Positions 1-64,000 of a stretch of DNA of 64,000 nucleotides are shown piece by piece. Both the position numbers and the translations under genes were made by a program. Numbering within the stretch: position 1 is the first letter of the stretch; each line of letters opens with the position of its first letter. The stretch is from an uncultured candidate division Zixibacteria bacterium (GTDB lineage Bacteria > Zixibacteria > MSB-5A5 > GN15 > FEB-12): contig CAWDXE010000007.1 of NCBI GenBank assembly GCA_963806185.1, positions 256,001 to 320,000 on the forward strand. Direction: 5' to 3'. Under the pieces are notes generated by a model, which saw only the letters and a program-made list of their open reading frames with translations, did no database searches and was not told where the DNA came from.

Positions 1-931
1 TAAAAGCAAGCCAGCGGCCGTCAGGTGACCAGGTGGGGGCTGATTCGATGGCCGGGGTGTTAGTCAGACGCTTGATAACCTTGCCCTTCAGGTCGAGAAT
101 GTACAGCTCGGAATTCCCATCTTTTGTCAACACACAGGCGAGCCGGTTGCCGTCGGGTGCGACCGCCGGCGCGGCGACTATGCCGGGGAAACTGGCGATC
201 TTGGTGACCTGCTTGGTCTGGATATTCACTTTGTACAGGTGTGGTTCACCGTCGAGATAGGAGGTGAAGTAGACTTCCTCTTTGGCGGGATGAAAAGTCG
301 GCGATATGTTGATGGAGCCGTTTTTGGTCAGCTGTTCCTCATTGGCGCCATCGTAGTCCGACATGTAGAGTTCTTTTCCCTTACTGTTGGAGCGGGCATA
401 AACGATCTTGGTACGGAATATGCCGGCGTCGCCGGTGAGTGTCTTGACGATCTCGTTGGCTATCTCGTGGGCCAGATCGCGCCACATGGTCCGGTTGTAC
501 TCGAGGTCGCCCTTGGCGAACTGCTGTTTGGTATTGGTGTCGAACAGCTTCCAGTAGACGTGCATGTTCGGGCCGGGGAATTCCGCCTCGAGACGCACGA
601 GTCGGGTGGCGCCGAGTCGCAGCCAGCCCATGAGATCAAGTTCCATGATCTCGTACGTCTTCAAGTAGAAGCTGTCGATGAGCACCAGCCGGAAATCGGC
701 GTAGAAGTCGAGATCTCTCCGCACCACACCGGTTATATCCTGCATGAGCATCGAGTCTTCATGCGAGATATATTGCAGCCCGATGTAATCCATATCGTCG
801 ACGCCGATAGGGGTAGCTTCAAACGTCCCGCGAATGGTGTCGAAATAAATGTGCTGGGACTCGTCAAATTGGTCCTGTGCCAGAGCTGCCGACCCGGCAA
901 TTAGGGCGAAAAGAAAAACGATATACTTCAT
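1..931 (-). CDS. tolB: Tol-Pal beta-propeller protein TolB (3' end runs off the window)
   Basis: Manual translation from ATG 931: signal peptide MKYIVFLFALIAGSAALAQ, then ..AHEIANEIVKTLTGDAGIFRTKIVY.., ELYMSDYDGANEEQLT and PD40-like repeats (APAVAPDG, APTWSPDG). Lies downstream of tolQRA. Not in the ORF track because it has no stop in the window. Confidence 0.9.
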   Translation of the reverse strand, partial: MKYIVFLFALIAGSAALAQDQFDESQHIYFDTIRGTFEATPIGVDDMDYIGLQYISHEDSMLMQDITGVVRRDLDFYADFRLVLIDSFYLKTYEIMELDLMGWLRLGATRLVRLEAEFPGPNMHVYWKLFDTNTKQQFAKGDLEYNRTMWRDLAHEIANEIVKTLTGDAGIFRTKIVYARSNSKGKELYMSDYDGANEEQLTKNGSINISPTFHPAKEEVYFTSYLDGEPHLYKVNIQTKQVTKIASFPGIVAAPAVAPDGNRLACVLTKDGNSELYILDLKGKVIKRLTNTPAIESAPTWSPDGRWLAF

Positions 932-948
932 GCGTTGCCTTACATCCT

Positions 949-1635
949 TCAAAACTGATTGGTAAACGGAATCCACATTCCGATAATTTCATCGCCGTAT
1001 TCACGCGGTAGCGGCGGAAAGGGTGCGGAGCGATAGACCGCATTCAAACACGCATCGTCAAACGCCCGGATACCCGATCCCTGATCGATTGTTGCCTGAA
1101 TTACTCTTCCCGAGCGAATAATCTGAAAGTGAATCACGCAGACCAGCTTCCCCTGGACGTCTACCGGGCTTTTGAAATTCGCATTCAACTTGTAAAAGGC
1201 CTGGTCGAACCAGTAATCGTACTGAAAATTTGGGTTGTCGGTCCTCGCTCCGGCAAACGGTGACCCGGCCGCTTCCTTGATTTCGGTAGAGCCCGTTGCT
1301 GTTCCCGCGACATCTTCAGCTCCTTCTTCCGGCGATTCGCGGTACGGTTTCTTCTCCTGCTTCTTCGGCTTTGCCTGTTCGGTCTTCTTTTTGGGCAGCG
1401 TCTTAGCGTCCGGCTGCTTTACCGGTACAGCCTTCTGGGGTGCGACTACCGCCTTTGGCACCGTAGGTGATGGAGGCACCGGCGTGGGCGGTGTCGGGGC
1501 CCGGAACGATGTCAGGCTGACATGAATCACTTCACCCGGATCAATCTTTGGCTTAACGCTGAACGGCATAGTAATTAAGGTCGCGGCTACGACGGCCAGA
1601 TGGAGCGCCACTGAATATGCGAATTCTCGTTTCAT
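949..1635 (-). CDS. tolA: TolA/TonB-family energy transducer
   Basis: N-terminal TM with SxxLH motif (YSVALHL), Pro/Lys-rich linker, TonB_C-like end (SGIRAFDDACLNAVYRSAPFPPLP). Between tolR and tolB. Confidence 0.8.
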   Translation of the reverse strand: MKREFAYSVALHLAVVAATLITMPFSVKPKIDPGEVIHVSLTSFRAPTPPTPVPPSPTVPKAVVAPQKAVPVKQPDAKTLPKKKTEQAKPKKQEKKPYRESPEEGAEDVAGTATGSTEIKEAAGSPFAGARTDNPNFQYDYWFDQAFYKLNANFKSPVDVQGKLVCVIHFQIIRSGRVIQATIDQGSGIRAFDDACLNAVYRSAPFPPLPREYGDEIIGMWIPFTNQF

Positions 1636-2072
1636 CGTCCCTGGTTGCGGGTGCGACGACCTGATTCCTGATGACCGGTCACCAAATTGATCTGATCGAT
1701 GCCCATTTCTTTTATACGTCCGATCACGGAAATAGCAACACCGTAAGCAATTGCCGAGTCGCTGCGAAGGTAAACCGTATTGGTGTTCTGCGACTTGAGT
1801 TCGTGTTTAAGCGCATCCTCGAACTTCTCCAAACGCGTCCACACGTCGTTGATATAGATGCCGCCCTTCTTATCTATTGTCAGAATGACCCCTTCAGCTT
1901 CCTCTTCCGGCACCGCCGTCCGCGTCTTGGGCAAATTGATTTCGATTCCCGACTGCAGGAGCGGCGCGGAAATCATGAAGATGATGAGCAGGACCAGTAC
2001 GACGTCTACCAGATTGGCGATATTGATGTCGGCCATCTGGTGATAGACGCGATGTCGCGGGCGGCGCATCAT
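1632..2072 (-). CDS. tolR: TolR/ExbD biopolymer transport protein
   Basis: INIANLVDVVLVLLIIFMISAP TM motif; YLRSD..YG in the C-terminal domain. Confidence 0.9.
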   Translation of the reverse strand: MMRRPRHRVYHQMADINIANLVDVVLVLLIIFMISAPLLQSGIEINLPKTRTAVPEEEAEGVILTIDKKGGIYINDVWTRLEKFEDALKHELKSQNTNTVYLRSDSAIAYGVAISVIGRIKEMGIDQINLVTGHQESGRRTRNQGR

Positions 2073-2789
2073 CTACCGGCTCTCTTTCTTCACCCGGGTA
2101 ATGAAATCAAGAATGAAGCTGAATGCCTGATCGCTGATCGCCTTGGTCCGGTTGTTGGCCCAGTTGAAAGCGATCACGGCGGGAATTGCCGCACCTAGAC
2201 CGATGATGGTGGCAAGCAGCGCCTCGGCAATGCCGGGAGCGACAATTGCCAACGATGCGGAGCCGCGCTCGCCAATTGACCAGAACGAATCCATGATACC
2301 GACAACCGTGCCGAGCAAACCGAGAAATGGAGCGGAGCTGGCCGTGGTGGCAAGAAAGACGCTTTTCTTTTCAAGCTTGCCGACCTCATCGGTGAGCGAC
2401 TTTTCCATGGTCATTTCAAGGATGTCGTAGTCCTTGTCGTCAAGGGTGTACCCTTGTGCGCTGCCTGGATTGCTGCCGCCGCGACGTTCGGCCAATTGCG
2501 TGACTTCGTCGTAACCGCTCGCAAAAATCTGGGCGAGGGGGGAACCGGCACATACTTTGGCCTGCCCCTGCGAATCAGACAGTCGTCCCGAACGGCGATA
2601 GAAGGTAAGAAACCGATCGGAATCGTGACGAATCGTGCGGAACTGCCGCCACTTGATAAGTATGATCATCCATGAAACTATGGACATAAGCACTAGGATG
2701 GAGATAATCACCAAGCCGAAGGCTGATGAGTCGCCGAGAATTTGCCAGACCGAACCGGTCAACGCCACAGGGGGTAAGCCATTGAACAT
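2073..2789 (-). CDS. tolQ: TolQ/ExbB/MotA proton-channel protein
   Basis: APFLGLLGTVVGIMDSF and VAPGIAEALLATIIGLGAAIPAV motifs. Confidence 0.92.
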   Translation of the reverse strand: MFNGLPPVALTGSVWQILGDSSAFGLVIISILVLMSIVSWMIILIKWRQFRTIRHDSDRFLTFYRRSGRLSDSQGQAKVCAGSPLAQIFASGYDEVTQLAERRGGSNPGSAQGYTLDDKDYDILEMTMEKSLTDEVGKLEKKSVFLATTASSAPFLGLLGTVVGIMDSFWSIGERGSASLAIVAPGIAEALLATIIGLGAAIPAVIAFNWANNRTKAISDQAFSFILDFITRVKKESR

Positions 2790-2955
2790 ACTGTTTTTAC
2801 GCTTTCGTGCCTCAATCGTTTACGCTCGCCGGACTATCGTTCCCGGCCGAATCAACAAAGTACCCCTGTCGCGACCCGGGGGTCAACAAAAACCACCCCT
2901 TTTGATACCCAAAGTTAAGGTTGATAATTCCCCGCTTTTCTCCGAGTTTTCGACT

Positions 2956-3201
2956 ATGAGAAAGATCATGTATCGCCTGCTCATCCTGGCGGGACTATTA
3001 GTGATCGGTCTTGGACTTTCGACTGGGGGGTGCAAGTCGAGCAGCAAGTCAAAAGATGATCACATGCCGGCGGCGGGTCATCCGGAAGAAGCGGCCGATT
3101 CCACTCGTCTGGACGCAGCGGAGGTCGACACGTTTCAGGAGGCGACGACGCATCCGGAGACCACCCAGTATCTACCGGCCGATACTGTCAGTCCGCGGTG
3201 A
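2956..3201 (+). CDS. Small hypothetical lipoprotein
   Basis: ATG 2956: MRKIMYRLLILAGLLVIGLGLSTGGC, a lipobox-like signal followed by a disordered acidic tail. Confidence 0.6.
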   Translation: MRKIMYRLLILAGLLVIGLGLSTGGCKSSSKSKDDHMPAAGHPEEAADSTRLDAAEVDTFQEATTHPETTQYLPADTVSPR

Positions 3202-3269
3202 GGTTTGTTGGCAATACCCCTCTCGACACGAAGAAGGGGTTGAGGTAATCAGAGTCCAATCGTCAGGAG

Positions 3270-4391
3270 CTAGTCTTCGATCATCTCCACATTTGCCCGG
3301 GGCACGATAGCTCGCTCACCTGTCTCCAGCTCAACTTCAAGCACACGCGCCGACGATTCCGATTGCAGTTTCTGCAGCGGTGAGGGGAGTTCGGTCACTT
3401 TGCCGAGCTGACCGAAATAAGGGTGCCGAATAATTCGAATCGGCGAACCAATCTTAAGTCCTTCGACCTGCCCGCCGTTGTCGGCGGCCAAAGCCTTTTC
3501 GGAGATCTTTGGAACGACGACTTCGGGTCGAATGACGCCGGCGCGAATCTGTGTGGCGCCATTAATACACGCCAGTTCGCCTTCATGCTTCTTCAACAAG
3601 TCGAATGTCTTGTGGGCCATGTTGATCTGGCCGAATCCTTCGGTGACCACCAGCGTGATGCCGATTTCCTCCGAGCCGGTGATGGCGACACCGATATCGT
3701 AGCCGAGGAAATCACGCAGGTCTTTATCGTCAAAGCCGCCGACGACAATCCCTTTGACGCCCAGTTCGATTGCCTTCTTGAGTGCGGGCGCTGTCACAAT
3801 CGAGCCTCCGACGACGATCTTTCCTTTCATCTCGGGGACGATGAGTTCCGGCGAGAGGATAGTCCTGGGATCAGCCGTCGCCACCTTGACGGGGCCGGAT
3901 ACCTCGCCGCCGATGCCGAAAATACCCTGCACGAACGACGCCTGGCAGGAAACGACCACACCCTCGTTGGGAATCACGCTGACCACCTCTCCGACGAGGT
4001 ACGCCTTCACCTCGACCGGAGTCGGTTCGGCTCGCTGCAGGACCTGGCCGGTAACATGCGAAATCGATTCAATTGTCCCATTAATCGTGGCGTTGCAGGA
4101 ATTCTTGAAGATGAACAACGTCGTCGACTGGGCAATGAGCTCGCCTTCCTTGATGGGATCGCCGGCCTTCTTCGTCATGTGCATGGCGATATCTTCCGGC
4201 GGAATGCCCAGTTTGTTGGCGACGTTTATGGGGACGACCGCGCCCGGAAGCAAAGTGCGCGCAACAACCGTGTCGGGCTGTACCTTGTCACCGACCTTGA
4301 CCAGCACGTCTCCCTTCAACGGGAGAATGCGGTTTTTCTTCACCAATATCTTCTCAGTTACTTTTAATCCAGGCGTATACGCGTGGCCCAT
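3270..4391 (-). CDS. Conserved hypothetical protein with barrel-sandwich hybrid motifs and a C-terminal KOW/SH3-like domain; GlmL-associated
   Basis: GDVLVKVGDKVQPDTVVA and KKAGDPIKEGELIA hybrid motifs; NGATQIRAGVIRPEV; C-terminal GLKIGSPIRIIRHPYFGQLGKV. Same strand as and close to the GlmL-like gene. Confidence 0.75.
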   Translation of the reverse strand: MGHAYTPGLKVTEKILVKKNRILPLKGDVLVKVGDKVQPDTVVARTLLPGAVVPINVANKLGIPPEDIAMHMTKKAGDPIKEGELIAQSTTLFIFKNSCNATINGTIESISHVTGQVLQRAEPTPVEVKAYLVGEVVSVIPNEGVVVSCQASFVQGIFGIGGEVSGPVKVATADPRTILSPELIVPEMKGKIVVGGSIVTAPALKKAIELGVKGIVVGGFDDKDLRDFLGYDIGVAITGSEEIGITLVVTEGFGQINMAHKTFDLLKKHEGELACINGATQIRAGVIRPEVVVPKISEKALAADNGGQVEGLKIGSPIRIIRHPYFGQLGKVTELPSPLQKLQSESSARVLEVELETGERAIVPRANVEMIED

Positions 4392-4420
4392 GGGGCTACC
4401 CTTTCTCTAACCGGGATGGG

Positions 4421-5167
4421 TTACTTGTTTGCTCTGCGGCGGCGAAGCCGGATAATCACGATGAGCAGAATCACAAACAGTCCGCTGTACGGAACCCAAT
4501 TCCATCTGGCTTTCTTCTTTTCCGGCTCGGCCTTGGTGACCTTTACTTCTTCCTTTGGCAGAGCGGATTGTATGTCGGTCGTGAACGATGCCACGATATC
4601 TTTGAATTCGGGAATGCTCTTGTCCATGAGGGAATCAGGCGCATAGAAAAAGAAATTCGCGATGCCCCGATCGTAGAACTTCATCACCATCAGGTTTCGC
4701 TTGACCGCCTGACCGCCTTCCGTCACCCGGCTGAGGACCGACATAGTATTGGTCGACGCGTCGAAGGTCGGCTGGTCGGACGCCAGGTTGGTGAGGAAGT
4801 TCCCTTGCGGCGCGTACTTGATGTCCTTGCCGAAGGTCTTCGACAATAATTCCTTAACCGAATCCACCTGCTTGGTGGACAGCGCGCCGACTGTATCCAC
4901 GGTGACTATGAGGTATTCGGCAGCATAGAAGGGGTTCGACGTCGCCGGGGCGAACACCGCCTCATACAGATACATTTCAGCGGTGGCCTGGTTTTGCTGC
5001 AAATAGTAATCGACTGTTCGAGTGTCGAGTCGGTCCCATCCCGCGGGATAGGTAATCGCGAACTTGCCGTTAAACGACACAAACGACTCGGCCGAAGCGC
5101 CCGCGGCGACCAACGTCACCAGAGCGACAATCAGGGACACGATGGCATAACGACTGGTACGTTTCAC
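4421..5167 (-). CDS. Hypothetical exported protein with C-terminal TM anchor and poly-Arg tail
   Basis: Sec signal ending ASA-E; C-terminus WNWVPYSGLFVILLIVIIRLRRRRANK. Gaps of 11 bp to glmL and 29 bp to the next gene. Confidence 0.7.
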   Translation of the reverse strand: MKRTSRYAIVSLIVALVTLVAAGASAESFVSFNGKFAITYPAGWDRLDTRTVDYYLQQNQATAEMYLYEAVFAPATSNPFYAAEYLIVTVDTVGALSTKQVDSVKELLSKTFGKDIKYAPQGNFLTNLASDQPTFDASTNTMSVLSRVTEGGQAVKRNLMVMKFYDRGIANFFFYAPDSLMDKSIPEFKDIVASFTTDIQSALPKEEVKVTKAEPEKKKARWNWVPYSGLFVILLIVIIRLRRRRANK

Positions 5168-5178
5168 AACTCGTCCTC

Positions 5179-7042
5179 TCAGCGCAGAATCACGCCGTCT
5201 TTGGCCGGATAAATGTCAAGTTCGACCATCCACTTGTTCAGGTAGGAGACGCGCTCCTGTTCGCTGAGCTGCGACAGGTCAAACGGGCGGCCCCGTCCGT
5301 CGAGAATGATCCCGACCACGCCGCCGTGAATCTCCTTCTCAACCTTTACGCCGTTGCCCAGACCGCAGTTGTAGCCACGCTCCGGCTCAAAGGTCGCTTT
5401 GCAGGTTTTCGGGAGGCCGTTGTCCTGCAGGCCCAGTTTGAACAGCTTCATTTCCAGATGATTGAGCGTGCCGCTCACGGTGCCGTCCGGCAGCTCGATC
5501 GTGTATTTCATGACCGGTCCCGGCTTCTTGCTCGTCCCCGCCGGCGCGATGCAGGTGCCCAGGTGGATGAGGCAGTCCTTTTCGAATACTTCCGTTGCCG
5601 CCTTCGGCTGTACCTCGGTCAGTACGCCGAGCTGCGGCATCATGAAGATCGAATCCACGGCGAGTCGGGTGACTCCTTCCGGCATGAAGGAGTCGATCAT
5701 CATGAGCGCCGATTGCTGGCGGCGCGGAGCGTGCGACAGCACGCCGCCTGAGCCGATGAGCATATCGAGGGTCATCATGTTCACAATCGTCGCGCCGGAA
5801 GCCGACTGCTCGAAAGCGTCGGCGATGGTACGCTGCTGCTGGACGCCCTTCAGCACCGAGGCAAAGCTCTTGTGCTGAATGAAGGCGAGGCGGAGCGCTT
5901 CCTTGGCGATCGCCTGTTCGAAAATCAGTTCTTCCATCGACTGCGGGATGGTGGTCGGGCGGATCATCTTGTTCTTGACTCGGTTGCGCAGGTCGCGTTC
6001 TTCCATGACAAACGGCACCCAACGCATCACCATCGGCAGGGTTGCTTCGGCGAAAACGTTTGAAATCGAGTACGACATCCCCAGGTTGGCCGACACCGTC
6101 CGGTTAAATACCGGCGTCTTGCCATCGGGGCGAAAGACCGAAAAAACGTCAGTCGTGGCGCCACCGATGTCGACGCCCACTGCTTCAATCTTATACTGTT
6201 CGGCGATGGTCTGAATGATCAATCCGACCGCGCCGGGAGTCGGCATAATCGGTGCGTCGGCCCAGTCCATCAACTTCTTGTAGCCAGGAGCCTGTGCCAT
6301 CACGTGTTCCATGAACAGTTCGTGGATTTCTTCGCGGGCCGGGCCGAGATTCTCGCGCTCCAGCACGGGGCGAAGGTTGTCGACCATGCGCAGATCAACT
6401 TTGGAAGAGAGCGTTTCCTTGACAGCGTCCCGGGCCTGGACATTTCCGGCGTAGATGATCGGTAGTTTATACCCCGTGCCGAGGCGGGGGCGGGGATCTG
6501 CCGCCGAAACCAGTTCGGCAATTTCGACCACGTGCGTGGTCGTGCCGCCGTCGATGCCGCCTGAAAGCAGTATCATGTCCGGGCGAAGATGGCGGATTCG
6601 CTCAATCTGCTGGTGGGGGAGACGTTTGTCGTTGGACGCGATCACGTCCATCACGATTGCTCCCGCGCCCAGGGCGGCGCGTTCGGCTGATTCGGCCGTC
6701 ATCGACCGGACCACACCGGCCACCATCATCTGCAGTCCTCCGCCGGCGGACGATGTCGAGATGAAAACGTCGGTGCCGGTTCGACCGCTGGCCGGACTGA
6801 TGAACTTGCCCTGCTCGTCGAGAATCTTGCGGCCGGATAAGTTCTTCGAGTTCAGCGACGGCGTTTAGTACGCCCATGGTTACATCTTCAAACGGCGCTT
6901 CGACCGTTGTCGGTGCCTCACCACGGGACACCAGCCGGTATTCGCCGTTTACGTATTCAATGAGGATTGCCTTGGTCGTCGTCGAGCCGCAGTCGGTGGC
7001 GACGATTACTTTGATATCGTTCTGGTTCGCAAACTTGGCCAT
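5179..7042 (-). CDS. glmL: Glutamate mutase L (GlmL/MutL, PF13941-type) ASKHA ATPase-like protein; one +1 frameshift near 6838
   Basis: Joined ORFs 6602..7042 and 5179..6729 give about 620 aa with ATDCGSTTTK, STSSAGGGLQMMVAG (restored across the shift), ILLSGGIDGG, GVDIGGATTDVFS, NRTVSANLGMSYS and IGSGGVLSHAP. Confidence 0.85.
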
Positions 7043-7460
7043 TCGAAATCCTGGCGTCGGTCGGACGCGTTATCTATTTGGGCCGCAACATGTTGGGCGG
7101 CAAGTCGTTCTGTCCTTTTCACTGTCAGGCGGCCAGTATAACATAGATGGCCCGACTTGTAAAGTGGCAAAATGGGAATGTGGAGTGAGGAGCCGGATGG
7201 GGAGAGCAGATGTCGCTCAGCGTTTGTCGCAGGAGGTTCATCGACGGTCACTTGGCACGGCCGCGTTAACACGGCAATCGGTTGCGGCCAGTTCGGTTTC
7301 CGGTGTCACGACGCCAGAGCTTCTTCAGTTCAAATCGTCCCCTGCCGATATCTTCTCTAACAGAGTTTACCGATCCATATTGGCATTGATTTTGCCCGGC
7401 GGATTACCTATACTTTTGCGTTAACTGCAGAACCGGGTACACTTTGAGGACACCTAAATA

Positions 7461-8360
7461 ATGAATACTATCTTCCATGACTCGTCGGTCGGCGATGATA
7501 TCCGTCGCCAACAGCTCTACCGGGGCCAGCTCTACGTATTTTCGCCGCGCCCATCGACCATCGCTCTTTGCGACTTCGCCAAACAGATGATAGTCGACGC
7601 CTTTAAGCCGCTCGATCCGCGTACCGCCCAGTTTGACATGCCGGTCGAGACATACGCCGCGCTGCTGGCCGACTTCAAGCCGAAATTCATTCATCACCCG
7701 GAATCAAAAAGACTGCTTCAAGCGGTGCTCCGCGAGTTCGGCTGCGACCTGCAGCAGACCTATTTCGACGTCCCCCGCATTCGGACCTCGACCTCGGATA
7801 ACTACCTGACTACCGGTATCGCTTACGCTTTCCATCCGCACCGTGACACTTGGTACTCGGCGCCGCAATTCCAATTGAACTGGTGGTTGCCGGTTTTTGA
7901 CATCGTGCCGGAAAACGGCCTGGCCTTTCATCCCAAATACTGGTACACGCCGCTCAAGAACAGCTCTCGCGTCTACAATTACGCCGAGTGGAACAAGACC
8001 AGCCGCCAGAACGCCGCCCAGCATATCAAAGTTGATACGCGCGTCCAGCCGAAGCCGGAAGAAACAGTAGAACTCGATCCGCAGATCCGACCCATTTGTC
8101 CGCCCGGTGGATTGATATTGTTTTCGGCAGCGCACCTGCACTCGAGCGTGCCGAATACGTCGGGCTATACTCGCGTGAGCATAGATTTCCGCACCGTGCA
8201 TCTGGGCGACGCCGCGAACGGGATCGGCGCGCCGAATATCGATTCGCTGTGCACCGGCACGACCATGGCCGACTATCTGCGGGCGACTGATCTCGCGCAC
8301 ATCCCGGAAGAGGTCATTCGAAAATACGATACGCCTCCGCCGGCGTCGGTGGCGTCATAA
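7461..8360 (+). CDS. Putative Fe(II)/2-oxoglutarate dioxygenase-fold protein (PhyH-like)
   Basis: HxD motif (FHPHRDTWY); distal H and R (FSAAHLHSSVPNTSGYTRVSIDFR); RBS GAGGA upstream. Confidence 0.65.
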   Translation: MNTIFHDSSVGDDIRRQQLYRGQLYVFSPRPSTIALCDFAKQMIVDAFKPLDPRTAQFDMPVETYAALLADFKPKFIHHPESKRLLQAVLREFGCDLQQTYFDVPRIRTSTSDNYLTTGIAYAFHPHRDTWYSAPQFQLNWWLPVFDIVPENGLAFHPKYWYTPLKNSSRVYNYAEWNKTSRQNAAQHIKVDTRVQPKPEETVELDPQIRPICPPGGLILFSAAHLHSSVPNTSGYTRVSIDFRTVHLGDAANGIGAPNIDSLCTGTTMADYLRATDLAHIPEEVIRKYDTPPPASVAS

Positions 8361-8569
8361 GCATTCTCATAGGTCGACGGTGGCTTCTTTGCCGAAATCG
8401 GCAGAGAAGCCGCCCATTCTTCGTCGCTCTGCCTACTGCTCTTCAGTTTTGATTCTGCTGATAATCGTTGACCCTGTTCCGCACAACCCGTTTATTGCCC
8501 CCAAGCATTTATTCACCCGGTACTGTTGTAGTTCGCGCGAGCCGAAGGATTTGGAAGAGGTATTACGAA

Positions 8570-9517
8570 ATGGAATTTCATTCGATTGGTCAATCTGATC
8601 TTCGCGTTGCCCGACTCGCCTTCGGCGGAAATGTCTTTGGCTGGACGGTTGATCAGACGACCTCCTTTGAATTGCTCGACGCGTTTGTCGATGCCGGCTT
8701 CAATCTGATCGATACGGCCGACGTTTATGCGACCTGGCTCCCGGCCGGCACCGGCGGCGAGTCGGAGACGATTATCGGGCGCTGGATGAAAGCGCGCCGC
8801 AATCGCGACAAAGTGATCATCGCCACCAAGGTCGGGCACGAGTTGTCGCCTGAAAAGAAGGGACTGGCCAAGGAGTACGTCATGCAGGCCGTGGAAGACT
8901 CTCTCCGACGACTGCAGACTGATTATATTGACTTGTATCAGGCGCATAAGGATGACCCGGTTGCTCCGCAGGAAGAGTCTCTGGCGGCTTTTGATCAATT
9001 GGTGAAACGGGGGAAGGTGCGGGTGATAGGCGCATCGAATTTTAAGGCCGAGCGGCTGGCGAGCGCCCTTGCGATCAGTGAAGAAAAGCACTACCCCAGG
9101 TACCAGTGCCTGCAACCGTGTTACAATTTATACGACCGAGTCGACTTCGAGGGCGAGCTCGAGGCGCTCTGTCTTGAGAAACAGATCGGCGTGATCCCAT
9201 ACTTCTCTCTCGGCGCCGGTTTCTTAACCGGCAAGTACAGATCCGAGTCCGATTTGTCGCAGAGTCCTCGCGGGACACGGGTGAAAAAATATCTGAACGA
9301 GCGCGGCTTCCGCATCCTGGCGGCCCTGGATGAGGTGGCAGCCGAGACGTCGGCCTCTCCCAGTCAGGTGGCCATTGCCTGGCTTTTGACGCGCCCGAGT
9401 GTTACGGCGCCGATTGCCAGCGCCACGACCATGGCCCAGCTCAAGAGCCTCATCGGGGCAACCCGGTTGCGACTCACTCCGGATCAGGTGAACCGCCTCA
9501 CTCAGGCCGGTGCCTGA
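8570..9517 (+). CDS. Aldo/keto reductase
   Basis: GFNLIDTADVY, IATKVG, SLRRLQTDYIDLYQAH, GKVRVIGASNF. Confidence 0.95.
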   Translation: MEFHSIGQSDLRVARLAFGGNVFGWTVDQTTSFELLDAFVDAGFNLIDTADVYATWLPAGTGGESETIIGRWMKARRNRDKVIIATKVGHELSPEKKGLAKEYVMQAVEDSLRRLQTDYIDLYQAHKDDPVAPQEESLAAFDQLVKRGKVRVIGASNFKAERLASALAISEEKHYPRYQCLQPCYNLYDRVDFEGELEALCLEKQIGVIPYFSLGAGFLTGKYRSESDLSQSPRGTRVKKYLNERGFRILAALDEVAAETSASPSQVAIAWLLTRPSVTAPIASATTMAQLKSLIGATRLRLTPDQVNRLTQAGA

Positions 9518-9715
9518 CCGTCGCCAGTCGACGCTCTGACCAATTGTTCGTGTCTCGCGAGCGCGGAGCCCGCAGTGTGCATTGTTTGAACACAAACGGA
9601 TGGCGCTCCCATGGCGTGTTTCGCGAATTCGCTTTTCCGAATGGCCGAGCGTATCAAGCTTTAGAATCGTTACCCGATATATTTAAGAGTCGCTTACGGC
9701 GTAATAGAGAGGCGT

Positions 9716-10294
9716 ATGCACCGTTCTGAATCTGACAAGATAACCATTAGACGTGGATTTGTCGCCATTACGACCCTGGCCATCCTACTCTACGCGAGCG
9801 CACCACAGCTCACTACCGCACAATCGTCCGACAACGACAGTTACAAGGGCGACTTCATTGTCAAACTGCCGAATTACGTCGAGTGGCCCGCGGGAAAAGG
9901 GCCCGACGCTTCAGGTGCGGTAACGATTGGGGTGATCGGTACGCCAAGTTGCCTGGGGCAATTGAAGACTGCCGCTGCCGCACGGACCGCTGAGGGAAAG
10001 AAGACCGAGGTCAAATCGCTGGCGATTGGCGACAATTATGCGGGGTGCCAGATCATCTTCTTCCAGACCTGTGACAAGGCCGAGTTGGCACAGATACTCA
10101 AGAAAGCCGGCGTTCTGCCGGTTCTCACCGTAGCCGATTGCGCCGGATTCGCCAAATTCGGCGTGATGTTGAGCTTCTTCGAAGAAACCGTCGACGGCAA
10201 GCCGAAAGTAAGGTTCGAAGTGAACACACTGGCCGTGGGCGATGCCCAACTCAAGATAAATTCAAATCTCCTCAAGCTGGCGAAGATCATATAA
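9716..10294 (+). CDS. YfiR-family (DUF4154) periplasmic regulator
   Basis: Signal peptide; [32 protein letters not shown] and VRFEVN..A...[11 protein letters not shown], all typical of YfiR. Confidence 0.85.
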
Positions 10295-10346
10295 CGGGGC
10301 GATGACCGACCGGCAACGAGGCCACGACGTAAGAAAGGCGCGGGTC

Positions 10347-12002
10347 ATGCTGAGATTCGTTGATTATCCGATCAAGGTCAAACTTGCCTTTATGATAGTG
10401 GCAACTACGCTTGGCGCGCTGGCGGTAGCCTTCGCCATATTTGTCGTAAATGACCGCGACGCTGCGAAGACCGCGATGGTCAACCACCTGACCATTCTCG
10501 CTCAAACGGAGGCTTCCAATTGCGCCAGTGCGGTGAGTTTTGACGATGCCGCGACGGCCACCGAACAACTGGCGGCGCTGGGCTTTGACTCGCATATCGT
10601 CGCCGCCACCATCGTGCGAAAAGACGGACGGATTTTTGCCGAGTACAATCCCAGGAGTGTCCAGTACGGCCCAACAAGCTACCCGGCGGCCAACAGTCAT
10701 GAATTCAGGAACGATGAGCTGGTCGTCTCCCGCGATATCAGCGCTGAGAGCAAGGTGATCGGATTCGTCATTATCCGTTCCGATCTGACGGCGTTGAGCG
10801 AGCGGTTCTGGTGGTTTATTCGTATGTCCGGCGCGACGATCACCATTACGTTCCTATTGTCCTGGCTGATTGTCTGGCTGGGTAACAGGATTATCGCCCG
10901 GCCGCTCGTTGAACTGACCAGATCAGCCAACGCGATAGCCCTGGGTGACATTCAGCAGGACGTCAATTTCGCTTCCAAAGACGAAATCGGACGATTGTAT
11001 GAATCGTTTCGCCATCTAATGACTTATCTCAAAGATCTGGTCGGCGTCGCGCAGCAGGTGGCGGCGAATAATCTTGCCGTGGAGATTACGCCGAAGTCTG
11101 AACAGGATCTGCTCGCCCGCGCTTTCAAGCAAATGGTGCTCAACCTGAACAGTATCATCGTTCAGTTGAGCGAACAGAGCAAGAGCATGGTCTCGGCGGC
11201 GTCCGAGATCAGCAGTTCATCCGAAGAAATGTCGGCTGGCGCCCGCGAACAGGCCAAGCGGATCGCGGAGATATCGTCCACGGTCGAGGAATTCAGTGTC
11301 TCTGTGCACGAATCGGCCACCAACGCGAGTACGGCTTCATCGGTCTCGCAGAGTGCTTCCGATTGCGCCTCGACGGGCGGGCAGCTGGTCACCGAGACCA
11401 TTCGCGAAATGGTTCGGACCGAGACCGAGGTTCGGCAATCGGCCGACACGATCGGCAAACTGGCGAAATCGTCCGAGGAAATCGGTGACATTATCGGTGT
11501 GATCAGTGACATAGCGGACCAGACAAATCTCCTGGCCCTTAATGCCGCCATCGAAGCTGCGCGGGCTGGAGAGTCTGGACGGGGATTTGCCGTGGTTGCC
11601 GATGAAGTTCGCAAGTTGGCTGATCGAACCGTGCATGCCACAAAACAGATTGCCACCATGGTACAAGGCATCCAGAAAGAGACCGGACTAGCGGTCAAAA
11701 CGATGCACTCCGGCATAGAGCAAGTGCACAAGGGACGGGAACTGGCCGATAAGGCGGGATCGAGCCTCAATGAAATTCTCGCTACCAACCAGCGGGTAGC
11801 CGAGATCATTCGTCAGATTGCCCTGTCAACGGAAGAGCAGTCGACCGCGGCCACTGATGTCGCCCGAAACCTTGAGCAGATCTCCGTTGTCACCAAGGAA
11901 ACAGCCGCCGGGGCGGTACAATCGGCCCAGGCCGCCGAGCAATTGAATGTACAGGCCGAGACGCTGCAGAGGATGGTCAGTCAGTTTCGACTCGCCAAGT
12001 GA
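10347..12002 (+). CDS. Methyl-accepting chemotaxis protein with CHASE8-like sensor and HAMP domains
   Basis: TM-sensor-TM ([34 protein letters not shown]), HAMP (SKDEIGRL), signalling core [37 protein letters not shown]. Alternative start at 10302. Confidence 0.93.
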
Positions 12003-12020
12003 GCCGACGGAACGACAGGG

Positions 12021-12064
12021 AAAAAGAACCGGGTTGGACGATTGTCCAACCCGGTTTTGCTTTT
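12021..12064. terminator. Bidirectional intrinsic terminator
   Basis: Perfect 13-bp stem AACCGGGTTGGAC/GTCCAACCCGGTT (12027-12056), flanked by A- and T-tracts, between convergent genes. Confidence 0.85.
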
Positions 12065-12087
12065 GCGGACCGATGAAAGGGCCTGAT

Positions 12088-13935
12088 TTATTGATCGCGC
12101 TTCGGTGCGGATACCGATTCGGGGCGTTTGACGTCGATCGGTTGAGGTAGCGGCTGACCGGCAGCGGCGACATTCTGGGTCGGGCGCTTGGCAGCAACCG
12201 AAGCCTCCATTTGCCGCCGGTAGTCAATACCCTTTTCTTTGGCGAATCCGAGTTCTTCGGCGTGGAGGTAAAGGTTTCTGTCACCCTCATCTTTGACCAA
12301 CTCTGTCTGAATCGGGTGAGCAACCGCGTAGGCGTCATGACGAATGCCGGTCACCATCCAACTGACTTTCACGTTCGGCTTATCGGTCTTGATGCTGAAT
12401 TGATTGTTGGCGATTTCAGAAGAGACAATCGCCTGTGCAAACTGCCCGATGCAAGTGAGTTGATAGCGAAAGTCCTTGTTGAGCGCGCCAAACCAGTCGG
12501 AGAGAGTAACGGTAGCATTGCCGGACGCGTCGGTGGTTATCACGCCGTCGTAGATATTCTTCATGTCGGGTGACTCAACGAACGAATGCTGAAGGTACTT
12601 GTTGGCTGGATCCAGGGGATGGTCAATGCGGAACGCCCCTGCCCCCTTCGTGAGGGTACCGGTAACAGTGCAATTGCCCTGGAAGTAACCAGCGTAGTTA
12701 GTCCCGCCACCGGAGGCTGAGCCAAAGACGCCGAATTTGGATCCTCCAGCGCCGGACGCTACCCCGTAGACGGCGACTTTGCCTCCCGTGCCGTCGCCAG
12801 AAGCGTTTCCGTACAAGCCGTAATACGAAGCGCCTCCGTTCTGAGCGACCAACCCCTCGGCGCCGATGAACCCGCCCTCAAACAGGCCGCCGAAGCCCCA
12901 GTTGTCGGCCGGGGTCGACTTGCCGTATACGGCAACGGCATCACTGGAGGACGTGTTGGTGAACTCGGCGTGGATTACGTGAGTGTTGCTCGATGGATAC
13001 CCTGACACGAATTGTGCCGCGCGAGAGCTGTCGCTGTGCACGTAAACACCTCTGCCGCGCTGAAAATAACCGGAATAGCCGCCGGCCCAGCCGTCAGAGA
13101 AGACGCCGATGCCACTATCGCTGCTGCAGGAGATCGCAGCCCCGGTGCCGAGACTCCGCGCATAGATGCAGCCGGAATTGCCATCGGCGATGAAGGTCGC
13201 CGCCATACCGCCGGTTACGCCCAGACAACTGGCTGAAACTGCCTGCGGATAATTCCACGTTGACAGATAAGAGCCAACGCCGAAGAGTCCAGCGGCCGAC
13301 GTCGTTGATGCGTTGAATGCCCGCACGGCATTGTCGTAGATACCGCTGCCATTGGCCTCAAAGAGGCTCGCCGTAAAGCCGCCGGTTTTGGCTCGGACCC
13401 GCAACTGTAAGCCGGCGGCAAGCGACTTCGTACCAATCAATACACTCTTCATAGTGTCCGCTTCCTGAAGATAGGAACCGGAAATTTCCCAGCCGGAAGC
13501 AAACGCCGACGGCAGTTGCCCGCCCAATTTATCGGCATTGTCGGCGTGCGAGGCCTGGTAGGCAAAGGCCCCGGTCGTGAAACGGGTGCGCGGAGAAATC
13601 TCCGGATCTACGTCGACTGTGATCCCGACGGTTAGAAGAGTGTCGGTTGCCCAATTCACGACCGGCAGCGCCGGCTGCGGCGACTGGCCGAGTTTGACTT
13701 CAAACAAGCCGTCGGTGAAGGTCACCGAGATGAAACCGCTGTTCCAAAGCGCGGCGCTGGTCCCGTCGTAAATCGTGAATTTCACCAGTTTGGCGCCGGT
13801 GTACGGCACACCGGTGCTGCTGGTCAGCCGACCCTGGTAGCTGATCAAGTGCGGAACCTCGGCCAAGGCCGCGCCGCATAACAGCAGTGACACGACGACC
13901 AGGTTGATTACCATGTGAATACGCGAGTGTGACAT
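12088..13935 (-). CDS. Secreted Gly/Ser-rich tail-fibre-like protein with conserved C-terminal domain
   Basis: Signal peptide; VPHLISYQGRLTSSTGVP N-domain; GVYG/AVYG beta-repeats; YAGYFQGN; C-terminal FRIDHPLDPANKYLQHSFVESPDMKNIYDG..FRYQLTCIG. Confidence 0.75.
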   Translation of the reverse strand: MSHSRIHMVINLVVVSLLLCGAALAEVPHLISYQGRLTSSTGVPYTGAKLVKFTIYDGTSAALWNSGFISVTFTDGLFEVKLGQSPQPALPVVNWATDTLLTVGITVDVDPEISPRTRFTTGAFAYQASHADNADKLGGQLPSAFASGWEISGSYLQEADTMKSVLIGTKSLAAGLQLRVRAKTGGFTASLFEANGSGIYDNAVRAFNASTTSAAGLFGVGSYLSTWNYPQAVSASCLGVTGGMAATFIADGNSGCIYARSLGTGAAISCSSDSGIGVFSDGWAGGYSGYFQRGRGVYVHSDSSRAAQFVSGYPSSNTHVIHAEFTNTSSSDAVAVYGKSTPADNWGFGGLFEGGFIGAEGLVAQNGGASYYGLYGNASGDGTGGKVAVYGVASGAGGSKFGVFGSASGGGTNYAGYFQGNCTVTGTLTKGAGAFRIDHPLDPANKYLQHSFVESPDMKNIYDGVITTDASGNATVTLSDWFGALNKDFRYQLTCIGQFAQAIVSSEIANNQFSIKTDKPNVKVSWMVTGIRHDAYAVAHPIQTELVKDEGDRNLYLHAEELGFAKEKGIDYRRQMEASVAAKRPTQNVAAAGQPLPQPIDVKRPESVSAPKRDQ

Positions 13936-14473
13936 CAGATTGTCTCCCGGTTGAAGGATTATTGTCTCGAGTCTGCATTTTCAAAGGGGTAATGACGCAA
14001 TATCCAATCGCTCATATCCCCCGGATATTGGTCGAGCACCGTCCACTGCCTTGGTGTACGAGAGCACATGATACGCCGTCATGCCTGAGTTATCGACCGA
14101 TTGTGTGGCCAATATAGGTCGAAGTACTCCAATTTAGCAATACCGAATTCATCGCGCCCAAAGGAGGGAGAAGCAGTTCATTTGCACCAATCTCGGACGC
14201 TGGGGAAAGAAGCAAGTTAGAGTGGTTTAACTGCTCGTCCCGTTGACTGCTATTTCTTTTCCTGCAACTGCTTAGGTGCATCTTTTCGCTTGACTTGCGG
14301 GCCGCGTCGGGGCTAGATTCGTAGGTCGATTTTTGAGGGCAGGGACGGGTTAGGTCGCCGTTGCGAAATTCGCGGGCGGACAGGCAAATGAGTTGGATGA
14401 TTTGACGTGTTGCACCGTCTTCTGAGGTAGTGAAGTACTGCCGCCAAGTTGAACTGCCAGCGAAGGAAACAAT

Positions 14474-15760
14474 TTGCTCGTGTCCCGAATCAAAACGGCG
14501 CCTCTCTCTTTTATTGTCTGGCTCGCCCTGACAGTCCTCGTCGCCTCCACTCCGGGAGCGGCGCAAGAGAAAGTCGCGGCGATTACCGACACGTTACCCT
14601 CTCCCTCTCCACTCACCCCGGACACTCTGGCCATCGCCAAAACGCCCCATCCACCCACGGATGTTCATGCTGAAGATCTGGACAATGACGCCGGCGGATC
14701 GCTCGAAATTGTCTGGACCTTGTCGTCTGACGACGTTTCTCCCTCCGGCAGAGTTCGACATTATCGAATCGAGCGGGCGAAATTGACCGGCGGCCAACCT
14801 GGCGGGTTTACTGAAGTCGGCGACGTATCGGCGGGGACCAAGGTATTTGACGACGGCCGGACCAGCGACGACGAGACATACATATATAGGGTCGTTGCGG
14901 TAAACGATTCCCTCTTTGATGACGAACCGGTCTGGCGATTTGTTGCGGCATCGGCCCCGAGCAATTCTGCGAAATCTTCGGCCCAGTGGTTCGACATGAG
15001 ACGGATCAATGTCTTCGTCGGCGTACTCCTGTTATGTGGCTTCATCATCTATTATATATCTCGGGCCAAGGCGGGTAAGGAGATCTTCATCCGCAAGATT
15101 GCCGGTCTTGAAGCGGTTGATGAAGCAGTCGGTCGAGCCACCGAAATGGGCAAGAAGATTTACTATATCCCCGGCTCTCAGGATATGGACAACGTACAGA
15201 CCCTGGCTGGAATCACCATCCTGGGCCGTGTCGCTGAACTGGCGGCGCAATACGATTCCAAATTGGAGGTGCCGGTTTCCCGCTCGCTCGTGATGGTGAC
15301 CTGCCGAGAAGTTTTGAAGGAGTCGTATGCGCGAGCCGGGCGAGTTGACGCGTTTCACGACGACCAAGTGAAATATCTGACCGACGATCAGTTTGGATAT
15401 GCGGCCGCGATTGACGGTATGGTGGTACGGGAACGACCGGCCACTATTTTTCTGATGGGCTCATTTTATGCCGAATCGCTGGTTCTGGCCGAGACCGGCA
15501 ACAGTGTCGGCGCGATTCAGATTGCCGGTACCGGGCAGCCGTCGCAGTTGCCCTTCTTCGTGGCGGCATGTGACTACACGCTGATCGGTGAAGAATTGTT
15601 CGCCGCCTCAGCTTATCTAAGCAAGGAGCCCCGGCAATTGGGCTCGCTGAAGGGGCAGGACATCGGCAAGGGGCTGATCCTGGTTTGTATCGTCATCGGC
15701 ATTATTCTGGAGACCTTCCACATCTGGAATATGCACAGGCTTTTTACGGTGATCGAATAG
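14474..15760 (+). CDS. Membrane module copy 1, subunit A: FN3-like periplasmic domain + TM + conserved domain (DUF6754-like)
   Basis: Signal peptide; FN3-like features (EIVWTLS, YRIER, YIYRVVAVN); TM; IRKIAGLEAVDEAVGRATEMG, YAESLVLAETG, PFFVAACDYTLIGEELFAASAYL. DUF assignment is from memory. Confidence 0.8.
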   Translation: MLVSRIKTAPLSFIVWLALTVLVASTPGAAQEKVAAITDTLPSPSPLTPDTLAIAKTPHPPTDVHAEDLDNDAGGSLEIVWTLSSDDVSPSGRVRHYRIERAKLTGGQPGGFTEVGDVSAGTKVFDDGRTSDDETYIYRVVAVNDSLFDDEPVWRFVAASAPSNSAKSSAQWFDMRRINVFVGVLLLCGFIIYYISRAKAGKEIFIRKIAGLEAVDEAVGRATEMGKKIYYIPGSQDMDNVQTLAGITILGRVAELAAQYDSKLEVPVSRSLVMVTCREVLKESYARAGRVDAFHDDQVKYLTDDQFGYAAAIDGMVVRERPATIFLMGSFYAESLVLAETGNSVGAIQIAGTGQPSQLPFFVAACDYTLIGEELFAASAYLSKEPRQLGSLKGQDIGKGLILVCIVIGIILETFHIWNMHRLFTVIE

Positions 15761-15761
15761 T

Positions 15762-16409
15762 ATGCGGCGCGAAGTACCATTGCTGATCACCGGAATTGTC
15801 GGAATCATATTCGTCATTCAATATTTCATCCCCCATTTTCCATTCGGCCGCATGGCCAATTGGTTTGCCGACTGGTTCAGTATTGTTGCAGCCTGTGCGG
15901 TGTGGCTGGGTGTCCTGAATCTTCTGAAAATGTCGCTTGAAAAGATCGTCGCTCGTAAGGCGGATTGGGGCTACGCCATTATCATTGTCGTCTGTTTCTT
16001 CCTGATAACGATTATTGGGTTTGCCGAGGGGCGGGATTCGCGCAACGTGGGCACCGGCTTCGACTGGCTGTATACCTACGTGTATTCGCCGCTCTCGTCA
16101 ACGATGTTTGCCATTCTGGCGTTTTTCGTCGCCTCGGCATCCTATCGGGCTTTTCGCGCCAGGAATCTTGAAGCGACCTTGCTTTTGCTTTCCGCCTTTT
16201 TTGTGATGCTCGGCCGCGTACCGGTAGGTGATCTGCTCACCGGATGGCTGCCGGATTCCATGCAGCTCTCCGGCCTGGCCACGTGGATTATGAACTTTCC
16301 GAATACGGCCGGCCAGCGCGCCATTATGATCGGCATCGCTCTGGGTACCGTGTCGTCGTCATTGCGCATTATCCTCGGGATCGAGCGTTCATATCTGGGA
16401 GGGGAGTAG
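15762..16409 (+). CDS. Membrane module copy 1, subunit B (polytopic membrane protein)
   Basis: About 6 hydrophobic segments; FAILAFFVASASYRAFRARN; AGQRAIMIGIALG..LRIILGIERSYLG. 1-bp gap after subunit A. Confidence 0.85.
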   Translation: MRREVPLLITGIVGIIFVIQYFIPHFPFGRMANWFADWFSIVAACAVWLGVLNLLKMSLEKIVARKADWGYAIIIVVCFFLITIIGFAEGRDSRNVGTGFDWLYTYVYSPLSSTMFAILAFFVASASYRAFRARNLEATLLLLSAFFVMLGRVPVGDLLTGWLPDSMQLSGLATWIMNFPNTAGQRAIMIGIALGTVSSSLRIILGIERSYLGGE

Positions 16410-16412
16410 GGC

Positions 16413-17432
16413 ATGACCGAACACGCCAAAGCCAATCCCAAAATGGAGATCATCGCAACAGCGGCGGCGTTCGTTGCGCTAATCCTCATCTATGTGGGGC
16501 GGCAGAATGACTGGTTCCCGGCGATCGTGATGGGAACGCTGGTGTCGACGGTGGTCGTGTGCCTGATCTTTGCCGGGCTCCTCTGGATTCTGGTGCGTAC
16601 GATTCGGGGTAAACAGGCCGAGCGCCGCATTGTCTTTCTCTTTATTGCGCTGGCAGTGTCGCTGCCGTTGTTCATGAGCCTCAAGCAGACCATCAAGATT
16701 TCGCCGGAAGCCGCCACCTTTTATGCCGGGTTGGAGAGTCTCCCGGCGGGTTCCAAAGTGCTCGCCACTTTTGACTACGATCCGCCGTCGGCGCCGGAAC
16801 TCCAGCCGATGGCAGAATCGTTCTTCCGCTATGCGTTTCACAAGAATCTAAAGGTGATCATCATGGGGCTCTGGCCGCAAGGACCTCAGCAGGCGAACCT
16901 GGCGCTTAACAAGATTCTCGCTGAGGATGATATCAAGGCGATGGGGCTGCGGTATGGCGTTGATTATGTCAATCTCGGTTTTCAATCGGGCAACGAGTTT
17001 GTTATTCAGCGCATGGGTTCGGATATTCGATCAATGTTCCCCACCGACATGAATGGAACGCCGTATGACAGTCTGCAACTTGTGCACAACGTGAAGAACT
17101 TCTCCAACATTGATTATTCCTTCAATTTGTCAGCGGGGTATCCCGGTACCAAGGAGTGGGTGTTAGTGGCGGTAGACCGGTACGGCCTCAAGATCGGCGC
17201 CGGCAACACGGCCGTGCAGGTGACGGAAATGTACCCGTACGTTCGCACGGGCCAGCTTATCGGCATTCTGGGCGGCATGAACGGCGCAGCGGAATTTGAA
17301 AAGCTTACCAAGGTACTCGGCAAAGGAACCCGGTTCATGTTGTCGCAGTCATTCGCGCACCTGATGGTCATTGCCTTCATCCTTATCGGGAATGTCGCCT
17401 ATTTCAGGCTCGAGCGGAAAGGACGGAAGTAA
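16413..17432 (+). CDS. Membrane module copy 1, subunit C (TM - alpha/beta domain - TM)
   Basis: ERRIVFLFIAL TM; FDYDPPSAPELQPMA; DYVNLGF; GILGGMNGAAEFE; FAHLMVIAFILIGN. Confidence 0.85.
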   Translation: MTEHAKANPKMEIIATAAAFVALILIYVGRQNDWFPAIVMGTLVSTVVVCLIFAGLLWILVRTIRGKQAERRIVFLFIALAVSLPLFMSLKQTIKISPEAATFYAGLESLPAGSKVLATFDYDPPSAPELQPMAESFFRYAFHKNLKVIIMGLWPQGPQQANLALNKILAEDDIKAMGLRYGVDYVNLGFQSGNEFVIQRMGSDIRSMFPTDMNGTPYDSLQLVHNVKNFSNIDYSFNLSAGYPGTKEWVLVAVDRYGLKIGAGNTAVQVTEMYPYVRTGQLIGILGGMNGAAEFEKLTKVLGKGTRFMLSQSFAHLMVIAFILIGNVAYFRLERKGRK

Positions 17433-17438
17433 GGCGCC

Positions 17439-18107
17439 ATGGAAAGCGGATTCATGTACCACTTCGCGCTCTGGGTAGCGGCCTTTCTCACGCTCGGCAT
17501 TATCTCATTTCTGTACCGTGACAACGTTTGGTACAAGATCTGCGAAGCGGTATTTGTCGGCATTTCGGCCGGGTACTGGTTTGTCACCTACTTCTGGGAC
17601 AACATCTACGGCAAATTCTGGATCGGCGTCTTTCCGCCTGGCGGCGGCGCCCGCACTGACGACTGGTATATGCTGCTCTTTGGAGGTGTACTGGGGATTC
17701 TCATGTTGCTGCGGCTGGTGCCGAAAATTGGTTGGATTTCGCGATGGCCGCTGGCCTTCATCGTCGGCGCCACGGCCGGTCTGTACCTGATTACGTACTT
17801 CGCGTCCAACGTGATGGTGCAGCTCCAGGATACGGTGCGACCTCTTTTCGGCGCCGCGGGCGAGACAGTCTCAATGTACGACGCCATCGGCAACATTGTC
17901 GTTGCCGTTGGCACCTTCAGCGGTCTGATCTATTTCTTCTTTTCCAAAGAACATAAGGGCGCCTTTGGAGCTACCGCCAAGGTGGGCATTTTCTTCCTCA
18001 TGATTACTTTCGGGGCATCATTCGGCTATACGGTTATGAGCCGTATGTCATTGCTCATCGGGCGCATTGATTTTCTCTTCACCGATTGGTTAGGATTGAT
18101 ACGCTAG
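17439..18107 (+). CDS. Membrane module copy 1, subunit D (polytopic membrane protein)
   Basis: AFLTLGIISFLYRDN..YK..E..FVGISAGY; YFFFSKEHKGAFG; LMITFGASFGYTVMSR. Confidence 0.85.
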   Translation: MESGFMYHFALWVAAFLTLGIISFLYRDNVWYKICEAVFVGISAGYWFVTYFWDNIYGKFWIGVFPPGGGARTDDWYMLLFGGVLGILMLLRLVPKIGWISRWPLAFIVGATAGLYLITYFASNVMVQLQDTVRPLFGAAGETVSMYDAIGNIVVAVGTFSGLIYFFFSKEHKGAFGATAKVGIFFLMITFGASFGYTVMSRMSLLIGRIDFLFTDWLGLIR

Positions 18108-19357
18108 TGCCACGACACGTCTCCATACATCGCAGGGCATACTCCCGTTTTGCGCTCTCGCTATTGGGTGTCTGCTTCTTTGCGGTCAATTCCCTCCTGG
18201 CCCAGGCCGACGCCGGCCTCACCGGAGATTCGTCTATTGTCGCCGTCCCGGTTGCACCGGCCACGTCGTTGATTGCGGAGGACCACAAGTACGACAACGG
18301 CGATGCCATCAGTTTGACCTGGGTGCCGTCGATCGACGACCAACTGCCGGCAGGTAAGCTCACCGGATATGCGCTGTTTCGCATCACCAATTCCTCCGCA
18401 CCCGAAAAGATCGCCGACCTGTTCCCCGGCGCCAACAATTATCTCGACGAGGGTCTCAGCGGCGACAGCAGCTACTCCTACTATCTTGTAGCGCTCGCCG
18501 GCAATGCGCGCTCGGAATCGATTCACACGGCGCAACTGACCCCCCACGTGGAATGGCTGAACCTCTCCCGGCTCAATTTGCTGCTCATCGCGGTCGTCTT
18601 CGGCGGTGCCGTAATCTACTTTATCGAGACCGCTCGCCGAGGGAAGAAGTATTTCATTCGCAAGATCGCCGGGCTGGATGCGGTCGACGAGGCAATCGGC
18701 CGGGCCACCGAGATGGGCCGGCCCATCCTCTTCATTCCAGGCATTCAGGATATGGACGACGTGCAGACCATTGCCGCCATTACGATTCTGGGGCGGATCT
18801 CTCGCACCATCGCCGATTATGATTCAAAAATTCTCATGCCCGTGTCACGTTCGCTCGTGATGACGGCCGCTCGTGAGACCATCAAGACGTCGTTTGCGGC
18901 GGCGGGTCGCCCGGATGCGTACAACGATGATTTTGTGCACTACGTCACTGATGAACAATTCGGCTACGTGGCGGCAGTTGACGGTATTATGGTGCGCGAG
19001 AAACCGGCCGCGACTTTCTTTCTCGGCGCGTTTTTCGCCGAATCGCTGATCCTGGCCGAAACCGGGAATTCGATCGGCGCCATCCAGATTGCCGGCACGG
19101 CCATGCCCACGCAGATCCCGTTTTTTGTCGCGGCCTGCGACTTTGCGCTGATTGGGGAGGAGCTGTTTGCAGCTTCGGCGTATCTGTCGGGTGAGCCGAA
19201 GCAACTCGGGTCGCTGAAGGGGCAAGATGTCGGCAAGGGAATCGCGCTGGCGACGATTCTAGTCGGCACGGCCGCCGTCACCATTGCCCTGGCCTGGCAT
19301 AATGAGTTCTTTGGTTCCGTGCTCCGGGTGCTTAACTCTGTCTTCAGGACGAACTGA
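18107..19357 (+). CDS. Membrane module copy 2, subunit A (FN3-like + DUF6754-like)
   Basis: Paralogue of 14474..15760 (IRKIAGLDAVDEAIGRATEMG; FFAESLILAETG). GTG start overlapping the upstream stop is inferred. Confidence 0.8.
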   Translation: MPRHVSIHRRAYSRFALSLLGVCFFAVNSLLAQADAGLTGDSSIVAVPVAPATSLIAEDHKYDNGDAISLTWVPSIDDQLPAGKLTGYALFRITNSSAPEKIADLFPGANNYLDEGLSGDSSYSYYLVALAGNARSESIHTAQLTPHVEWLNLSRLNLLLIAVVFGGAVIYFIETARRGKKYFIRKIAGLDAVDEAIGRATEMGRPILFIPGIQDMDDVQTIAAITILGRISRTIADYDSKILMPVSRSLVMTAARETIKTSFAAAGRPDAYNDDFVHYVTDEQFGYVAAVDGIMVREKPAATFFLGAFFAESLILAETGNSIGAIQIAGTAMPTQIPFFVAACDFALIGEELFAASAYLSGEPKQLGSLKGQDVGKGIALATILVGTAAVTIALAWHNEFFGSVLRVLNSVFRTN

Positions 19358-19362
19358 CGGTT

Positions 19363-20034
19363 ATGAAACGCGAAGTCCCACTGCTCATCACCCTGTTTGT
19401 CGCCTCGCTCCTGATCATTTCCGTATTCATCCCTCCACTTGAGAGTGCCGGAGAGAATTTTACTCTGTTCTTCGACATCATCGCCGTCTTTGCATTCTTC
19501 CTTGGCGGGGGGAACCTGCTGCGTGTCCATCTGGACAAAGTGATAAGTCGACGCGACCAATGGGGATATTCCGTAGTGACGCTCGCCGGTTTCCTGGTCA
19601 TGCTGATCGCGGGCATCTCCAAGATCGGCTTGGCGACTATCGCCACGCCGGTGACCAATGACGGCGGCTGGTTCCAGACGATCTTTGCCAACGTGATGTC
19701 GCCGCTCAATTCGTCGATGTATGCGTTGCTGGCGTTTTTTGTCGCGTCGGCTTCGTACCGGGCGTTTCGCGCCAAAAATCGCGAGGCAACTCTGCTGCTG
19801 ATTGCTGCGTTCATTGTTCTTCTGGGTCGCACACCGTTTGGCACGGTGCTTACATCTTGGGTGCCGGACAATTTCAGTCTGCTGCAAATTCCCAATTTGG
19901 CGATTTGGATCATGAACTCACCCAATCTGGCCGGCCAGCGGGCAATTATGATCGGCATCAGTCTCGGCGTGGTGTCAATGTCGTTGCGCCTCATCCTCGG
20001 GATTGAACGAAGCTACCTGGGGGATGACAAATGA
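19363..20034 (+). CDS. Membrane module copy 2, subunit B
   Basis: MKREVPLLIT; ALLAFFVASASYRAFRAKN; LRLILGIERSYLG. Confidence 0.85.
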   Translation: MKREVPLLITLFVASLLIISVFIPPLESAGENFTLFFDIIAVFAFFLGGGNLLRVHLDKVISRRDQWGYSVVTLAGFLVMLIAGISKIGLATIATPVTNDGGWFQTIFANVMSPLNSSMYALLAFFVASASYRAFRAKNREATLLLIAAFIVLLGRTPFGTVLTSWVPDNFSLLQIPNLAIWIMNSPNLAGQRAIMIGISLGVVSMSLRLILGIERSYLGDDK

Positions 20035-20951
20035 CGGCGTCCCATATCGGCCTGATCATATCTCTCTGTATCATCGGCGGCGGCCTGGTCTGGATGCTCG
20101 TGCGTACGATCAGGGGCAAGGTTGTCGAGCGCCGCATCGTTTTTCTCTTCATCGCCGTCTCTGTACTGGCGCCGATTCTCTTCCAGTTCACTTTCACCGA
20201 GACGGCCTCGCCGATTGTCAAAGGTGTCTTCGAACGGATAGAGGATCTTCCCCCGCGCTCAACCGTGCTGATCTCGTTTGATTTTGACCCGGCGATGGCG
20301 CCGGAAGTCCATCCGATGGCCAACGCACTTGTCCGGCACTGCCTGGTGAAGAAGCACAAAGTGGTCTTCATGGCCCTCTGGGCCACCGGTCAATCGCTGC
20401 TCAATCAGACACTGACCAATGTCGTAAGAGCCGAATTCCCCGAGGTCACCGAAGGGATCGATTACATCAATCTCGGCTACAAGGCGGGCAATGAGGGCGT
20501 ACTCAACGTCATCGTCACCGACCTGCGGAAGATGTTCCCCAACGATGTCAACAACCGCCCGCTCGACAGTATTCCCTGGATGAAAGACATCAAGTCTTGT
20601 CGCGACTTCAATTTGATCCTGACCATCGGCGGTGGTAAACCGGGAGCCAAAGAATGGGTGCTGTTTGTCGGCGATCCGGGCAATGTGCCGATCGCGGCCG
20701 GCCTCGCCGCGGTGTCTACGCCGCAGTTGTATCCCTATTATCCGAAACAACTTGTTGGCCTGTTGGGCGGAATCAAAGGGGCGGCTGAGTACGAATCGGA
20801 ACTTCGTAAGCGATATCCTCAGTTCCTGGCCGTCCCCGCACCTGGCCTTCTTATGATGGGACCACAGACGCTGGCTCACATGGTCATCATCATCTTCATC
20901 ATTTTCGGCAATATTGCCTACTTCCGTGGGCGGAAGCGAGGGGAGAAGTGA
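20031..20951 (+). CDS. Membrane module copy 2, subunit C
   Basis: ERRIVFLFIAV; FDFDPAMAPEVHPMA; DYINLGY; GLLGGIKGAAEYE; LAHMVIIIFIIFGN. Confidence 0.85.
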   Translation: MTASHIGLIISLCIIGGGLVWMLVRTIRGKVVERRIVFLFIAVSVLAPILFQFTFTETASPIVKGVFERIEDLPPRSTVLISFDFDPAMAPEVHPMANALVRHCLVKKHKVVFMALWATGQSLLNQTLTNVVRAEFPEVTEGIDYINLGYKAGNEGVLNVIVTDLRKMFPNDVNNRPLDSIPWMKDIKSCRDFNLILTIGGGKPGAKEWVLFVGDPGNVPIAAGLAAVSTPQLYPYYPKQLVGLLGGIKGAAEYESELRKRYPQFLAVPAPGLLMMGPQTLAHMVIIIFIIFGNIAYFRGRKRGEK

Positions 20952-21766
20952 TGAAGCGCTCAACCGTGATCCTCTCCATCATCATAGCCATTCTGTTCAT
21001 CATCAGTTGGGCCCTCAAGGCTCGGACTGCAGCGCCGGACGACAACGGAATGCTCAATGGATTTCTGGTGACTTTCGCCGCCTTTCTGACGTTGGCGATC
21101 TTCTCGTTCCTGTACCAGGACAATCCGTTTTACAAATTTGCGGAGCATCTTTATGTCGGCGTTTCCGCCGCCTATTGGATGACACTTGGATTCTGGTCGA
21201 CTATTGTTGGAAACCTGATTCCGCGGTTGTCGGAGAGAATATCGGGTTGGTTCCTGGTACCGTACAATCCGGGGGAATACAATTTCATTTACTGGATACC
21301 GGTCATACTCGGTCTGCTGTTGCTGATGCGGCTTTCGCCCAAAGGGGGGTGGTTATCGCGCTGGGCGCTGGCCTTCATCGTCGGCACGACGGCTGGATTG
21401 AATTTTGTGCGCTATCTCCGCTCCGATTTTGTGGAACAGGTTTCAGCCAGTTTTCTCCCGCTGCTCGGGACAAACTGGCAGGGGTTTGGCGCATTCATCG
21501 CCAACATAGATTTGAATGCCTCAGGTCAGTTCGTGGCTATTTTGTCCAACTGGGTAATATTTACTGGCGTTGTGTGCGGAATTATCTATTTCTTCTTCTC
21601 CAAAGAGCACACCGGCGCTTTCGGCAAGGCCTCGCGCTACGGAATCTGGATTCTTATGATCACCTTTGGCGCCGCATTCGGCTACACGGTGATGGGCCGT
21701 ATCTCGCTCTTGGTTGGACGACTGACATTTCTTTTCAGGGACTGGTTGGGAATGACGATTAGTTAA
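20951..21766 (+). CDS. Membrane module copy 2, subunit D
   Basis: AFLTLAIFSFLYQDNPFYKFAEHLYVGVSAAY; YFFFSKEHTGAFG; LMITFGAAFGYTVMGR. Confidence 0.85.
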   Translation: MKRSTVILSIIIAILFIISWALKARTAAPDDNGMLNGFLVTFAAFLTLAIFSFLYQDNPFYKFAEHLYVGVSAAYWMTLGFWSTIVGNLIPRLSERISGWFLVPYNPGEYNFIYWIPVILGLLLLMRLSPKGGWLSRWALAFIVGTTAGLNFVRYLRSDFVEQVSASFLPLLGTNWQGFGAFIANIDLNASGQFVAILSNWVIFTGVVCGIIYFFFSKEHTGAFGKASRYGIWILMITFGAAFGYTVMGRISLLVGRLTFLFRDWLGMTIS

Positions 21767-21792
21767 CGCTTCTCTTGTGACAGAGAGGGAGT

Positions 21793-23317
21793 ATGCAATA
21801 CATTCTACGATTCTGTCTGGCCATGGCAATGCTATCTGCCGTTGCTTCGGCCCAGACCGATCCCCCGCAGGCTGCGCCCGGAGATTCGGCCGCGACTGCG
21901 GTGGTGACCGCCACACTTGCCGTTCCGCCGGCACCGCCCACCGAGGTAGCCGGTCGGGACACGAAGAATGATCACGGTCATTCGGTTACGGTGACCTGGC
22001 AAAAATCGGCTGACGATAGCGCCGGGGCCAATACCGTGATCGGGTACCAGGTTTTTCGCTGGATTCCATTTTACATCGATACACTGGACTTGCTTCGCCG
22101 CCGGATCGACTCGGTCGCTCAAAAGCGCGCCGAGTACGAGGTCTACATCGATCGCTCGGGCAACCGGATCAGCTCCGCGACGCCCGAAGCGCAGAAAGTA
22201 ATCCAGGATTCCGTCAGCGGGATGGAAGTCGCGCAGCCGAAACTCGCGGCTCTCGAGAGCCAGTTGCGCGATGAGTTTGAGACTGGCGTGCAGACGCTCC
22301 CCGAGAAGCACAAGTCGTATCCGAACCATGGCGAATTCAGGGCGGTTGGCGCCACCCCCGCCGGGACTACTTTGCTGATCAATTCCGGGTCCAAAGAGAA
22401 GGAATCAGGATCATACATCCCCGACTATTCTGATTTCTACTACAGAGTTGATGCGCTGACGGTCGACACAACGGTGCGATCGTCCTCCGAGGTCTGCGGA
22501 CCGGTGCAATGTAAGGGGCAGTGGTTCAACACCGGGCGTATACCCGTCCTGACCGCGGTCCTGATTTTCGCGGCACTAACCATGTGGTTTGTCTACCGTG
22601 CCAAACGAGGCGCCGACCTCTACGTTCGGCCGCTCGCCGGCATTGAGGCGGTCGACGACGCTATCGGTCGTGCCACCGAAATGGGCAAACCGATTCTTTA
22701 CGTACTTGGTCTGGGCACAGCGGCCGACATTGCCACTATCGCCTCATTCACGATTCTCGGCCGCGTCGCCAAGCGGGTGGCGGAATATCAGACCGACCCT
22801 GATTGTGCCGTGCTACGATCCGATCGTGATGTCGGTCGCACAGGAGGTGGTCAAGTCGTCCTATCTCGACGCCGGCCGCCCTGACGCCTATAAGGAAGAT
22901 CACGTCTATTTCGTCACGCAGTCGCAGTTCGCATACGTCGCTGCAGTCAACGGTATCATGCTTCGCGAGCTGCCGGCGACCAACGTCTACATGGGCAAGT
23001 TCTACGCGGAATCGCTGCTGCTGGCGGAAACCGGGGCGCTGGCCGGGTCGATTCAGATCTCCGGCACCGATGAGGTGTCTCAGATTCCATTCTTCGTCGT
23101 CGCGTGTGACTACACGCTGATCGGCGAGGAACTCTACGCCGCGTCGGCCTATCTTGCGCGCGAACCCCTGCTTCTGGGATCGCTCAAAGCGCAGGATTAT
23201 GCCAAGGCGGCCGTTATCATTCTGGCCATTGTCGGTATGCTGGCGGTCAATATCGGCGCCGCGGCGAATTCTCAATGGCTGATGGCTTTCAAAAACATTT
23301 TCCAGGTCGTGGACTAG
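21793..23317 (+). CDS. Membrane module copy 3, subunit A (FN3-like with helical insertion + DUF6754-like); +1 frameshift near 22795
   Basis: ORFs 21793..22884 and 22589..23317 join into one paralogue (AGIEAVDDAIGRATEMG / FYAESLLLAETG / ACDYTLIGEELYAASAYL). Confidence 0.8.
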
Positions 23318-23327
23318 GAGGGCGCAG

Positions 23328-23978
23328 ATGAAACGACAACTTCCATTTGTCCTGGTGTTCATCTCCGGCGTCTTCATGATTTTCCAGTACTTCGTGCCTC
23401 ATGAAAAGTCGGAATGGCTCTACGAATACTTGCTCGACTGGATCACGATCATCGGGATATTTGCCCTGGCGCTCGGGATCTGGTCGCTGATTCTGGTGAG
23501 CGTAGACAAAATCAAGAACCGGCGGCTGCACTGGCAGTACAGCATCGTAACGCTGGCCGGCCTGTTCCTGATGATTCTCTTCGGCTTTACCGCTCAAATC
23601 GACGGTCACTGGGGATTTTACTTCTATACGCAGGAAGGGCTCACCAATCCGCCGTTCCGCCGTTTCTTTGAGTTTGTGCTGACGCCGATTCAGGCGACTA
23701 TGTTCGCGCTGCTGGCGTTCTACATCGCATCAGCGGCCTACCGCGCTTTCCGCGCGCGCAATGTGCTGGCGACGTTGCTTCTGTGTGCCGCCATCATTCT
23801 GATGCTCCGCTTCTCACCGGGCTTCGGTGACTACCTGTCCAAGACGGCCAGTTGGCTCCTCAATGTGCCGACGCTGGCGGCCAACCGTGCGATCATCATC
23901 GGCATCGGACTCGGCATGGTGGCCACCGCGCTCAAGGTCATTCTCGGCATCGAACGCGGCTACATGGGGAAAGGGTGA
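23328..23978 (+). CDS. Membrane module copy 3, subunit B
   Basis: MKRQLP; FALLAFYIASAAYRAFRARN; LKVILGIERGYMG. Confidence 0.85.
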   Translation: MKRQLPFVLVFISGVFMIFQYFVPHEKSEWLYEYLLDWITIIGIFALALGIWSLILVSVDKIKNRRLHWQYSIVTLAGLFLMILFGFTAQIDGHWGFYFYTQEGLTNPPFRRFFEFVLTPIQATMFALLAFYIASAAYRAFRARNVLATLLLCAAIILMLRFSPGFGDYLSKTASWLLNVPTLAANRAIIIGIGLGMVATALKVILGIERGYMGKG

Positions 23979-23981
23979 TCT

Positions 23982-24867
23982 ATGGCACAACAAGAAAATA
24001 TCTTTGATCACCTGATGTCGCTGGATCGCCGGTGGGTATTTCTCCTGCTCGTGATCGTCTGCGTTATCGGCTATGTCGCCGACTACGAAGTGCCGATTCT
24101 GGTCCAGCGTGAAGTGAAGTCGATCTACACGTTCATTGACACGCTAAAACCGAGACCAGACGATCTTCGTCGCGATCGACTACGATCCGAACTCTCAGGC
24201 CGAGCTCCATCCGATGACTTACGCCATCATGGAGCAGGCCTTCCGCAAGAACCTGAAGGTCATCTTCACGGCTCTGTCGCAGAACGGCCCCGGTATGGCC
24301 GATCAGGCGATTCGAGATATCGCCGATTCGGTTAAGCTCGATCGCACCTACAACGGTGTTGCGTACAAGGGGCGCGAAATCGTCAACGGTGTCGATTACG
24401 CGTTTCTCGGCTACAAACCGTACTACGCGCTGCACATTCTCGGCATGGGGCAGAATTTCCGCCTACCGTTCCCGAACGACTACTACGGCACGCCGCTGGA
24501 TTCGCTGCCGGTGATGAACGGTATCCTGAATTACAGTCAGGTGGCGTGTGTGATCGATCTTTCGTCGGGAAATATTACCGACGCCTGGATTTCTTACGGT
24601 CAGGGACGCTTCGACTTCCCGCTGGCGCTCGCGGTGACCGGCGTGCAAGCCACGCAGTACTATCCGTTTCTCAACTCCGGCCAGGTGTTCGGCATCATGG
24701 GTGGAATGCTGGGAGCGGCGCAGTATGAGAAACTGGCCGATAACCCGGGGCTGGCCATAGACGCCATGCGTGTGCACCTGCCCGCGCACTAGATGATCAT
24801 TGCATTCATCATCCTGGGCAATGTCGGCTTTCTCATGAGCCGTCGCGCAAGAAAGTTAGGGAGGTAA
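23982..24867 (+). CDS. Membrane module copy 3, subunit C; +1 frameshift near 24152 and in-frame TAG at 24790-24792
   Basis: LDRRWVFL; restored IDYDPNSQAELHPM; DYAFLGY; GIMGGMLGAAQYE. After the TAG the frame continues MIIAFIILGNVGF, matching the C-terminal TM of the paralogues, to TAA at 24867. Confidence 0.75.
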
Positions 24868-24872
24868 GGCAT

Positions 24873-25673
24873 ATGGAATTCTCAACCTATCTCTGGACGA
24901 CGCTCGCCGCTTTCCTGACTTTGTGCACGTTTTCGTTTCTGTACAAGGACAATCCGTTCTACCGGTTCGCCGAACATCTCGTGGTCGGCGTCTCGGCGGG
25001 CTACTTCGTGATTATTCTCTGGCACAATTCGCTCGTGCCGAACCTGTTTCAGCGATTGGCTGATGGCACGCCATGGCTCCTGTGGATTGACTCGTCGCAC
25101 CCCTGGTACCTGATACCGGCCCTGCTCGGCTTCATGATGTTCTCTCGTTTTTCGAGAGATTACACCTGGGTTTCGCGATGGCCGATGGCGCTGTATATCG
25201 GTATTTCCGCCGGCCTGGCCGTGCCGCTTGAAATGTCAAACCGCGTCAACAAGCAGTTGTATGCGGCGATGTCGAACTTCAATTGGTCGTACTTCGGTGG
25301 GTCGGGGTTCCTCGACACCATGTCAGGCTATTCGCAATTGATCATCTTCGTCGGTGCGATCGCGGCGCTCATATACTTTTTCTTTTCCAAGGCCCATACC
25401 GGCGCCTTTGGCGGAATCGCGAAATTCGGCTTGTGGATCCTGATGATCGGCTTCGGCGCGTCGTTCGGCTTCACGGTTATGGCGCGTATCTCGCTGTTTA
25501 TCAATCGTATTCAGTTCCTCGATAAATCATGGATTCAGACCGCCTTCAATGCGGAGAATGCGCATTACAACGGCGGGTTCAAGATTGTCTTTGCCCTCGT
25601 CGTCCTTATTGTTTTGGCGTACATTGTGTTGGAGTTGTTGAAGCACCTGCGGCGGCAAAGTGCGCAATCGTAG
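24873..25673 (+). CDS. Membrane module copy 3, subunit D
   Basis: AFLTLCTFSFLYKDNPFYRFAEHLVVGVSAGY; YFFFSKAHTGAFG; LMIGFGASFGFTVMAR; extra C-terminal TM. Confidence 0.85.
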   Translation: MEFSTYLWTTLAAFLTLCTFSFLYKDNPFYRFAEHLVVGVSAGYFVIILWHNSLVPNLFQRLADGTPWLLWIDSSHPWYLIPALLGFMMFSRFSRDYTWVSRWPMALYIGISAGLAVPLEMSNRVNKQLYAAMSNFNWSYFGGSGFLDTMSGYSQLIIFVGAIAALIYFFFSKAHTGAFGGIAKFGLWILMIGFGASFGFTVMARISLFINRIQFLDKSWIQTAFNAENAHYNGGFKIVFALVVLIVLAYIVLELLKHLRRQSAQS

Positions 25674-25725
25674 GGCAAAGTAGTCAAAGTTTTTATATTG
25701 CATCGCAAACACCGGTATTAAACAT

Positions 25726-25764
25726 TGGGCGAGCGGAACTCAGAGCCGTTCGCCCAGTTCTTTT
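25726..25764 (+). terminator. Probable intrinsic terminator of the 12-gene run
   Basis: Stem TGGGCGAGCGG/CCGTTCGCCCA (one G-U pair) followed by GTTCTTTT. Confidence 0.65.
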
Positions 25765-25946
25765 GGGTGACTGGTGACCCCTTTGGCGGACATGGTGTTG
25801 ACCCGCGACGTCGGGTCGGCCGAGGAAACATGATTTGCAACAGCAAGGGAACCAATGAGTTGCGATGAATTGACAAAGTAGGACCTTTAACTCGTTTGAC
25901 GTAAGGAGGTTAGGCGGGATTTTTTCTATTTTCTATCATTTTCTGC

Positions 25947-25975
25947 TTGACATACGGGCAAAGTTTTCCTATGAT
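25947..25975 (+). promoter_or_regulatory. Near-consensus sigma70 promoter
   Basis: TTGACA - 17 bp - TATGAT, about 80 bp upstream of ATG 26058. Confidence 0.8.
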
Positions 25976-26057
25976 TGGCGCGGTGTGAGGAACCACCACC
26001 TATTGCTGTTGTAAATTCAAGGGTAGCAACGTCAAACACAGGGAAAGTGAGGTGGGT

Positions 26058-26420
26058 ATGGCTCGGACTGGCAAATCTGCCCTAGCCACATCTGCATCCA
26101 CCGAGGCTACCAGCCAGGGGGAACAGCCGAGAGAAGCGGGCACACACGCTACCGCCAGATTGTCGACCGCGGAGGCCCGTCGGGAATATCAGCGTCGATA
26201 CTACCAAATGCACAAGGAAAAGGCTAAGGAGTATCAGCGGCAGTACAACCTGACACACAAGAAGAAAGCGCGCGGGGGACGGGGCAAGACGAGTTTCTTG
26301 CAGTCCCGCGAAGTTGTCCGGTCGACGTTTAACACCGGTGATATCATGCACTCGCCGGTCGAAAAGACGCTCAAAATGCTGGAAAAGATCATCCGTGGAG
26401 AACGTTTATTCACCATGTAA
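26058..26420 (+). CDS. Small basic hypothetical protein, possibly nucleic-acid binding
   Basis: RBS GAGG; tandem motif REYQRRYY / KEYQRQYN; K/R-rich KKKARGGRGK; consensus promoter upstream. Confidence 0.7.
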   Translation: MARTGKSALATSASTEATSQGEQPREAGTHATARLSTAEARREYQRRYYQMHKEKAKEYQRQYNLTHKKKARGGRGKTSFLQSREVVRSTFNTGDIMHSPVEKTLKMLEKIIRGERLFTM

Positions 26421-26576
26421 GCGATCTGGCACCGGCGACAGAGACAAAACAAACGATTCTTGGGCGGTCGATGGGGAATGAGCTAATTCGATCGCCTTTT
26501 TTATTGCGGGCGGGCGATTTCTGGTTAGATTTGAAGGTTCGTTTGGGAATATGTTGTTCGGAATTAAGGAGATAGT

Positions 26577-29357
26577 ATGCCAGCCAAAACAGTAACCGGG
26601 GCAAAGAAGGCGGCTGTCGAAAAAGCTCCCTCTCAGAAGCCTGCTCGTAAATCCAGCGCCGAGGCCAAGGCCGCCCATTACACAGGGAAGTATTACTACT
26701 TCTTTGGCGACGGCAAGGCCGACGGCCGTGCCGATATGAAGGAACTTCTCGGTGGCAAAGGGGCCAATCTGGCCGAGATGACCAATGCCGGGGTTCCGGT
26801 GCCTCCGGGTTTCACCATCACCACCGAGGTCTGCCGCATATTCTATCAGAATAATATGCGCGTCCCGAAGGATATCGACCATGAACTTGAAGAATTGGTC
26901 GGTCAAGATTGAGAAAGCCTCGGGCAAGAAATTCGGCGATCCGGCCAACCCGCTGCTCGTGTCCGTCCGCTCCGGCGCCAAGTTCTCCATGCCCGGCATG
27001 ATGGACACGATTCTTAATCTCGGTCTTAACGAGGAAACGGTCGAAGGGCTCATCAAGAAGACCAACAATCCGCGCTTCGCACTGGACAACTATCGCCGCT
27101 TCATTGCCATGTTCGGCAATGTCGTGCTCGGCATCGACAAGGAAGAATTCGAAGAAGTCATTACCAAGAAGAAGAAAGAGCGCCGCGTCAAGCAGGACAG
27201 CTCGCTTCAGGTCGACGATCTCAAGGACATCGTCAAAAAATTCAAGCAGATTATCAACCGCAAGTCTGGCGAGCAGTTCCCGGATGATCCTTGGGACCAG
27301 CTTCGCATGGCCCGGGACGCCGTCTTTCGCACTTGGAACAACCCGCGCGCCATCACCTATCGGCGTCTGAACAACATTCCCGCCGATCTCGGCACGGCGG
27401 TCAATATCCAGGCGATGGTCTTCGGTAACATGGGGAATCAATCGGCGACCGGTGTCGGCTTCACCCGTAATCCTTCCAACGGCGTCAAGGAATTCTACGG
27501 TGAGTATCTGGTCAACGCGCAGGGCGAGGATGTCGTGGCCGGCGTACGTACGCCGCAGCCGATCAAGGATCTGGGCAACGAGATGCCGGCGATCTACAAG
27601 CAGCTGAAGGACATCACCACGCGCCTCGAAAAGCACTACCGCGACATCCAGGACTTCGAGTTCACCATCGAGGAAGGTGAGCTGTACATGCTGCAGACGC
27701 GCAACGGCAAGCGGACGGTGCAGGCGGCAGTCAAGATCGCCGTCGACATGGTGAAGGAGAAGCTGATCACCAAGGAAGAGGCGCTCATGCGGATCGAGCC
27801 GGCACAGATCGATCAGCTGCTGCATCCGCGCATTGACCCGAAGGCGACTTATGATGTCGTCGCCAAGGGATTGGCCGGCGTCGCCGGGCGCAGCCTGCGG
27901 TCGCGTCTACTTTACGGCCGAAGACGCCGTAAAGCACGGCGCAGAAGGAATCGGTGATTCTCGTCCGTGACGAAACCAACCCGGACGATATCGAAGGGAT
28001 GAACGTCGCAGTGGGCATTCTGACCGCTCGCGGCGGGATGACCTCGCATGCGGCGGTGGTTGCGCGCGGTATGGGCAAATGCTGTGTCACCGGCGCCGAG
28101 ACGGTGCGCGTCAATCATCATAAGAAATTCTTCCAGGTCGGCACGCTGACCATTAAAGAAGGCGAAGTTGTCACGCTCAATGGTTCGACCGGTGAAGTCA
28201 TTCTCGGCTCGGTACCGACAATTGAGCCGGAATTGTCCGGGGAATTCTCGGAGCTGATGAGATGGGCGGACGAAATCCGTACGCTCAAAGTTCGCGCCAA
28301 TGCCGACATCCCGCGCGATGCGATCCAGGCGATCAAGTTCGGCGCCGAAGGGATCGGCCTCTGCCGTACCGAGCACATGTTCTTCGCCGAGGATCGCATT
28401 CCGATCGTGCAGGAGATGATTCTGGCCGATACGCCCGAGGCCCGTCAGGCCGCCCTCGACAAGCTCTTGCCTTTCCAGAAGAAGGATTTCAAGGGGTTGT
28501 TCGACGCCATGGACGGATTGCCGGTGACTATTCGGACGCTCGATCCGCCGCTTCACGAGTTCCTGCCGCGGAAGGAAGAGATCGAGGCCCGTATCAAGGG
28601 GCTGGATCCCAAAGGGGACAACTACGAGGACGATCTTGCGGCATTGCAGAAGACGCTCAAGCGAATCGACGAGCTCCATGAGCTGAATCCGATGCTGGGT
28701 CATCGCGGCTGCCGTCTTGGCATCGTTTTCCCCGAGATCACTGAGATGCAGGTGCGCGCAATCATCCAGGCCGCCTGTGACATCCAGAAGACCGGCAAAA
28801 AGGTATTCCCGGAAATCATGATTCCACTGATTGGACATGTTAACGAGTTCCTCAACCAGAAGGAAGTAGTGCATCGGGTTGCGAATGAGATGATCAGCAA
28901 GACGAAGATGAAGGATCTGAAGTATCTGGTCGGTACGATGATCGAAATTCCCCGGGCGGCAATAACGGCCGACGAGATAGCCGCTGAGGCCGAGTTCTTC
29001 AGCTTCGGCACCAACGATTTGACGCAGATGACGATGGGCTTCTCGCGCGACGACGCCGGGAAGTTCCTCGGCTATTACGTCAAGAACGGTATCCTCCCGG
29101 GCGATCCCTTCGTGTCGATCGACCAAAACGGCGTGGGCCAGTTGGTCAAGATGGGCAAGGAGAGGGGTCGGAGCGTTCGTCCTGACCTCAAGGTGGGTGT
29201 TTGCGGTGAACATGGTGGTGACCCGACTTCGATAGAGTTTTTCCACTCGATCGGTCTCGATTACGTCTCCTGCTCGCCCTACCGGGTGCCGATCGCACGG
29301 CTGGCTGCGGCCCAGGCGACGATCAAGTCAGGTGACAAGGCGAAGAAGAACAAGTAA
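26577..29357 (+). CDS. ppdK: Pyruvate, phosphate dikinase; three +1 frameshifts (near 26900, 27874, 27945)
   Basis: [30 protein letters not shown], phospho-His motif [43 protein letters not shown]. Confidence 0.95.
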
Positions 29358-29379
29358 ACCACTTTAAGCGATATGAGCG

Positions 29380-29411
29380 AAGGCCGCCAACTCCTTGTGG
29401 CGGCCTTTCTT
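29380..29411 (+). terminator. Intrinsic terminator after ppdK
   Basis: Stem AAGGCCGCCA/TGGCGGCCTT followed by TCTT. Confidence 0.75.
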
Positions 29412-29577
29412 ATGCCGGACACGAAAGGGACGAAAGTGGGAACTTTCCCTTGACTTTTCGCGTCTGTGCCGTTCCTTTGCCTCCAAAATTGAACTTAAGG
29501 AAAATTTCCCGCATCGCGCTTGAGGATGGCCTCTCCGGCCCCTCGCTCCATTCCGGGATACAGCATCTGAGCCTACC

Positions 29578-31701
29578 ATGAAACATGAACTTGATTATAT
29601 CTTCCGACCGCAATCGGTTGCCGTGATCGGTGCTTCGACTCGAAAGGGAACCATCGGTCGCGAAACCCTTCACAACATTCTGAGTGCGGAATTCAACGGC
29701 AAAGTCTTTCCGGTCAACCCGAAAGCGCCGGTCATTCATTCTATCAAAGCCTATTCAACCATCCTCGATGTTCCTGACGCCGTTGATTTGGCCATTATCA
29801 TCGTGCCCAAAGAAGGGGTACTCGAAGTCGTGCAGCAGTGCGGCATGAAGGGGGTCAAAGGACTGGTCGTCATCACCGCCGGGTTCTCGGAAGTTGGTCC
29901 GGAGGGCAAAGCGCGCGAGCTGGCGATTGTCGAAGCGGCACAGCGGCATGGCATTCGCATGATCGGTCCCAATTGCTTCGGCGTGGTCAATACCGATCCG
30001 ACCATTTCGCTAAATGCCACTTTCGGCAAGACCTTTCCCAAAGAAGGAAATGTGGGGTTCATCACTCAATCCGGCGCCATGGGCGAGGCGATCATGAGCC
30101 AGGCCCGCGAATTGGGCATTGGCTTTTCGGTTGTAGCGTCGATCGGTAACAAGGCCGATATCTCGTCGAACGATATTCTGGCCTATCTTAGAGATGACCC
30201 CCGCACCAACATTATCCTCATGTATCTGGAGAACTTCGGCAATCCGCGCAATTTCACCCGCATAGCTCGCGAAGTCTCCCGCCTCAAACCGATTGTCGCA
30301 GTAAAGTCGGGACGCACAAAACTCGGCGCCAAAGCAGCGTCATCGCATACCGGGGCGCTGGCGGGGTTGGACGTCGGCGTCGACGCCCTCTTCGAACAGA
30401 CCGGCATTATGCGCGTGGACACGATCGAAGAACTCTTCGATGTTGCGGCGGCCCTTTCTCAGCAGCCTATTCCGAAGGGTAACCGGGTCGTGGTCGTCAC
30501 GAACGCCGGCGGACCGGGCATTCTGGCCACGGACGCGTTGATCAATAACGGCATGGATATGCCACCACTGGCCAAGGCGACCATTGCTGAGCTGAAGAAA
30601 TTCAGCGCGGCCGAAGCGTCGTTCTCGAACCCTATGGACATGGTCGCGGGAGCCGGCGGACTGGCCTTCAATAATACGCTTTCCGCCATCAAGAAAGACC
30701 CGCGCTACGATACCATCATACCGATTTTTGTTCCGCCGGTGACGATCGACCAGCTGGACGTCGCCAAGAATATTTACGAGGCCGTGGCCGATACCGACAA
30801 AACCGTGCTCGCCTGCTTCATGGGCGCCGGTGAGGGCTCGGAGGCCGTTAACTATCTCAAAGCGCGCAATATCCCCGTCTACATTTTCCCGGAGGCAGTG
30901 GCCAAGACGCTGGCTCATATCTATGACTATAAGAAGTGGCTCGGTCGTCCGCGAGGGAAGGTAAAGACTTTCAAGGTGAATCAAGAGCGCGTCAGGCAGA
31001 CGATTGCCCGGACACTCAAAGACGGCGATGGCGCCATCGTGGGCAAGGATGCCGTGGAAATCCTCAGCGCTTACGGCATTCCGGCGGCCGATTACAAGTT
31101 CGCCTGGACACCCAAAGAAGTGGTCCAGGTTGCCAATGAGATGGGCTATCCGCTGGTCATGAAAATCAATACTCCTTCCGTGCTGCACAAGACCGAAGTG
31201 GGCGGCGTCATGGTCGACCTGCGCTCGGATAAGGAAGTACGCGATGCTTTTGCCGAACTCGAATCCCGAGTGGGCAAGTTGAAAAAAGGGGAGAAGTTCT
31301 CGGTCGCACTTCAGCACATGATCAGCGGTGATGTCGAAACCGTCATCGGCATGACGACCGATCCGTCATTTGGCCCGCTGATTATGTTCGGTCTCGGCGG
31401 TATCTATGTCGAGGTCATGAAAGATGTGGCCTTTAGGGTCAATCCCCTGACCGACGAGGGGGCGAAGGAGATGATTCGCTCGCTCAAATCGTATCCCCTG
31501 CTGACCGGATTCCGTGGAGCGCCGCCGGTCGATCTTGCGACGATTGAGGATACGCTGTTGCGCCTTTCTCAGTTAGTCCGCGATTTTGACTGCTTCTCAG
31601 AAATCGACATCAACCCGTTCATCGTCTCTTCGGACAAGGCGGCATGCAAGGCGGTGGATGCCCGGTTTATCGTGAAGCGCATTAAGCCGACCGCGCATTA
31701 A
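29578..31701 (+). CDS. Acetate/acyl-CoA ligase (ADP-forming), fused alpha-beta
   Basis: PQSVAVIGAS, GPNCFG, TQSGA, phospho-His ASSHTGALAG, TNAGGPGILATD, C-terminal ATP-grasp (LHKTEVGGV, FGPLIMFGLGG, EIDINP). Confidence 0.92.
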   Translation: MKHELDYIFRPQSVAVIGASTRKGTIGRETLHNILSAEFNGKVFPVNPKAPVIHSIKAYSTILDVPDAVDLAIIIVPKEGVLEVVQQCGMKGVKGLVVITAGFSEVGPEGKARELAIVEAAQRHGIRMIGPNCFGVVNTDPTISLNATFGKTFPKEGNVGFITQSGAMGEAIMSQARELGIGFSVVASIGNKADISSNDILAYLRDDPRTNIILMYLENFGNPRNFTRIAREVSRLKPIVAVKSGRTKLGAKAASSHTGALAGLDVGVDALFEQTGIMRVDTIEELFDVAAALSQQPIPKGNRVVVVTNAGGPGILATDALINNGMDMPPLAKATIAELKKFSAAEASFSNPMDMVAGAGGLAFNNTLSAIKKDPRYDTIIPIFVPPVTIDQLDVAKNIYEAVADTDKTVLACFMGAGEGSEAVNYLKARNIPVYIFPEAVAKTLAHIYDYKKWLGRPRGKVKTFKVNQERVRQTIARTLKDGDGAIVGKDAVEILSAYGIPAADYKFAWTPKEVVQVANEMGYPLVMKINTPSVLHKTEVGGVMVDLRSDKEVRDAFAELESRVGKLKKGEKFSVALQHMISGDVETVIGMTTDPSFGPLIMFGLGGIYVEVMKDVAFRVNPLTDEGAKEMIRSLKSYPLLTGFRGAPPVDLATIEDTLLRLSQLVRDFDCFSEIDINPFIVSSDKAACKAVDARFIVKRIKPTAH

Positions 31702-31786
31702 ATTGCTTGTACTTGGACGTGTCCCGTCCTATGTTCGACCGAACCAGCGCCACCATTACGGGCGGCAGAGAACGAGTCATTAGAGT

Positions 31787-32431
31787 ATGCGATACGAACT
31801 GAAGCGAATTCCCCTCTGGCCGTTTATCAAGGTCGCGTTCTTTATCAATCTCTTGATCGGCTTTGTTTTCGGCCTCTTTTATTCCCCGATCGTGAGCGTC
31901 ATCATGATGGTCCTCACCGCCACGCCGTATCTGGGTTCAGCCGGCGTGGAATCGGCCCCGGCGTCGTGGGGAATGTTGTTGTTTACCATTCCGTTCATTT
32001 CGGCCTTTCTGGCCGGGTGTGTCAACACCTTGATCGGTCTGATTCTGGTGCTGGCGTACAATATGTTTTCGGTCCTTCTTGGGGGTCTGGAGTTCGAACT
32101 CGAGCCCGTTCGCCACGAACCCACCCCCCCTGCGCCGACAGCACCGGTCGAGCGGCCGTCGCCATCGCCGTACTATGCCGCACCGGACGGTGTGATTCCT
32201 CCTCCTCCGCCCCCTCCTCCCGTGCGATCGAGAACCGATGCTCCAGAGCCGACCGGCCATGACGACAAGCAGGTTGACACCGGTCGCATCACCCCGTATT
32301 CGGAACCATTGACAAGCGAGGTCGGGGGGGATATGCTGTCCGAACCGGGTGAGCCTACTGAACCATTTGCCTCCGAACCCGCCGCTGATCGACCCGATGA
32401 TTCTGATACCGAAGGAACACGGAATTCATGA
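31787..32431 (+). CDS. Hypothetical membrane protein (2 TM, DUF3566-like) with Pro-rich/acidic tail
   Basis: YELKRIP..FIKV..TM..LAYN..GGLEFEL; PPPPPPPP. Overlaps the gltX start. Confidence 0.65.
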   Translation: MRYELKRIPLWPFIKVAFFINLLIGFVFGLFYSPIVSVIMMVLTATPYLGSAGVESAPASWGMLLFTIPFISAFLAGCVNTLIGLILVLAYNMFSVLLGGLEFELEPVRHEPTPPAPTAPVERPSPSPYYAAPDGVIPPPPPPPPVRSRTDAPEPTGHDDKQVDTGRITPYSEPLTSEVGGDMLSEPGEPTEPFASEPAADRPDDSDTEGTRNS

Positions 32432-33888
32432 CCTCGCCCGTACGAGTTTGCATTTCACCGTCTCCCACCGGTTACCTTGACGTCGGTATGGCGCGTATTG
32501 CAATATTCAACTGGTTATTCGCCCGCCAAACGGGCGGGAAGTTCCTCATACGAATTGAGGATTCTGACGTCGAGCGATCCGATGCTTCCCATATTGAACC
32601 GATTCTTAACGCTCTGAAGTGGTTGGGCCTGGATTGGGATGAAAATGTTGTTTACCAATCCCAACGTGCGGAAAACTACAAGAAGTGCGCCCAGGCGCTG
32701 CTCGCAGGCGGCCACGCGTATCGGTGTTTCTGCACGACGGCCGAGTTGGAGGCCGAACGCGAGGCGGCGCGTGCGGCAAAGCTTCCTCCCAGGTACAGTC
32801 GCATATGCCTGAGGTTATCTCACGATCAGATCAAGGCGAGGCTTGATGCCGGTGTACCCTTCGGCATTCGACTTCAGATTCCGGAAGGGGAGACCGCATT
32901 TAACGACATCGTCTCGGGCGAAATGCGGAGCAAGAATGACGATATCGAAGATTTGTTGGCCGCCAATTCGGATGGTTCGGCGACCTGCAACTTCGCGTCA
33001 GTGATCGACGATCACGAGATGGGTGTGACTCATGTTATTCGCGGCAATGATCACCTTACGAATACGTTGAAGCAAATGCATCTCTATCAGGCTCTGGGTT
33101 GGGCAGTCCCTGAATTCGGCCATGTTCCGCCTATTCTGAATCCCGACAGTCAAGCGATCTCGAAACGTCTTGGTGACAAGGATATCGCGGCGTACAAGGA
33201 CGAGGGAATTCTGCCGAACGCGATGTTCAACTATCTGTGCTTGCTCGGTTGGTCGCCGAAAACCGAACGGGAGATTTATTCACCCAAGGAACTGGTCGGG
33301 ATTTTCGACCCGCACTACGTGAATCTCTCGACTGCCGTGTTCGACGATGAGAAGCTAATTGCGTTCAACAGGGCGCACATCCAGTTGGCCTCCGACCACG
33401 ACCTGGCGGTCCTGGTCGCTCCCATGTTGGTCGAGGCGGGGGTGACCTCAAAATACTGGCTTGAGACCAGGTGGGAGTACCTGCGGCAGGTGATCAGTTT
33501 ACTCAAAGAGCGGGTCCGACGCGTCTCTGATTTTGTGTCATTGGGTGGATATTTCTTCTCCTTTGAAGGAAATTACGACCCGGAGGCGGCTCGGGAGCAA
33601 TTCAATCCTGAGTCGGTTGATCTGTTGGCTGCCCTGGTCGAGCGGTTTGAAGCACTTCCCAGGTTTACGCATGAGACGACCGAAGGAGCATTGGAGCTGC
33701 TGGCCGAGGAGCGGGGTCTGAAGAAGGCACGACTTGTGCACCCGACGCGACTCGCGGTTTCGGGCCTGTCGGATGGCCCTGGCCTGTACGATCTTCTGGT
33801 CGTCCTCACCCGGCTGGTGGTCATCCAGCGCATGAAAAAAGCTATTGAATATATACGGCGAAACCACCAGATTGCGCCCCAGGGATAA
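32428..33888 (+). CDS. gltX: Glutamate--tRNA ligase family protein with degenerate catalytic motifs
   Basis: PSPTG, FLIRIED.D, LKWLGLDWDE, YQSQR, Zn site YRCFC..C, THVIRG.DH, anticodon domain PTRLAVSG...GP. HIGH motif reads DVGM and KMSKS reads AISKR. Confidence 0.85.
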   Translation: MTSPVRVCISPSPTGYLDVGMARIAIFNWLFARQTGGKFLIRIEDSDVERSDASHIEPILNALKWLGLDWDENVVYQSQRAENYKKCAQALLAGGHAYRCFCTTAELEAEREAARAAKLPPRYSRICLRLSHDQIKARLDAGVPFGIRLQIPEGETAFNDIVSGEMRSKNDDIEDLLAANSDGSATCNFASVIDDHEMGVTHVIRGNDHLTNTLKQMHLYQALGWAVPEFGHVPPILNPDSQAISKRLGDKDIAAYKDEGILPNAMFNYLCLLGWSPKTEREIYSPKELVGIFDPHYVNLSTAVFDDEKLIAFNRAHIQLASDHDLAVLVAPMLVEAGVTSKYWLETRWEYLRQVISLLKERVRRVSDFVSLGGYFFSFEGNYDPEAAREQFNPESVDLLAALVERFEALPRFTHETTEGALELLAEERGLKKARLVHPTRLAVSGLSDGPGLYDLLVVLTRLVVIQRMKKAIEYIRRNHQIAPQG

Positions 33889-33892
33889 GTCC

Positions 33893-34398
33893 ATGAGTAC
33901 TACATCCAAGCAGAAAATTGCCGACATCCTGAAACGAGCCATCAAAGGAGAAGACGACGGGTATCGCTTCTACGCCGCACTGGCGACTGAGGCCGTCAAC
34001 GATGCCGTCCGCCGCAAGCTCGAAGGACTGCGCGATGACGAGCTTCGTCACCGCGCGACCCTGTATGTATTGTACGACCAACACGTCGGCGGCGAAGTGG
34101 GTGAATTACCCCGGACGGGAATCGGCCCCCTGGCCAAGCTCTTCAATGAGAACCAGACGCTGGCCAAGAAGTCCGAAATGGAATATATCAACTTCGCCAT
34201 TGAGGCCGAACTGGCCTCGACGCAGGTACTACCAGGCCGAGCGAGATTTGATCGACGATCAGAAATTTCGCGACGATTTTCGATCACCTGGCGGACGAAG
34301 AACATCACCATTACGAAATACTCCAGGCCGAGCGCGAAGCGCTGGCCGGAAATTATAGTTGGTTTGGTTACGACGATACAGCGCCGATGGAAGACTGA
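33893..34398 (+). CDS. Ferritin-like/rubrerythrin-family di-iron protein; two +1 frameshifts (near 34225 and 34272)
   Basis: AIKGEDDGYRFY..LRDDELRH; AIEAE...YY..LADEEHHHYEIL (restored): two ExxH halves. Confidence 0.8.
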
Positions 34399-34455
34399 CG
34401 TACGGTCGCTGTACCGGTGTCGAAATACTTGGCTACTAGGCAGGAGGATGCAGAA

Positions 34456-34653
34456 ATGCAGTGGATTTGTGATATCTGCGGTTACGTGCACGACGAAGAC
34501 GAACCGCCGGATAGCTGTCCGATGTGCGGCGCGCCGAAAAGCAAGTTCTCCGAGTGGGACGGCGAAGACGAAGACTTGCTCGACGAAGACTTTGACGAGG
34601 ACGACGATGAGGTCGGCGACGGCTACGATGAAAACAGCGATGAGAAGTACTGA
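34456..34653 (+). CDS. Rubredoxin-like protein with acidic tail
   Basis: WICDICGYVHD..PPDSCPMCGAPKSKF; RBS AGGAGG; about 30-aa D/E-rich C-terminus. Confidence 0.85.
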   Translation: MQWICDICGYVHDEDEPPDSCPMCGAPKSKFSEWDGEDEDLLDEDFDEDDDEVGDGYDENSDEKY

Positions 34654-35166
34654 TGAATAGTCATGTGCCGACGCCGGTAGAGAGCGGTCCCGCGCCGCTA
34701 AACAGTGGGAGATGAAGCTCCTGATTTTACGCTGCCGAGTCACAACGAAGGAGATCTGAATCTCGCCTGGTATCGGGGCAGAAAAAACGTTGCCCTGGCT
34801 TTCTACCCGGCGGATTGGACCCCCTTGTGCGCCAACCAGATTCCCGGCTACGAGGCGGTGCTTGACATGTTTGAGAAGTACAATTGCCAGATTCTCGCCG
34901 TGTCCTGCGACACGATTCCAAGTCATATCGCCTGGGCCAAATCCATGGGCGGAATATCCTTTCCACTGATGTCGGATTTTTACCCGCACGGCGCCGTTTC
35001 GACCAGATATGGTGTTCTCTCGCGTAAGGGTTATGCCAATCGGGTAGTGTTCCTCATCGACAAGCAGGGCATCATCAGGTACATCGAACATGTACCGCCC
35101 GGCGATCTTCCGGATAACCACAAGTTGTTTGCTGAGTTGGCGAGACTACAGAAAGCATCTGCTTAG
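34653..35166 (+). CDS. Peroxiredoxin (AhpC/TSA, AhpE-like); probable +1 frameshift near 34702
   Basis: VGDEAPDFTL, FYPADWTPLC (PxxxTxxC), ANRVVFLIDKQGIIRY. Upstream ATG 34653 is off-frame by one base. Confidence 0.88.
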
Positions 35167-35282
35167 AATTGTCCCACCGCCGACACCGGCGGGTGCCAGG
35201 GTGCTGGAACACCACCATTCGGGCACTTATCGTTGTCGGCGGTGTTGTATCTGCGAGAATCCGAAAACGAGTGTATTGAGCA

Positions 35283-36335
35283 GTGGACCAGAACGAGCTT
35301 TTTGACATTACCTTTATCGGCGCCGGCCCGGTGGCCTTATACGGCATGTACTATGCCGGTCTCCGCATGACCCGTTTCAAGGCCATTGACATGCTCGAAG
35401 AAGTCGGCGGCGGCCTCATGGCACTCTATCCCGAAAAGTATATCTACGATGTTGCCGGATTCCCCAAAGTGATGGCCAAGGATTTGACCCGCCTGCTCAA
35501 GGAACAGGCCAGCCAATACCCACATACGTTCTGCCTCGGCGAAAAGGTGACCGATCTCACACGGGGAGAGGATGGCATCATTGCGCTTACCACCAACAGA
35601 GCGGTTCACTACTCGCGCACGGTGATTATATGTGCCGGCATGGGCGCATACATTCCAAAGAAGATTGATGTTCCGAATCTCGAAGTACTGGAGGGGGCGG
35701 GGGTCTACTACTTCATTCGCCGCCTAAGTGATTTCCAGGGGAAGAACGTCCTGGTCGTCGGCGGGGGCGACTCGGCCTTCGATTACTCGATGATGCTCGA
35801 GTCGGTCGCCGCCAACATCACGCACATTCACCGCAATGACTTCTTTTCCGCTCATGAGGATTCGGTTCGCAAGGTTATGAACTCACGAGTGCGCATGAAA
35901 TTTCCCTTTTGGGAGGTGAAGCGTATTGTCGGCGAGGACTGGGTGCGGGAGGTTACGATTGTCCAGACACGCACCGGGGAAGAAGAAACCATGCCGGTCG
36001 AAGCAATCGTGTTCAACATCGGATTCCTCACCAATCTCGGGCCGATTCACGAATGGGGTTTGGAGCTCGACAAAAACGCCATAAAAGTGGACAGCCGGAT
36101 GCGTACCAATATTGAGGGCGTCTTCGCCGCCGGCGATATCGTGACCTACGATGGGAAGCTGAAATTGATTTCCACCGGTTGCGGTGAAGTTGCCATTGCG
36201 GTGAACAATGCCAAACACTTCGTCAATCCAAAGGCCAAAGTGGATCCGGGGCATTCGACCGAAAAACACGACATCGTCAAACGAAAAGTGGCACAACACG
36301 AGAAGGCCAAGCACGGCCCGACCGAAGCGGAATAA
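35283..36335 (+). CDS. Thioredoxin-reductase-like ferredoxin--NADP(+) reductase
   Basis: IGAGPVAL, GGGLMALYPEKYIYDVAGFP, GGGDSA, GVFAAGDI, KLKLISTG, PGHST. No CXXC (GVYYF instead), as in YumC-type FNR. Confidence 0.88.
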   Translation: MDQNELFDITFIGAGPVALYGMYYAGLRMTRFKAIDMLEEVGGGLMALYPEKYIYDVAGFPKVMAKDLTRLLKEQASQYPHTFCLGEKVTDLTRGEDGIIALTTNRAVHYSRTVIICAGMGAYIPKKIDVPNLEVLEGAGVYYFIRRLSDFQGKNVLVVGGGDSAFDYSMMLESVAANITHIHRNDFFSAHEDSVRKVMNSRVRMKFPFWEVKRIVGEDWVREVTIVQTRTGEEETMPVEAIVFNIGFLTNLGPIHEWGLELDKNAIKVDSRMRTNIEGVFAAGDIVTYDGKLKLISTGCGEVAIAVNNAKHFVNPKAKVDPGHSTEKHDIVKRKVAQHEKAKHGPTEAE

Positions 36336-36337
36336 TA

Positions 36338-37417
36338 ATGTACTTTGCCCTGCCGACAGAATATCGGGTGGCCTCCAACGACGATCTCAAGGCGCGCATC
36401 GTTGAAGCGAAGAGGCGTTTGGGCAGGAAACTGATTATCCTGGCGCATCACTACCAACGCCTTGAGGTTGTCCAGTGCGGCGACCATATCGGCGATAGCT
36501 GGGGATTATCGAAAATTGCGGCTGAAAACCAGACTGCTGAAACCATTGTTTTCTGCGGGGTCCATTTCATGGCGGAGTCGGCTGATATCCTGGCGCGTGA
36601 AGGCCAGTCCGTTTATCTCCCCAACCCGCTGGCTGGATGCCCGATGGCGGACATGGCCGAAATAGCCGATGTGCTGCTGGCATGGAAATATCTGAAGCCG
36701 TTCGGGGCCGAGAAGAACATCATGCCGATTTCGTATATGAATACGGCGGCGGGACTCAAAGCGTTTACCGGCAAGCACGGCGGCTTGATCTGCACATCAT
36801 CTAACGCCGCCGCGGCGCTCAAGTGGGGTCTGGAACGGCGGGAGAAGGTTTTCTTCTTCCCCGACGAGAATCTGGGCTACAATACCGGCCTCAAATATGG
36901 TTTGAAGCCCGAACAAATGGTGCGGTGGGACTTCTCCCGCGAAGACGGTGGACTTACGGGCGAGCAGATAGAAAACGCGAGAGTCATTCTCTGGAAGGGC
37001 CATTGCCACGTCCACACCAATTTTACTGCCGAGCATGTCAGGGAAATGCGGACTCGCTATCCGGGGGTGAGGGTTGTTGTTCATCCGGAGTGTCCTCCCG
37101 CGGTTGTGCAGGCGGCCGACGCGGATGGGTCAACCAAATTTATCGTCGATTACTGCGCCAAGGCGCCCGCGGGATCGGTCATAGCGATTGGTACGGAGAT
37201 CAACCTGATCAATCGGATGGCCCATGAGCATCGCGACAAGACCATTCTCGAGCTGTCCGGACAGACCTGCCCGGTGTGCGCCAACATGTACCGGACGACC
37301 CTCAACGACCTGGCCTATACGCTTGAGAATTATCAGGATATGAAGCCGATCCGAGTCCCGGAGCCGACCCGCAGTGAGGCCCGATTGGCCCTTGAAAAGA
37401 TGCTCGAGATCAGTTAA
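36338..37417 (+). CDS. nadA: Quinolinate synthase NadA
   Basis: ILAHHYQ, FCGVHFMAESA, AGCPMADMA, ICTSSNA, GHCHVH, VHPEC, C..M. Confidence 0.95.
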   Translation: MYFALPTEYRVASNDDLKARIVEAKRRLGRKLIILAHHYQRLEVVQCGDHIGDSWGLSKIAAENQTAETIVFCGVHFMAESADILAREGQSVYLPNPLAGCPMADMAEIADVLLAWKYLKPFGAEKNIMPISYMNTAAGLKAFTGKHGGLICTSSNAAAALKWGLERREKVFFFPDENLGYNTGLKYGLKPEQMVRWDFSREDGGLTGEQIENARVILWKGHCHVHTNFTAEHVREMRTRYPGVRVVVHPECPPAVVQAADADGSTKFIVDYCAKAPAGSVIAIGTEINLINRMAHEHRDKTILELSGQTCPVCANMYRTTLNDLAYTLENYQDMKPIRVPEPTRSEARLALEKMLEIS

Positions 37418-37436
37418 TTTGTGGCCTTACTCAACC

Positions 37437-37464
37437 TTGACAGGCCAAACCACCATGGTATATT
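37437..37464 (+). promoter_or_regulatory. Putative sigma70 promoter for E2-lipB-fabL
   Basis: TTGACA - 16 bp - TATATT with a TG extended -10. Confidence 0.6.
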
Positions 37465-37516
37465 CGCCTCAAACGTAGAGATGAAAGATTCTTTTTAACG
37501 ATAAGGACTTAGCGTC

Positions 37517-38863
37517 ATGGTACAAGATGTTTTGGTGCCCCAGATGGGTGAATCGGTACTGGAGGGCACAATTCTCTCATGGAAAGTCAAAATCGGTGAA
37601 AAAGTGCAAATCAACCAGCCGCTGGTTGAATTGATGACGGATAAAGTAAATGTTGAAATCCCAGCCGAAATCTCCGGTGTGCTGACGGCTCAGTTTGCCA
37701 AAGAGGGTGACGTGGTGCCGGTCGGTACTCGTATCGCCACTATTGATGATGGCTCTGCCGCCGCCAAGGGAGCTCCTACGACCCAAAAATCGACCCCGGC
37801 AGAGGTTGCGGCTGCTTCAGCCCCGGCAGTCGCCGTGGCCGCGGCTCCGCGACGCGAAGTCAAAGGCACAGCCGAAGCGGGGCGTGGCAAGATGTCTCCT
37901 AAAGTAAAAATGCTCGTCCGTGAATATGGTCTTGACGCTTCTGCCATCGTGCCGACGGGCAAGGATGGCATTGTGACGGTCGACGACGTGATGCGGTCAG
38001 TCGAGGATCGTTCCACCTCCAAAGGCATACTGGCCGGCCCCATTCCATCGCCCGCCGCACCTGTCTTTGCAGCGCCGCAGTCGAGTGCGGTCGCTCCGGT
38101 CGCACCGAAGGCCCCTCTGGTGAAAGTGGAAATCCCGGTCTTTGCGCCGATGCCGGCGAATCTCAAGGAGACCCGCGTACCGCTCCAGGGAGCGCGCAAA
38201 CTGATCGCCGAGCACATGACCAAGTCAAAAGAGACCTCGGCTCATGTCACGACTTTTGAAGAAGTCGACCTCACCGATCTGGTGAACTACCGCAATGAAA
38301 TCAAAGGGTGGTTCAAAGAGACGTACGGCGCAAACATCACCTTTTTGCCGTTCGTCATGAAGGCCTGCACCGTAGCCCTTAAGGAATTCCCGAAGATCAA
38401 CGCGTCACTCACGGAAAAGGAAATCATCTACAAGAATTACTACAACGTCGGTGTGGCGGTCGCCCGTGAAGAAGGGCTGATCGTGCCCGTAATCAAGAAC
38501 GCCGACAAGAAGACGATTGTCGAATTGGCCGTCGAGATTCAACAACTCGGCGAGAAGGCGCGTACCAACCGGCTCATGCCGGACGACGTCGCCGACGGTA
38601 CCTTCACGCTCACCAATGCCGGCATGTTCGGCGCCACCGGGTCGACGCCGATCATTTCGCAGCCGCAGGTGGCGATTCTGGGCATTCATGCCATCGTCAA
38701 GAAACCGTGGGTGGTGAACAACCAGATCGTCATACGTGACATCTCGAATTTCGGCATGTCCTTCGATCACCGTCTGATCGACGGTCACACGGCAGTGCAG
38801 TTCCTGCACCGCGTACACGAATACCTGGCCGATGGACGTCGGCTCCTGATGAACCTGCGATGA
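37517..38863 (+). CDS. Dihydrolipoamide acyltransferase (E2) of a 2-oxoacid dehydrogenase
   Basis: Lipoyl domain ELMTDKV, peripheral-subunit binding domain (SPKVKMLVRE..GKDGIVTVDDV), catalytic FDHRLIDG. Confidence 0.95.
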   Translation: MVQDVLVPQMGESVLEGTILSWKVKIGEKVQINQPLVELMTDKVNVEIPAEISGVLTAQFAKEGDVVPVGTRIATIDDGSAAAKGAPTTQKSTPAEVAAASAPAVAVAAAPRREVKGTAEAGRGKMSPKVKMLVREYGLDASAIVPTGKDGIVTVDDVMRSVEDRSTSKGILAGPIPSPAAPVFAAPQSSAVAPVAPKAPLVKVEIPVFAPMPANLKETRVPLQGARKLIAEHMTKSKETSAHVTTFEEVDLTDLVNYRNEIKGWFKETYGANITFLPFVMKACTVALKEFPKINASLTEKEIIYKNYYNVGVAVAREEGLIVPVIKNADKKTIVELAVEIQQLGEKARTNRLMPDDVADGTFTLTNAGMFGATGSTPIISQPQVAILGIHAIVKKPWVVNNQIVIRDISNFGMSFDHRLIDGHTAVQFLHRVHEYLADGRRLLMNLR

Positions 38864-39564
38864 ATGTGGCTACAATACCCAAAACGTACGGTTGGCATCT
38901 CGAACTCGGCAAGGTAGACTACGAGCGGACCCTTCGCTGGCAACGTGGCCTGGTCAAAATGCGGGAGGAAGGCATGGCCCGCGACACCATCATCACAGTG
39001 GAACACTACCCGGTGGTGACGGTAGGCAAAGACGGCCACAAAGAGAATTTCAAGGACCTCCCGCTCGAACCGGTATTTATCGAGCGCGGCGGCGACGTCA
39101 CCTACCATGGCCCGGGCCAATTGGTGGCGTATTTCATTTTCAATCTCACGCGTCGGGGCCGGGACTTGCACAAGTTCATGGCCGACATTCAGCAAGGCAT
39201 CATCGGTGCGCTGAAGGAATACGGCATCGACGCCCGGATGGGGGATGAGCACACCGGCGTCTGGGTACAGGAGAAGAAAATTGCCTCGATCGGTGTGGCC
39301 GTAAAACGGTGGATTTCGTTTCATGGCGCCGCGATCAATCTCAATGTCAATCTCGAGGAGTTTCGGAAGATCAATCCGTGCGGCTTGTCGCCGGAGGTAA
39401 TGACCTCGGCCGACCAATTGCTCAAAGAGGCGGTTGATATGCGCAAATTTACCAGGTCGCTCCTCGCTCATTATAGTCGGATTTTCGATACGGTATTTAC
39501 ACCGGTGGACTTGGAATCGCTGGATGAAGATCTGAAAAGCCAGGAAGGCGGCTTCACGATCTGA
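38860..39564 (+). CDS. lipB: Octanoyltransferase LipB
   Basis: EHYPVVTVG, RGGDVTYHGPGQLVAY, KIASIG, SFHGAAIN, INPCG. Confidence 0.95.
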   Translation: MNVATIPKTYGWHLELGKVDYERTLRWQRGLVKMREEGMARDTIITVEHYPVVTVGKDGHKENFKDLPLEPVFIERGGDVTYHGPGQLVAYFIFNLTRRGRDLHKFMADIQQGIIGALKEYGIDARMGDEHTGVWVQEKKIASIGVAVKRWISFHGAAINLNVNLEEFRKINPCGLSPEVMTSADQLLKEAVDMRKFTRSLLAHYSRIFDTVFTPVDLESLDEDLKSQEGGFTI

Positions 39565-39602
39565 TCCGGTCAATCGAGGACGCGCGCAAAAGGAGGGACA
39601 CA

Positions 39603-40349
39603 ATGGAGCTTGCGGGCAAAGTGGCCTTTGTCTCGGGCGGCACCCGGGGAATCGGATTCTGCATCGCCGAACGACTCGCACAACAAGGCGCCAATATCGT
39701 CATCAACTACTTCCGCAGCCGTTCCGGCGCGCAGGAGGCCGTGGACAAGCTCAAGACCTATGGCGTCGACTGCTATGCCCATCGCGCCAACATGGGCAAC
39801 CACGACCAACTGCCGGCGATATTCGAAGGAATCAAGGAGCGCTTCGGCAAACTCGATATCCTGATCTCCAACGCCGCGCTCGGTCTCTATACCAGCATGC
39901 TCAATATCGACGACAAAGCGTGGGACCTCTCGATGCATACCAACGCCCGAGCCTTTCTGCACTGTATCCAGCTCGGCTCTCCTATCATGCCGGATCACAG
40001 TCGCATCGTGACGCTTTCGTCGCTCGGGTCGATCCGATATATCCCGGGTTACGCGGCCATCGGCGTATCCAAAGCAGCCATTGAGAACATCGTTCGCTAT
40101 GCTGCCATCGAACTGGCGCCGAGGCAAATCACGGTCAACTGTGTATCGGGCGGATTTATCGACACTACTGCTCTCACGGTTTTCCCCAATTATGAAGACA
40201 TGAAGAAGGAAGTGAGTGAACGCACACCCTTCAAACGCATTGGCAAACCGGAGGAAGTGGCCGACGTGGTCGCTTTCCTTGCCAGCCCCAAGGCGAGCTG
40301 GATCACCGGGCAAACGGTGATTGTCGACGGCGGTTATTCGTTAATGTAA
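39603..40349 (+). CDS. fabL: Enoyl-ACP reductase FabL-type SDR
   Basis: SGGTRGIG, INYFRS, ISNAA.G, YAAIGVSKAA (Yx6K), IDTTALTVFPN. Confidence 0.75.
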   Translation: MELAGKVAFVSGGTRGIGFCIAERLAQQGANIVINYFRSRSGAQEAVDKLKTYGVDCYAHRANMGNHDQLPAIFEGIKERFGKLDILISNAALGLYTSMLNIDDKAWDLSMHTNARAFLHCIQLGSPIMPDHSRIVTLSSLGSIRYIPGYAAIGVSKAAIENIVRYAAIELAPRQITVNCVSGGFIDTTALTVFPNYEDMKKEVSERTPFKRIGKPEEVADVVAFLASPKASWITGQTVIVDGGYSLM

Positions 40350-40371
40350 TTATTACGCGAGGCGATGGACC

Positions 40372-40956
40372 ATGGACGATAGAATCATTCCGATATCAGC
40401 GGGCTATAAGCAAGACACTCAGAGAATAATAAGACTGTTCGCAGGTCAACTTGACGACCAGTATGTCCGCCTGAGAAAAGCGATCGAAGGATTGACAGTG
40501 CAACAGCTGGAATGGCAGCCCCACCCTGGCCTGAATACGATCGGCATGTTGCTCGCCCATCTGGCTGTAGTGGACGTCTGGTGGATCGTCATTGCCCCTC
40601 AGGGACAGGGCAGTTTCGACTCTGCGGAATCCATCTTCAAGGAGATTATCGGGATCGGCGGCGACGACGACGGCATGCCGATCAAGCCCGATGGCCGGCA
40701 CGCCGAGGCACTTGGCGGCCGTTCGGCGGCAGACTATTTCGCGATGCTCGATAAGGCGCGAGCGGCTGTCCATCAGGCGCTGCAGGGATGGAGTGACTCC
40801 GGGCTTGACGAGCTGTATACGTTGCGCGATCGCCGCATCTCCCGCTCATGGACCGTGTACCATGTGCTCGAGCATTACGCCGCACATTTTGGACAGATCC
40901 TTCTGCTCAAGCACCTCATGCGCGACGCCGGCGTGCTGGTCGAAGAGAAAAAGTAA
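40372..40956 (+). CDS. DinB-family protein
   Basis: NTIGMLLAHLAVVDVWW; YHVLEHYAAHFGQI His triad. Confidence 0.85.
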   Translation: MDDRIIPISAGYKQDTQRIIRLFAGQLDDQYVRLRKAIEGLTVQQLEWQPHPGLNTIGMLLAHLAVVDVWWIVIAPQGQGSFDSAESIFKEIIGIGGDDDGMPIKPDGRHAEALGGRSAADYFAMLDKARAAVHQALQGWSDSGLDELYTLRDRRISRSWTVYHVLEHYAAHFGQILLLKHLMRDAGVLVEEKK

Positions 40957-41003
40957 TCTCAGTTCGCACTTGCACAGACTGTCGTTCAGAAACAATTCGC
41001 AAG

Positions 41004-41040
41004 AAAGAGAGCCGCCGGGTTTTCACCCGACGGCTCTTTC
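41004..41040. terminator. Bidirectional intrinsic terminator
   Basis: Stem AGAGCCGCCGGGT/ACCCGACGGCTCT with one mismatch, between convergent genes. Confidence 0.7.
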
Positions 41041-41062
41041 CCAACCACTCGGCAATTTATCG

Positions 41063-41791
41063 TCAGGCTTCGAGGTAACTCGAGCCGATCGCCTTCAGTG
41101 CGGTCCGAAGCGTCGCCAAATGCTCCTTGTAGCTCGCCATATCCTTTTTGTCACAGGCGGCCTTGAGCTTTCCGATCGTCTCCTTGATCGCCTGGAGGTC
41201 CTTGAGCATCGCTGCCTTCTCGGTCTCGCATTCCTTCGGAATCGATGCTTCATCAAGCGCGGTCGCCTTGGTCACCAGCGTCTCGGTCGATCCGGCAATA
41301 CCCTCCATGTTGTTTTCGGGAAGATGCTTGTCATTGATGAGAAGAACGGTGACAAGCATCCCATCGACTTGCGGAAACTCGACGGGGAGGAGGCACTGAG
41401 CGGATGATTCAAACGCATTGTGCAGCTTCGGCAGGAGGTCGTATACCGTCGTAGAATCCTGCTTGGCGGCCGCCATCGCATATACGGTCACGAGGTCGCC
41501 GAATTCGGCGCGGTTTTTGTCAAACGCCGCCTTGCGTGCTTCGTGTTTGAACGCCGGCTTCATTTCTTTCACGGCGACAAAACGGGTCTCAAATTCCGGA
41601 GCGGCTTTGAACATCGCTTCAAAATTCTTGGCCGGGTAGGCCTCGTGCCACGCCGGCGCCATAATCTCGTGAAACGATCCAAAGGGCGAAACGCCCTTCT
41701 CGCCCTTGGCCTGGGCCTTGTCGGCCGGACACTGAGCTGCGGCTGCGCCGCAGGCAAGCAGAACGATCAGAATGATGGAAACTACTCTCAT
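41063..41791 (-). CDS. Hypothetical exported helical protein
   Basis: ATG 41791 MRVVSIILIVLLACGAAAAQ signal peptide; all-alpha pattern with FHEIMAPAWH and LHNAFE. Confidence 0.7.
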   Translation of the reverse strand: MRVVSIILIVLLACGAAAAQCPADKAQAKGEKGVSPFGSFHEIMAPAWHEAYPAKNFEAMFKAAPEFETRFVAVKEMKPAFKHEARKAAFDKNRAEFGDLVTVYAMAAAKQDSTTVYDLLPKLHNAFESSAQCLLPVEFPQVDGMLVTVLLINDKHLPENNMEGIAGSTETLVTKATALDEASIPKECETEKAAMLKDLQAIKETIGKLKAACDKKDMASYKEHLATLRTALKAIGSSYLEA

Positions 41792-41816
41792 TGGTACTCC
41801 CGGATTGAACGTTATT

Positions 41817-42965
41817 TCAAATGACATTCGTTTCTTCAATCAGCTTCCCCGTCGCAAAGCGAGCGGGCGATAAATCGGTAATATCAATCGACGGCTTCTT
41901 CCCTGTGACTATTTCAGTGGTAATGATGCCCGCCGCCGGTGCGTGCATGAAACCATGACCCGAGAACCCGGTCACATGGAACATCCCCTTAACGGTCGGT
42001 TCCCACCCGATGATGGCGCGATGATCGGGGGTCGTTTCATACAACCCGGCCCATTGATTGGCGATTTCAGCCGTCTCCAGCGCGGGAATGCGATCGAGTG
42101 CCCGCTCGAGGATGGCGTCGGTATAATCAGGATCGATTGAAACGTCGAAGCCCGGCTCCACGTTTTTGTCGGCCCAGCCAAGGAGCATCCCTTTGGATTC
42201 TTTATGGCAATAGAGCCCTGATTTGACGTCGACGACCATCGGGAAGAAGGGCTGGACAAAATCCAGTTCTCCCGTAGTCACAATTTGGCGACGATATGGC
42301 TCCACTCGAACATCGGCGTGAACCATGTTGCCAATCAAGCGGGCGAAAGCGCCGGCGGCGTTGATGACCAGCGGAGTCGCAATGTCCCCTTTATTGGTTC
42401 GGACATTGGTGATGGCGCCACCGGCCACGTCTATCCCGGTAACTTCCGTTTCCACTGCTAATTCCACACCCATTGGCCGCACAGCGTGCTCGTATCCGGA
42501 AAGGAACTGGTGCGGGTCGCCGAGACCGTCATCGTGGCAGAAAGTGCCAAACTTGATGTCATCCAGGCGCACGTGCGGAGCGAACTGAGGAATTTCCGAC
42601 GGTTGCAGAATCTGGACATTCAGTCCGACCGACTTCTGCAGTTCATATGCTTTCTTGAAATCCACTGCATCTTTATCATCGGAAACGAGGAAGAGGTATC
42701 CCACCTGATCGAACATGGCCTCGTAACCGGTGTCCTCTTGGAAGCGTTCGAACATCCGCTCCGAAAGCATCGACATTTCGACATTTACTTTGGTATTAAA
42801 CTGTGCCCGGATTCCGCCGGCCGCTTTAGCAGTGGAAATCGCCCCCAAAAACGGCTCGCGTTCCAGCACCACGACTTGACCATATTTTGCCTTGGCCAGA
42901 TAGAAAGCGACCGCCAACCCGATAATTCCGCCGCCCACTATGACCGCATCCGCACGATTCCGCAT
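41817..42965 (-). CDS. FAD-dependent oxidoreductase (sarcosine oxidase beta / DAO family)
   Basis: IVGGGIIG, AAGGIRAQF, INAAGA, WAGLYETTPD, GFSGHGFMHAPAAG. Confidence 0.92.
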   Translation of the reverse strand: MRNRADAVIVGGGIIGLAVAFYLAKAKYGQVVVLEREPFLGAISTAKAAGGIRAQFNTKVNVEMSMLSERMFERFQEDTGYEAMFDQVGYLFLVSDDKDAVDFKKAYELQKSVGLNVQILQPSEIPQFAPHVRLDDIKFGTFCHDDGLGDPHQFLSGYEHAVRPMGVELAVETEVTGIDVAGGAITNVRTNKGDIATPLVINAAGAFARLIGNMVHADVRVEPYRRQIVTTGELDFVQPFFPMVVDVKSGLYCHKESKGMLLGWADKNVEPGFDVSIDPDYTDAILERALDRIPALETAEIANQWAGLYETTPDHRAIIGWEPTVKGMFHVTGFSGHGFMHAPAAGIITTEIVTGKKPSIDITDLSPARFATGKLIEETNVI

Positions 42966-43589
42966 CGTAGCCCTCAAGTTTGGGCAGGCCAAGCCCGCCG
43001 CAACGTGAACTTTTTCACTAAGGTATGGATTTGCGTCGCCAAGTCAAGCCTTTCCCGGAATCACGACTTGCAGAATCGTATTTCTCCCCGCCTTCTCACC
43101 CGGACTCAGTCCTAACTAACTATTTTGCATAATGTTATACGATCCTTCCGCTTCTCAGATCATACCTATGTGACCGATATTTGAGGGGCTGGTCGCACTT
43201 CCTATGGTTCTTCAGGAACTCCGCCATTGCTGCTTGTTGTATTCCTTGGATATCATCGTACATATAATACTAGAGTAATCCCGTTTTGTCCTTTCGGCTG
43301 ACTGCAAGCGGCAGATGAACTGAATGGGATCTACAGTTCCTGTCCGGCCCTTCGCGGTTATTGTCCGGGATTTCTCATATCGGCTGCTCCAAAGTGGCCT
43401 GGATACTGGCGCTGATTTCTTCGTCAGCGACCGCGATTCCGAACGGCACTGGCGTGACAGTGATGACCGGGTCACATTGCACCGAAATCTTGATCACACA
43501 CGATCTTCAGTTCCTACAGAATGTGACGATACAATTCATGTCCGCACCTGGTGTGCGGGCTACGGTCATCGGAAAGGAAAAGACGCCCT

Positions 43590-44153
43590 ATGCCATCAAG
43601 CGCCGTCAGCCAGATCAGCACGATCATGAGCATTGTGCAGATCACCAAGCCGCAATCGGTTCTGGACGTCGGAATCGGTTTTGGAAAGTACGGCTTTCTC
43701 TGCAGGGAGTATCTTGAGCTGTGGGATGGTCGCAACAAGTACAACGACTGGCAACACCGCATTGACGGCATCGAGGCCCACGGCCAGTACATTACCGATC
43801 TTCAACGGAAGATTTACAGCAACATCTACGTCGGGGATGCTCGATCAGTGCTTCCCGGGCTTGATGTCCACTACGATCTTGTCCTGCTAATTGACGTGAT
43901 TGAACATCTGTCCATCGAAGAAGGGCATCGGCTGTTAGGCGCCTGCCAGGACAAAGCAACGGCTTGTCTGATTGCCACGCCGCACACGGTGACAGCGCAG
44001 GGCGACGCCTTCGACAACCCCTTTGAGCGCCATGTTTCAGCATGGACTGAAGCGGAATTCGAGCGATACCCCCGTCGGGCTTTTCTGCCCAACAAAGAAT
44101 CTCTGATCTGTTATCTGCGATTTGACGAGGTCGACGTGATCGCGCGGGTTTAG
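43590..44153 (+). CDS. Class I SAM-dependent methyltransferase
   Basis: SVLDVGIGFGKYG, IDGIE, YDLVLLIDVIEHL, IATP, HVSAWT. Confidence 0.85.
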   Translation: MPSSAVSQISTIMSIVQITKPQSVLDVGIGFGKYGFLCREYLELWDGRNKYNDWQHRIDGIEAHGQYITDLQRKIYSNIYVGDARSVLPGLDVHYDLVLLIDVIEHLSIEEGHRLLGACQDKATACLIATPHTVTAQGDAFDNPFERHVSAWTEAEFERYPRRAFLPNKESLICYLRFDEVDVIARV

Positions 44154-44202
44154 CGCTCGACAATCCCCAATAACGACCGTATACTTCAGCCCGGAGTCCA
44201 TC

Positions 44203-44679
44203 ATGACCACAGCAGAGCCGGGCAAGCCAATGATTTTGCGCCGATTGTTCACGTTAGTCGGCGCGGGGCTTATTACCGCCGGCGCGTTTATTCCCTTTCT
44301 CTCGGTTCCAATCTTCAAAGATGACGCATTCATTGAACTCAGCCGATCCGGCGGCCTGATCGTTATTGCCTGCGTTATTTTATCATTGGGTTGTGTATTC
44401 TACCGGCGCTTTGCTCTGCTCTATCTCACCGGGGGTACCTCGCTCGTACTCGTCATTTTCACGATATACCAGGTGAATGCGCGGAAAACCGCCTACATAA
44501 CTGACTTCAACAGGGCGCTCGAGGGTTCGCCATTGAAGGGGATCGGCCTCTCCTTCGTAAGAGCGGTGGATATCACACATGGCGCCGCCCTGATGCTGGC
44601 CGGAGCCGTTATCCTGATCTGCGTGCCGCTCCTCGGCGGCCGCATCACCCTGCGGAAGAAATCCGCCGGACTCCAGTGA
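44203..44679 (+). CDS. Hypothetical membrane protein (about 4 TM)
   Basis: Four hydrophobic segments; no recognised motif. Confidence 0.65.
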   Translation: MTTAEPGKPMILRRLFTLVGAGLITAGAFIPFLSVPIFKDDAFIELSRSGGLIVIACVILSLGCVFYRRFALLYLTGGTSLVLVIFTIYQVNARKTAYITDFNRALEGSPLKGIGLSFVRAVDITHGAALMLAGAVILICVPLLGGRITLRKKSAGLQ

Positions 44680-44782
44680 TCTTTATTGTATGCCTGTAAG
44701 TCTTCGATTATGTTAACAGGCAACCGGGGGCTCGCGACAAAACGCGCTTGCGGAATTGACGAATGAGAAGATACTGAATAGT

Positions 44783-45268
44783 ATGGATGGTCCTTCAAGC
44801 GTTGAAATAATCCCGGCGCACACGCCGGATCGTATTCCGGCGGTTCGGGAACTCTTTCGCGAGTATGCCGATTGGCTCGACTACGATCTGTGCTTGCAGA
44901 GTTTCGATGAAGAACTCGCCGGTCTGCCTGGCGCTTACGCACCACCATCGGGACGACTTTACCTCGTTGTCGACAATCATCAGATTGCAGGCTGTGTTGC
45001 CTTGCGTCGACTCACCGACAAAATGGGCGAAATGAAGCGACTCTACTTGCGCCCCGATCACCGCGGCAGCGGTATCGGACGAAAAATGGCGCAGAGGGTA
45101 ATCGAGGACGCACGCTTGATTGGCTATCACACACTGCGACTCGACACCATCCCGCAGATGAAAGAGGCGATCAAGTTATATCGTTCACTCGGTTTCCGCG
45201 AGATCGCCCCGCCGCCTGGCGCGCCGATGGCCGGGGAAATCTACATGGAAATGTCGTTGCGGAAATAA
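44783..45268 (+). CDS. GNAT N-acetyltransferase
   Basis: FDEELAGLPGAY, EMKRLYLRPDHRGSGIG, LRLDT..M.EAIKLYRSLGF. Confidence 0.92.
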   Translation: MDGPSSVEIIPAHTPDRIPAVRELFREYADWLDYDLCLQSFDEELAGLPGAYAPPSGRLYLVVDNHQIAGCVALRRLTDKMGEMKRLYLRPDHRGSGIGRKMAQRVIEDARLIGYHTLRLDTIPQMKEAIKLYRSLGFREIAPPPGAPMAGEIYMEMSLRK

Positions 45269-45989
45269 CATCGCTGCAAGCGGCAGTATACAGTTCGCAC
45301 CCCGGGATGAATTGTCCGCTCCGCCTTTGTTCCCGGTTTCCATTGCATTTTTCGTGAATTCACCACCCGCACGCGTGTTCCCGTTCGCACTGGGAATGTT
45401 ATTGTGTGACTGGCATTTACCTGCCGTCTGACCGGTGCGGTACGAGCGTGGTTCGTCAAAAAATCGGTTCGACCGCGAACCCAAATTGCCTGAATTGCCG
45501 TTATACCTGTATATGTGTGGGATGGCAAAACGGTCAGGCATGTCGGCAATTGCTTGCCTGGCTGTGGGGGTGTAGGCGATAGCCTGCAGTCGACCGTTGC
45601 TCGCCGACACAGTCGCAAGTATATTGATCATACTTGTCCATCAGAGCTGTTCGATTGGGATTTGGAGTGTGACTTGGACTTTCGAATCCTGAGACCCGCG
45701 ATCACGACCGCTTGGTATCGAAGTTGACAGGATGTCAAGCGGTGCAGGCCGATCAGAATCCGCATTCCGCGTCACCCGAAAGATAAATGGAGCGCCCTAG
45801 GACCGATTCGCTATTTCACCAGCTGTGCGACAGCGACCTGCAGTCCCTGCTCAGGCGCTCCGAATGACCAGTTTTGTCACAGGGTCACATGTGGCTACGG
45901 CAAGGAACGAATTCGCCCGGGATCAAATGATCCAGAAACACCAGACCGTCTCAGCACGAAGACAGCCCTGCTGAGTGGAGGAGGCCGAC

Positions 45990-46298
45990 ATGAAGATTTC
46001 AGAAATCCAGGTCACCTTGCGCAACGAGGACAAACTCAAGGGATTTGTGAATGTCACCTTTGATGATTGTTTTGTCGTCCGGGGACTGAAGATCATACAG
46101 GGCACCAAAGGGTATTTTGTTTCTATGCCGAGCCGAAAGAGGGAGGATGGAACGCATCGCGATATTGCCCATCCCACCAATCCCGAAATGCGCAAACTGA
46201 TCGAGGACAGCGTCCTCAAAGCATACGCGGCCGCCTATGCCAGGGAAGGCAAAGGACATGGCGCGTTGACTGGTACTCCCATCTCCAACCAAAGTTAG
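45990..46298 (+). CDS. spoVG: SpoVG-family nucleic-acid-binding regulator
   Basis: LKGFVNVTFDDCFVVRGLKIIQGTKGYFVSMPSRK..DGTHRDIAHP; RBS GGAGGAGG. Confidence 0.95.
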   Translation: MKISEIQVTLRNEDKLKGFVNVTFDDCFVVRGLKIIQGTKGYFVSMPSRKREDGTHRDIAHPTNPEMRKLIEDSVLKAYAAAYAREGKGHGALTGTPISNQS

Positions 46299-46306
46299 TG
46301 CAAGAC

Positions 46307-46336
46307 TTGTGGGCGTGGACCGATCCACGCCCACAA
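46307..46336. repeat. Perfect 13-bp inverted repeat (terminator or REP-like)
   Basis: TTGTGGGCGTGGA-CCGA-TCCACGCCCACAA just after the spoVG stop; no U-tract. Confidence 0.7.
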
Positions 46337-46617
46337 CATCGGCACCAATTGTTTTCCAAGACCCTCATGCAGGCTGGCCATACCCGGCACCCGTGAATAC
46401 CGCCAAACAAGATTCCCGGAACCCGGGAGGAGCCGAGGTTGTGTTTGGCCCGAGACTGCAATGACTTAGCCTCACGGCTCAGCCAGAATATTCTTAACTA
46501 TTGGTGCTCCGTCTGCCGATAAATATCTAATCGACCTGAATGTTGAGAGAATGGGCCGGGCGGATCAAATCTCACCATCTACGCCCAATTCGCCGGGACC
46601 CCAAGGAAAGATTGTAG

Positions 46618-47586
46618 ATGCCGATGCCGACTTCACCAACTATATTGCCCGCCGACACTATGAAACCGGGCATCGAGACCTCGTCCTCTCTCCCAGGGCG
46701 GCCTCCGGGCGACCGGTCCGCCACTCGCTGGCGGATCTTCTGGGGTATCGTCTATTTCCTGGCTGCAGTTGCGATAGTCTGGTTCTTTGTGCACGGCCAC
46801 AGCTACTATTCAACTCCGCTGGCGGATCGGCCGCATCACCCTGATTATCGTCAGCTTCGACCGGCCGGGATGACCGGCCTGGGGTATGGCGTGGTCGGCT
46901 CGGTCATGATGATCGTTATGCTGGTGTACACGCTCCGCAAGCGCGTGCGAATGTTTGGACGACTGGGGAATCTGCGCCAATGGCTGAATTTTCATATGTT
47001 TCTGGGCGTCGTCGGGCCGTTACTAATCGTGCTGCACACCTCGTTCAAAGTACAGGGACTGGTGGCGATCAGTTTCTGGTCGATGGTATTGGTGGCGGTG
47101 AGCGGATTTTTCGGACGATTTCTTTACGTGCAAATTCCCCGGAATATCAACGGTGACGCACTGAGTCTCGCGGAACTGGAACAGGAAATGTCAGTGCTCA
47201 CCCGCCGCCTCCGAGGCGAATTTGGTATTCCCGAGGACGGCCTGGAGCGTATCGATAAGATCGCCGTGGCCGCGTCAACCGATCATGGCCTCGGCGCCCT
47301 GATGCGTTTGATCGTGGGCCGGGGAGTGTCGAAGATCCGCGTTCACGGTCGGGTGAAAGCCGCGCTTCTGGGCGTGTGGACCGGCACCGACCTCGAACTT
47401 CGTGCCTTGAGCAGCCTGGTACATCGTAAGGCTACCATTCAACTTCGCACACGAACCCTGGGACAAGTGCAGCAGCTCTTCCACTATTGGCACGTCTTTC
47501 ACAAGCCATTTGCGATCATCATGTATATCGTCATGCTGGTACATATCGGAGTGGCCGTCTGGACGGGGTACACGTGGATCTTTTGA
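46618..47586 (+). CDS. Cytochrome b-like inner-membrane protein (ferric-reductase-like TM)
   Basis: TM His pairs WLNFHMFLG...LIVLHT and WHVFHKPF...MLVHI; YTLRKR; GRFLY.QIP. Confidence 0.75.
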   Translation: MPMPTSPTILPADTMKPGIETSSSLPGRPPGDRSATRWRIFWGIVYFLAAVAIVWFFVHGHSYYSTPLADRPHHPDYRQLRPAGMTGLGYGVVGSVMMIVMLVYTLRKRVRMFGRLGNLRQWLNFHMFLGVVGPLLIVLHTSFKVQGLVAISFWSMVLVAVSGFFGRFLYVQIPRNINGDALSLAELEQEMSVLTRRLRGEFGIPEDGLERIDKIAVAASTDHGLGALMRLIVGRGVSKIRVHGRVKAALLGVWTGTDLELRALSSLVHRKATIQLRTRTLGQVQQLFHYWHVFHKPFAIIMYIVMLVHIGVAVWTGYTWIF

Positions 47587-47588
47587 GA

Positions 47589-49271
47589 ATGACCCGACAT
47601 TGCCGAGGCATTCTGATCGTCGGTTTGGTGATAGCTGTGGCGGTCAGCGGAGCGATGGCTCAGCTGTCGCCGGGCGATCTCAGCGAGGGTCACGCGTCAC
47701 TGGAAGGCGTGAAGAATTGCACCAAATGTCACGACAGTGACCAGAACCTGGTCGCCGACAAATGTCTCGCCTGTCATACCGCGCTAAAGGCCCGTGTCGA
47801 TTCGGGAAGGGGGCTTCATGCCCGCCCCGAACAGGCGGAATGTCAGCATTGCCATGTCGAACACCAGGGGAAAGACTTCGCCCTGGTCTACTGGAAAGAC
47901 GGCGAGCACAATTTTGATCATGCCCGGACCGGCTACGTTCTGGAAGGCGGCCATCGGAAACTCGCCTGTCGGGATTGCCATAAGAGTCAATTTATGAAGG
48001 CAACCGATCAACTGGCCCAGCAAGCGGTCAACCTCCAGCGCACCTATCTGGGGCTGGACCGCGACTGCCGAAACTGCCACGCCGATGAACATCGGGGCCA
48101 GTTTACGCAGGCCTGTACCGAGTGTCACACCCAATTGGCGTGGAAACCAGCGTCCGGATTTGCCCACGACAAGAGTGCTTTCGCACTGGCGGGGAAGCAC
48201 CGAGACGTCGCCTGTGAGAAGTGCCACACCCTTATGCTTGAACAAGGCGGGGGGGAGGATTCGCTATTCTTGCAGTTTACCCGAATCGCCCACAATCAAT
48301 GCAGCGACTGTCACAAAGATCCCCACCAAACGCGCCTGGGGGCCGACTGTGCGCGCTGTCATACGGCCGATAGCTGGAGACAGGTCGCAGCGACCGATTT
48401 CGATCATAGCAGGACCCGGTTCCCGCTGACCGGCAAACATGCGGCAGTGCAGTGCGAGAAGTGTCATGCGGCGGGCCAGCGCGCTGCCGCGCTCAAATTC
48501 GACAATTGCCGCGATTGCCACACCGACTATCACAAAGGGGCGTTTGTCAATCGAGCCGCCAAAGGCGCCTGCGAGGAATGTCACACGGTATCCGGTTTCA
48601 GGCCGGCCGCCTTCACTCTGGCCCAGCACGATTCTACCGACTTTGCGCTGGCCGGTGCTCATCTTGCCATTCCGTGTCTGGCGTGCCACAAGACGGAACG
48701 GGGCGAACCCGCTCGCTTTGTATTCAAATCAATGGTATGCAGCACCTGTCACGCCGACGTGCACCAGGGTTCGCTCATTAACGTTATGGCGGATTCCGGC
48801 TGCACTGCCTGTCATTCGGTGGAGCGGTGGACGTCCGTCATCTACGACCACGCGGCCAAAACGCAATTTGCCCTTGAAGGAAAGCATGCCGCCGTCGCCT
48901 GTAACAAATGTCATAAGCCGTCAGATGTCGCTCAGAGCGCCATCGTCTTTGGCAAGCTCTCCACTCAATGCGGGAGTTGTCATCAGGATCCGCATCGCGG
49001 TCAATTCGCCTCAACTGATGACGAGAGGGCCGCGCACCAGGCTGTCACCGGATGCGATCGTTGCCATTCGGTCAACTCGTGGCAGCCGGAGCGGTTCAAT
49101 CATGCCACGGCTAGATTTGTGCTCGACGGCGCCCACAGCCGCGTGGCCTGTACCGGCTGCCACAAGTCAATCTTCGAAAACGGAAATGTATATACGGAAT
49201 ATATAGGCACGGCCACCACATGTGCCGCCTGTCACGGGAGCAAGACCCCATCCCCGCGAGGTGACTTATGA
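47589..49271 (+). CDS. Multiheme cytochrome c, 20 CxxCH
   Basis: Signal peptide; QLSPGDLS.GH N-terminus; 20 CxxCH counted by hand in triheme repeats (FDH..T.F.L.G.H). Confidence 0.93.
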   Translation: MTRHCRGILIVGLVIAVAVSGAMAQLSPGDLSEGHASLEGVKNCTKCHDSDQNLVADKCLACHTALKARVDSGRGLHARPEQAECQHCHVEHQGKDFALVYWKDGEHNFDHARTGYVLEGGHRKLACRDCHKSQFMKATDQLAQQAVNLQRTYLGLDRDCRNCHADEHRGQFTQACTECHTQLAWKPASGFAHDKSAFALAGKHRDVACEKCHTLMLEQGGGEDSLFLQFTRIAHNQCSDCHKDPHQTRLGADCARCHTADSWRQVAATDFDHSRTRFPLTGKHAAVQCEKCHAAGQRAAALKFDNCRDCHTDYHKGAFVNRAAKGACEECHTVSGFRPAAFTLAQHDSTDFALAGAHLAIPCLACHKTERGEPARFVFKSMVCSTCHADVHQGSLINVMADSGCTACHSVERWTSVIYDHAAKTQFALEGKHAAVACNKCHKPSDVAQSAIVFGKLSTQCGSCHQDPHRGQFASTDDERAAHQAVTGCDRCHSVNSWQPERFNHATARFVLDGAHSRVACTGCHKSIFENGNVYTEYIGTATTCAACHGSKTPSPRGDL

Positions 49272-51592
49272 TAGCGCGCATCCTGCCCTTCATCGCTTTG
49301 CTCATACTCGTCATCACGGTTGCGGCCCAGCGTGCTGACACGAATCCTCACGGCAAGCTGGCCTTCGACTGCGAGACCTGTCATACGACCGGTTCCTGGC
49401 AGCAATTGAAATCGCCCCTGCCGTTCTCGCACGACAAAACGGGATTTCCCCTCAAAGGGGCGCATCGACAGGCCAACTGCAACGGGTGTCACCGCAATCT
49501 TGTCTTCTCTCAAGTGAGTGTCGCCTGCGCCGACTGCCATCAGGACGTCCACGCCGGCCGACTGGGGACGGATTGCCAAAGCTGCCACATGCTTGACTCC
49601 TGGAGCAATCGAAAGGACCAGATTGCCACCCATGCCGATCGTGGCTTTCCGCTGACCGGCGTGCATGCCATTTCCGACTGTGCTGCCTGTCATACCACCG
49701 AGACATACGATGATTTTAAGGCTGTTGCGATAACCTGTCGCGGCTGTCACGAGCAGGCGTATCTGACAGCCGATAATCCCGATCACAAACTCGCCGGCTT
49801 CGCCGGCGACTGCGAACAGTGTCACCACGCCGCCGCCGGCTCGTGGCAGCGAACGACGTATCAGCATACGTCGGTTTTTCCATTAACCAACGGCCATCAG
49901 AAGGCAGAGTGCGTGGCCTGTCACGCCACCCAATTTGCAGCGACGTCGGGCGACTGCTACTCCTGCCACCAGCCTGATTACACTCAAGCGCAGGATCCAA
50001 ATCACCAGCAGGGCGGCTTTCCGACTAACTGCACGATGTGCCACACGACTGTTGCCTGGACACCCGCTAGTTTTGATCACGCCACCAGCAGTTTCCCGCT
50101 GACCGGGGCCCATATCGGCGTTCAATGTGTCTCCTGCCACTCGTCTGGGTATGTCGGTACGCCGACTGACTGCTATTCCTGTCACCAGAATGACTTTGCC
50201 TCGACCGATTCACCGAATCATGTGCAGTCGCAGTTCCCGCATACGTGCACCTCGTGCCACACCACCACCTCCTGGTCGCCCTCAACATTCGATCATAATG
50301 GGACCGGATTCACTCTCACCGGCGCGCATACGTCAGTATCCTGCGTTTCGTGTCACAGCTCCGGGTATGCCGGCACGCCGACCGCCTGTTATTCCTGCCA
50401 CCAGTCTGATTATGCGGGGACGACCGATCCGAATCATGCGCTGGCCGGCTTTTCAACCACGTGCACGCAGTGCCACACCACGGCCTCCTGGGGGAGTGCT
50501 AGCTATGACCATGCCGGGACAGGCTTCCCGCTGACCGGGGCGCATGTCACTGTCCAGTGTTCTTCGTGCCATGCATCGGTCTACGCCGGAACTTCGACCG
50601 ACTGCAATTCATGTCACAACGCCGACTATGTCGCAACCACCAATCCTAATCATGCGCAGTTGGGGTTTCCCACCACGTGTGTAACGTGCCATACTACGGC
50701 GGCATGGTCGCCGGCTTCCTTTGACCACACCAGCACCGGTTTCACTCTGACCGGCAAGCACACTACAGCCGCATGCCTCGATTGTCATTCCAGCGGCTAT
50801 GCAGGTACGCCGGCCGATTGTTATTCGTGTCACCAAAGTGATTTCACGGGCGCGACTGATCCGAATCACACCCTTGCCGGTTTTGCCGTGACCTGCGGCG
50901 ATTGCCATACCACCGCCGGGTGGTCACCGTCGAGTTTCAACCACTCGACCACCGGCTTTACGTTGACCGGTGCACACGTCGGCGCTACGTGTATCGCCTG
51001 CCATAGCACGGCCTATGCGGGCACGTCATCTGACTGCTACGCCTGCCATCAGTCGGATTACACCTCGGCGGCCGATCCCAATCACGTGCTGGGCAATTAT
51101 CCTCATACCTGTACCTCGTGCCATACCACCACAGCCTGGGTACCGGCCAGCTTTGATCACAATACAACCAGTTTCCCGTTAACGGGCGCACACCTGTCGG
51201 CGGCCTGCCTGGCTTGTCATAGCTCCGGCTACACGGGTACTCCGACCGCTTGCTATGCCTGCCATCAGTCCGATTATGCCGGTACAACCGATCCGGTCCA
51301 CACGGCGGCGAACTTCCCGACAACCTGCCAATCGTGCCACACTACCTCGGCCTGGCAGCCCTCTACCTGGGACCACGATGCACAATATTTCCCGATCTAT
51401 TCCGGCAAGCACAGCGGAGTATGGAACCAGTGTTCGGACTGCCACGTGAGCGCTGCCAACTACGCGGTGTTTGAGTGCATCAATTGTCACGAACACAACA
51501 GAACAGATACCGATGGTCATCATACCGAGGTCAGCGGTTACCAGTACCTCAGTACCGCCTGCTATACCTGTCATCCGCGAGGTACTCACTGA
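49268..51592 (+). CDS. Multiheme cytochrome c, 31 CxxCH
   Basis: Signal peptide; 31 CxxCH counted by hand; Thr/Ser-rich 72-aa triheme repeats. Confidence 0.93.
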   Translation: MIARILPFIALLILVITVAAQRADTNPHGKLAFDCETCHTTGSWQQLKSPLPFSHDKTGFPLKGAHRQANCNGCHRNLVFSQVSVACADCHQDVHAGRLGTDCQSCHMLDSWSNRKDQIATHADRGFPLTGVHAISDCAACHTTETYDDFKAVAITCRGCHEQAYLTADNPDHKLAGFAGDCEQCHHAAAGSWQRTTYQHTSVFPLTNGHQKAECVACHATQFAATSGDCYSCHQPDYTQAQDPNHQQGGFPTNCTMCHTTVAWTPASFDHATSSFPLTGAHIGVQCVSCHSSGYVGTPTDCYSCHQNDFASTDSPNHVQSQFPHTCTSCHTTTSWSPSTFDHNGTGFTLTGAHTSVSCVSCHSSGYAGTPTACYSCHQSDYAGTTDPNHALAGFSTTCTQCHTTASWGSASYDHAGTGFPLTGAHVTVQCSSCHASVYAGTSTDCNSCHNADYVATTNPNHAQLGFPTTCVTCHTTAAWSPASFDHTSTGFTLTGKHTTAACLDCHSSGYAGTPADCYSCHQSDFTGATDPNHTLAGFAVTCGDCHTTAGWSPSSFNHSTTGFTLTGAHVGATCIACHSTAYAGTSSDCYACHQSDYTSAADPNHVLGNYPHTCTSCHTTTAWVPASFDHNTTSFPLTGAHLSAACLACHSSGYTGTPTACYACHQSDYAGTTDPVHTAANFPTTCQSCHTTSAWQPSTWDHDAQYFPIYSGKHSGVWNQCSDCHVSAANYAVFECINCHEHNRTDTDGHHTEVSGYQYLSTACYTCHPRGTH
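50029..51340 (+). repeat. Intragenic tandem repeat, 216 bp / 72 aa triheme unit, six well-conserved copies
   Basis: CxxCH-27aa-CxxCH-10aa-CxxCH-20aa repeated from heme 10 (CTMCH) to heme 28 (CQSCH). Confidence 0.85.
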
Positions 51593-53199
51593 TGACCACG
51601 CGTATCCTCATGGCAATCATGTGCGTTGTCTGCGCGACGATCTCTGCCTATGGCCAGACACCGGTGGCTGTGTCCTACCTCTCGGCTGACCACGTCTACC
51701 TGAGCGGTGGACGAGCGGAGGGGCTGCAGCTTGGCCAGCAGGTCATCGTTCTTCGAGAAGGAAAAGTAGTGGCAACGCTCGAAGTAGTGTACCTCGCCGA
51801 TCACTCTGCTTCCTGTACAATTGTCGAATCAAAGGGTGCGATCCAGACTGGAGATTTGGTCGACATTCCAATTCCGGCTTCTGGTGATTCAGCCGCTACG
51901 AGCACTACCGCGACCGACTCAACTGCCGTTGTTCCGCCCAAAGTCGAGTCTACACCTGCGCCAGTTTCCGCACGTACGACTCCCCGGCCCGATATCTGGG
52001 GTAGTCTCGCGATCGGCGCGCTTGGCTGGCGCGACAAGGACTCCGACGATCGCGATTACACCCAATCGAATGTCCGACTGAATCTGCGTACCCGGCATCT
52101 GATGAACGACCGGTTGACGTTGTCCTTGCGGTCACGAGGGCGGTACGACGAGCGGAATCGAACATACCGTTCCGCTGCCGATTCACGCGTCTGGCTGAAT
52201 CGACTGTATGAAATGTCGGCGGCGTACCAATCGGAGGATAAGCATTGGCGTGCGAGTTTCGGTCGTATGCCGATTCGCAGCGTCGCCGCTTTAGGAGTGC
52301 TGGACGGCCTTGTTGTCGAACGCGACCTCAGCGGCTCTTTCTCGCTCGGCGCGTTTGGCGGCCTGCAGCCGCAGTGGCAGTACAGCGAAGGACGGGCATC
52401 CCTCAGCCGCTTTGGCATCATGAGTGAGTTCCGACAGACTTTCGGTGAGGTGTCATGGAAGTCGTCCGCCGCCCTTTTGCGTGAGTATCACAGTGGCGAG
52501 ATTAACCGCGACGCCCTCATGCTGCAGAGCTATGCCGGTAGTCGCGACCGATGGCAAGCCTCTTTGCTGGCTGAATTCGACTACAATTCCGGATGGCGAA
52601 AAGTACGCAGCGGCTCAACCTTCACGCTGTCCTCCGTATACGCCTACCTGCGCTATCGGGTGATCGAGGGACTCTCCATCAACACCAACTACGGCAGTCG
52701 TCAAACCGTCTGGCTATGGGACTATCGGGATATCGCCGATACCTTGCTCGACGAGCGCACGCGTCGCTGGTCGCGAGTCGGCATCGACCTTTCCCCCTCG
52801 ACTCGATGGGCGCTTGGCGGCACCGTTGGCGCCTACTTTCAGGATGCACGGAGTCGTCGCCAGCTATCCAGTACGGTCTACGGCCGCCTCAATCGGCTGT
52901 GGGACCCGCGATCTACCTTCTGGTCGCAGTACACGATGAGCGAGGGAATCGGCGAAAGGGCGCATACCTATTCCGTTCGAATTACCCAGGGTTTCCGCCG
53001 CCTCGATCAGTTTAGTGTGGCATTTGGTGAGAATTCATATAAGGTTACAGACGCGGACCGACGGAGCAGTTGGTGGGCAGAGGGCGAATTGCAGAACGAA
53101 CTGGTCGACCGGGTAATGCTCCGCCTTCGCTATCGACATGCCGCAGGCGATGATTTGCGCGGCAGTCAATTTGAGACGGAATTGGGATATCGTTTCTAA
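51592..53199 (+). CDS. Outer-membrane beta-barrel protein (putative cytochrome porin) with N-terminal beta domain
   Basis: Signal peptide; small N-domain (HVYLSGGRAEGLQLGQ); Thr/Pro linker; alternating beta strands; C-terminal beta signal ELGYRF. TGATG coupling to the 31-heme gene. Confidence 0.8.
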   Translation: MTTRILMAIMCVVCATISAYGQTPVAVSYLSADHVYLSGGRAEGLQLGQQVIVLREGKVVATLEVVYLADHSASCTIVESKGAIQTGDLVDIPIPASGDSAATSTTATDSTAVVPPKVESTPAPVSARTTPRPDIWGSLAIGALGWRDKDSDDRDYTQSNVRLNLRTRHLMNDRLTLSLRSRGRYDERNRTYRSAADSRVWLNRLYEMSAAYQSEDKHWRASFGRMPIRSVAALGVLDGLVVERDLSGSFSLGAFGGLQPQWQYSEGRASLSRFGIMSEFRQTFGEVSWKSSAALLREYHSGEINRDALMLQSYAGSRDRWQASLLAEFDYNSGWRKVRSGSTFTLSSVYAYLRYRVIEGLSINTNYGSRQTVWLWDYRDIADTLLDERTRRWSRVGIDLSPSTRWALGGTVGAYFQDARSRRQLSSTVYGRLNRLWDPRSTFWSQYTMSEGIGERAHTYSVRITQGFRRLDQFSVAFGENSYKVTDADRRSSWWAEGELQNELVDRVMLRLRYRHAAGDDLRGSQFETELGYRF

Positions 53200-53222
53200 C
53201 TGTTCGAGCGTATAAACCGGTG

Positions 53223-54566
53223 ATGGATTCCTACCTGATTTGGATTGCCGCGGGTGCACTGGTACTCATCGTTTTCGTCCCTTACTTCATCAGCTTTCGG
53301 AAGGAGCGTAAGGCGGCTGAGTTGCGCAAGAAAGAAGCAGCTCACCTCGGCCTCGATCAAGCGCGGGCACAGTTTCCCTTTATCGACAGTGGCATGTGTA
53401 TTGGCTGCGGTTCCTGCGTAAGCGCCTGCCCAGAGGGTGATGTACTGGGAGTTGTGTTCGGCACCGCTGCGGTCATAAATGGTGAGCGGTGTGTCGGCCA
53501 CGGCTACTGTGAGACAGCCTGCCCGGTCGGTGCTATTCACGTCGGGCTTGGTGATCTCTCCTCGCGGCCCGATGTCCCCCTGCTTACCGAGAATCAGGAG
53601 ACAACCGTTCGCGGGCTCTACATTTCAGGGGAACTGAGCGGACTCTCACTCATTCGCAATGCCATCGCCCAGGGTGCGACCGCCGTCGATCATATTGCCA
53701 GGTCCGGCAAGCAGCAACTTTCGGACGTATTTGACGTGGTGATTGTCGGCGCCGGTCCGGCGGGAATGAGCGCCGCCTTGACCGCCAGAAAACACAATCT
53801 CTCATACCTCGTACTTGAGGAACTGGGGATAGGTGGAACAATTCTCCACTATCCGAGAGCCAAACTGGTCATGACACAACCGGTCGAGATACCGCTTTAT
53901 GGCTGGCTCAAGCAGGAAGAGTACAGTAAAGAAGTCCTGATGACGACATGGCAGGAAATAGCCGCCCGGTTTTCGCTGAAAATTCACACCGGTGAGCGTG
54001 TCGAACAAGTCCAGAAGCAGGGTGATGTCTTTACGGTCCTGACAAGTCTCGACGCGTATCGCGCGCGTAACGTCGTCCTTGCGATGGGGCGCCGGGGAAC
54101 TCCCCGACGACTTGATGTCCCGGGCGAAGACCTCCCCAAGGTCCTGTATTCACTCATTGACGCACAGAGTTACCGCAACTCCCACGTCCTGGTAGTCGGC
54201 GGTGGCGACAGCGCGGTCGAAGCAGCCGTCGGTCTGGCCCGTCAGCCCGGCAATACAGTGACCATTTCATACCGCAAGACGAGCTTCTTCCGCGTGAAAA
54301 AGAAGAACGAGGATCGTATCAACCAGCTCATCGCCCAGCGGAAGGTCAGGCCGATTTTTGAGTCCCAGGTCCGCGATATCTCGCCGGGATCGGTTCTCCT
54401 CGCCACGCCCCAGGGAGAGTATCCGGTTCCCAACGACGCGATTTTCGTCTTCATCGGGGGAATTCCGCCATTTGATATGTTGAAGGCGATGGGTATCGAA
54501 TTCGGTGGCAAGCCGAAGACTATGCGTGACGAATTAAAGCCCCGTAATGCCGCTCTGGCGCGATAA
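53223..54566 (+). CDS. Membrane-anchored 2x[4Fe-4S] ferredoxin fused to a TrxR/YpdA-like FAD/NAD(P)H oxidoreductase
   Basis: N-terminal TM; CIGCGSCVSACP and CVGHGYCETACP; GLYISGEL; VGAGPAG; MGRRGTPRRL; VGGGDSAVEAA; SYR. Confidence 0.88.
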   Translation: MDSYLIWIAAGALVLIVFVPYFISFRKERKAAELRKKEAAHLGLDQARAQFPFIDSGMCIGCGSCVSACPEGDVLGVVFGTAAVINGERCVGHGYCETACPVGAIHVGLGDLSSRPDVPLLTENQETTVRGLYISGELSGLSLIRNAIAQGATAVDHIARSGKQQLSDVFDVVIVGAGPAGMSAALTARKHNLSYLVLEELGIGGTILHYPRAKLVMTQPVEIPLYGWLKQEEYSKEVLMTTWQEIAARFSLKIHTGERVEQVQKQGDVFTVLTSLDAYRARNVVLAMGRRGTPRRLDVPGEDLPKVLYSLIDAQSYRNSHVLVVGGGDSAVEAAVGLARQPGNTVTISYRKTSFFRVKKKNEDRINQLIAQRKVRPIFESQVRDISPGSVLLATPQGEYPVPNDAIFVFIGGIPPFDMLKAMGIEFGGKPKTMRDELKPRNAALAR

Positions 54567-54584
54567 CTCTTTCTGATTTCCGCT

Positions 54585-55337
54585 CTACAGCGGATGATTC
54601 ATCCAGACATTGGGCTCGACATACACGCCACGGTCGCGATCTCGATCAATAGTGATCGGATTTAGAGCACCAGCGACCACGTAGTCTCCCGATTCGGGGA
54701 ATTTTATTTTTGTCCAGGATTCCCACTGGGCAATCGTTCCGGATATTTCCATCGAACGGTGACACGGCTTGACGATTCGGGCGCCGTCCAGTTCGTGTAT
54801 CCTGATCCACGGATCGAACGCCGAATTATCTTCACGGCGCCAGGTAACGTACCGGTCGATCGGGGTCAGGGGATAGAGTGGTTTCAGGTTCGGCCGGACG
54901 GGCGCGATGAGTTGCTTCAACCGATTGGTACGGCCGATCTCCTTCATATAATGTAGCATTTGTCGGCTGAGTCCCTGGCCGCGAAGGTCCGGCTTAATCA
55001 CGATTTGCAGGGCGCAGAGCGTCCGAGGCTGCAGGTTGGACCGTGCGTCGTCGACTCCCTGCTCCAGCGCCCAATCCCATCCTTCTTCCGGCAACGATCC
55101 GAGATCGTCGGCCCAATGCAAAGGAAGGCAATTGGCGGCAGCCACAATCTCACCTGAACCGGGATCCAGCATCTGAAATTGGTACTCCAGAAAGGCTTCA
55201 AAGAGCACCTTGAACAATCGATTGGCTATCGGATCTTCGTTCATGAAGGGCGGCCACAGGGGGCTCGTAAACTTATTGATCGGAAGCAACTCGGGTCGCT
55301 CCGCGCTCGTGACAATCGGTCCGTAATTTGTAGCCAT
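54585..55337 (-). CDS. GNAT-like acetyltransferase/transferase
   Basis: PDLRGQGLS acetyl-CoA motif; LIAPVRP; FDPWIRIH; EPNVWM. Confidence 0.75.
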   Translation of the reverse strand: MATNYGPIVTSAERPELLPINKFTSPLWPPFMNEDPIANRLFKVLFEAFLEYQFQMLDPGSGEIVAAANCLPLHWADDLGSLPEEGWDWALEQGVDDARSNLQPRTLCALQIVIKPDLRGQGLSRQMLHYMKEIGRTNRLKQLIAPVRPNLKPLYPLTPIDRYVTWRREDNSAFDPWIRIHELDGARIVKPCHRSMEISGTIAQWESWTKIKFPESGDYVVAGALNPITIDRDRDRGVYVEPNVWMNHPL

Positions 55338-55524
55338 AGGCGGACAAGAAATATGAGGCAACTCGATCTGTCAATGTGATTTGCGACTTTCTCACCTTGT
55401 GATACGATTCCTGGAACTTTGTCCCGAATGACTCGTTACACACAGAACTAAACATAGACCAAAATCAACCGCGTTAGGTGTACAGATCAAGAATGCCAGT
55501 AATCGACCTGTTTCCGGGGGTGGC

Positions 55525-57135
55525 ATGAACGCCCTGCAGCAGAGCTACGCAACCTTATGCCGACCCGGCCTTATGGCCGCCTTGTTGGCCATCGGTATTG
55601 CCGTGTCAGCCCGGGCTGACACACTTAACTTTCCCACCAATCTGGATAGCGCTCTCTCGGTAACTTTGACCGGATTCGCCGGAACGCCGATATCGCTGTC
55701 TGAATCACAGGCCAAGGCCATGCAGCAGGCCACAGCGGTTCGCGAGGCCGAAGCCGCGCTTCGGGCTGCCGAGGGTGCGCGACGCCGCGAGCGGGGATCT
55801 TTTGACCCGGAGCTATTTGCCGATATTCGCAAATCTCGAGCCGACGAACCGGCTGCGTCTGCGTTCGCTGGAGCCAACGTCGTCAATTCCGATCAGACTG
55901 TAACGTCGACCGGGGTCCAATGGCAGCTTCCATTCGGTACTCGATTCGAGGCGGCTCTCAATGCCACCCGCCTCAAAACGAATTCGACCTTCAGCACGCT
56001 CAATCCTCAATACAGTGCTAACGGTTCTCTAACACTTGTTCAGCCACTCCTGCGGGGATTTGGGACTGCGGCTCAGGCGGAACTCAGCGCTACCGGTCGC
56101 GAGCGCGAAGCCGCTCAGACTCGCTACGATCTGGCTGTCGTATCAACGGCCGTAGACGTAGAGAATGCCTACTGGGATCTCTTTGCCGCCGAGCGGGATC
56201 TTGCGGTCCAAATGCTTGTGCGTGAACAGGCGCAGGTGCTTCTGGATGAAGCCCGCATTCGGGCGGCGGCCGGGTTGGTGGGTCCTAACGAGGAAGCAAC
56301 GGCTCAGGTTTTTCTGGCCGAACAGGATCAGGCTGTCCTTGATAGGGAAGAAGCCCTGGACCGTGCGTCAAATTCCTTCGCCTCCCTCATTGGCAGTCGC
56401 CCCAGCCAGGGCCAAATTCCCCGGTTTCGTCCGTCCGACAGCCCACCGCTTGAGGTTCCCAGATTCGGCGACGTTGAATCGCTGGTCAAAGCCGCCATGG
56501 CACGAAGTCATTACGTGCGCTCCGCGGAACTGGCTCTCGACGCGAGCCGCGTCCGGTACAAGGGGGCCAAATGGAACGCACTCCCCCAACTCGATCTCAT
56601 CGGCGCGATTGGTGGAAGCGGCCTGGCTGGTGAGGCCCAGCAAGTGATTTTCGGAACCGACACGTTGACTTCTGCCTTCGGTGGGAGTTCGGGCGATGCG
56701 GTGAGCGACGTGTTCAAACGATCGTATCCGAGCTGGACGGTTGGCGTACGCTTCTCCTTGCCGATTTTTCTCCGCCATGGTCGCGGCGAACGCGACCGCT
56801 TGCGCGGAGAGACCGATCAAGCCGAACAACAGCTGATCGCCGTCAAACGATCTGTCGAAGAGCAAGTGTACAATCGATATCAGGAGCTTGATCACGCTCG
56901 CCGCCGACTTGAGGCGGCCAGGACAGGTGTGACCGCTTCGCAGGAACAAGTGCGCATTGGGGGTCTCGAATACTCTGCCGGCCGAACCACGGCGTTCGAG
57001 CTGGTTCGCCTGGGCGCCGATCTGGCCAGCGCCCAGCAACGCTATTCTCAGGCGCTGGTTCGCGCCGCCAAGGCTTCAGCGGAATTGCGCCGTCTTCTGG
57101 CCGGCAGTCTCGATCAGGAAACAAGAAAACTCTGA
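55525..57135 (+). CDS. TolC-family outer-membrane efflux protein
   Basis: QPLLRGFG, VENAYWDL, LPQLDL, FSLPIF, YSAGRTT. Upstream of MFP and RND genes. Confidence 0.9.
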   Translation: MNALQQSYATLCRPGLMAALLAIGIAVSARADTLNFPTNLDSALSVTLTGFAGTPISLSESQAKAMQQATAVREAEAALRAAEGARRRERGSFDPELFADIRKSRADEPAASAFAGANVVNSDQTVTSTGVQWQLPFGTRFEAALNATRLKTNSTFSTLNPQYSANGSLTLVQPLLRGFGTAAQAELSATGREREAAQTRYDLAVVSTAVDVENAYWDLFAAERDLAVQMLVREQAQVLLDEARIRAAAGLVGPNEEATAQVFLAEQDQAVLDREEALDRASNSFASLIGSRPSQGQIPRFRPSDSPPLEVPRFGDVESLVKAAMARSHYVRSAELALDASRVRYKGAKWNALPQLDLIGAIGGSGLAGEAQQVIFGTDTLTSAFGGSSGDAVSDVFKRSYPSWTVGVRFSLPIFLRHGRGERDRLRGETDQAEQQLIAVKRSVEEQVYNRYQELDHARRRLEAARTGVTASQEQVRIGGLEYSAGRTTAFELVRLGADLASAQQRYSQALVRAAKASAELRRLLAGSLDQETRKL

Positions 57136-57145
57136 GGTTATAGAG

Positions 57146-58258
57146 ATGATGCAGACTAAATCACTTGGCCGTTGGCCCCTATTGCTTTTGGCGTCGGCCG
57201 CCGCCTTCACGGTGACGAATTGTTCCACTGATCAGGCATCCGCGGACGGCGGTGGAATGAAATTCCCACCAATGCCCGTTGAGGTGGCCGAAGTCGCCAA
57301 ATCCGGTATGGTCGATCGCTTCGAAGCGGTCGGCAATATTGACGCCGTCGATCGCATTACGGTCGTCTCCGAGGTCGATGCCATCGTTAAGTCACTGCCC
57401 TTTCATGAGGGTGTGGCGGTGAGTGCGGGTGATGTCATCGCGCAGCTTGACGACGAGCAACTCCAGGCGCAAAAAGTCAGCGCCGAAGCAGTACTCAGCC
57501 AGCGCAAACTCAACTATGAACGGATCAAGTCCATTGTCGAGCAGAAGGCCGGTGCACCGCAGGCGTTGGATGATGCTCAGGCGGCCTATAGAGTCGCCGA
57601 GGCCGATCTGGCTGTGGTTGAAGCGCGGCTGAAAAAGACGCGCATCACCGCGCCGTTCAGCGGCGTGCTCGGTACGCGACGCGTCTCGCCGGGAGCGTTC
57701 CTTCGCGCCGGCAGTGAAATCACCGATCTGTCACGACTCAGCGAACTCAAGGTGACCTTTGCGGCGCCGGAGCGGTATCTCACTTCGTTGCGTCGGGGTG
57801 CCAATGTGGTGGTGACCACACCGGCTCTTCCGGATACGAAACTCGAGGGGACCATTGCTGTCGTCGAGCCGGTCGTCGATTCCATTACGCGAAGCGTCAG
57901 GCTGACCGCCCATGTGGACAATCCGGAACAGATGCTTCGCCCCGGCATGTCGGCCAACGTGTCAGCCGTGTTGGATGAACGAACCGACGCGTTGGTTGTG
58001 CCCGATGAAGCGGTTTTTGTCGAAGGAGATCAGTCACTGGTCTTCGTCGTCAAGGATGACTCTACGGTCGCTCGCACGCCCATCCGTACGGGTACGCGGA
58101 CGGCGCAACTCGTGGAAGTAGTCAGCGGACTCTCCGTGGGACAGAAGGTCGTGCGCGCGGGACACCAGAAACTGTTTGAGGGGGCGAAAGTCATGCCGAT
58201 GTCGGCTGAACAGATGCAGGGGCAAGCTCAACCGTCGGCGCCCATGGGAGCCCGGTAA
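57146..58258 (+). CDS. RND efflux periplasmic adaptor (MFP), probable lipoprotein
   Basis: Hydrophobic N-terminus ending in Cys; FHEGVAVSAGD; ITAPFSG; LRPGMSA; VVPDEAV. Confidence 0.92.
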   Translation: MMQTKSLGRWPLLLLASAAAFTVTNCSTDQASADGGGMKFPPMPVEVAEVAKSGMVDRFEAVGNIDAVDRITVVSEVDAIVKSLPFHEGVAVSAGDVIAQLDDEQLQAQKVSAEAVLSQRKLNYERIKSIVEQKAGAPQALDDAQAAYRVAEADLAVVEARLKKTRITAPFSGVLGTRRVSPGAFLRAGSEITDLSRLSELKVTFAAPERYLTSLRRGANVVVTTPALPDTKLEGTIAVVEPVVDSITRSVRLTAHVDNPEQMLRPGMSANVSAVLDERTDALVVPDEAVFVEGDQSLVFVVKDDSTVARTPIRTGTRTAQLVEVVSGLSVGQKVVRAGHQKLFEGAKVMPMSAEQMQGQAQPSAPMGAR

Positions 58259-61200
58259 TGAAAATAAGTGAACTCTCCATCCGACGTCCTGTCTTTGCCA
58301 CCGTACTCTCGCTGGCCATCGTCCTGTTCGGACTGGTTGCGTTTCTTCGCCTCCCCGTTCGCGAGTACCCGGATATTGATTCGCCGATCGTCTCCATCAC
58401 CACTTTGTATCGTGGCGCCAGTCCGAGTGTCGTTGAAAACGAAGTCACGGACATTCTCGAAGAGCAATTGTCCACTGTCGAAGGCATAAAGTCCATCAGC
58501 TCCTCGAGCCTTGAGCAGGGCTCGGTAGTGACAGTCGAATTTGAGCTCGGTCGAAATGTCGATGAGGCGGCCAATGACGTGCGCGATCGCGTCTCGCGAA
58601 TTCGCGGATCACTGCCACAGGAAGTTGACGAACCGATTGTGGAAAAGGTCGACGTCAACGCCCAGCCGATCATCTGGCTTTCGCTCCTGAGCGATCGTCA
58701 CAGTATTCTCGAATTGTCCGATGTCGCCGATCGCATCATGAAGGAGCGCATTCAGCGTTTGCCGGGCGTCGGCTCGGTCTTCATCGGCGGCGAGCGGCGT
58801 TATTCGATGCGCGTCTGGCTCGACCCTCACCGGATGGCCGCCCGCGGCGTCACCGCCAGCGACGTCGAGAATGCGATCCGCCAGGAAAACGTTGAAATAC
58901 CCGGGGGACGTGTTGAGGGACAGGGGCGTGAATTCTCCGTGCGAACGCGAGGTGATCTGGCCACGCCCGAAGAGTTCGCTGCTCATGATCGTTAAGCAGG
59001 AGAACGGTGACCTGGTGAAACTTGGTGACGTCGCCGACGTTTCGCTGGGCGCGGAGGATGATCGTACGGCGGTGCGCTACAACGGCACGACATCAGTTGG
59101 CCTCGGTATCGTTAAGCAGTCGCGGGCGAGCACACTCGACGTCGCCCATGCGGTGACCGCCGCTCTGCCGGAACTTCAGAAGATTCTCCCTGACGGCATG
59201 AAGATTCAGATGGCGTTCAATTCGGCGGAGTTTATTGAATCATCAATCAATGAAGTGAGTGAGACCCTCATCATTGCGCTTTTCCTCGTGGTCTTTGTCA
59301 TCCTGGCCTTCCTCAAGAGTTTTCGGGCGACGATCATTCCGACCTTTGCTATTCCCGTATCGATCGTCGGCGCCTTTGCCGTCGCCTACTTCCTCGGCTT
59401 CACGGTCAATATCCTTACGCTATTGGCTTTGGTGCTGGCGATTGGACTTGTCGTAGATGACGCCATTGTCGTGCTTGAGAATATCTTCCGCCACATGGAG
59501 ATGGGGAAGTCACGTCGTCAGGCGGCGCTCGATGGTTCAAAGGAAATCGGCTTCGCCGTACTGGCGACCACCATTTCGTTGGTGGCCGTGTTCGTGCCGC
59601 TCGCCTTCCTGACCGGCAACGTCGGCCGCCTTTTCAACGAATTCGGAGTGATGGTGGCCACCGCCGTGTTGATCTCCGGTTTTGTGGCGCTCACTCTCAC
59701 GCCTATGCTCTGCGCCAAGATGCTTCGCCCTCTCCACGGAGGCAGCAAGAGCTGGGCTTCCCGATCCTTCGATAATTTCTTCGAATGGCTTGACAGGACC
59801 TATGAGAAGGTCCTCCGCGCCGCTTTGCGTCATCGCGCCATTTCTCTCTCCGTCGCCGTAGTCATCATGACGGCGATCGGCGGATTTCTGTACATTCTGC
59901 CCAGCGAGTTGGTGCCGACCGAGGATCGATCGGTAGCCTTCGGTTTTGTCATTGCTCCCGAAGGTGCGACGCTCGAATACACTGACCGGTACATGCGGCA
60001 GATCGAGAGCATTCTTATGAAAGTGCCGGAGCGAGAAGGGCGTCTTTTCAGCCACCGGTCTCGGCTTCGGCGGTCCCGGGCGCGTGACCAACGGCTTTGT
60101 CGTGCTCCTGCTCAAACCACAGAGCGAACGCAGTCGTTCTCAGCAGGAAATCGTGCAGACGCTTTTCCCGCAGTTGCTCGGCATTCCCGGGGTACTTGCC
60201 TTTCTCATTAACCCGCCCGCGCTGGGCGATTTCGGCGGAAGCCCGGTTGAATATGTGTTGCAGGGTGACACCTACGAAGAACTTCAGGCGGCCGTCGGTA
60301 CGATGATGGGCGAAGCGTCCAAGCTGGGCTATGCTCATCAACATGGATACCGATCTTCGTCTGAATAAACCGCAACTGGAAGTCACCATTGATCGCGAAC
60401 GGGCTGCGCAACTCGGCGTCTCGGTCCGTGAAATCGGCTCGACTCTCGAAACCATGCTCGGTGGGCGCGCGGTTACTAATTTCAAGCGGGCCGGCAAGCA
60501 GTACGACGTTATCGCCCAGCTCAAGCCGTCTGAGCGGGCCACGCCGGATATTATCAGTGAAACCTACGTCCGTGGAAAGTCGGGGTTGGTCCAGTTGGCC
60601 AACGTCGTCAACGTAAAAGAAAACGTCGCGCCCAAAGAGCTCAACCACTACAATCGCGTGCGCTCCGCCACGATTACTGCGTCGACTGTCCCCGGAGTCA
60701 GTTTGGGACAGGCCCTCAGCGCGTCTCGATCAAATCGCGGCCACCAAACTCCCGCCGAGCATTAAGACCGATCTGAAGGGTCAGTCACGCGAATTCCGAG
60801 ACTCCAGCTCAAGTTTGTACTTCCTGTTCCTGTTCGCGCTGGTCTTTATCTACCTGGTCCTGGCGGCCCAGTTTGAGAGCTTCATCCATCCGATGACGAT
60901 TCTGCTGGCGGTACCGCTGGCGGTCGCCGGTGCACTCGCCTCGTTGTTCATATTCAAGCAAACGATGAATATCTACTCGCAGATCGGGCTGATCATGCTC
61001 ATCGGGTTGGTGACCAAAAACTCGATTCTGATCGTGGAATTTGCCAACCAGCTTCGTGAACAAGGGCAGGAACTTGCCGAGGCGGTCATTTCCGCTTCGC
61101 GGATTCGTTTGCGACCGATTCTCATGACATCCTTCGCCACCATCTTCGGCATCCTGCCGATTGCCATCGGTTTCGGCGCCGGCGCCGAATCGCGGCGCCC

Positions 61201-61408
61201 GCTGGGCATTGCGGTGGTAGGAGGCATGGTGTTCTCCACGTTCCTTACGCTCGTACTGGTGCCGGTCGTCTATACGCTGTTGTCGAGAAAGAAGGTTAGG
61301 GCCGTGGAAACTGCAACCCATCCGGCGGTCCACAAGCCGGAACTGATTCAGCAGAATCGCCCGCCTGATCCGGCGCCCAATGCCGGGTATTTCGCCGCGC
61401 CGGAATGA
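58258..61408 (+). CDS. RND efflux permease (AcrB/MdtC family); four +1 frameshifts (near 58983, 60040, 60332, 60722)
   Basis: SIRRPVFA, GLVVDDAIVVLEN, ALTLTPMLC, IGLVTKNSILIVEFA, RLRPILMTS. Fragments join to about 1048 aa. Confidence 0.92.
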
Positions 61409-61433
61409 AGGAATAGTCCCATCTTGCTCAAAT

Positions 61434-61468
61434 AAGAACGGGCGCTCTTTCGAGCGCCCGTCTTTTTG
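61434..61468 (+). terminator. Intrinsic terminator after the RND operon
   Basis: Stem ACGGGCGCTC/GAGCGCCCGT followed by CTTTTT. Confidence 0.85.
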
Positions 61469-61727
61469 AGGATCTCTGTGAGGGTGAGATCCTTCGCGGT
61501 CCCCCGCCCCCCAGTGGAAACCTGGAGTGAAGACCGCTGCGCTGACAGTGAAGCGCGTCTTGGGACTTCATGAGCGCACCATCAATTTCGCAATGAATTG
61601 CCGATTACGCAATCGGTTTATTGTCATCCGTTGTATTGACAGAGTCTGTCTCTCCGGCAAAAGAATCGCCCCATCGCGCGAGGCGATGGGGCGTGGTTCG
61701 CTCTACCTTGAGTAAGGCAGCCTCTCC

Positions 61728-62768
61728 TTATTCAGTTTCTTCCCAGGCGAGCGATCCATCTTGCTGCGGTTCAAGCAGAGTCTTCACGACCCCCCGCTTC
61801 TGCAGGAATAGTCCATCCGTGGCCGTGCCGACGATCAAGCCGTGGCTCGACGACTCCAGCGTGGTCACATCCGAGCCTACAAACGGCTCGACCACTTTGA
61901 CCTGACTGTCGAAGTAGGTCACGAGCCCCTGGTCGGTGCCGACCGACACGATCCATCCGGAGGCATCGATGGCCGTGACGAAATCCGACGGAAGGCCGTC
62001 GGCCGTTGTCACCGGCTGCCAGCTGCCGCCATCGTGAATCCAGAGACCGTTGGACGTCCCCAGGTACAGGTGGTTGTGGCCGAAAGCCAGCGCGGTCACA
62101 TTGTCGAACAGCGAACTGTCGCGCGCCAGGAAGCGTGGCGAGAATTCTTCGCCGTCCCAGCGGTATAGCCCATCTCCATCAGTGCCAACCCACAGACCAT
62201 CATTGTCCGCAACCATGGCGGTGATGACTTCGTCGTTCATCAGCCGTACGCAGCCGAGCATGGTTCGGGCATACAATCCGTCATCAGTACCGATCATGAG
62301 ATTGGAGCCATACGGATACAGGGCGGTGATGGTTCCGCTGAAGGAATCATCGATGATGACAAGCCCCGAGTCATCGTATCGGTACAGTTTGTCGGCCCCG
62401 GCGTAGAGCTGGCCGTCAAACATGGCCAACGCATTGACCGGGCCGCCAAAGTCGATCGCGTGGCGGGAATTGTCCTTCAGATTGAAGACGATCAATCCGC
62501 GATCATTGGCGATGAACGCGAGGGAATCGACAATTTCGACATCGAGCACGGTGGCGACATCGGTCGGCATCACTTCGGCCACTTTCGGCTCGAGTGCGAC
62601 CGACGGTTTCGGCTCACTTTTCTGCTGCGAAACCGCCAGTACGACGGAATCAATGTTCGGGGATTTTTGCGACAGGTTTTCTTCCTTTTCTCCTGTGCAG
62701 CCCCAGGCGGCCAATCCGGCTATGAGCGCGGCGGCGCCGATCAGCGTGATTTGGTTTCTGGTAATCAT
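61728..62768 (-). CDS. Lipoprotein with beta-propeller repeats (two-component regulator propeller-like)
   Basis: Lipobox AAWGC; repeats LMIGTDDGL, LWVGTDGDGL, LYLGTSNGL, DGLPSDFV, VSVGTDQGL, LIVGTATDGL; RBS AAGGAGGA. Confidence 0.8.
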   Translation of the reverse strand: MITRNQITLIGAAALIAGLAAWGCTGEKEENLSQKSPNIDSVVLAVSQQKSEPKPSVALEPKVAEVMPTDVATVLDVEIVDSLAFIANDRGLIVFNLKDNSRHAIDFGGPVNALAMFDGQLYAGADKLYRYDDSGLVIIDDSFSGTITALYPYGSNLMIGTDDGLYARTMLGCVRLMNDEVITAMVADNDGLWVGTDGDGLYRWDGEEFSPRFLARDSSLFDNVTALAFGHNHLYLGTSNGLWIHDGGSWQPVTTADGLPSDFVTAIDASGWIVSVGTDQGLVTYFDSQVKVVEPFVGSDVTTLESSSHGLIVGTATDGLFLQKRGVVKTLLEPQQDGSLAWEETE

Positions 62769-62815
62769 GACGTCCTCCTTTGAGTGTCTGGTTTGGTTCG
62801 TTCGAGGAGGTGTAA

Positions 62816-62912
62816 GTCAAGCGCGATGCCGAATCCGCAATACAATAAACGACAACGACTTAACTTGGGAATGAGGTCCCGAGGCCATACCATTTCGTGT
62901 CAAGATTGACAC
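62816..62912 (-). promoter_or_regulatory. Putative sigma54 promoter with IHF-like site and palindromic upstream activator sequence
   Basis: Minus strand CGGCAT-N5-TTGA (62831-62817); CAACGACTTA (62853-62862); palindrome GTGTCAA-GA-TTGACAC (62897-62912). Confidence 0.5.
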
Positions 62913-63028
62913 ATACCTTCAATCAACAAGAGATTACATTGCCGGGCAACGACTTGCTTGTGGGTATATTGACACGAATGTGTAAAAAGCTTGTATCAGG
63001 ACAACCATCCACCTATGTATAAGGTGAT

Positions 63029-64000
63029 ATGAGTTCCATAACCGGTCGTCACTACATCGCGATTCTCAGCACCCTGTTGATTTTCACAAGCGGTCGGAGT
63101 GCTCAATCAGGTGAGATCCGGGCGAAGGTACTGCAGGTGCGCGATGGCGAGGTTGGTTTGAATGTTGGGACCGAAGATCTGGTCTTCCCCGGCGCAAAGT
63201 TCGTGCTGATGCGCGGCAAGGATACGGTAGCTTGCGGCACGATTGATGCCCGGCACCGCACGATGTCCGTTGGCGTGATAGACTCCCTGTGGATCAAGGC
63301 GGACATTCAGATCTGCAGCGCTCTTGTCCAGAAGGCTGATATTGACTCAGGGGCGACGATTTCCTTTCGGACGTCGCTTGCCGACCCGGAACCACTAATC
63401 AATTCATCGTATCAGCGTATGCCGCAGAGTCTCATTACCAAGTCGTTCGGTGATGCAAATGCGCCGATCATCTTCAGGCCGCGTGACAGTAGTTGGGCGA
63501 TCGGCGCTATTGCCGTCTACGCAGGCGATAGCAGCGCCGGGGGGGGTGATGCGGATGTGTCAGTCAGCCTAATGGCTCCATCGACGGTCAGTGACGATAT
63601 CATTGAACGGATTCCTGCCCCGTTCATTGTCGCCCTGATTCCCAATCTCAGCAGCAAGTACTGTGGACGAGGTGAGCTCACCAAGTCACTCTATCAACGA
63701 TTTGATCCTTCACGAAGTCAGCTCTACGCGCCAGGTATGCAAATCGCAGCAGCCAATTCTTTCCTGTCTCCTGACTCTTCACACCGAGCTTTCCCGTACG
63801 ATCTCGATCTGGCCCGGCGGCGTTTTCGCTCTCTGTCACCGCGACCGAAAGAGGTCGTGATGCTGCTTCGCGAGCCGGTGCTGCAGCCGCTCGCTCTCTA
63901 TCTGGCCGACCTTCTGGCGCGCGAACAGTGTCGCGTCCGAATCGAAGCAAATCCCGCACATTGGGACTTTGCCCTGTGTCTACTGGCATGTCGGAGTAAT
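63029..64000 (+). CDS. Hypothetical exported protein, partial (runs off the window)
   Basis: Manual translation from ATG 63029 is open to the window end; signal-like N-terminus; FPYDLDLARR weakly recalls family-5 solute-binding proteins. Confidence 0.6.
   Translation, partial: MSSITGRHYIAILSTLLIFTSGRSAQSGEIRAKVLQVRDGEVGLNVGTEDLVFPGAKFVLMRGKDTVACGTIDARHRTMSVGVIDSLWIKADIQICSALVQKADIDSGATISFRTSLADPEPLINSSYQRMPQSLITKSFGDANAPIIFRPRDSSWAIGAIAVYAGDSSAGGGDADVSVSLMAPSTVSDDIIERIPAPFIVALIPNLSSKYCGRGELTKSLYQRFDPSRSQLYAPGMQIAAANSFLSPDSSHRAFPYDLDLARRRFRSLSPRPKEVVMLLREPVLQPLALYLADLLAREQCRVRIEANPAHWDFALCLLACRSN

Follow-up and report, generated by a model that had tools for sequence, protein, structure and literature searches.

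On the minus strand of the window, by which we mean the entire 64,000-nucleotide stretch of Zixibacteria DNA analyzed here, a gene for a GlmL-like protein is followed by genes encoding an exported 248-aa protein and a 373-aa protein, referred to as H, and three membrane modules of four genes each (A to D) lie on the plus strand (Table 1). Both pieces of the GlmL-like gene match the MutL/GlmL family PF13941, in agreement with the initial annotation, but they do not make up the single open reading frame assumed there, as a frameshift near position 6841 divides the gene in the assembly. The 5' piece is 87% identical over 68 aa to the orthologue at locus L019, and the 3' piece is 84-86% identical to the orthologues at L016 and L019. 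The additional base at 6841 is missing from a near-identical contig of the independent run X2 (one contig, depth 2), none of the GlmL-like matches in 60 other genomes sampled contains an internal stop (one of them is spread over two contigs and one ends at a contig end), and the PPDK, AcrB, A3 and C3 genes in the window are likewise split. Together, these observations indicate that the frameshift is most likely an assembly error. The phosphate-1, phosphate-2 and adenosine motifs of the ASKHA fold had been described as intact, which the sequence confirms, and all three are kept in relatives of both kinds, 46 linked to H and 17 linked to mutases. A candidate promoter is located about 90 bases upstream of the GlmL-like start.

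Table 1. Position and content of the features at the locus.
Feature	Position	Strand	Description
H, 373 aa	3270..4391	-	barrel-sandwich hybrid motifs, swivelling beta/beta/alpha domain, KOW domain
Exported 248-aa protein	4421..5167	-	ORF; C-terminal membrane anchor; between GlmL-like gene and H
Rest of GlmL-like gene	5179..6846	-	PF13941 positions 72-450; called as ORF 5179-6729
Adenosine motif GSGG	5754-5743	-	second GlmL-like piece
Phosphate-2 motif DIGGATTD	6171-6148	-	second GlmL-like piece
Extra base causing frameshift	6841..6841	.	absent from near-identical contig of run X2
GlmL-like gene, 5' part	6841..7042	-	approximately residues 1-68; called as ORF 6602-7042; PF13941 positions 1-54
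Phosphate-1 motif DCGSTTTK	6994-6971	-	5' GlmL-like piece
Sigma-70-like promoter match	7135..7163	-	consensus scan only; 10/12, TG extension
Module 1	14474..18107	+	A1 14474-15760 (FN3 + DUF6754), B1 15762-16409, C1 16413-17432, D1 17439-18107
Module 2	18086..21766	+	A2 18086-19357, B2 19363-20034, C2 20031-20951, D2 20948-21766
Module 3	21793..25673	+	A3 21793-23317 (split), B3 23328-23978, C3 23982-~24860 (split), D3 24873-25673

The AlphaFold2 model of H is confident (pLDDT 93) and, together with its fold matches, supports the hybrid-motif and KOW content previously assigned to this protein, to which a swivel domain is to be added. Residues 151-300 match phosphohistidine swivel domains (PTS enzyme I and rifampin phosphotransferase; Z 9.8, rmsd 3.1, 109 aligned residues, and Z 8.7), and residues 48-124 match the N-terminal hybrid domains of RnfC/NqrA (Z 7.9 and 7.6). 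Structure searches found no match for the whole chain, and DdrA was absent from the 50 matches listed for the H fold. While sharing the folds of these domains, H has no conserved His, Lys or Cys: among 116 sequences, no column of the swivel domain exceeds 25% His and no column of H exceeds 50% Lys, and no conserved Cys was found. Roles as a phosphohistidine carrier or as a biotin/lipoyl carrier were rejected, since neither the phospho-accepting His nor the attachment Lys is conserved. Amongst the polar residues, T280 and R283 are invariant and Q281, R288 and E251 nearly so.

A predicted GlmL-H unit in one operon with membrane modules

Gaps of 11 and 29 bases flank the 248-aa gene, from which we infer that co-transcription of the GlmL-like gene with H, as suggested in the initial annotation, is plausible; the two are, however, not directly adjacent, as the 248-aa gene intervenes. 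This gene is found at L016 and L019 and is missing where the gap between GlmL and H measures 15-160 bases, and its product has a weak match to PsbP (E=0.027, below the cut-off). We regard it as a lineage-specific passenger outside the core system. The GlmL-like gene and H lie less than 3 kb apart on the same strand in 56 of the 61 genomes tallied from the host's phylum, and 49 proteins are GlmL-H fusions. Five fusion loci extend far enough to include A, and at each of them the end of the fused gene shares 4 bases with the beginning of A. The GlmL-like protein and H are predicted to act as one unit.

In many phyla, the GlmL-like, H and A-D genes are arranged as a single operon, with all six in order on one strand at 31 loci in 30 genomes, and two further small conserved genes, E and F, belong to the system. 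The expectation that the pair commonly sits beside A-D in other anaerobes thus holds for the shared operon but not for the restriction to anaerobes, as B has named relatives in cultured planctomycetes, which are aerobic. The arrangement of one ATPase pair with several modules is likewise borne out in this genome, where gene counts give one GlmL-H pair and five A-D modules, and A matches number 2-6 per genome across the 61 genomes of the phylum. It is not general: in most Planctomycetota a single ATPase accompanies a single A, and there are Bacillota with several genes of each.

In subunit A, two membrane helices are predicted to flank a cytoplasmic domain of Rossmann type, and C is predicted to have a soluble domain on the outer side, both topologies being derived from positive-inside counts; B and D are predicted to have about six helices each. 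The predicted topologies of A and C are opposite, as are those of B and D. Profile comparisons of A with C and of B with D did not outscore reversed or block-shuffled controls, and the pairs were rejected as inverted duplicates. The lone exception amongst these comparisons was a marginal global A-C score (probability 2.7%). The cytoplasmic domain of A shares a Rossmann-type fold with Sir2 (Z 12.0, rmsd 3.3, 142 aligned residues), transhydrogenase domain III (Z 9.9) and RCK/TrkA-N domains (Z 9.8), at about 10% identity and with many other Rossmann folds scoring close behind; a B12-binding domain was not among the 50 matches listed in either search. The outer FN3 domain of A is variable in diderms and missing in Bacillota. 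B accepts large insertions, and its 120 long relatives are all B with insertions only, none being a fusion to another subunit. Few charged residues are conserved within the predicted helices. Profile searches of solved structures gave no match for B, C, D or the long GlmL, atlas searches returned unnamed or hybrid-motif clusters and nothing else, and in family and profile searches none of the subunits showed sequence similarity to a known transporter. No subunit has a characterized relative.

H-linked GlmL follows H and subunit A rather than B12 mutases

Like GlmL/MutL of glutamate (methylaspartate) mutase and Or-4 of ornithine aminomutase, the long GlmL has an ASKHA core with its ATP-binding motifs. 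It differs from them in length (about 610 aa against 447-488), in some 120 additional C-terminal residues forming a domain not found in mutase-linked GlmL, and in its partner H and A-D neighbors in place of mutases; its mean identity across many phyla is 63%. A mutase is encoded nearby at none of 109 H loci, as opposed to all 20 short-GlmL loci. In an unrooted FastTree phylogeny, 78 H-linked rows are set apart from 20 mutase-linked rows by a long branch with SH-like support of 100, so that the proposed separation of the two groups was recovered. This tree comprised 98 of 118 rows, 20 Zixibacteria-like rows having been dropped, the duplicate locus L081 omitted and fusions trimmed to 620 residues. 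Against the NCBIfam models NF040745, NF040744 and TIGR01319 (cut-offs 475, 600 and 204), the intact orthologues at L016 (239, 226 and 174 bits) and L013 (235, 226 and 177 bits) all score below the cut-offs.

None of the 40 window proteins scanned matches a B12-enzyme family, which bears out the earlier statement that the window contains neither glutamate mutase nor another B12 enzyme. Elsewhere in the genome, which is 82% complete, there are two methylmalonyl-CoA-mutase-family genes and MeaB; it yielded no match to PF02286 (searched without a positive control) or PF06751, and hence no gene for a dehydratase or ethanolamine lyase.

Within the host's phylum, PF13941 is present in 61, H in 60 and A (PF20539) in 61 of 61 genomes, and the same genomes yield GlmE in 5 and PF09043 in none (positive control 5/5). 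Amongst 50 H-bearing genomes, which account for 50 of 80 H loci, all 50 have A and 48 have PF13941. Counts in two other phyla agree, although they overstate significance because related genomes are not independent: in 301 sampled Bacillota, H and A each occur in 29 genomes and together in 28 where about 3 would be expected by chance (28 of 30 positive genomes), and in 201 sampled Planctomycetota, PF13941 occurs in 102, A in 103 and both in 101 where about 52 would be expected (101 of 104 positive genomes). The planctomycetal cases include single chromosomes on which the genes are more than 250 kb apart. Of the PF13941-positive Bacillota, 92 of 122 have neither H nor A. Exceptions are G470, with GlmL and no A; G427 and G549, with A and no GlmL; and G079 and G105, with H and A and no GlmL match. 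Decay was seen in one genome per case: where the long GlmL and H are missing (G198), A retains 25 of 58 near-invariant residues (at least 52 in members), and where A is missing (G118), GlmL has lost about 110 aa in frame. The decayed A at L121 lacks its N-terminal helix, which is a candidate docking site for the ATPase. By synteny and co-occurrence, the comparison that had been proposed as a check, H-linked GlmL keeps company with H and A-D rather than B12 mutases, and a functional link of GlmL-H to A-D is very probable.

Discussion

The GlmL-like protein and H would form one cytoplasmic ATPase unit of the A-B-C-D modules. That this unit docks on A-D and, by consuming ATP, powers them as a transporter is a proposal to which we give about an even chance. 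Closure of the actin-fold cleft on ATP would move H, which would push on the cytoplasmic domain of A and thereby cycle a pathway through B and D that is loaded from the outer domain of C; the small conserved proteins E and F are possible tethers of the ATPase. The direction would most likely be import of small organic solutes. Peptidase-like neighbors provide a weak hint to the cargo, as only 4 of 66 systematically picked adjacent genes are peptidase- or amidohydrolase-like, and the peptidase-rich Bacillota neighbors come from 11 hand-picked genes. Given its single-copy occurrence and strong conservation in many phyla, a housekeeping envelope machine would fit as well as a nutrient importer.

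In group II ECF transporters, one ATPase unit serves several dispersed membrane modules, and the one ATPase pair and five modules counted here resemble this one-to-many arrangement. The analogy drawn in the initial annotation extends no further, and the arrangement itself is not general, nor is sharing of the pair universal. In contrast to the ABC ATPase of ECF systems, the predicted ATPase is of the actin fold, with a match to PF13941 and to none of the ABC families. The modules comprise four subunits each, and no sequence match to the ECF subunit families (EcfT, S-component) was obtained for B, C or D. The motors of known ATP-driven transporters are of the ABC, P-type, rotary or other P-loop kinds, and we know of no transporter with an actin/Hsp70-fold ATPase as its power source. 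With a little less than even confidence, we suggest that F-E-GlmL-H-A-B-C-D represents an as yet undescribed class of primary active transporter with a wide distribution, in which, in Zixibacteria, one actin/Hsp70-fold ATPase and swivel-partner pair would serve about five interchangeable four-subunit modules.

ATP-coupled transport is, in our evenly balanced judgment, the best reading, with a remodelling chaperone as its main rival. GlmL-H could act on A-D in the manner of a reactivase, with ATP not powering each transport cycle but serving to assemble the complex or to detach a subunit, or a firmly held nucleotide or cofactor, from the Rossmann-type domain of A, which we regard as possible though rather unlikely. 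Diol dehydratase reactivase has an ASKHA and swivel-domain layout, and the ASKHA and swivelling beta/beta/alpha domains present here, as two subunits or a fusion, may correspond to those of DdrA/GdrA; H differs in adding hybrid motifs and a KOW domain, and the linked genes encode membrane proteins. The best matches of the A domain are nucleotide-binding Rossmann folds, and one pair per five modules would suit a chaperone. The nearest relatives of the protein adjoin B12 mutases and are described as reactivating chaperones (PMC4682846). The support cited there for GlmL as a reactivase is, however, a diol dehydratase paper, so that for GlmL itself a chaperone role seems to have been assigned by analogy, and the tight translational coupling to A and strict co-loss fit a structural subunit at least equally well.

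Alternatively, GlmL-H might be an ATP-dependent enzyme (hydantoinase/oxoprolinase-like activation, a ligase or a kinase) acting on a substrate that A-D bring in or let out, for instance in envelope polymer synthesis. High conservation, weak Hydantoinase_A matches (PF01968/PF05378, 18-22 bits, below the cut-off) and the five conserved polar residues of H, which could line a substrate site, are in line with this idea, but we consider it unlikely, as a hydantoinase-B-type partner occurs in 0 of 77 neighbors scanned, H lacks a conserved His for phosphotransfer or Lys for biotin or lipoyl attachment, and no pathway gene recurs beside the operon. It is quite improbable that A-D serve as an envelope sensor or scaffold with GlmL-H as a cytoplasmic ATP-switch output instead of a pump: the variable FN3 domain, the insertions in B and the scarcity of conserved charges in the helices would suit a sensor, yet no regulator or effector gene recurs beside the operon, and two six-helix subunits would seem to exceed the usual needs of signalling. 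The reading as an ordinary GlmL, reactivating some B12 enzyme whose gene lies elsewhere and only incidentally close to A-D, could draw on the PF13941 match, the methylmalonyl-CoA-mutase-family genes and a genome merely 82% complete, but is already contradicted and very improbable in view of the missed GlmL, Or-4 and TIGR01319 cut-offs, the separate clade, the H loci without mutase, the scarcity of GlmE and absence of PF09043, and the MeaB gene that the genome has for its mutases.

Literature listings, mostly from outside subscription journals, showed no description of the system and, in the same scope, none of DUF6754. By implication of the results above, many proteins labelled 'glutamate mutase L' are misannotated and are no sign of B12 metabolism; even if the chaperone reading were true, the system would be an undescribed membrane machine. 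All 61 genomes sampled from the host's phylum have the system, as do about half of the Planctomycetota and about a tenth of the Bacillota sampled, and since cultured planctomycetes have at least subunit B, it is probably directly testable.

A GlmL-like ATPase and its partner H act as one genomic unit

Across the phylum, all 61 sampled genomes carry PF13941, the family of the GlmL-like ATPase, and 60/61 carry its 373-aa partner H, which a tally of the coordinate tables places within 3 kb behind the GlmL-like gene and on the same strand in 56/61; of the five remaining genomes, three have the two farther apart or on separate contigs, and in two a contig end interrupts the locus. A search for longer relatives of H yielded 49 proteins, each of which possesses PF13941 as well, and GlmL-H fusions occupy two or more branches of the tree. 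The pairing proposed in the initial annotation thus holds as one unit across the phylum, although in the window a 248-aa gene, a local passenger, intervenes. The nearest named relatives are from Zixibacteria. The ASKHA motifs named in the initial annotation are likewise present and conserved in H-linked and mutase-linked relatives, but the GlmL-like gene is not unbroken as assembled: its frame is interrupted at ~6841, and its two pieces align in succession to a single intact orthologue of 619 aa, with 84-87% identity. Since a 151-base contig from an independent run (depth 2; one other base differs) lacks base ~6841, other genes of the window are also split (PPDK, AcrB, A3, C3), and the match contains an internal stop in 0/60 other sampled genomes, we read the break as an assembly error.

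Features of the ATPase and membrane system in the window and elsewhere in the same genome (G000)
Feature	Position	Strand	Remark
GlmL-like gene	7042-5179	minus	called as two ORFs, each matching PF13941
248-aa gene	5167-4421	minus	between GlmL-like and H
H, 373-aa gene	4391-3270	minus	
Insertion between divergent operons	7043-14470		weak 2OG-Fe(II) oxygenase-like gene, aldo/keto reductase
Three A-B-C-D modules	14474-25673		A = DUF6754 preceded by FN3 domain
F and E, together	G000:C1:177098-178029		outside window; unlinked from remaining system genes
Fourth and fifth A-B-C-D modules	G000:C5:100860-104031; G000:C7:829378-832376		shorter A

Several variants of the unit were seen. A divergent class of GlmL-H fusions of 924-1038 aa (L020:4301-7075 and P0161-P0168) stops short of the KOW domain in L020 and in both members whose full sequence was read. 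Genome G017 has this class as a second copy, and no A-D genes adjoin it in L020. Stand-alone H-GlmL paralogue operons of G279 (L114, L115, L116) hold an unnamed gene of ~270-290 aa between H and GlmL. Directly 3' of H in the window lies a TolQ/ExbB, ExbD-like and TonB-like set (949-2789), found in the same place in L016 and L019.

The pair tracks with the A-B-C-D membrane genes

Each of the 61 phylum genomes has the membrane subunit A, in 2-6 matches, and in at least 34 of them A and GlmL or H are no more than 10 kb apart. In close relatives GlmL and A1 stand head to head with 440-680 bases between them; nine such loci contain nothing that matches the 7.4 kb separating them in the window. This insertion also encodes a chemoreceptor-like protein, its small partner and an exported, fibre-like protein of 615 aa. 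In 31 loci, drawn from 30 genomes, all six genes (GlmL, H, A-D) share a strand and keep this order; the record titles include Zixibacteria, Eisenbacteria, Fermentibacteraceae, Planctomycetota, Synergistia and Bacillota. Among marine fusion loci, 5/5 that extend far enough show a four-base overlap between the fused gene and A. Two further conserved genes, E (small; 30/80 loci) and F (two helices and a small domain; 25/80), usually lie upstream of GlmL, whereas in G000 they are on a different contig.

Among 50 genomes selected for H, A is present in 50/50 and PF13941 in 48/50. In samples not selected for H, the centre genome excepted, 29 of 301 Bacillota have H, 29 have A and 28 have the two together, with PF13941 in 122, mostly as short forms; of 201 Planctomycetota, 102 have PF13941, 103 have A and 101 have the two together, including cases in which hundreds of kb of a single chromosome separate the genes. 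As kin are not independent, these counts overstate statistical strength; the pattern is nevertheless seen again in three phyla. The expected tracking of the pair with A-D is therefore borne out, and we regard their genomic link as firm.

Losses agree in direction, in one genome each. The single-contig genome G198, which lacks H and whose three GlmL genes are short and mutase-linked, keeps 25/58 near-invariant residues in A (which lacks its first ~60 residues), 7/17 in B, 11/16 in C and 17/27 in D, where the members' minima are 52, 13, 13 and 21. Reciprocally, G118 has no A match, and its H-linked GlmL bears an in-frame deletion of ~110 aa and keeps 109/165. The decayed A-B-C-D module at L121:6511-9269, whose genome has neither long GlmL nor H and in which many invariant residues are gone, may serve as a natural negative control or may have taken on a new role.

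H-linked GlmL is separate from the B12 mutases

MutL/GlmL is described as a chaperone reactivating glutamate mutase, on the strength of a diol dehydratase citation (PMC4682846), and a second paper lists 'glutamate mutase' among actin-superfamily enzymes (PMC5597319). The distribution of the H-linked clade does not follow that of B12 mutases: 5/61 phylum genomes have glutamate mutase E, each time on a contig other than that of GlmL, 0/61 have PF09043, and a survey of 109 H-containing loci, short or overlapping ones among them, revealed no mutase. G000 (82% complete) yielded no glutamate mutase E, lysine/ornithine aminomutase or ethanolamine lyase (the PF09043 search had a control); it carries two methylmalonyl-CoA-mutase-family genes and MeaB. 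Conversely, a mutase is present in 20/20 short-GlmL loci hand-picked from the PF13941-positive Bacillota (11 glmS-glmL-glmE, six ornithine-aminomutase-type, three with a B12-binding protein beside PrpF). In a FastTree tree of 98/118 rows, unrooted and with several long branches, the 78 H-linked and the 20 mutase-linked rows lie on opposite sides of a branch with support of 100, a separation that 0/500 label shuffles equalled. Intact orthologues fall below all three NCBIfam cut-offs, and we place the system in none of the tested families, GlmL and ECF included.

The third short-GlmL context (L136:1762-7390, L139, L142), on its own branch, comprises a 620-aa B12-binding protein, PrpF and a PEP-mutase/isocitrate-lyase-family gene, reminiscent of the methyleneglutarate mutase pathway. 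The one glutamate mutase inspected (L021:1072-8546) is a 645-aa fusion of B12-binding and E chains, a length type found in the 5/61 genomes, with no GlmL seen at this locus. Its neighbours are of polysaccharide type (Asp/Glu racemase, polysaccharide flippase, asparagine-synthase-like gene), and it possibly supplies methylaspartate for a surface polymer.

Predicted architecture and mode of action

The GlmL-like protein, H and A-D make up a real and widespread ATPase and membrane system, apparently undescribed so far, as no description was found in the literature searched. The H-linked GlmL has ~120 additional C-terminal residues with a conserved motif. H (predicted structure, pLDDT 93, pTM 0.83) combines hybrid motifs like those of RnfC/NqrA N-termini, a swivelling domain resembling that of enzyme I (Z 9.8) and a KOW domain; fold searches found no whole-chain match. 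It has no conserved His or Lys and hence would not carry phosphate or biotin/lipoate in the known way, so that this role was rejected. A from L107 (pLDDT 91) is predicted as helix, Rossmann-type domain, helix. It scores best against Sir2 (Z 12.0), followed by phosphoglycerate kinase (10.6), transhydrogenase domain III (9.9) and RCK domains (9.8); with so many matches close together, the result speaks for a fold and not for a function. Positive-inside counts predict a cytoplasmic A domain, an outside C domain and six helices in B; D has four clear helices in the scan, and we infer about six. Some B subunits (P0320-P0439), many from Planctomycetota including cultured genera, carry 180-400-aa insertions between helices, some with TPR or FHA domains.

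The pair may well energise A-D directly, driving it as a transporter, perhaps in the way of the shared-ATPase ECF transporters. We favour this reading given the predicted outer soluble domain, two polytopic subunits and inner docking domain, the few conserved charges within helices, the tight coupling of ATPase and A genes, and the parallel increase in the numbers of modules and ATPases in some Bacillota. A serious rival, on account of the family's origin, is a reactivase-like chaperone acting on A, which we hold to be considerably less probable. For direct energising, one ATPase pair had been envisaged as facing three membrane modules; G000 indeed has a single GlmL-like gene and a single H, but five modules, two of them distant. 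The fifth, judged from ORFs alone, stands back to back with a sugar-type ABC transporter operon.

Neighbouring genes give weak evidence on the cargo. In a scan of adjacent genes (66/98, plus 11 hand-picked), peptidases appear mainly among hand-picked Bacillota neighbours, and glycine-cleavage P and lipoate-ligase genes twice each, the former adjoining the operon or the ATPase pair in L054 and L096, the latter in L054 and L074. Farther along the window (46618-54566), multiheme cytochrome c genes are followed by a ferredoxin/thioredoxin-reductase-like gene, several overlapping as if frameshifted.

Follow-up and report, generated by a model that had tools for sequence, protein, structure and literature searches.

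Does the predicted trans-envelope conduit encoded at positions 46618-54566 of the window (the whole 64,000-nucleotide stretch of Zixibacteria DNA that was analysed) trade electrons with the pool of quinones, or is it wired to cytoplasmic NAD(P)H through FAD, FeS, and heme b as the first-pass annotation had proposed, and in which direction do the electrons run? The locus consists of five tightly packed genes, all on the + strand:

A, 46618..47586, + strand, 322 aa: PCC3-type inner-membrane protein (start M1, M3, or M15 possible)
B, 47589..49271, + strand, 560 aa, 20 CxxCH: predicted periplasmic 20-heme cytochrome c (PCC3 periplasmic MHC)
C, 49268..51592, + strand, 774 aa, 31 CxxCH: predicted outer-surface wire (PCC3 extracellular MHC)
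D, 51592..53199, + strand, 535 aa: predicted outer-membrane beta-barrel with the C-terminal end ELGYRF
E, 53220/53223..54566, + strand, 447-448 aa: predicted cytoplasmic NADPH dehydrogenase module

The gaps of 2 nt between A and B and ~20 nt between D and E, together with the ATGA overlap of B and C and the TGATG overlap of C and D, bear out the tight coupling that the first-pass annotation had claimed. Its parts list (a His-ligand membrane protein, 51 CxxCH in two exported cytochromes, a barrel ending in ELGYRF, and a TM-anchored ferredoxin/TrxR-like oxidoreductase) was confirmed by direct reading, which also gave signal-like N-termini on B, C, and D. Scanning for promoters and terminators yielded counts near shuffle level (promoters 5 vs 3.8, terminators 11 vs 7.2), and a terminator-like site at 54685-54700, downstream of E, carries no evidential weight.

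Genes A-D are a predicted PCC3 cluster

Judged by their sequences, A-D are a predicted PCC3 porin-cytochrome cluster; for four of the five genes PCC3 is already known from He et al. (2017, PMC5566968), who describe it as a four-gene, quinone-linked cluster from Proteobacteria. The likeness lies in the A-type IMP motifs, a ~20-heme periplasmic and a T/S/A/G-rich, repeat-bearing extracellular cytochrome with 25-28 aa per heme, and the barrel. The PCC3 IMP is given in that paper as ~300 aa with five TM helices, SGxxG on TM4, and WX3HX13H on TM3/TM5, and A agrees with this, having five predicted TM helices, SGxxG, and two WxxxH-x13-H motifs (H126/H140 and H295/H309) whose four His are invariant in 88/88 homologues. 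For the periplasmic MHC, ~21 hemes with 22-39 aa per heme are listed (PMC5566968), which B matches with 20 hemes, 28 aa per heme, and a predicted periplasmic location; exactly 20 motifs were found in 55/67 complete B homologues. C corresponds to the extracellular MHC (many hemes, repeats, T/S/A/G-rich), with 25 aa per heme, 42% Thr/Ser/Ala/Gly, a 72-residue, three-heme repeat, and a predicted surface location; motif counts among its homologues range from 9 to 70. The 20 and 31 heme motifs of B and C compare with maxima of 3 and 5 in 1000 residue shuffles. D supplies the adjacent large beta-barrel with a 22-strand model, and 22 barrel strands are reported for the PCC3 of L. cholodnii (PMC5566968).

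Three of the proteins are detectably homologous to those of L125, a locus like that of Sideroxydans ES-1: A to its IMP (29% identity, E-value 1e-25), B to its 21-heme protein (29%, 3e-63), and C to its 17-heme protein (28%, 4e-25, partly motif-driven). The earlier impression that the cytochromes do not resemble MtrA/MtrC holds. Against the DmsE/MtrA family (TIGR03508), B and C scored 43-44 bits vs a cut-off of 192 and are not members, and the MtrC II/IV Pfam model cleared its cut-off of 30 only when scores were summed (37 and 50 bits), no more than one stretch passing by itself; I read this as an effect of the heme motifs.

At 535 aa and bearing a small beta domain, D differs from the PCC3 porins (676-862 aa, with SPOR/TPR parts), and the similarity is remote: no HMM match to proteobacterial PCC3 porins was found at E-value 1e-3, and hhalign of D against the barrels of canonical PCC3-like loci gave a probability of 65% and an E-value of 6e-5 over 315 columns, with only 6 sequences on their side. 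No Pfam or NCBIfam family matched D, and its profile found nothing below E-value 1 among the sequences of solved structures. In the structure model (pLDDT 88.8), a small N-terminal beta domain precedes a barrel without plug, in which 22 strands were counted at residues 134-534. This goes part of the way to answering the first-pass annotation's own refuting condition of a barrel that is too narrow or models without a cytochrome. Its best structural matches were TonB-dependent-receptor barrels (Cir, Z 19.4, rmsd 4.2, 358 aligned), and MtrB was matched at Z 16.4.

A flavoprotein accompanies PCC3 in Sideroxydans ES-1

Unlike published PCC3, the locus has a fifth gene encoding an NAD(P)H/Fe-S flavoprotein, and the same applies to ES-1 itself. 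The two PCC3 clusters of ES-1 are Slit_0867-0870 and Slit_1446-1449 (PMC5566968; Hoover et al. 2023, PMC10734462). Adjoining the first is Slit_0866, an FAD pyridine-nucleotide oxidoreductase of 430 aa; by eye, its listed peptides match E. L125 shares the layout of this cluster (E, 742-aa barrel, 17 hemes, 21 hemes, IMP), and the flavoprotein adjoining its PCC3 barrel is 41% identical to E (E-value 4e-114). No flavoprotein adjoins cluster 2. A second E homologue, Slit_0525, is listed with QueC and SucC under consecutive accessions, and L126 is ordered queC, E, IMP, 24 hemes, 10 hemes, barrel, sucC. Slit_0525 sits where L126 keeps the whole cluster, and cluster 2 has therefore likely moved away from its E.

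The E homologues in ES-1, L125, and L126 rule out that E is a lineage-specific add-on missing from canonical PCC3; the flavoprotein is an apparently unpublished part of PCC3. In the main text of the papers searched, few of them behind a subscription, no mention of Slit_0866, Slit_0525, or their accessions was found, though a flavoprotein may be drawn in a figure of He et al. (2017). As the 15 proteobacteria-like loci were chosen by an E motif, the share of PCC3 clusters without E is not derivable from them. Both E homologues are seen in the ES-1 proteome, and the overall iBAQ of Slit_0525 (3.1e8) next to that of the IMP Slit_1446 (3.3e8) is suggestive at most. Across 24 proteomes, Slit_0525 correlated with the cluster-2 proteins at rho 0.88-0.95; co-variation was rejected as support for the link to E, since housekeeping proteins correlate equally (SucC, RpoB, and GyrB, 0.89-0.95).

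Domains and location of the flavoprotein

E begins with one hydrophobic segment (TM anchor), followed by Fer4 and Pyr_redox_3/2 domains. Its ferredoxin part holds 2x[4Fe-4S], and in the second cluster (CxxHxxCxxxCP) a conserved His replaces a cluster Cys. The closest solved relative is YpdA (E-value 7e-48), with residues 170-429 of E aligned to YpdA 4-266; the C-terminal TrxR segment is placed before the FAD domain (~121-160; weak scores). Its sequence marks E as an FAD/NAD(P)H enzyme of TrxR/YpdA-like type in circularly permuted form. YpdA is also the best NCBIfam match (TIGR04018), at 179 bits, below the cut-off of 340. Outside the ferredoxin part, 0 CxxC were found in 56/56 homologues, which argues against a thioredoxin reductase. 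NADPH may be preferred to NADH, judging from one Arg (R351) that is conserved in 57/57 and that we take, by the TrxR rule, as a mark of NADPH.

E might instead be no electron source of the wire but a YpdA-like reductase acting on a small disulfide such as bacillithiol, tied to the gene cluster for reasons of regulation or using it as a side route. For such a role the membrane anchor and both Fe-S clusters would be superfluous, the permutation and the low family score speak against it, and E is conserved in Sideroxydans, which uses glutathione. The kinship with solved YpdA does fit a disulfide reductase, as does the host's BshC, given that the next-best host match to the E profile reached only 91 bits. 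YpdA, moreover, needs no redox-active Cys (10.1101/2020.12.02.408641). On balance I regard this role as very improbable.

The anchor is followed by a median of 6 K/R. In 7/80 loci, with L071 excluded from the count for its broken frames, E runs in frame into C via a basic-hydrophobic, signal-like segment; the fusion is confined to one Acidobacteriota clade in a quick tree and counts as one event. As E precedes the export signal in this fusion, it is placed in the cytoplasm, and not on the periplasmic side that would have undone the wiring to NAD(P)H. The partner in the fusion is C and not A, which counts against an NADPH-fed conduit. When longer forms of A were sought, one protein emerged, which resembles a frameshift artefact (weak evidence). 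P0229 and P0253, at first sight fusions of A, were discounted as probable products of a frameshift or of misassembly.

The flavoprotein co-occurs with the membrane protein

The best 80 loci from 101 relatives of A were compared, 38 of which were well flanked, with no less than 9.5 kb of sequence on the downstream side and 5 kb on the upstream side. All 38 contain B, D, and E, and 36/38 contain C; the five genes are thus conserved together, as the idea of the first-pass annotation requires. They occur in seven gene orders among the well-flanked loci, in which E precedes A or follows either B or D, and E directly follows A in four shorter loci. Among 61 relatives, a close A and a close E were held by the same 14 genomes, and in a 208-genome phylum sample, E was found in 63/63 genomes with a close A (lists compared by hand; the two samples overlap and kin are not independent). 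Five genomes had E only: in three, E lies beside barrel D on a contig ending before the position of A, and the remaining two gave partial matches to other proteins. At L020, A has 8.7 kb downstream with no B-E there, and E is on another contig of that genome. By record titles, PCC3 with E is hosted by Calditrichota, Acidobacteriota, Zixibacteria, Ignavibacteria, Krumholzibacteriota, and Bacteroidota; in Emticicia oligotrophica DSM 17448 the complete set of five follows ccsA on plasmid pEMTOL02. No relative of A was found on viral contigs.

This co-occurrence bears on the model proposed by He et al. (2017, PMC5566968), in which A would be a cytochrome b active on quinol/quinone, with the wire in exchange with the quinone pool; on this reading, E would be a co-regulated accessory, for instance a quinone-reducing dehydrogenase feeding A. 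The presence of E with A in 63/63 genomes and in seven gene orders is left unexplained by this model, as is the separate ES-1 copy of E at the ancestral site, and the host has further ways of reducing quinone as well as further multiheme clusters. ES-1 cluster 2, with no E adjoining, fits exchange with quinones better, and the host does make menaquinone: MenB was found, and futalosine genes were not found in its genome (82% complete).

The predicted structure of A offers weak further support for quinones. A is predicted to be a transmembrane diheme b protein with a large cytoplasmic helical insert at ~residues 172-290 (model pLDDT 88.5). No Pfam (E-value 0.01) or NCBIfam family matched, Ferric_reduct (PF01794) included, its profile found nothing below E-value 1 among sequences of solved structures, and Foldseek with the model gave no match. 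Diheme-type His pairs, taken as one mark of the ferric reductase domain (NOX, MsrQ), are present on two TM helices of A. Structural comparison gave a weak resemblance to CybB (Z 9.4, rmsd 3.2, 133 aligned) that is within the helical-bundle range, and STEAP4 (Z 7.4) and SpNOX (Z 7.2) are both in the range of unrelated helical bundles. The best neighbours, weak as they are, include the quinone-linked CybB and FdnI. Further invariant His of A, H289 and H292, lie near the cytoplasmic face and could form a quinone site, which counts against feeding by NADPH. MsrQ, which belongs to the same broad superfamily, also binds ubiquinone; its electrons come from an NADH oxidoreductase in the cytosol, and its potentials are at odds with a ubiquinone donor (PMC12525009). 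Taken together, exchange with the quinone pool appears unlikely here.

Proposed wiring and direction of electron flow

The reading that I favour as the more probable, albeit with reservations, is that the five genes encode a PCC3 conduit in which electrons move outward from cytoplasmic NADPH via a split NOX/MsrQ-like module made of E and diheme A. NADPH would reduce FAD in E, and single electrons would pass from FAD through the two Fe-S clusters, of which the His-ligated one is the likely exit. They would enter A at the cytoplasm-side heme (H126/H295) and leave it from the periplasm-side heme (H140/H309). B would span the periplasm, B or C would thread barrel D, and C would reduce an acceptor outside. 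The wiring suggested by the first-pass annotation is strengthened by the co-occurrence of A and E, the conservation of the five genes, and the E-C fusion, but the electron uptake that it had also allowed, with NAD(P)+ as the end point, is energetically much less likely than export.

Outward transfer, as in NOX, is helped by the membrane potential and spends proton-motive force; the likely job of the conduit is therefore delivery of low-potential electrons or dumping of excess reductant, to a metal, humic, partner cell, or conductive particle as candidate acceptors. Energy-conserving respiration or Fe(II) oxidation is likely not its job. In the reverse direction, an outside donor would feed the wire and E would make NADPH or reduced ferredoxin for biosynthesis, such as carbon or nitrogen fixation. 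PCC3 is found in Fe(II) oxidisers, L125 adjoins nifL and rnf genes, and late time points on magnetite gave Slit_0866 higher scores than those on Fe-citrate (by 2.35 and 2.55), although few peptides underlie this and SucC rises too when fresh magnetite is compared. Transfer to NADP+ would, however, have to overcome the redox gap as well as the membrane potential, no coupling module was seen, and PCC3 transcripts of ES-1 drop on Fe(II) (PMC8788666). Reverse flow is accordingly judged improbable.

Discussion

MtrCAB/CymA, OmbB-OmaB-OmcB of Geobacter, and Ext are conduits that draw on quinol. The present locus shares with them a periplasmic cytochrome, a barrel, and a surface cytochrome; unlike in these systems, the cytochromes have no family-level match, and D has 22 predicted strands, whereas MtrB has 26. 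In the proposed feeding module, a cytoplasmic NAD(P)H flavin module supplies a membrane heme b protein, from which electrons pass outward, as in MsrQ and NOX/STEAP (PMC12525009). In contrast to these, A has no Ferric_reduct match, E has a TrxR fold with Fe-S instead of an FNR fold or Fre, and the acceptor is a 51-heme wire where MsrQ and NOX use MsrP or O2. E resembles YpdA/Bdr and TrxR-type ferredoxin-NADP+ reductases in its FAD and NAD(P)H Rossmann domains and its lack of CxxC, and departs from YpdA/Bdr in being permuted, TM-anchored, and ferredoxin-fused. A related IMP motif occurs in PCC4 and porin-less IMP clusters (PMC5566968, Supplementary Table 6), most of which are noted by He et al. 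to lie beside 'another redox protein'; at L105, a distant IMP stands alongside a YpdA-like flavoprotein and a cNMP-ferredoxin protein. Those clusters differ from the present one in their IMP family, their small cytochromes, and the domain layout of the redox partner.

In several papers PCC3 is counted among the candidate Fe(II) oxidases, with a link to quinones. If E is the electron source, this assignment is probably backwards, and Gram-negative bacteria would possess, in PCC3, a way to send low-potential electrons out of the cell without passing through the quinone pool. Sideroxydans ES-1 and Emticicia oligotrophica DSM 17448 are cultured carriers of the set, which makes the idea directly testable. 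More tentatively, and with somewhat less than an even chance of being right, PCC3 at large may be a widespread quinone-independent, NADPH-wired conduit, built on a permuted Fe-S flavoprotein and a diheme b protein and misread as a candidate iron oxidase, that, with help from the membrane potential, exports electrons far more reducing than menaquinol supplies; recipients might be, for instance, methanogenic partners, conductive particles, or low-potential metals.

The five genes

The first-pass annotation had claimed five tightly coupled genes with 51 CxxCH motifs in two cytochromes, and both the coordinates and the motif counts bear this out:

46618-47586, + strand: A, membrane protein
47589-49271, + strand: B, multiheme cytochrome, 20 CxxCH motifs
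49268-51592, + strand: C, multiheme cytochrome, 31 CxxCH motifs
51592-53199, + strand: D, predicted barrel
53223-54566, + strand: E, flavoprotein with Fer4 and Pyr_redox domains

Shuffled B and C contained at most 3 and 5 CxxCH motifs (1000 shuffles). A Pfam/NCBIfam search gave no family match for A or D; E matched Fer4 and Pyr_redox domains, with a YpdA match below the cut-off. The host genome holds a single copy of each gene. A SpoVG-like gene (45975-46298; 98 bits against a cut-off of 108) lies 320 nt upstream of the cluster and, as far as checked, outside the conserved set. Downstream (55525-61408) lie efflux genes of the TolC-like, membrane-fusion and RND types, with the RND gene split over four ORFs by a frameshift or sequencing error.

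A to D form a variant PCC3

A carries the inner-membrane protein (IMP) motifs of the porin-cytochrome cluster PCC3 of He et al. (PMC5566968), who propose a quinone-active diheme b protein, and its four motif histidines are invariant in 88/88 homologues. Heme density and composition of B and C agree with the PCC3 description. Homologues of A (E-value 1e-25), B (3e-63) and C (4e-25) lie in a metagenomic locus arranged like cluster 1 of Sideroxydans ES-1 (L125; 742-aa barrel, 17-heme and 21-heme proteins), and D is only remotely similar to the barrels of canonical PCC3-like loci; the cluster therefore is a real PCC3-type operon in variant form, the barrel being the variant. The four-gene core is already known and its function is a predicted one: passages of PMC10734462, PMC11429942, 10.1101/2025.02.27.639646 and PMC13386937 present PCC3 as four genes or a candidate oxidase (see also PMC7399161, 10.64898/2026.05.27.727921, PMC13013709 and 10.1101/2020.12.02.408641).

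The family of A comprises 959 representatives at 50% identity (E-value under 1e-30). Among the best 80 loci, the heme count of B is almost constant (20 in 55/67), while that of C varies between 9 and 70 and the C gene frequently occurs in more than one copy. This is the pattern to be expected of a B that bridges a set distance and a C that can be lengthened as a wire. The model of D is a plugless barrel of 22 strands by my own count, closest to TonB-dependent-receptor barrels, with MtrB ranking lower; its backbone diameter of ~38-41 Å, against 45-48 Å for 26 strands by geometry, could accommodate a slim heme chain. A is modelled with five membrane helices and a long helical insert, and its best fold match is a weak one to CybB (Z 9.4). 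K/R counts place loops 107-122 and 167-290 in the cytoplasm, so that the pairs H126/H295 and H140/H309 would ligate two hemes stacked one above the other through the membrane.

E is a conserved fifth component

Conservation of the five genes together, as anticipated, was found in the 38 of the best 80 loci that had long flanks (the other 42 were mostly ended by contig ends): B, D and E were present in 38/38 and C in 36/38 at the threshold used, in seven gene orders. One locus, L020, genuinely departs from this arrangement, its E lying elsewhere in the same genome. Close A and close E occurred in the same 14 genomes among 61 relatives, and all 63 genomes with close A in a 208-genome sample also had E, two samples that overlap and contain non-independent kin. 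E adjoins D near contig ends in three of the five E-only genomes of the larger sample. Three further relatives hold a distant IMP only; in the one whose cluster was read completely, a different YpdA-like flavoprotein accompanies it. At L105:5385-17538 (G019:C8, a relative's genome), domains assigned by eye show a distant IMP alongside cytochromes, a Ser/Thr kinase, a cNMP-ferredoxin protein and a YpdA-like flavoprotein that also contains FHA-like and 2Fe-2S-like parts in the same chain. On Alteromonas macleodii plasmid pAM1A3 (L108:4974-11693), a distant IMP is flanked by a 2Fe-2S protein on one side and a cytochrome c3 on the other, close to hydrogenase genes; 52 plasmids carry IMPs similar to it.

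Canonical PCC3 is an E-carrying cluster too. In the ES-1 proteome tables of PMC12016527, the neighbour of cluster 1, Slit_0866, is a FAD pyridine-nucleotide oxidoreductase of 430 aa whose peptides match E by eye. The same tables give its paralogue Slit_0525 an accession between those of QueC and SucC, and the neighbours of ES-1 cluster 2 are a phosphohydrolase and an aldolase. Locus L126 runs queC, E, IMP, 24-heme, 10-heme, barrel, sucC, which suggests that ES-1 cluster 2 became separated from its flavoprotein. In 15 loci picked by an E motif (near-duplicates included, taxon inferred only), an IMP was present in 13; the remaining two stop no more than 0.6 kb upstream of E. Emticicia oligotrophica plasmid pEMTOL02 has the order ccsA, A, E, B, C, D.

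At L125:673-17196, PCC3 and flavoprotein directly follow nifL, an rnf operon and a cation/proton antiporter, making a tie to nitrogen fixation redox balance possible. In L117, L120, L121 and L129, the loci scanned, a gene for a 580-684 aa Sel1/ankyrin-repeat protein follows and overlaps the flavoprotein gene; L118, L128 and L130 have a protein of similar length there. L121, L128 and L130 have IMP, 21-heme protein and barrel without an extracellular cytochrome between.

Fold and orientation of E

Residues 170-429 of E correspond to YpdA 4-266 in alignment, and the stretch ~121-160 gives a weak alignment with the segment that ends YpdA and TrxR; E would thus be a circular permutation with the ferredoxin at its new N-terminus. 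CxxC is absent from the flavin part in 56/56 homologues, and the second cluster has His at its second ligand position in 52/57 (15/15 in a second set). R351 is invariant, and by a TrxR rule is presumed to indicate NADPH. No strong stand-alone YpdA match was found in the host genome (82% complete), where the next best to the E profile scores 91 bits; BshC is encoded at G000:C4:277318-278400.

A periplasmic E would have contradicted the proposed wiring. In seven Acidobacteriota loci (L063:12516-16151, L068, L070, L074, L077, L079:12567-15125 and L080; one clade in a quick tree), E continues in frame into C via an internal basic-hydrophobic, signal-like segment. Heme attachment to c-type cytochromes takes place on the outer side of the inner membrane, and E precedes this segment, so the E domain is predicted to lie inside.

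A predicted NADPH-linked wire

It is fairly probable that electrons would pass from NADPH through FAD to the two Fe-S clusters of E, to two hemes b of A, and on via B, barrel D and C to an outside acceptor. A and E would be functional analogues of MsrQ and the cytosolic NADH oxidoreductase that serves it (PMC12525009), or of a split NOX. Counting against NADPH wiring, proteome co-variation is non-specific, extra invariant His residues in A could bind quinone, and the E-C fusion is one event. Conventional quinone-linked routes likely exist in parallel, given that the host encodes MenB and further multiheme clusters:

G000:C1:7524-21262: 42-heme protein, 6-, 6-, 4-, 4- and 7-heme neighbours, probable barrel
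G000:C4:418103-421689: decaheme beside probable barrel, pentaheme; resembles MtrAB

With NADPH as donor, outward transfer would be favoured by the membrane potential, spending proton-motive force, and only a donor of very low potential could drive electrons inward to NADP+. The outward direction fits the fall of ES-1 PCC3 transcripts on Fe(II) in PMC8788666 and argues for a wire that would serve as a reductant outlet or a low-potential electron supply. A flavoprotein-PCC3 link was not found in print in the article text searched; the part going beyond published PCC3 would be the NAD(P)H/Fe-S protein E as a conserved fifth gene, with the wiring implied by it.
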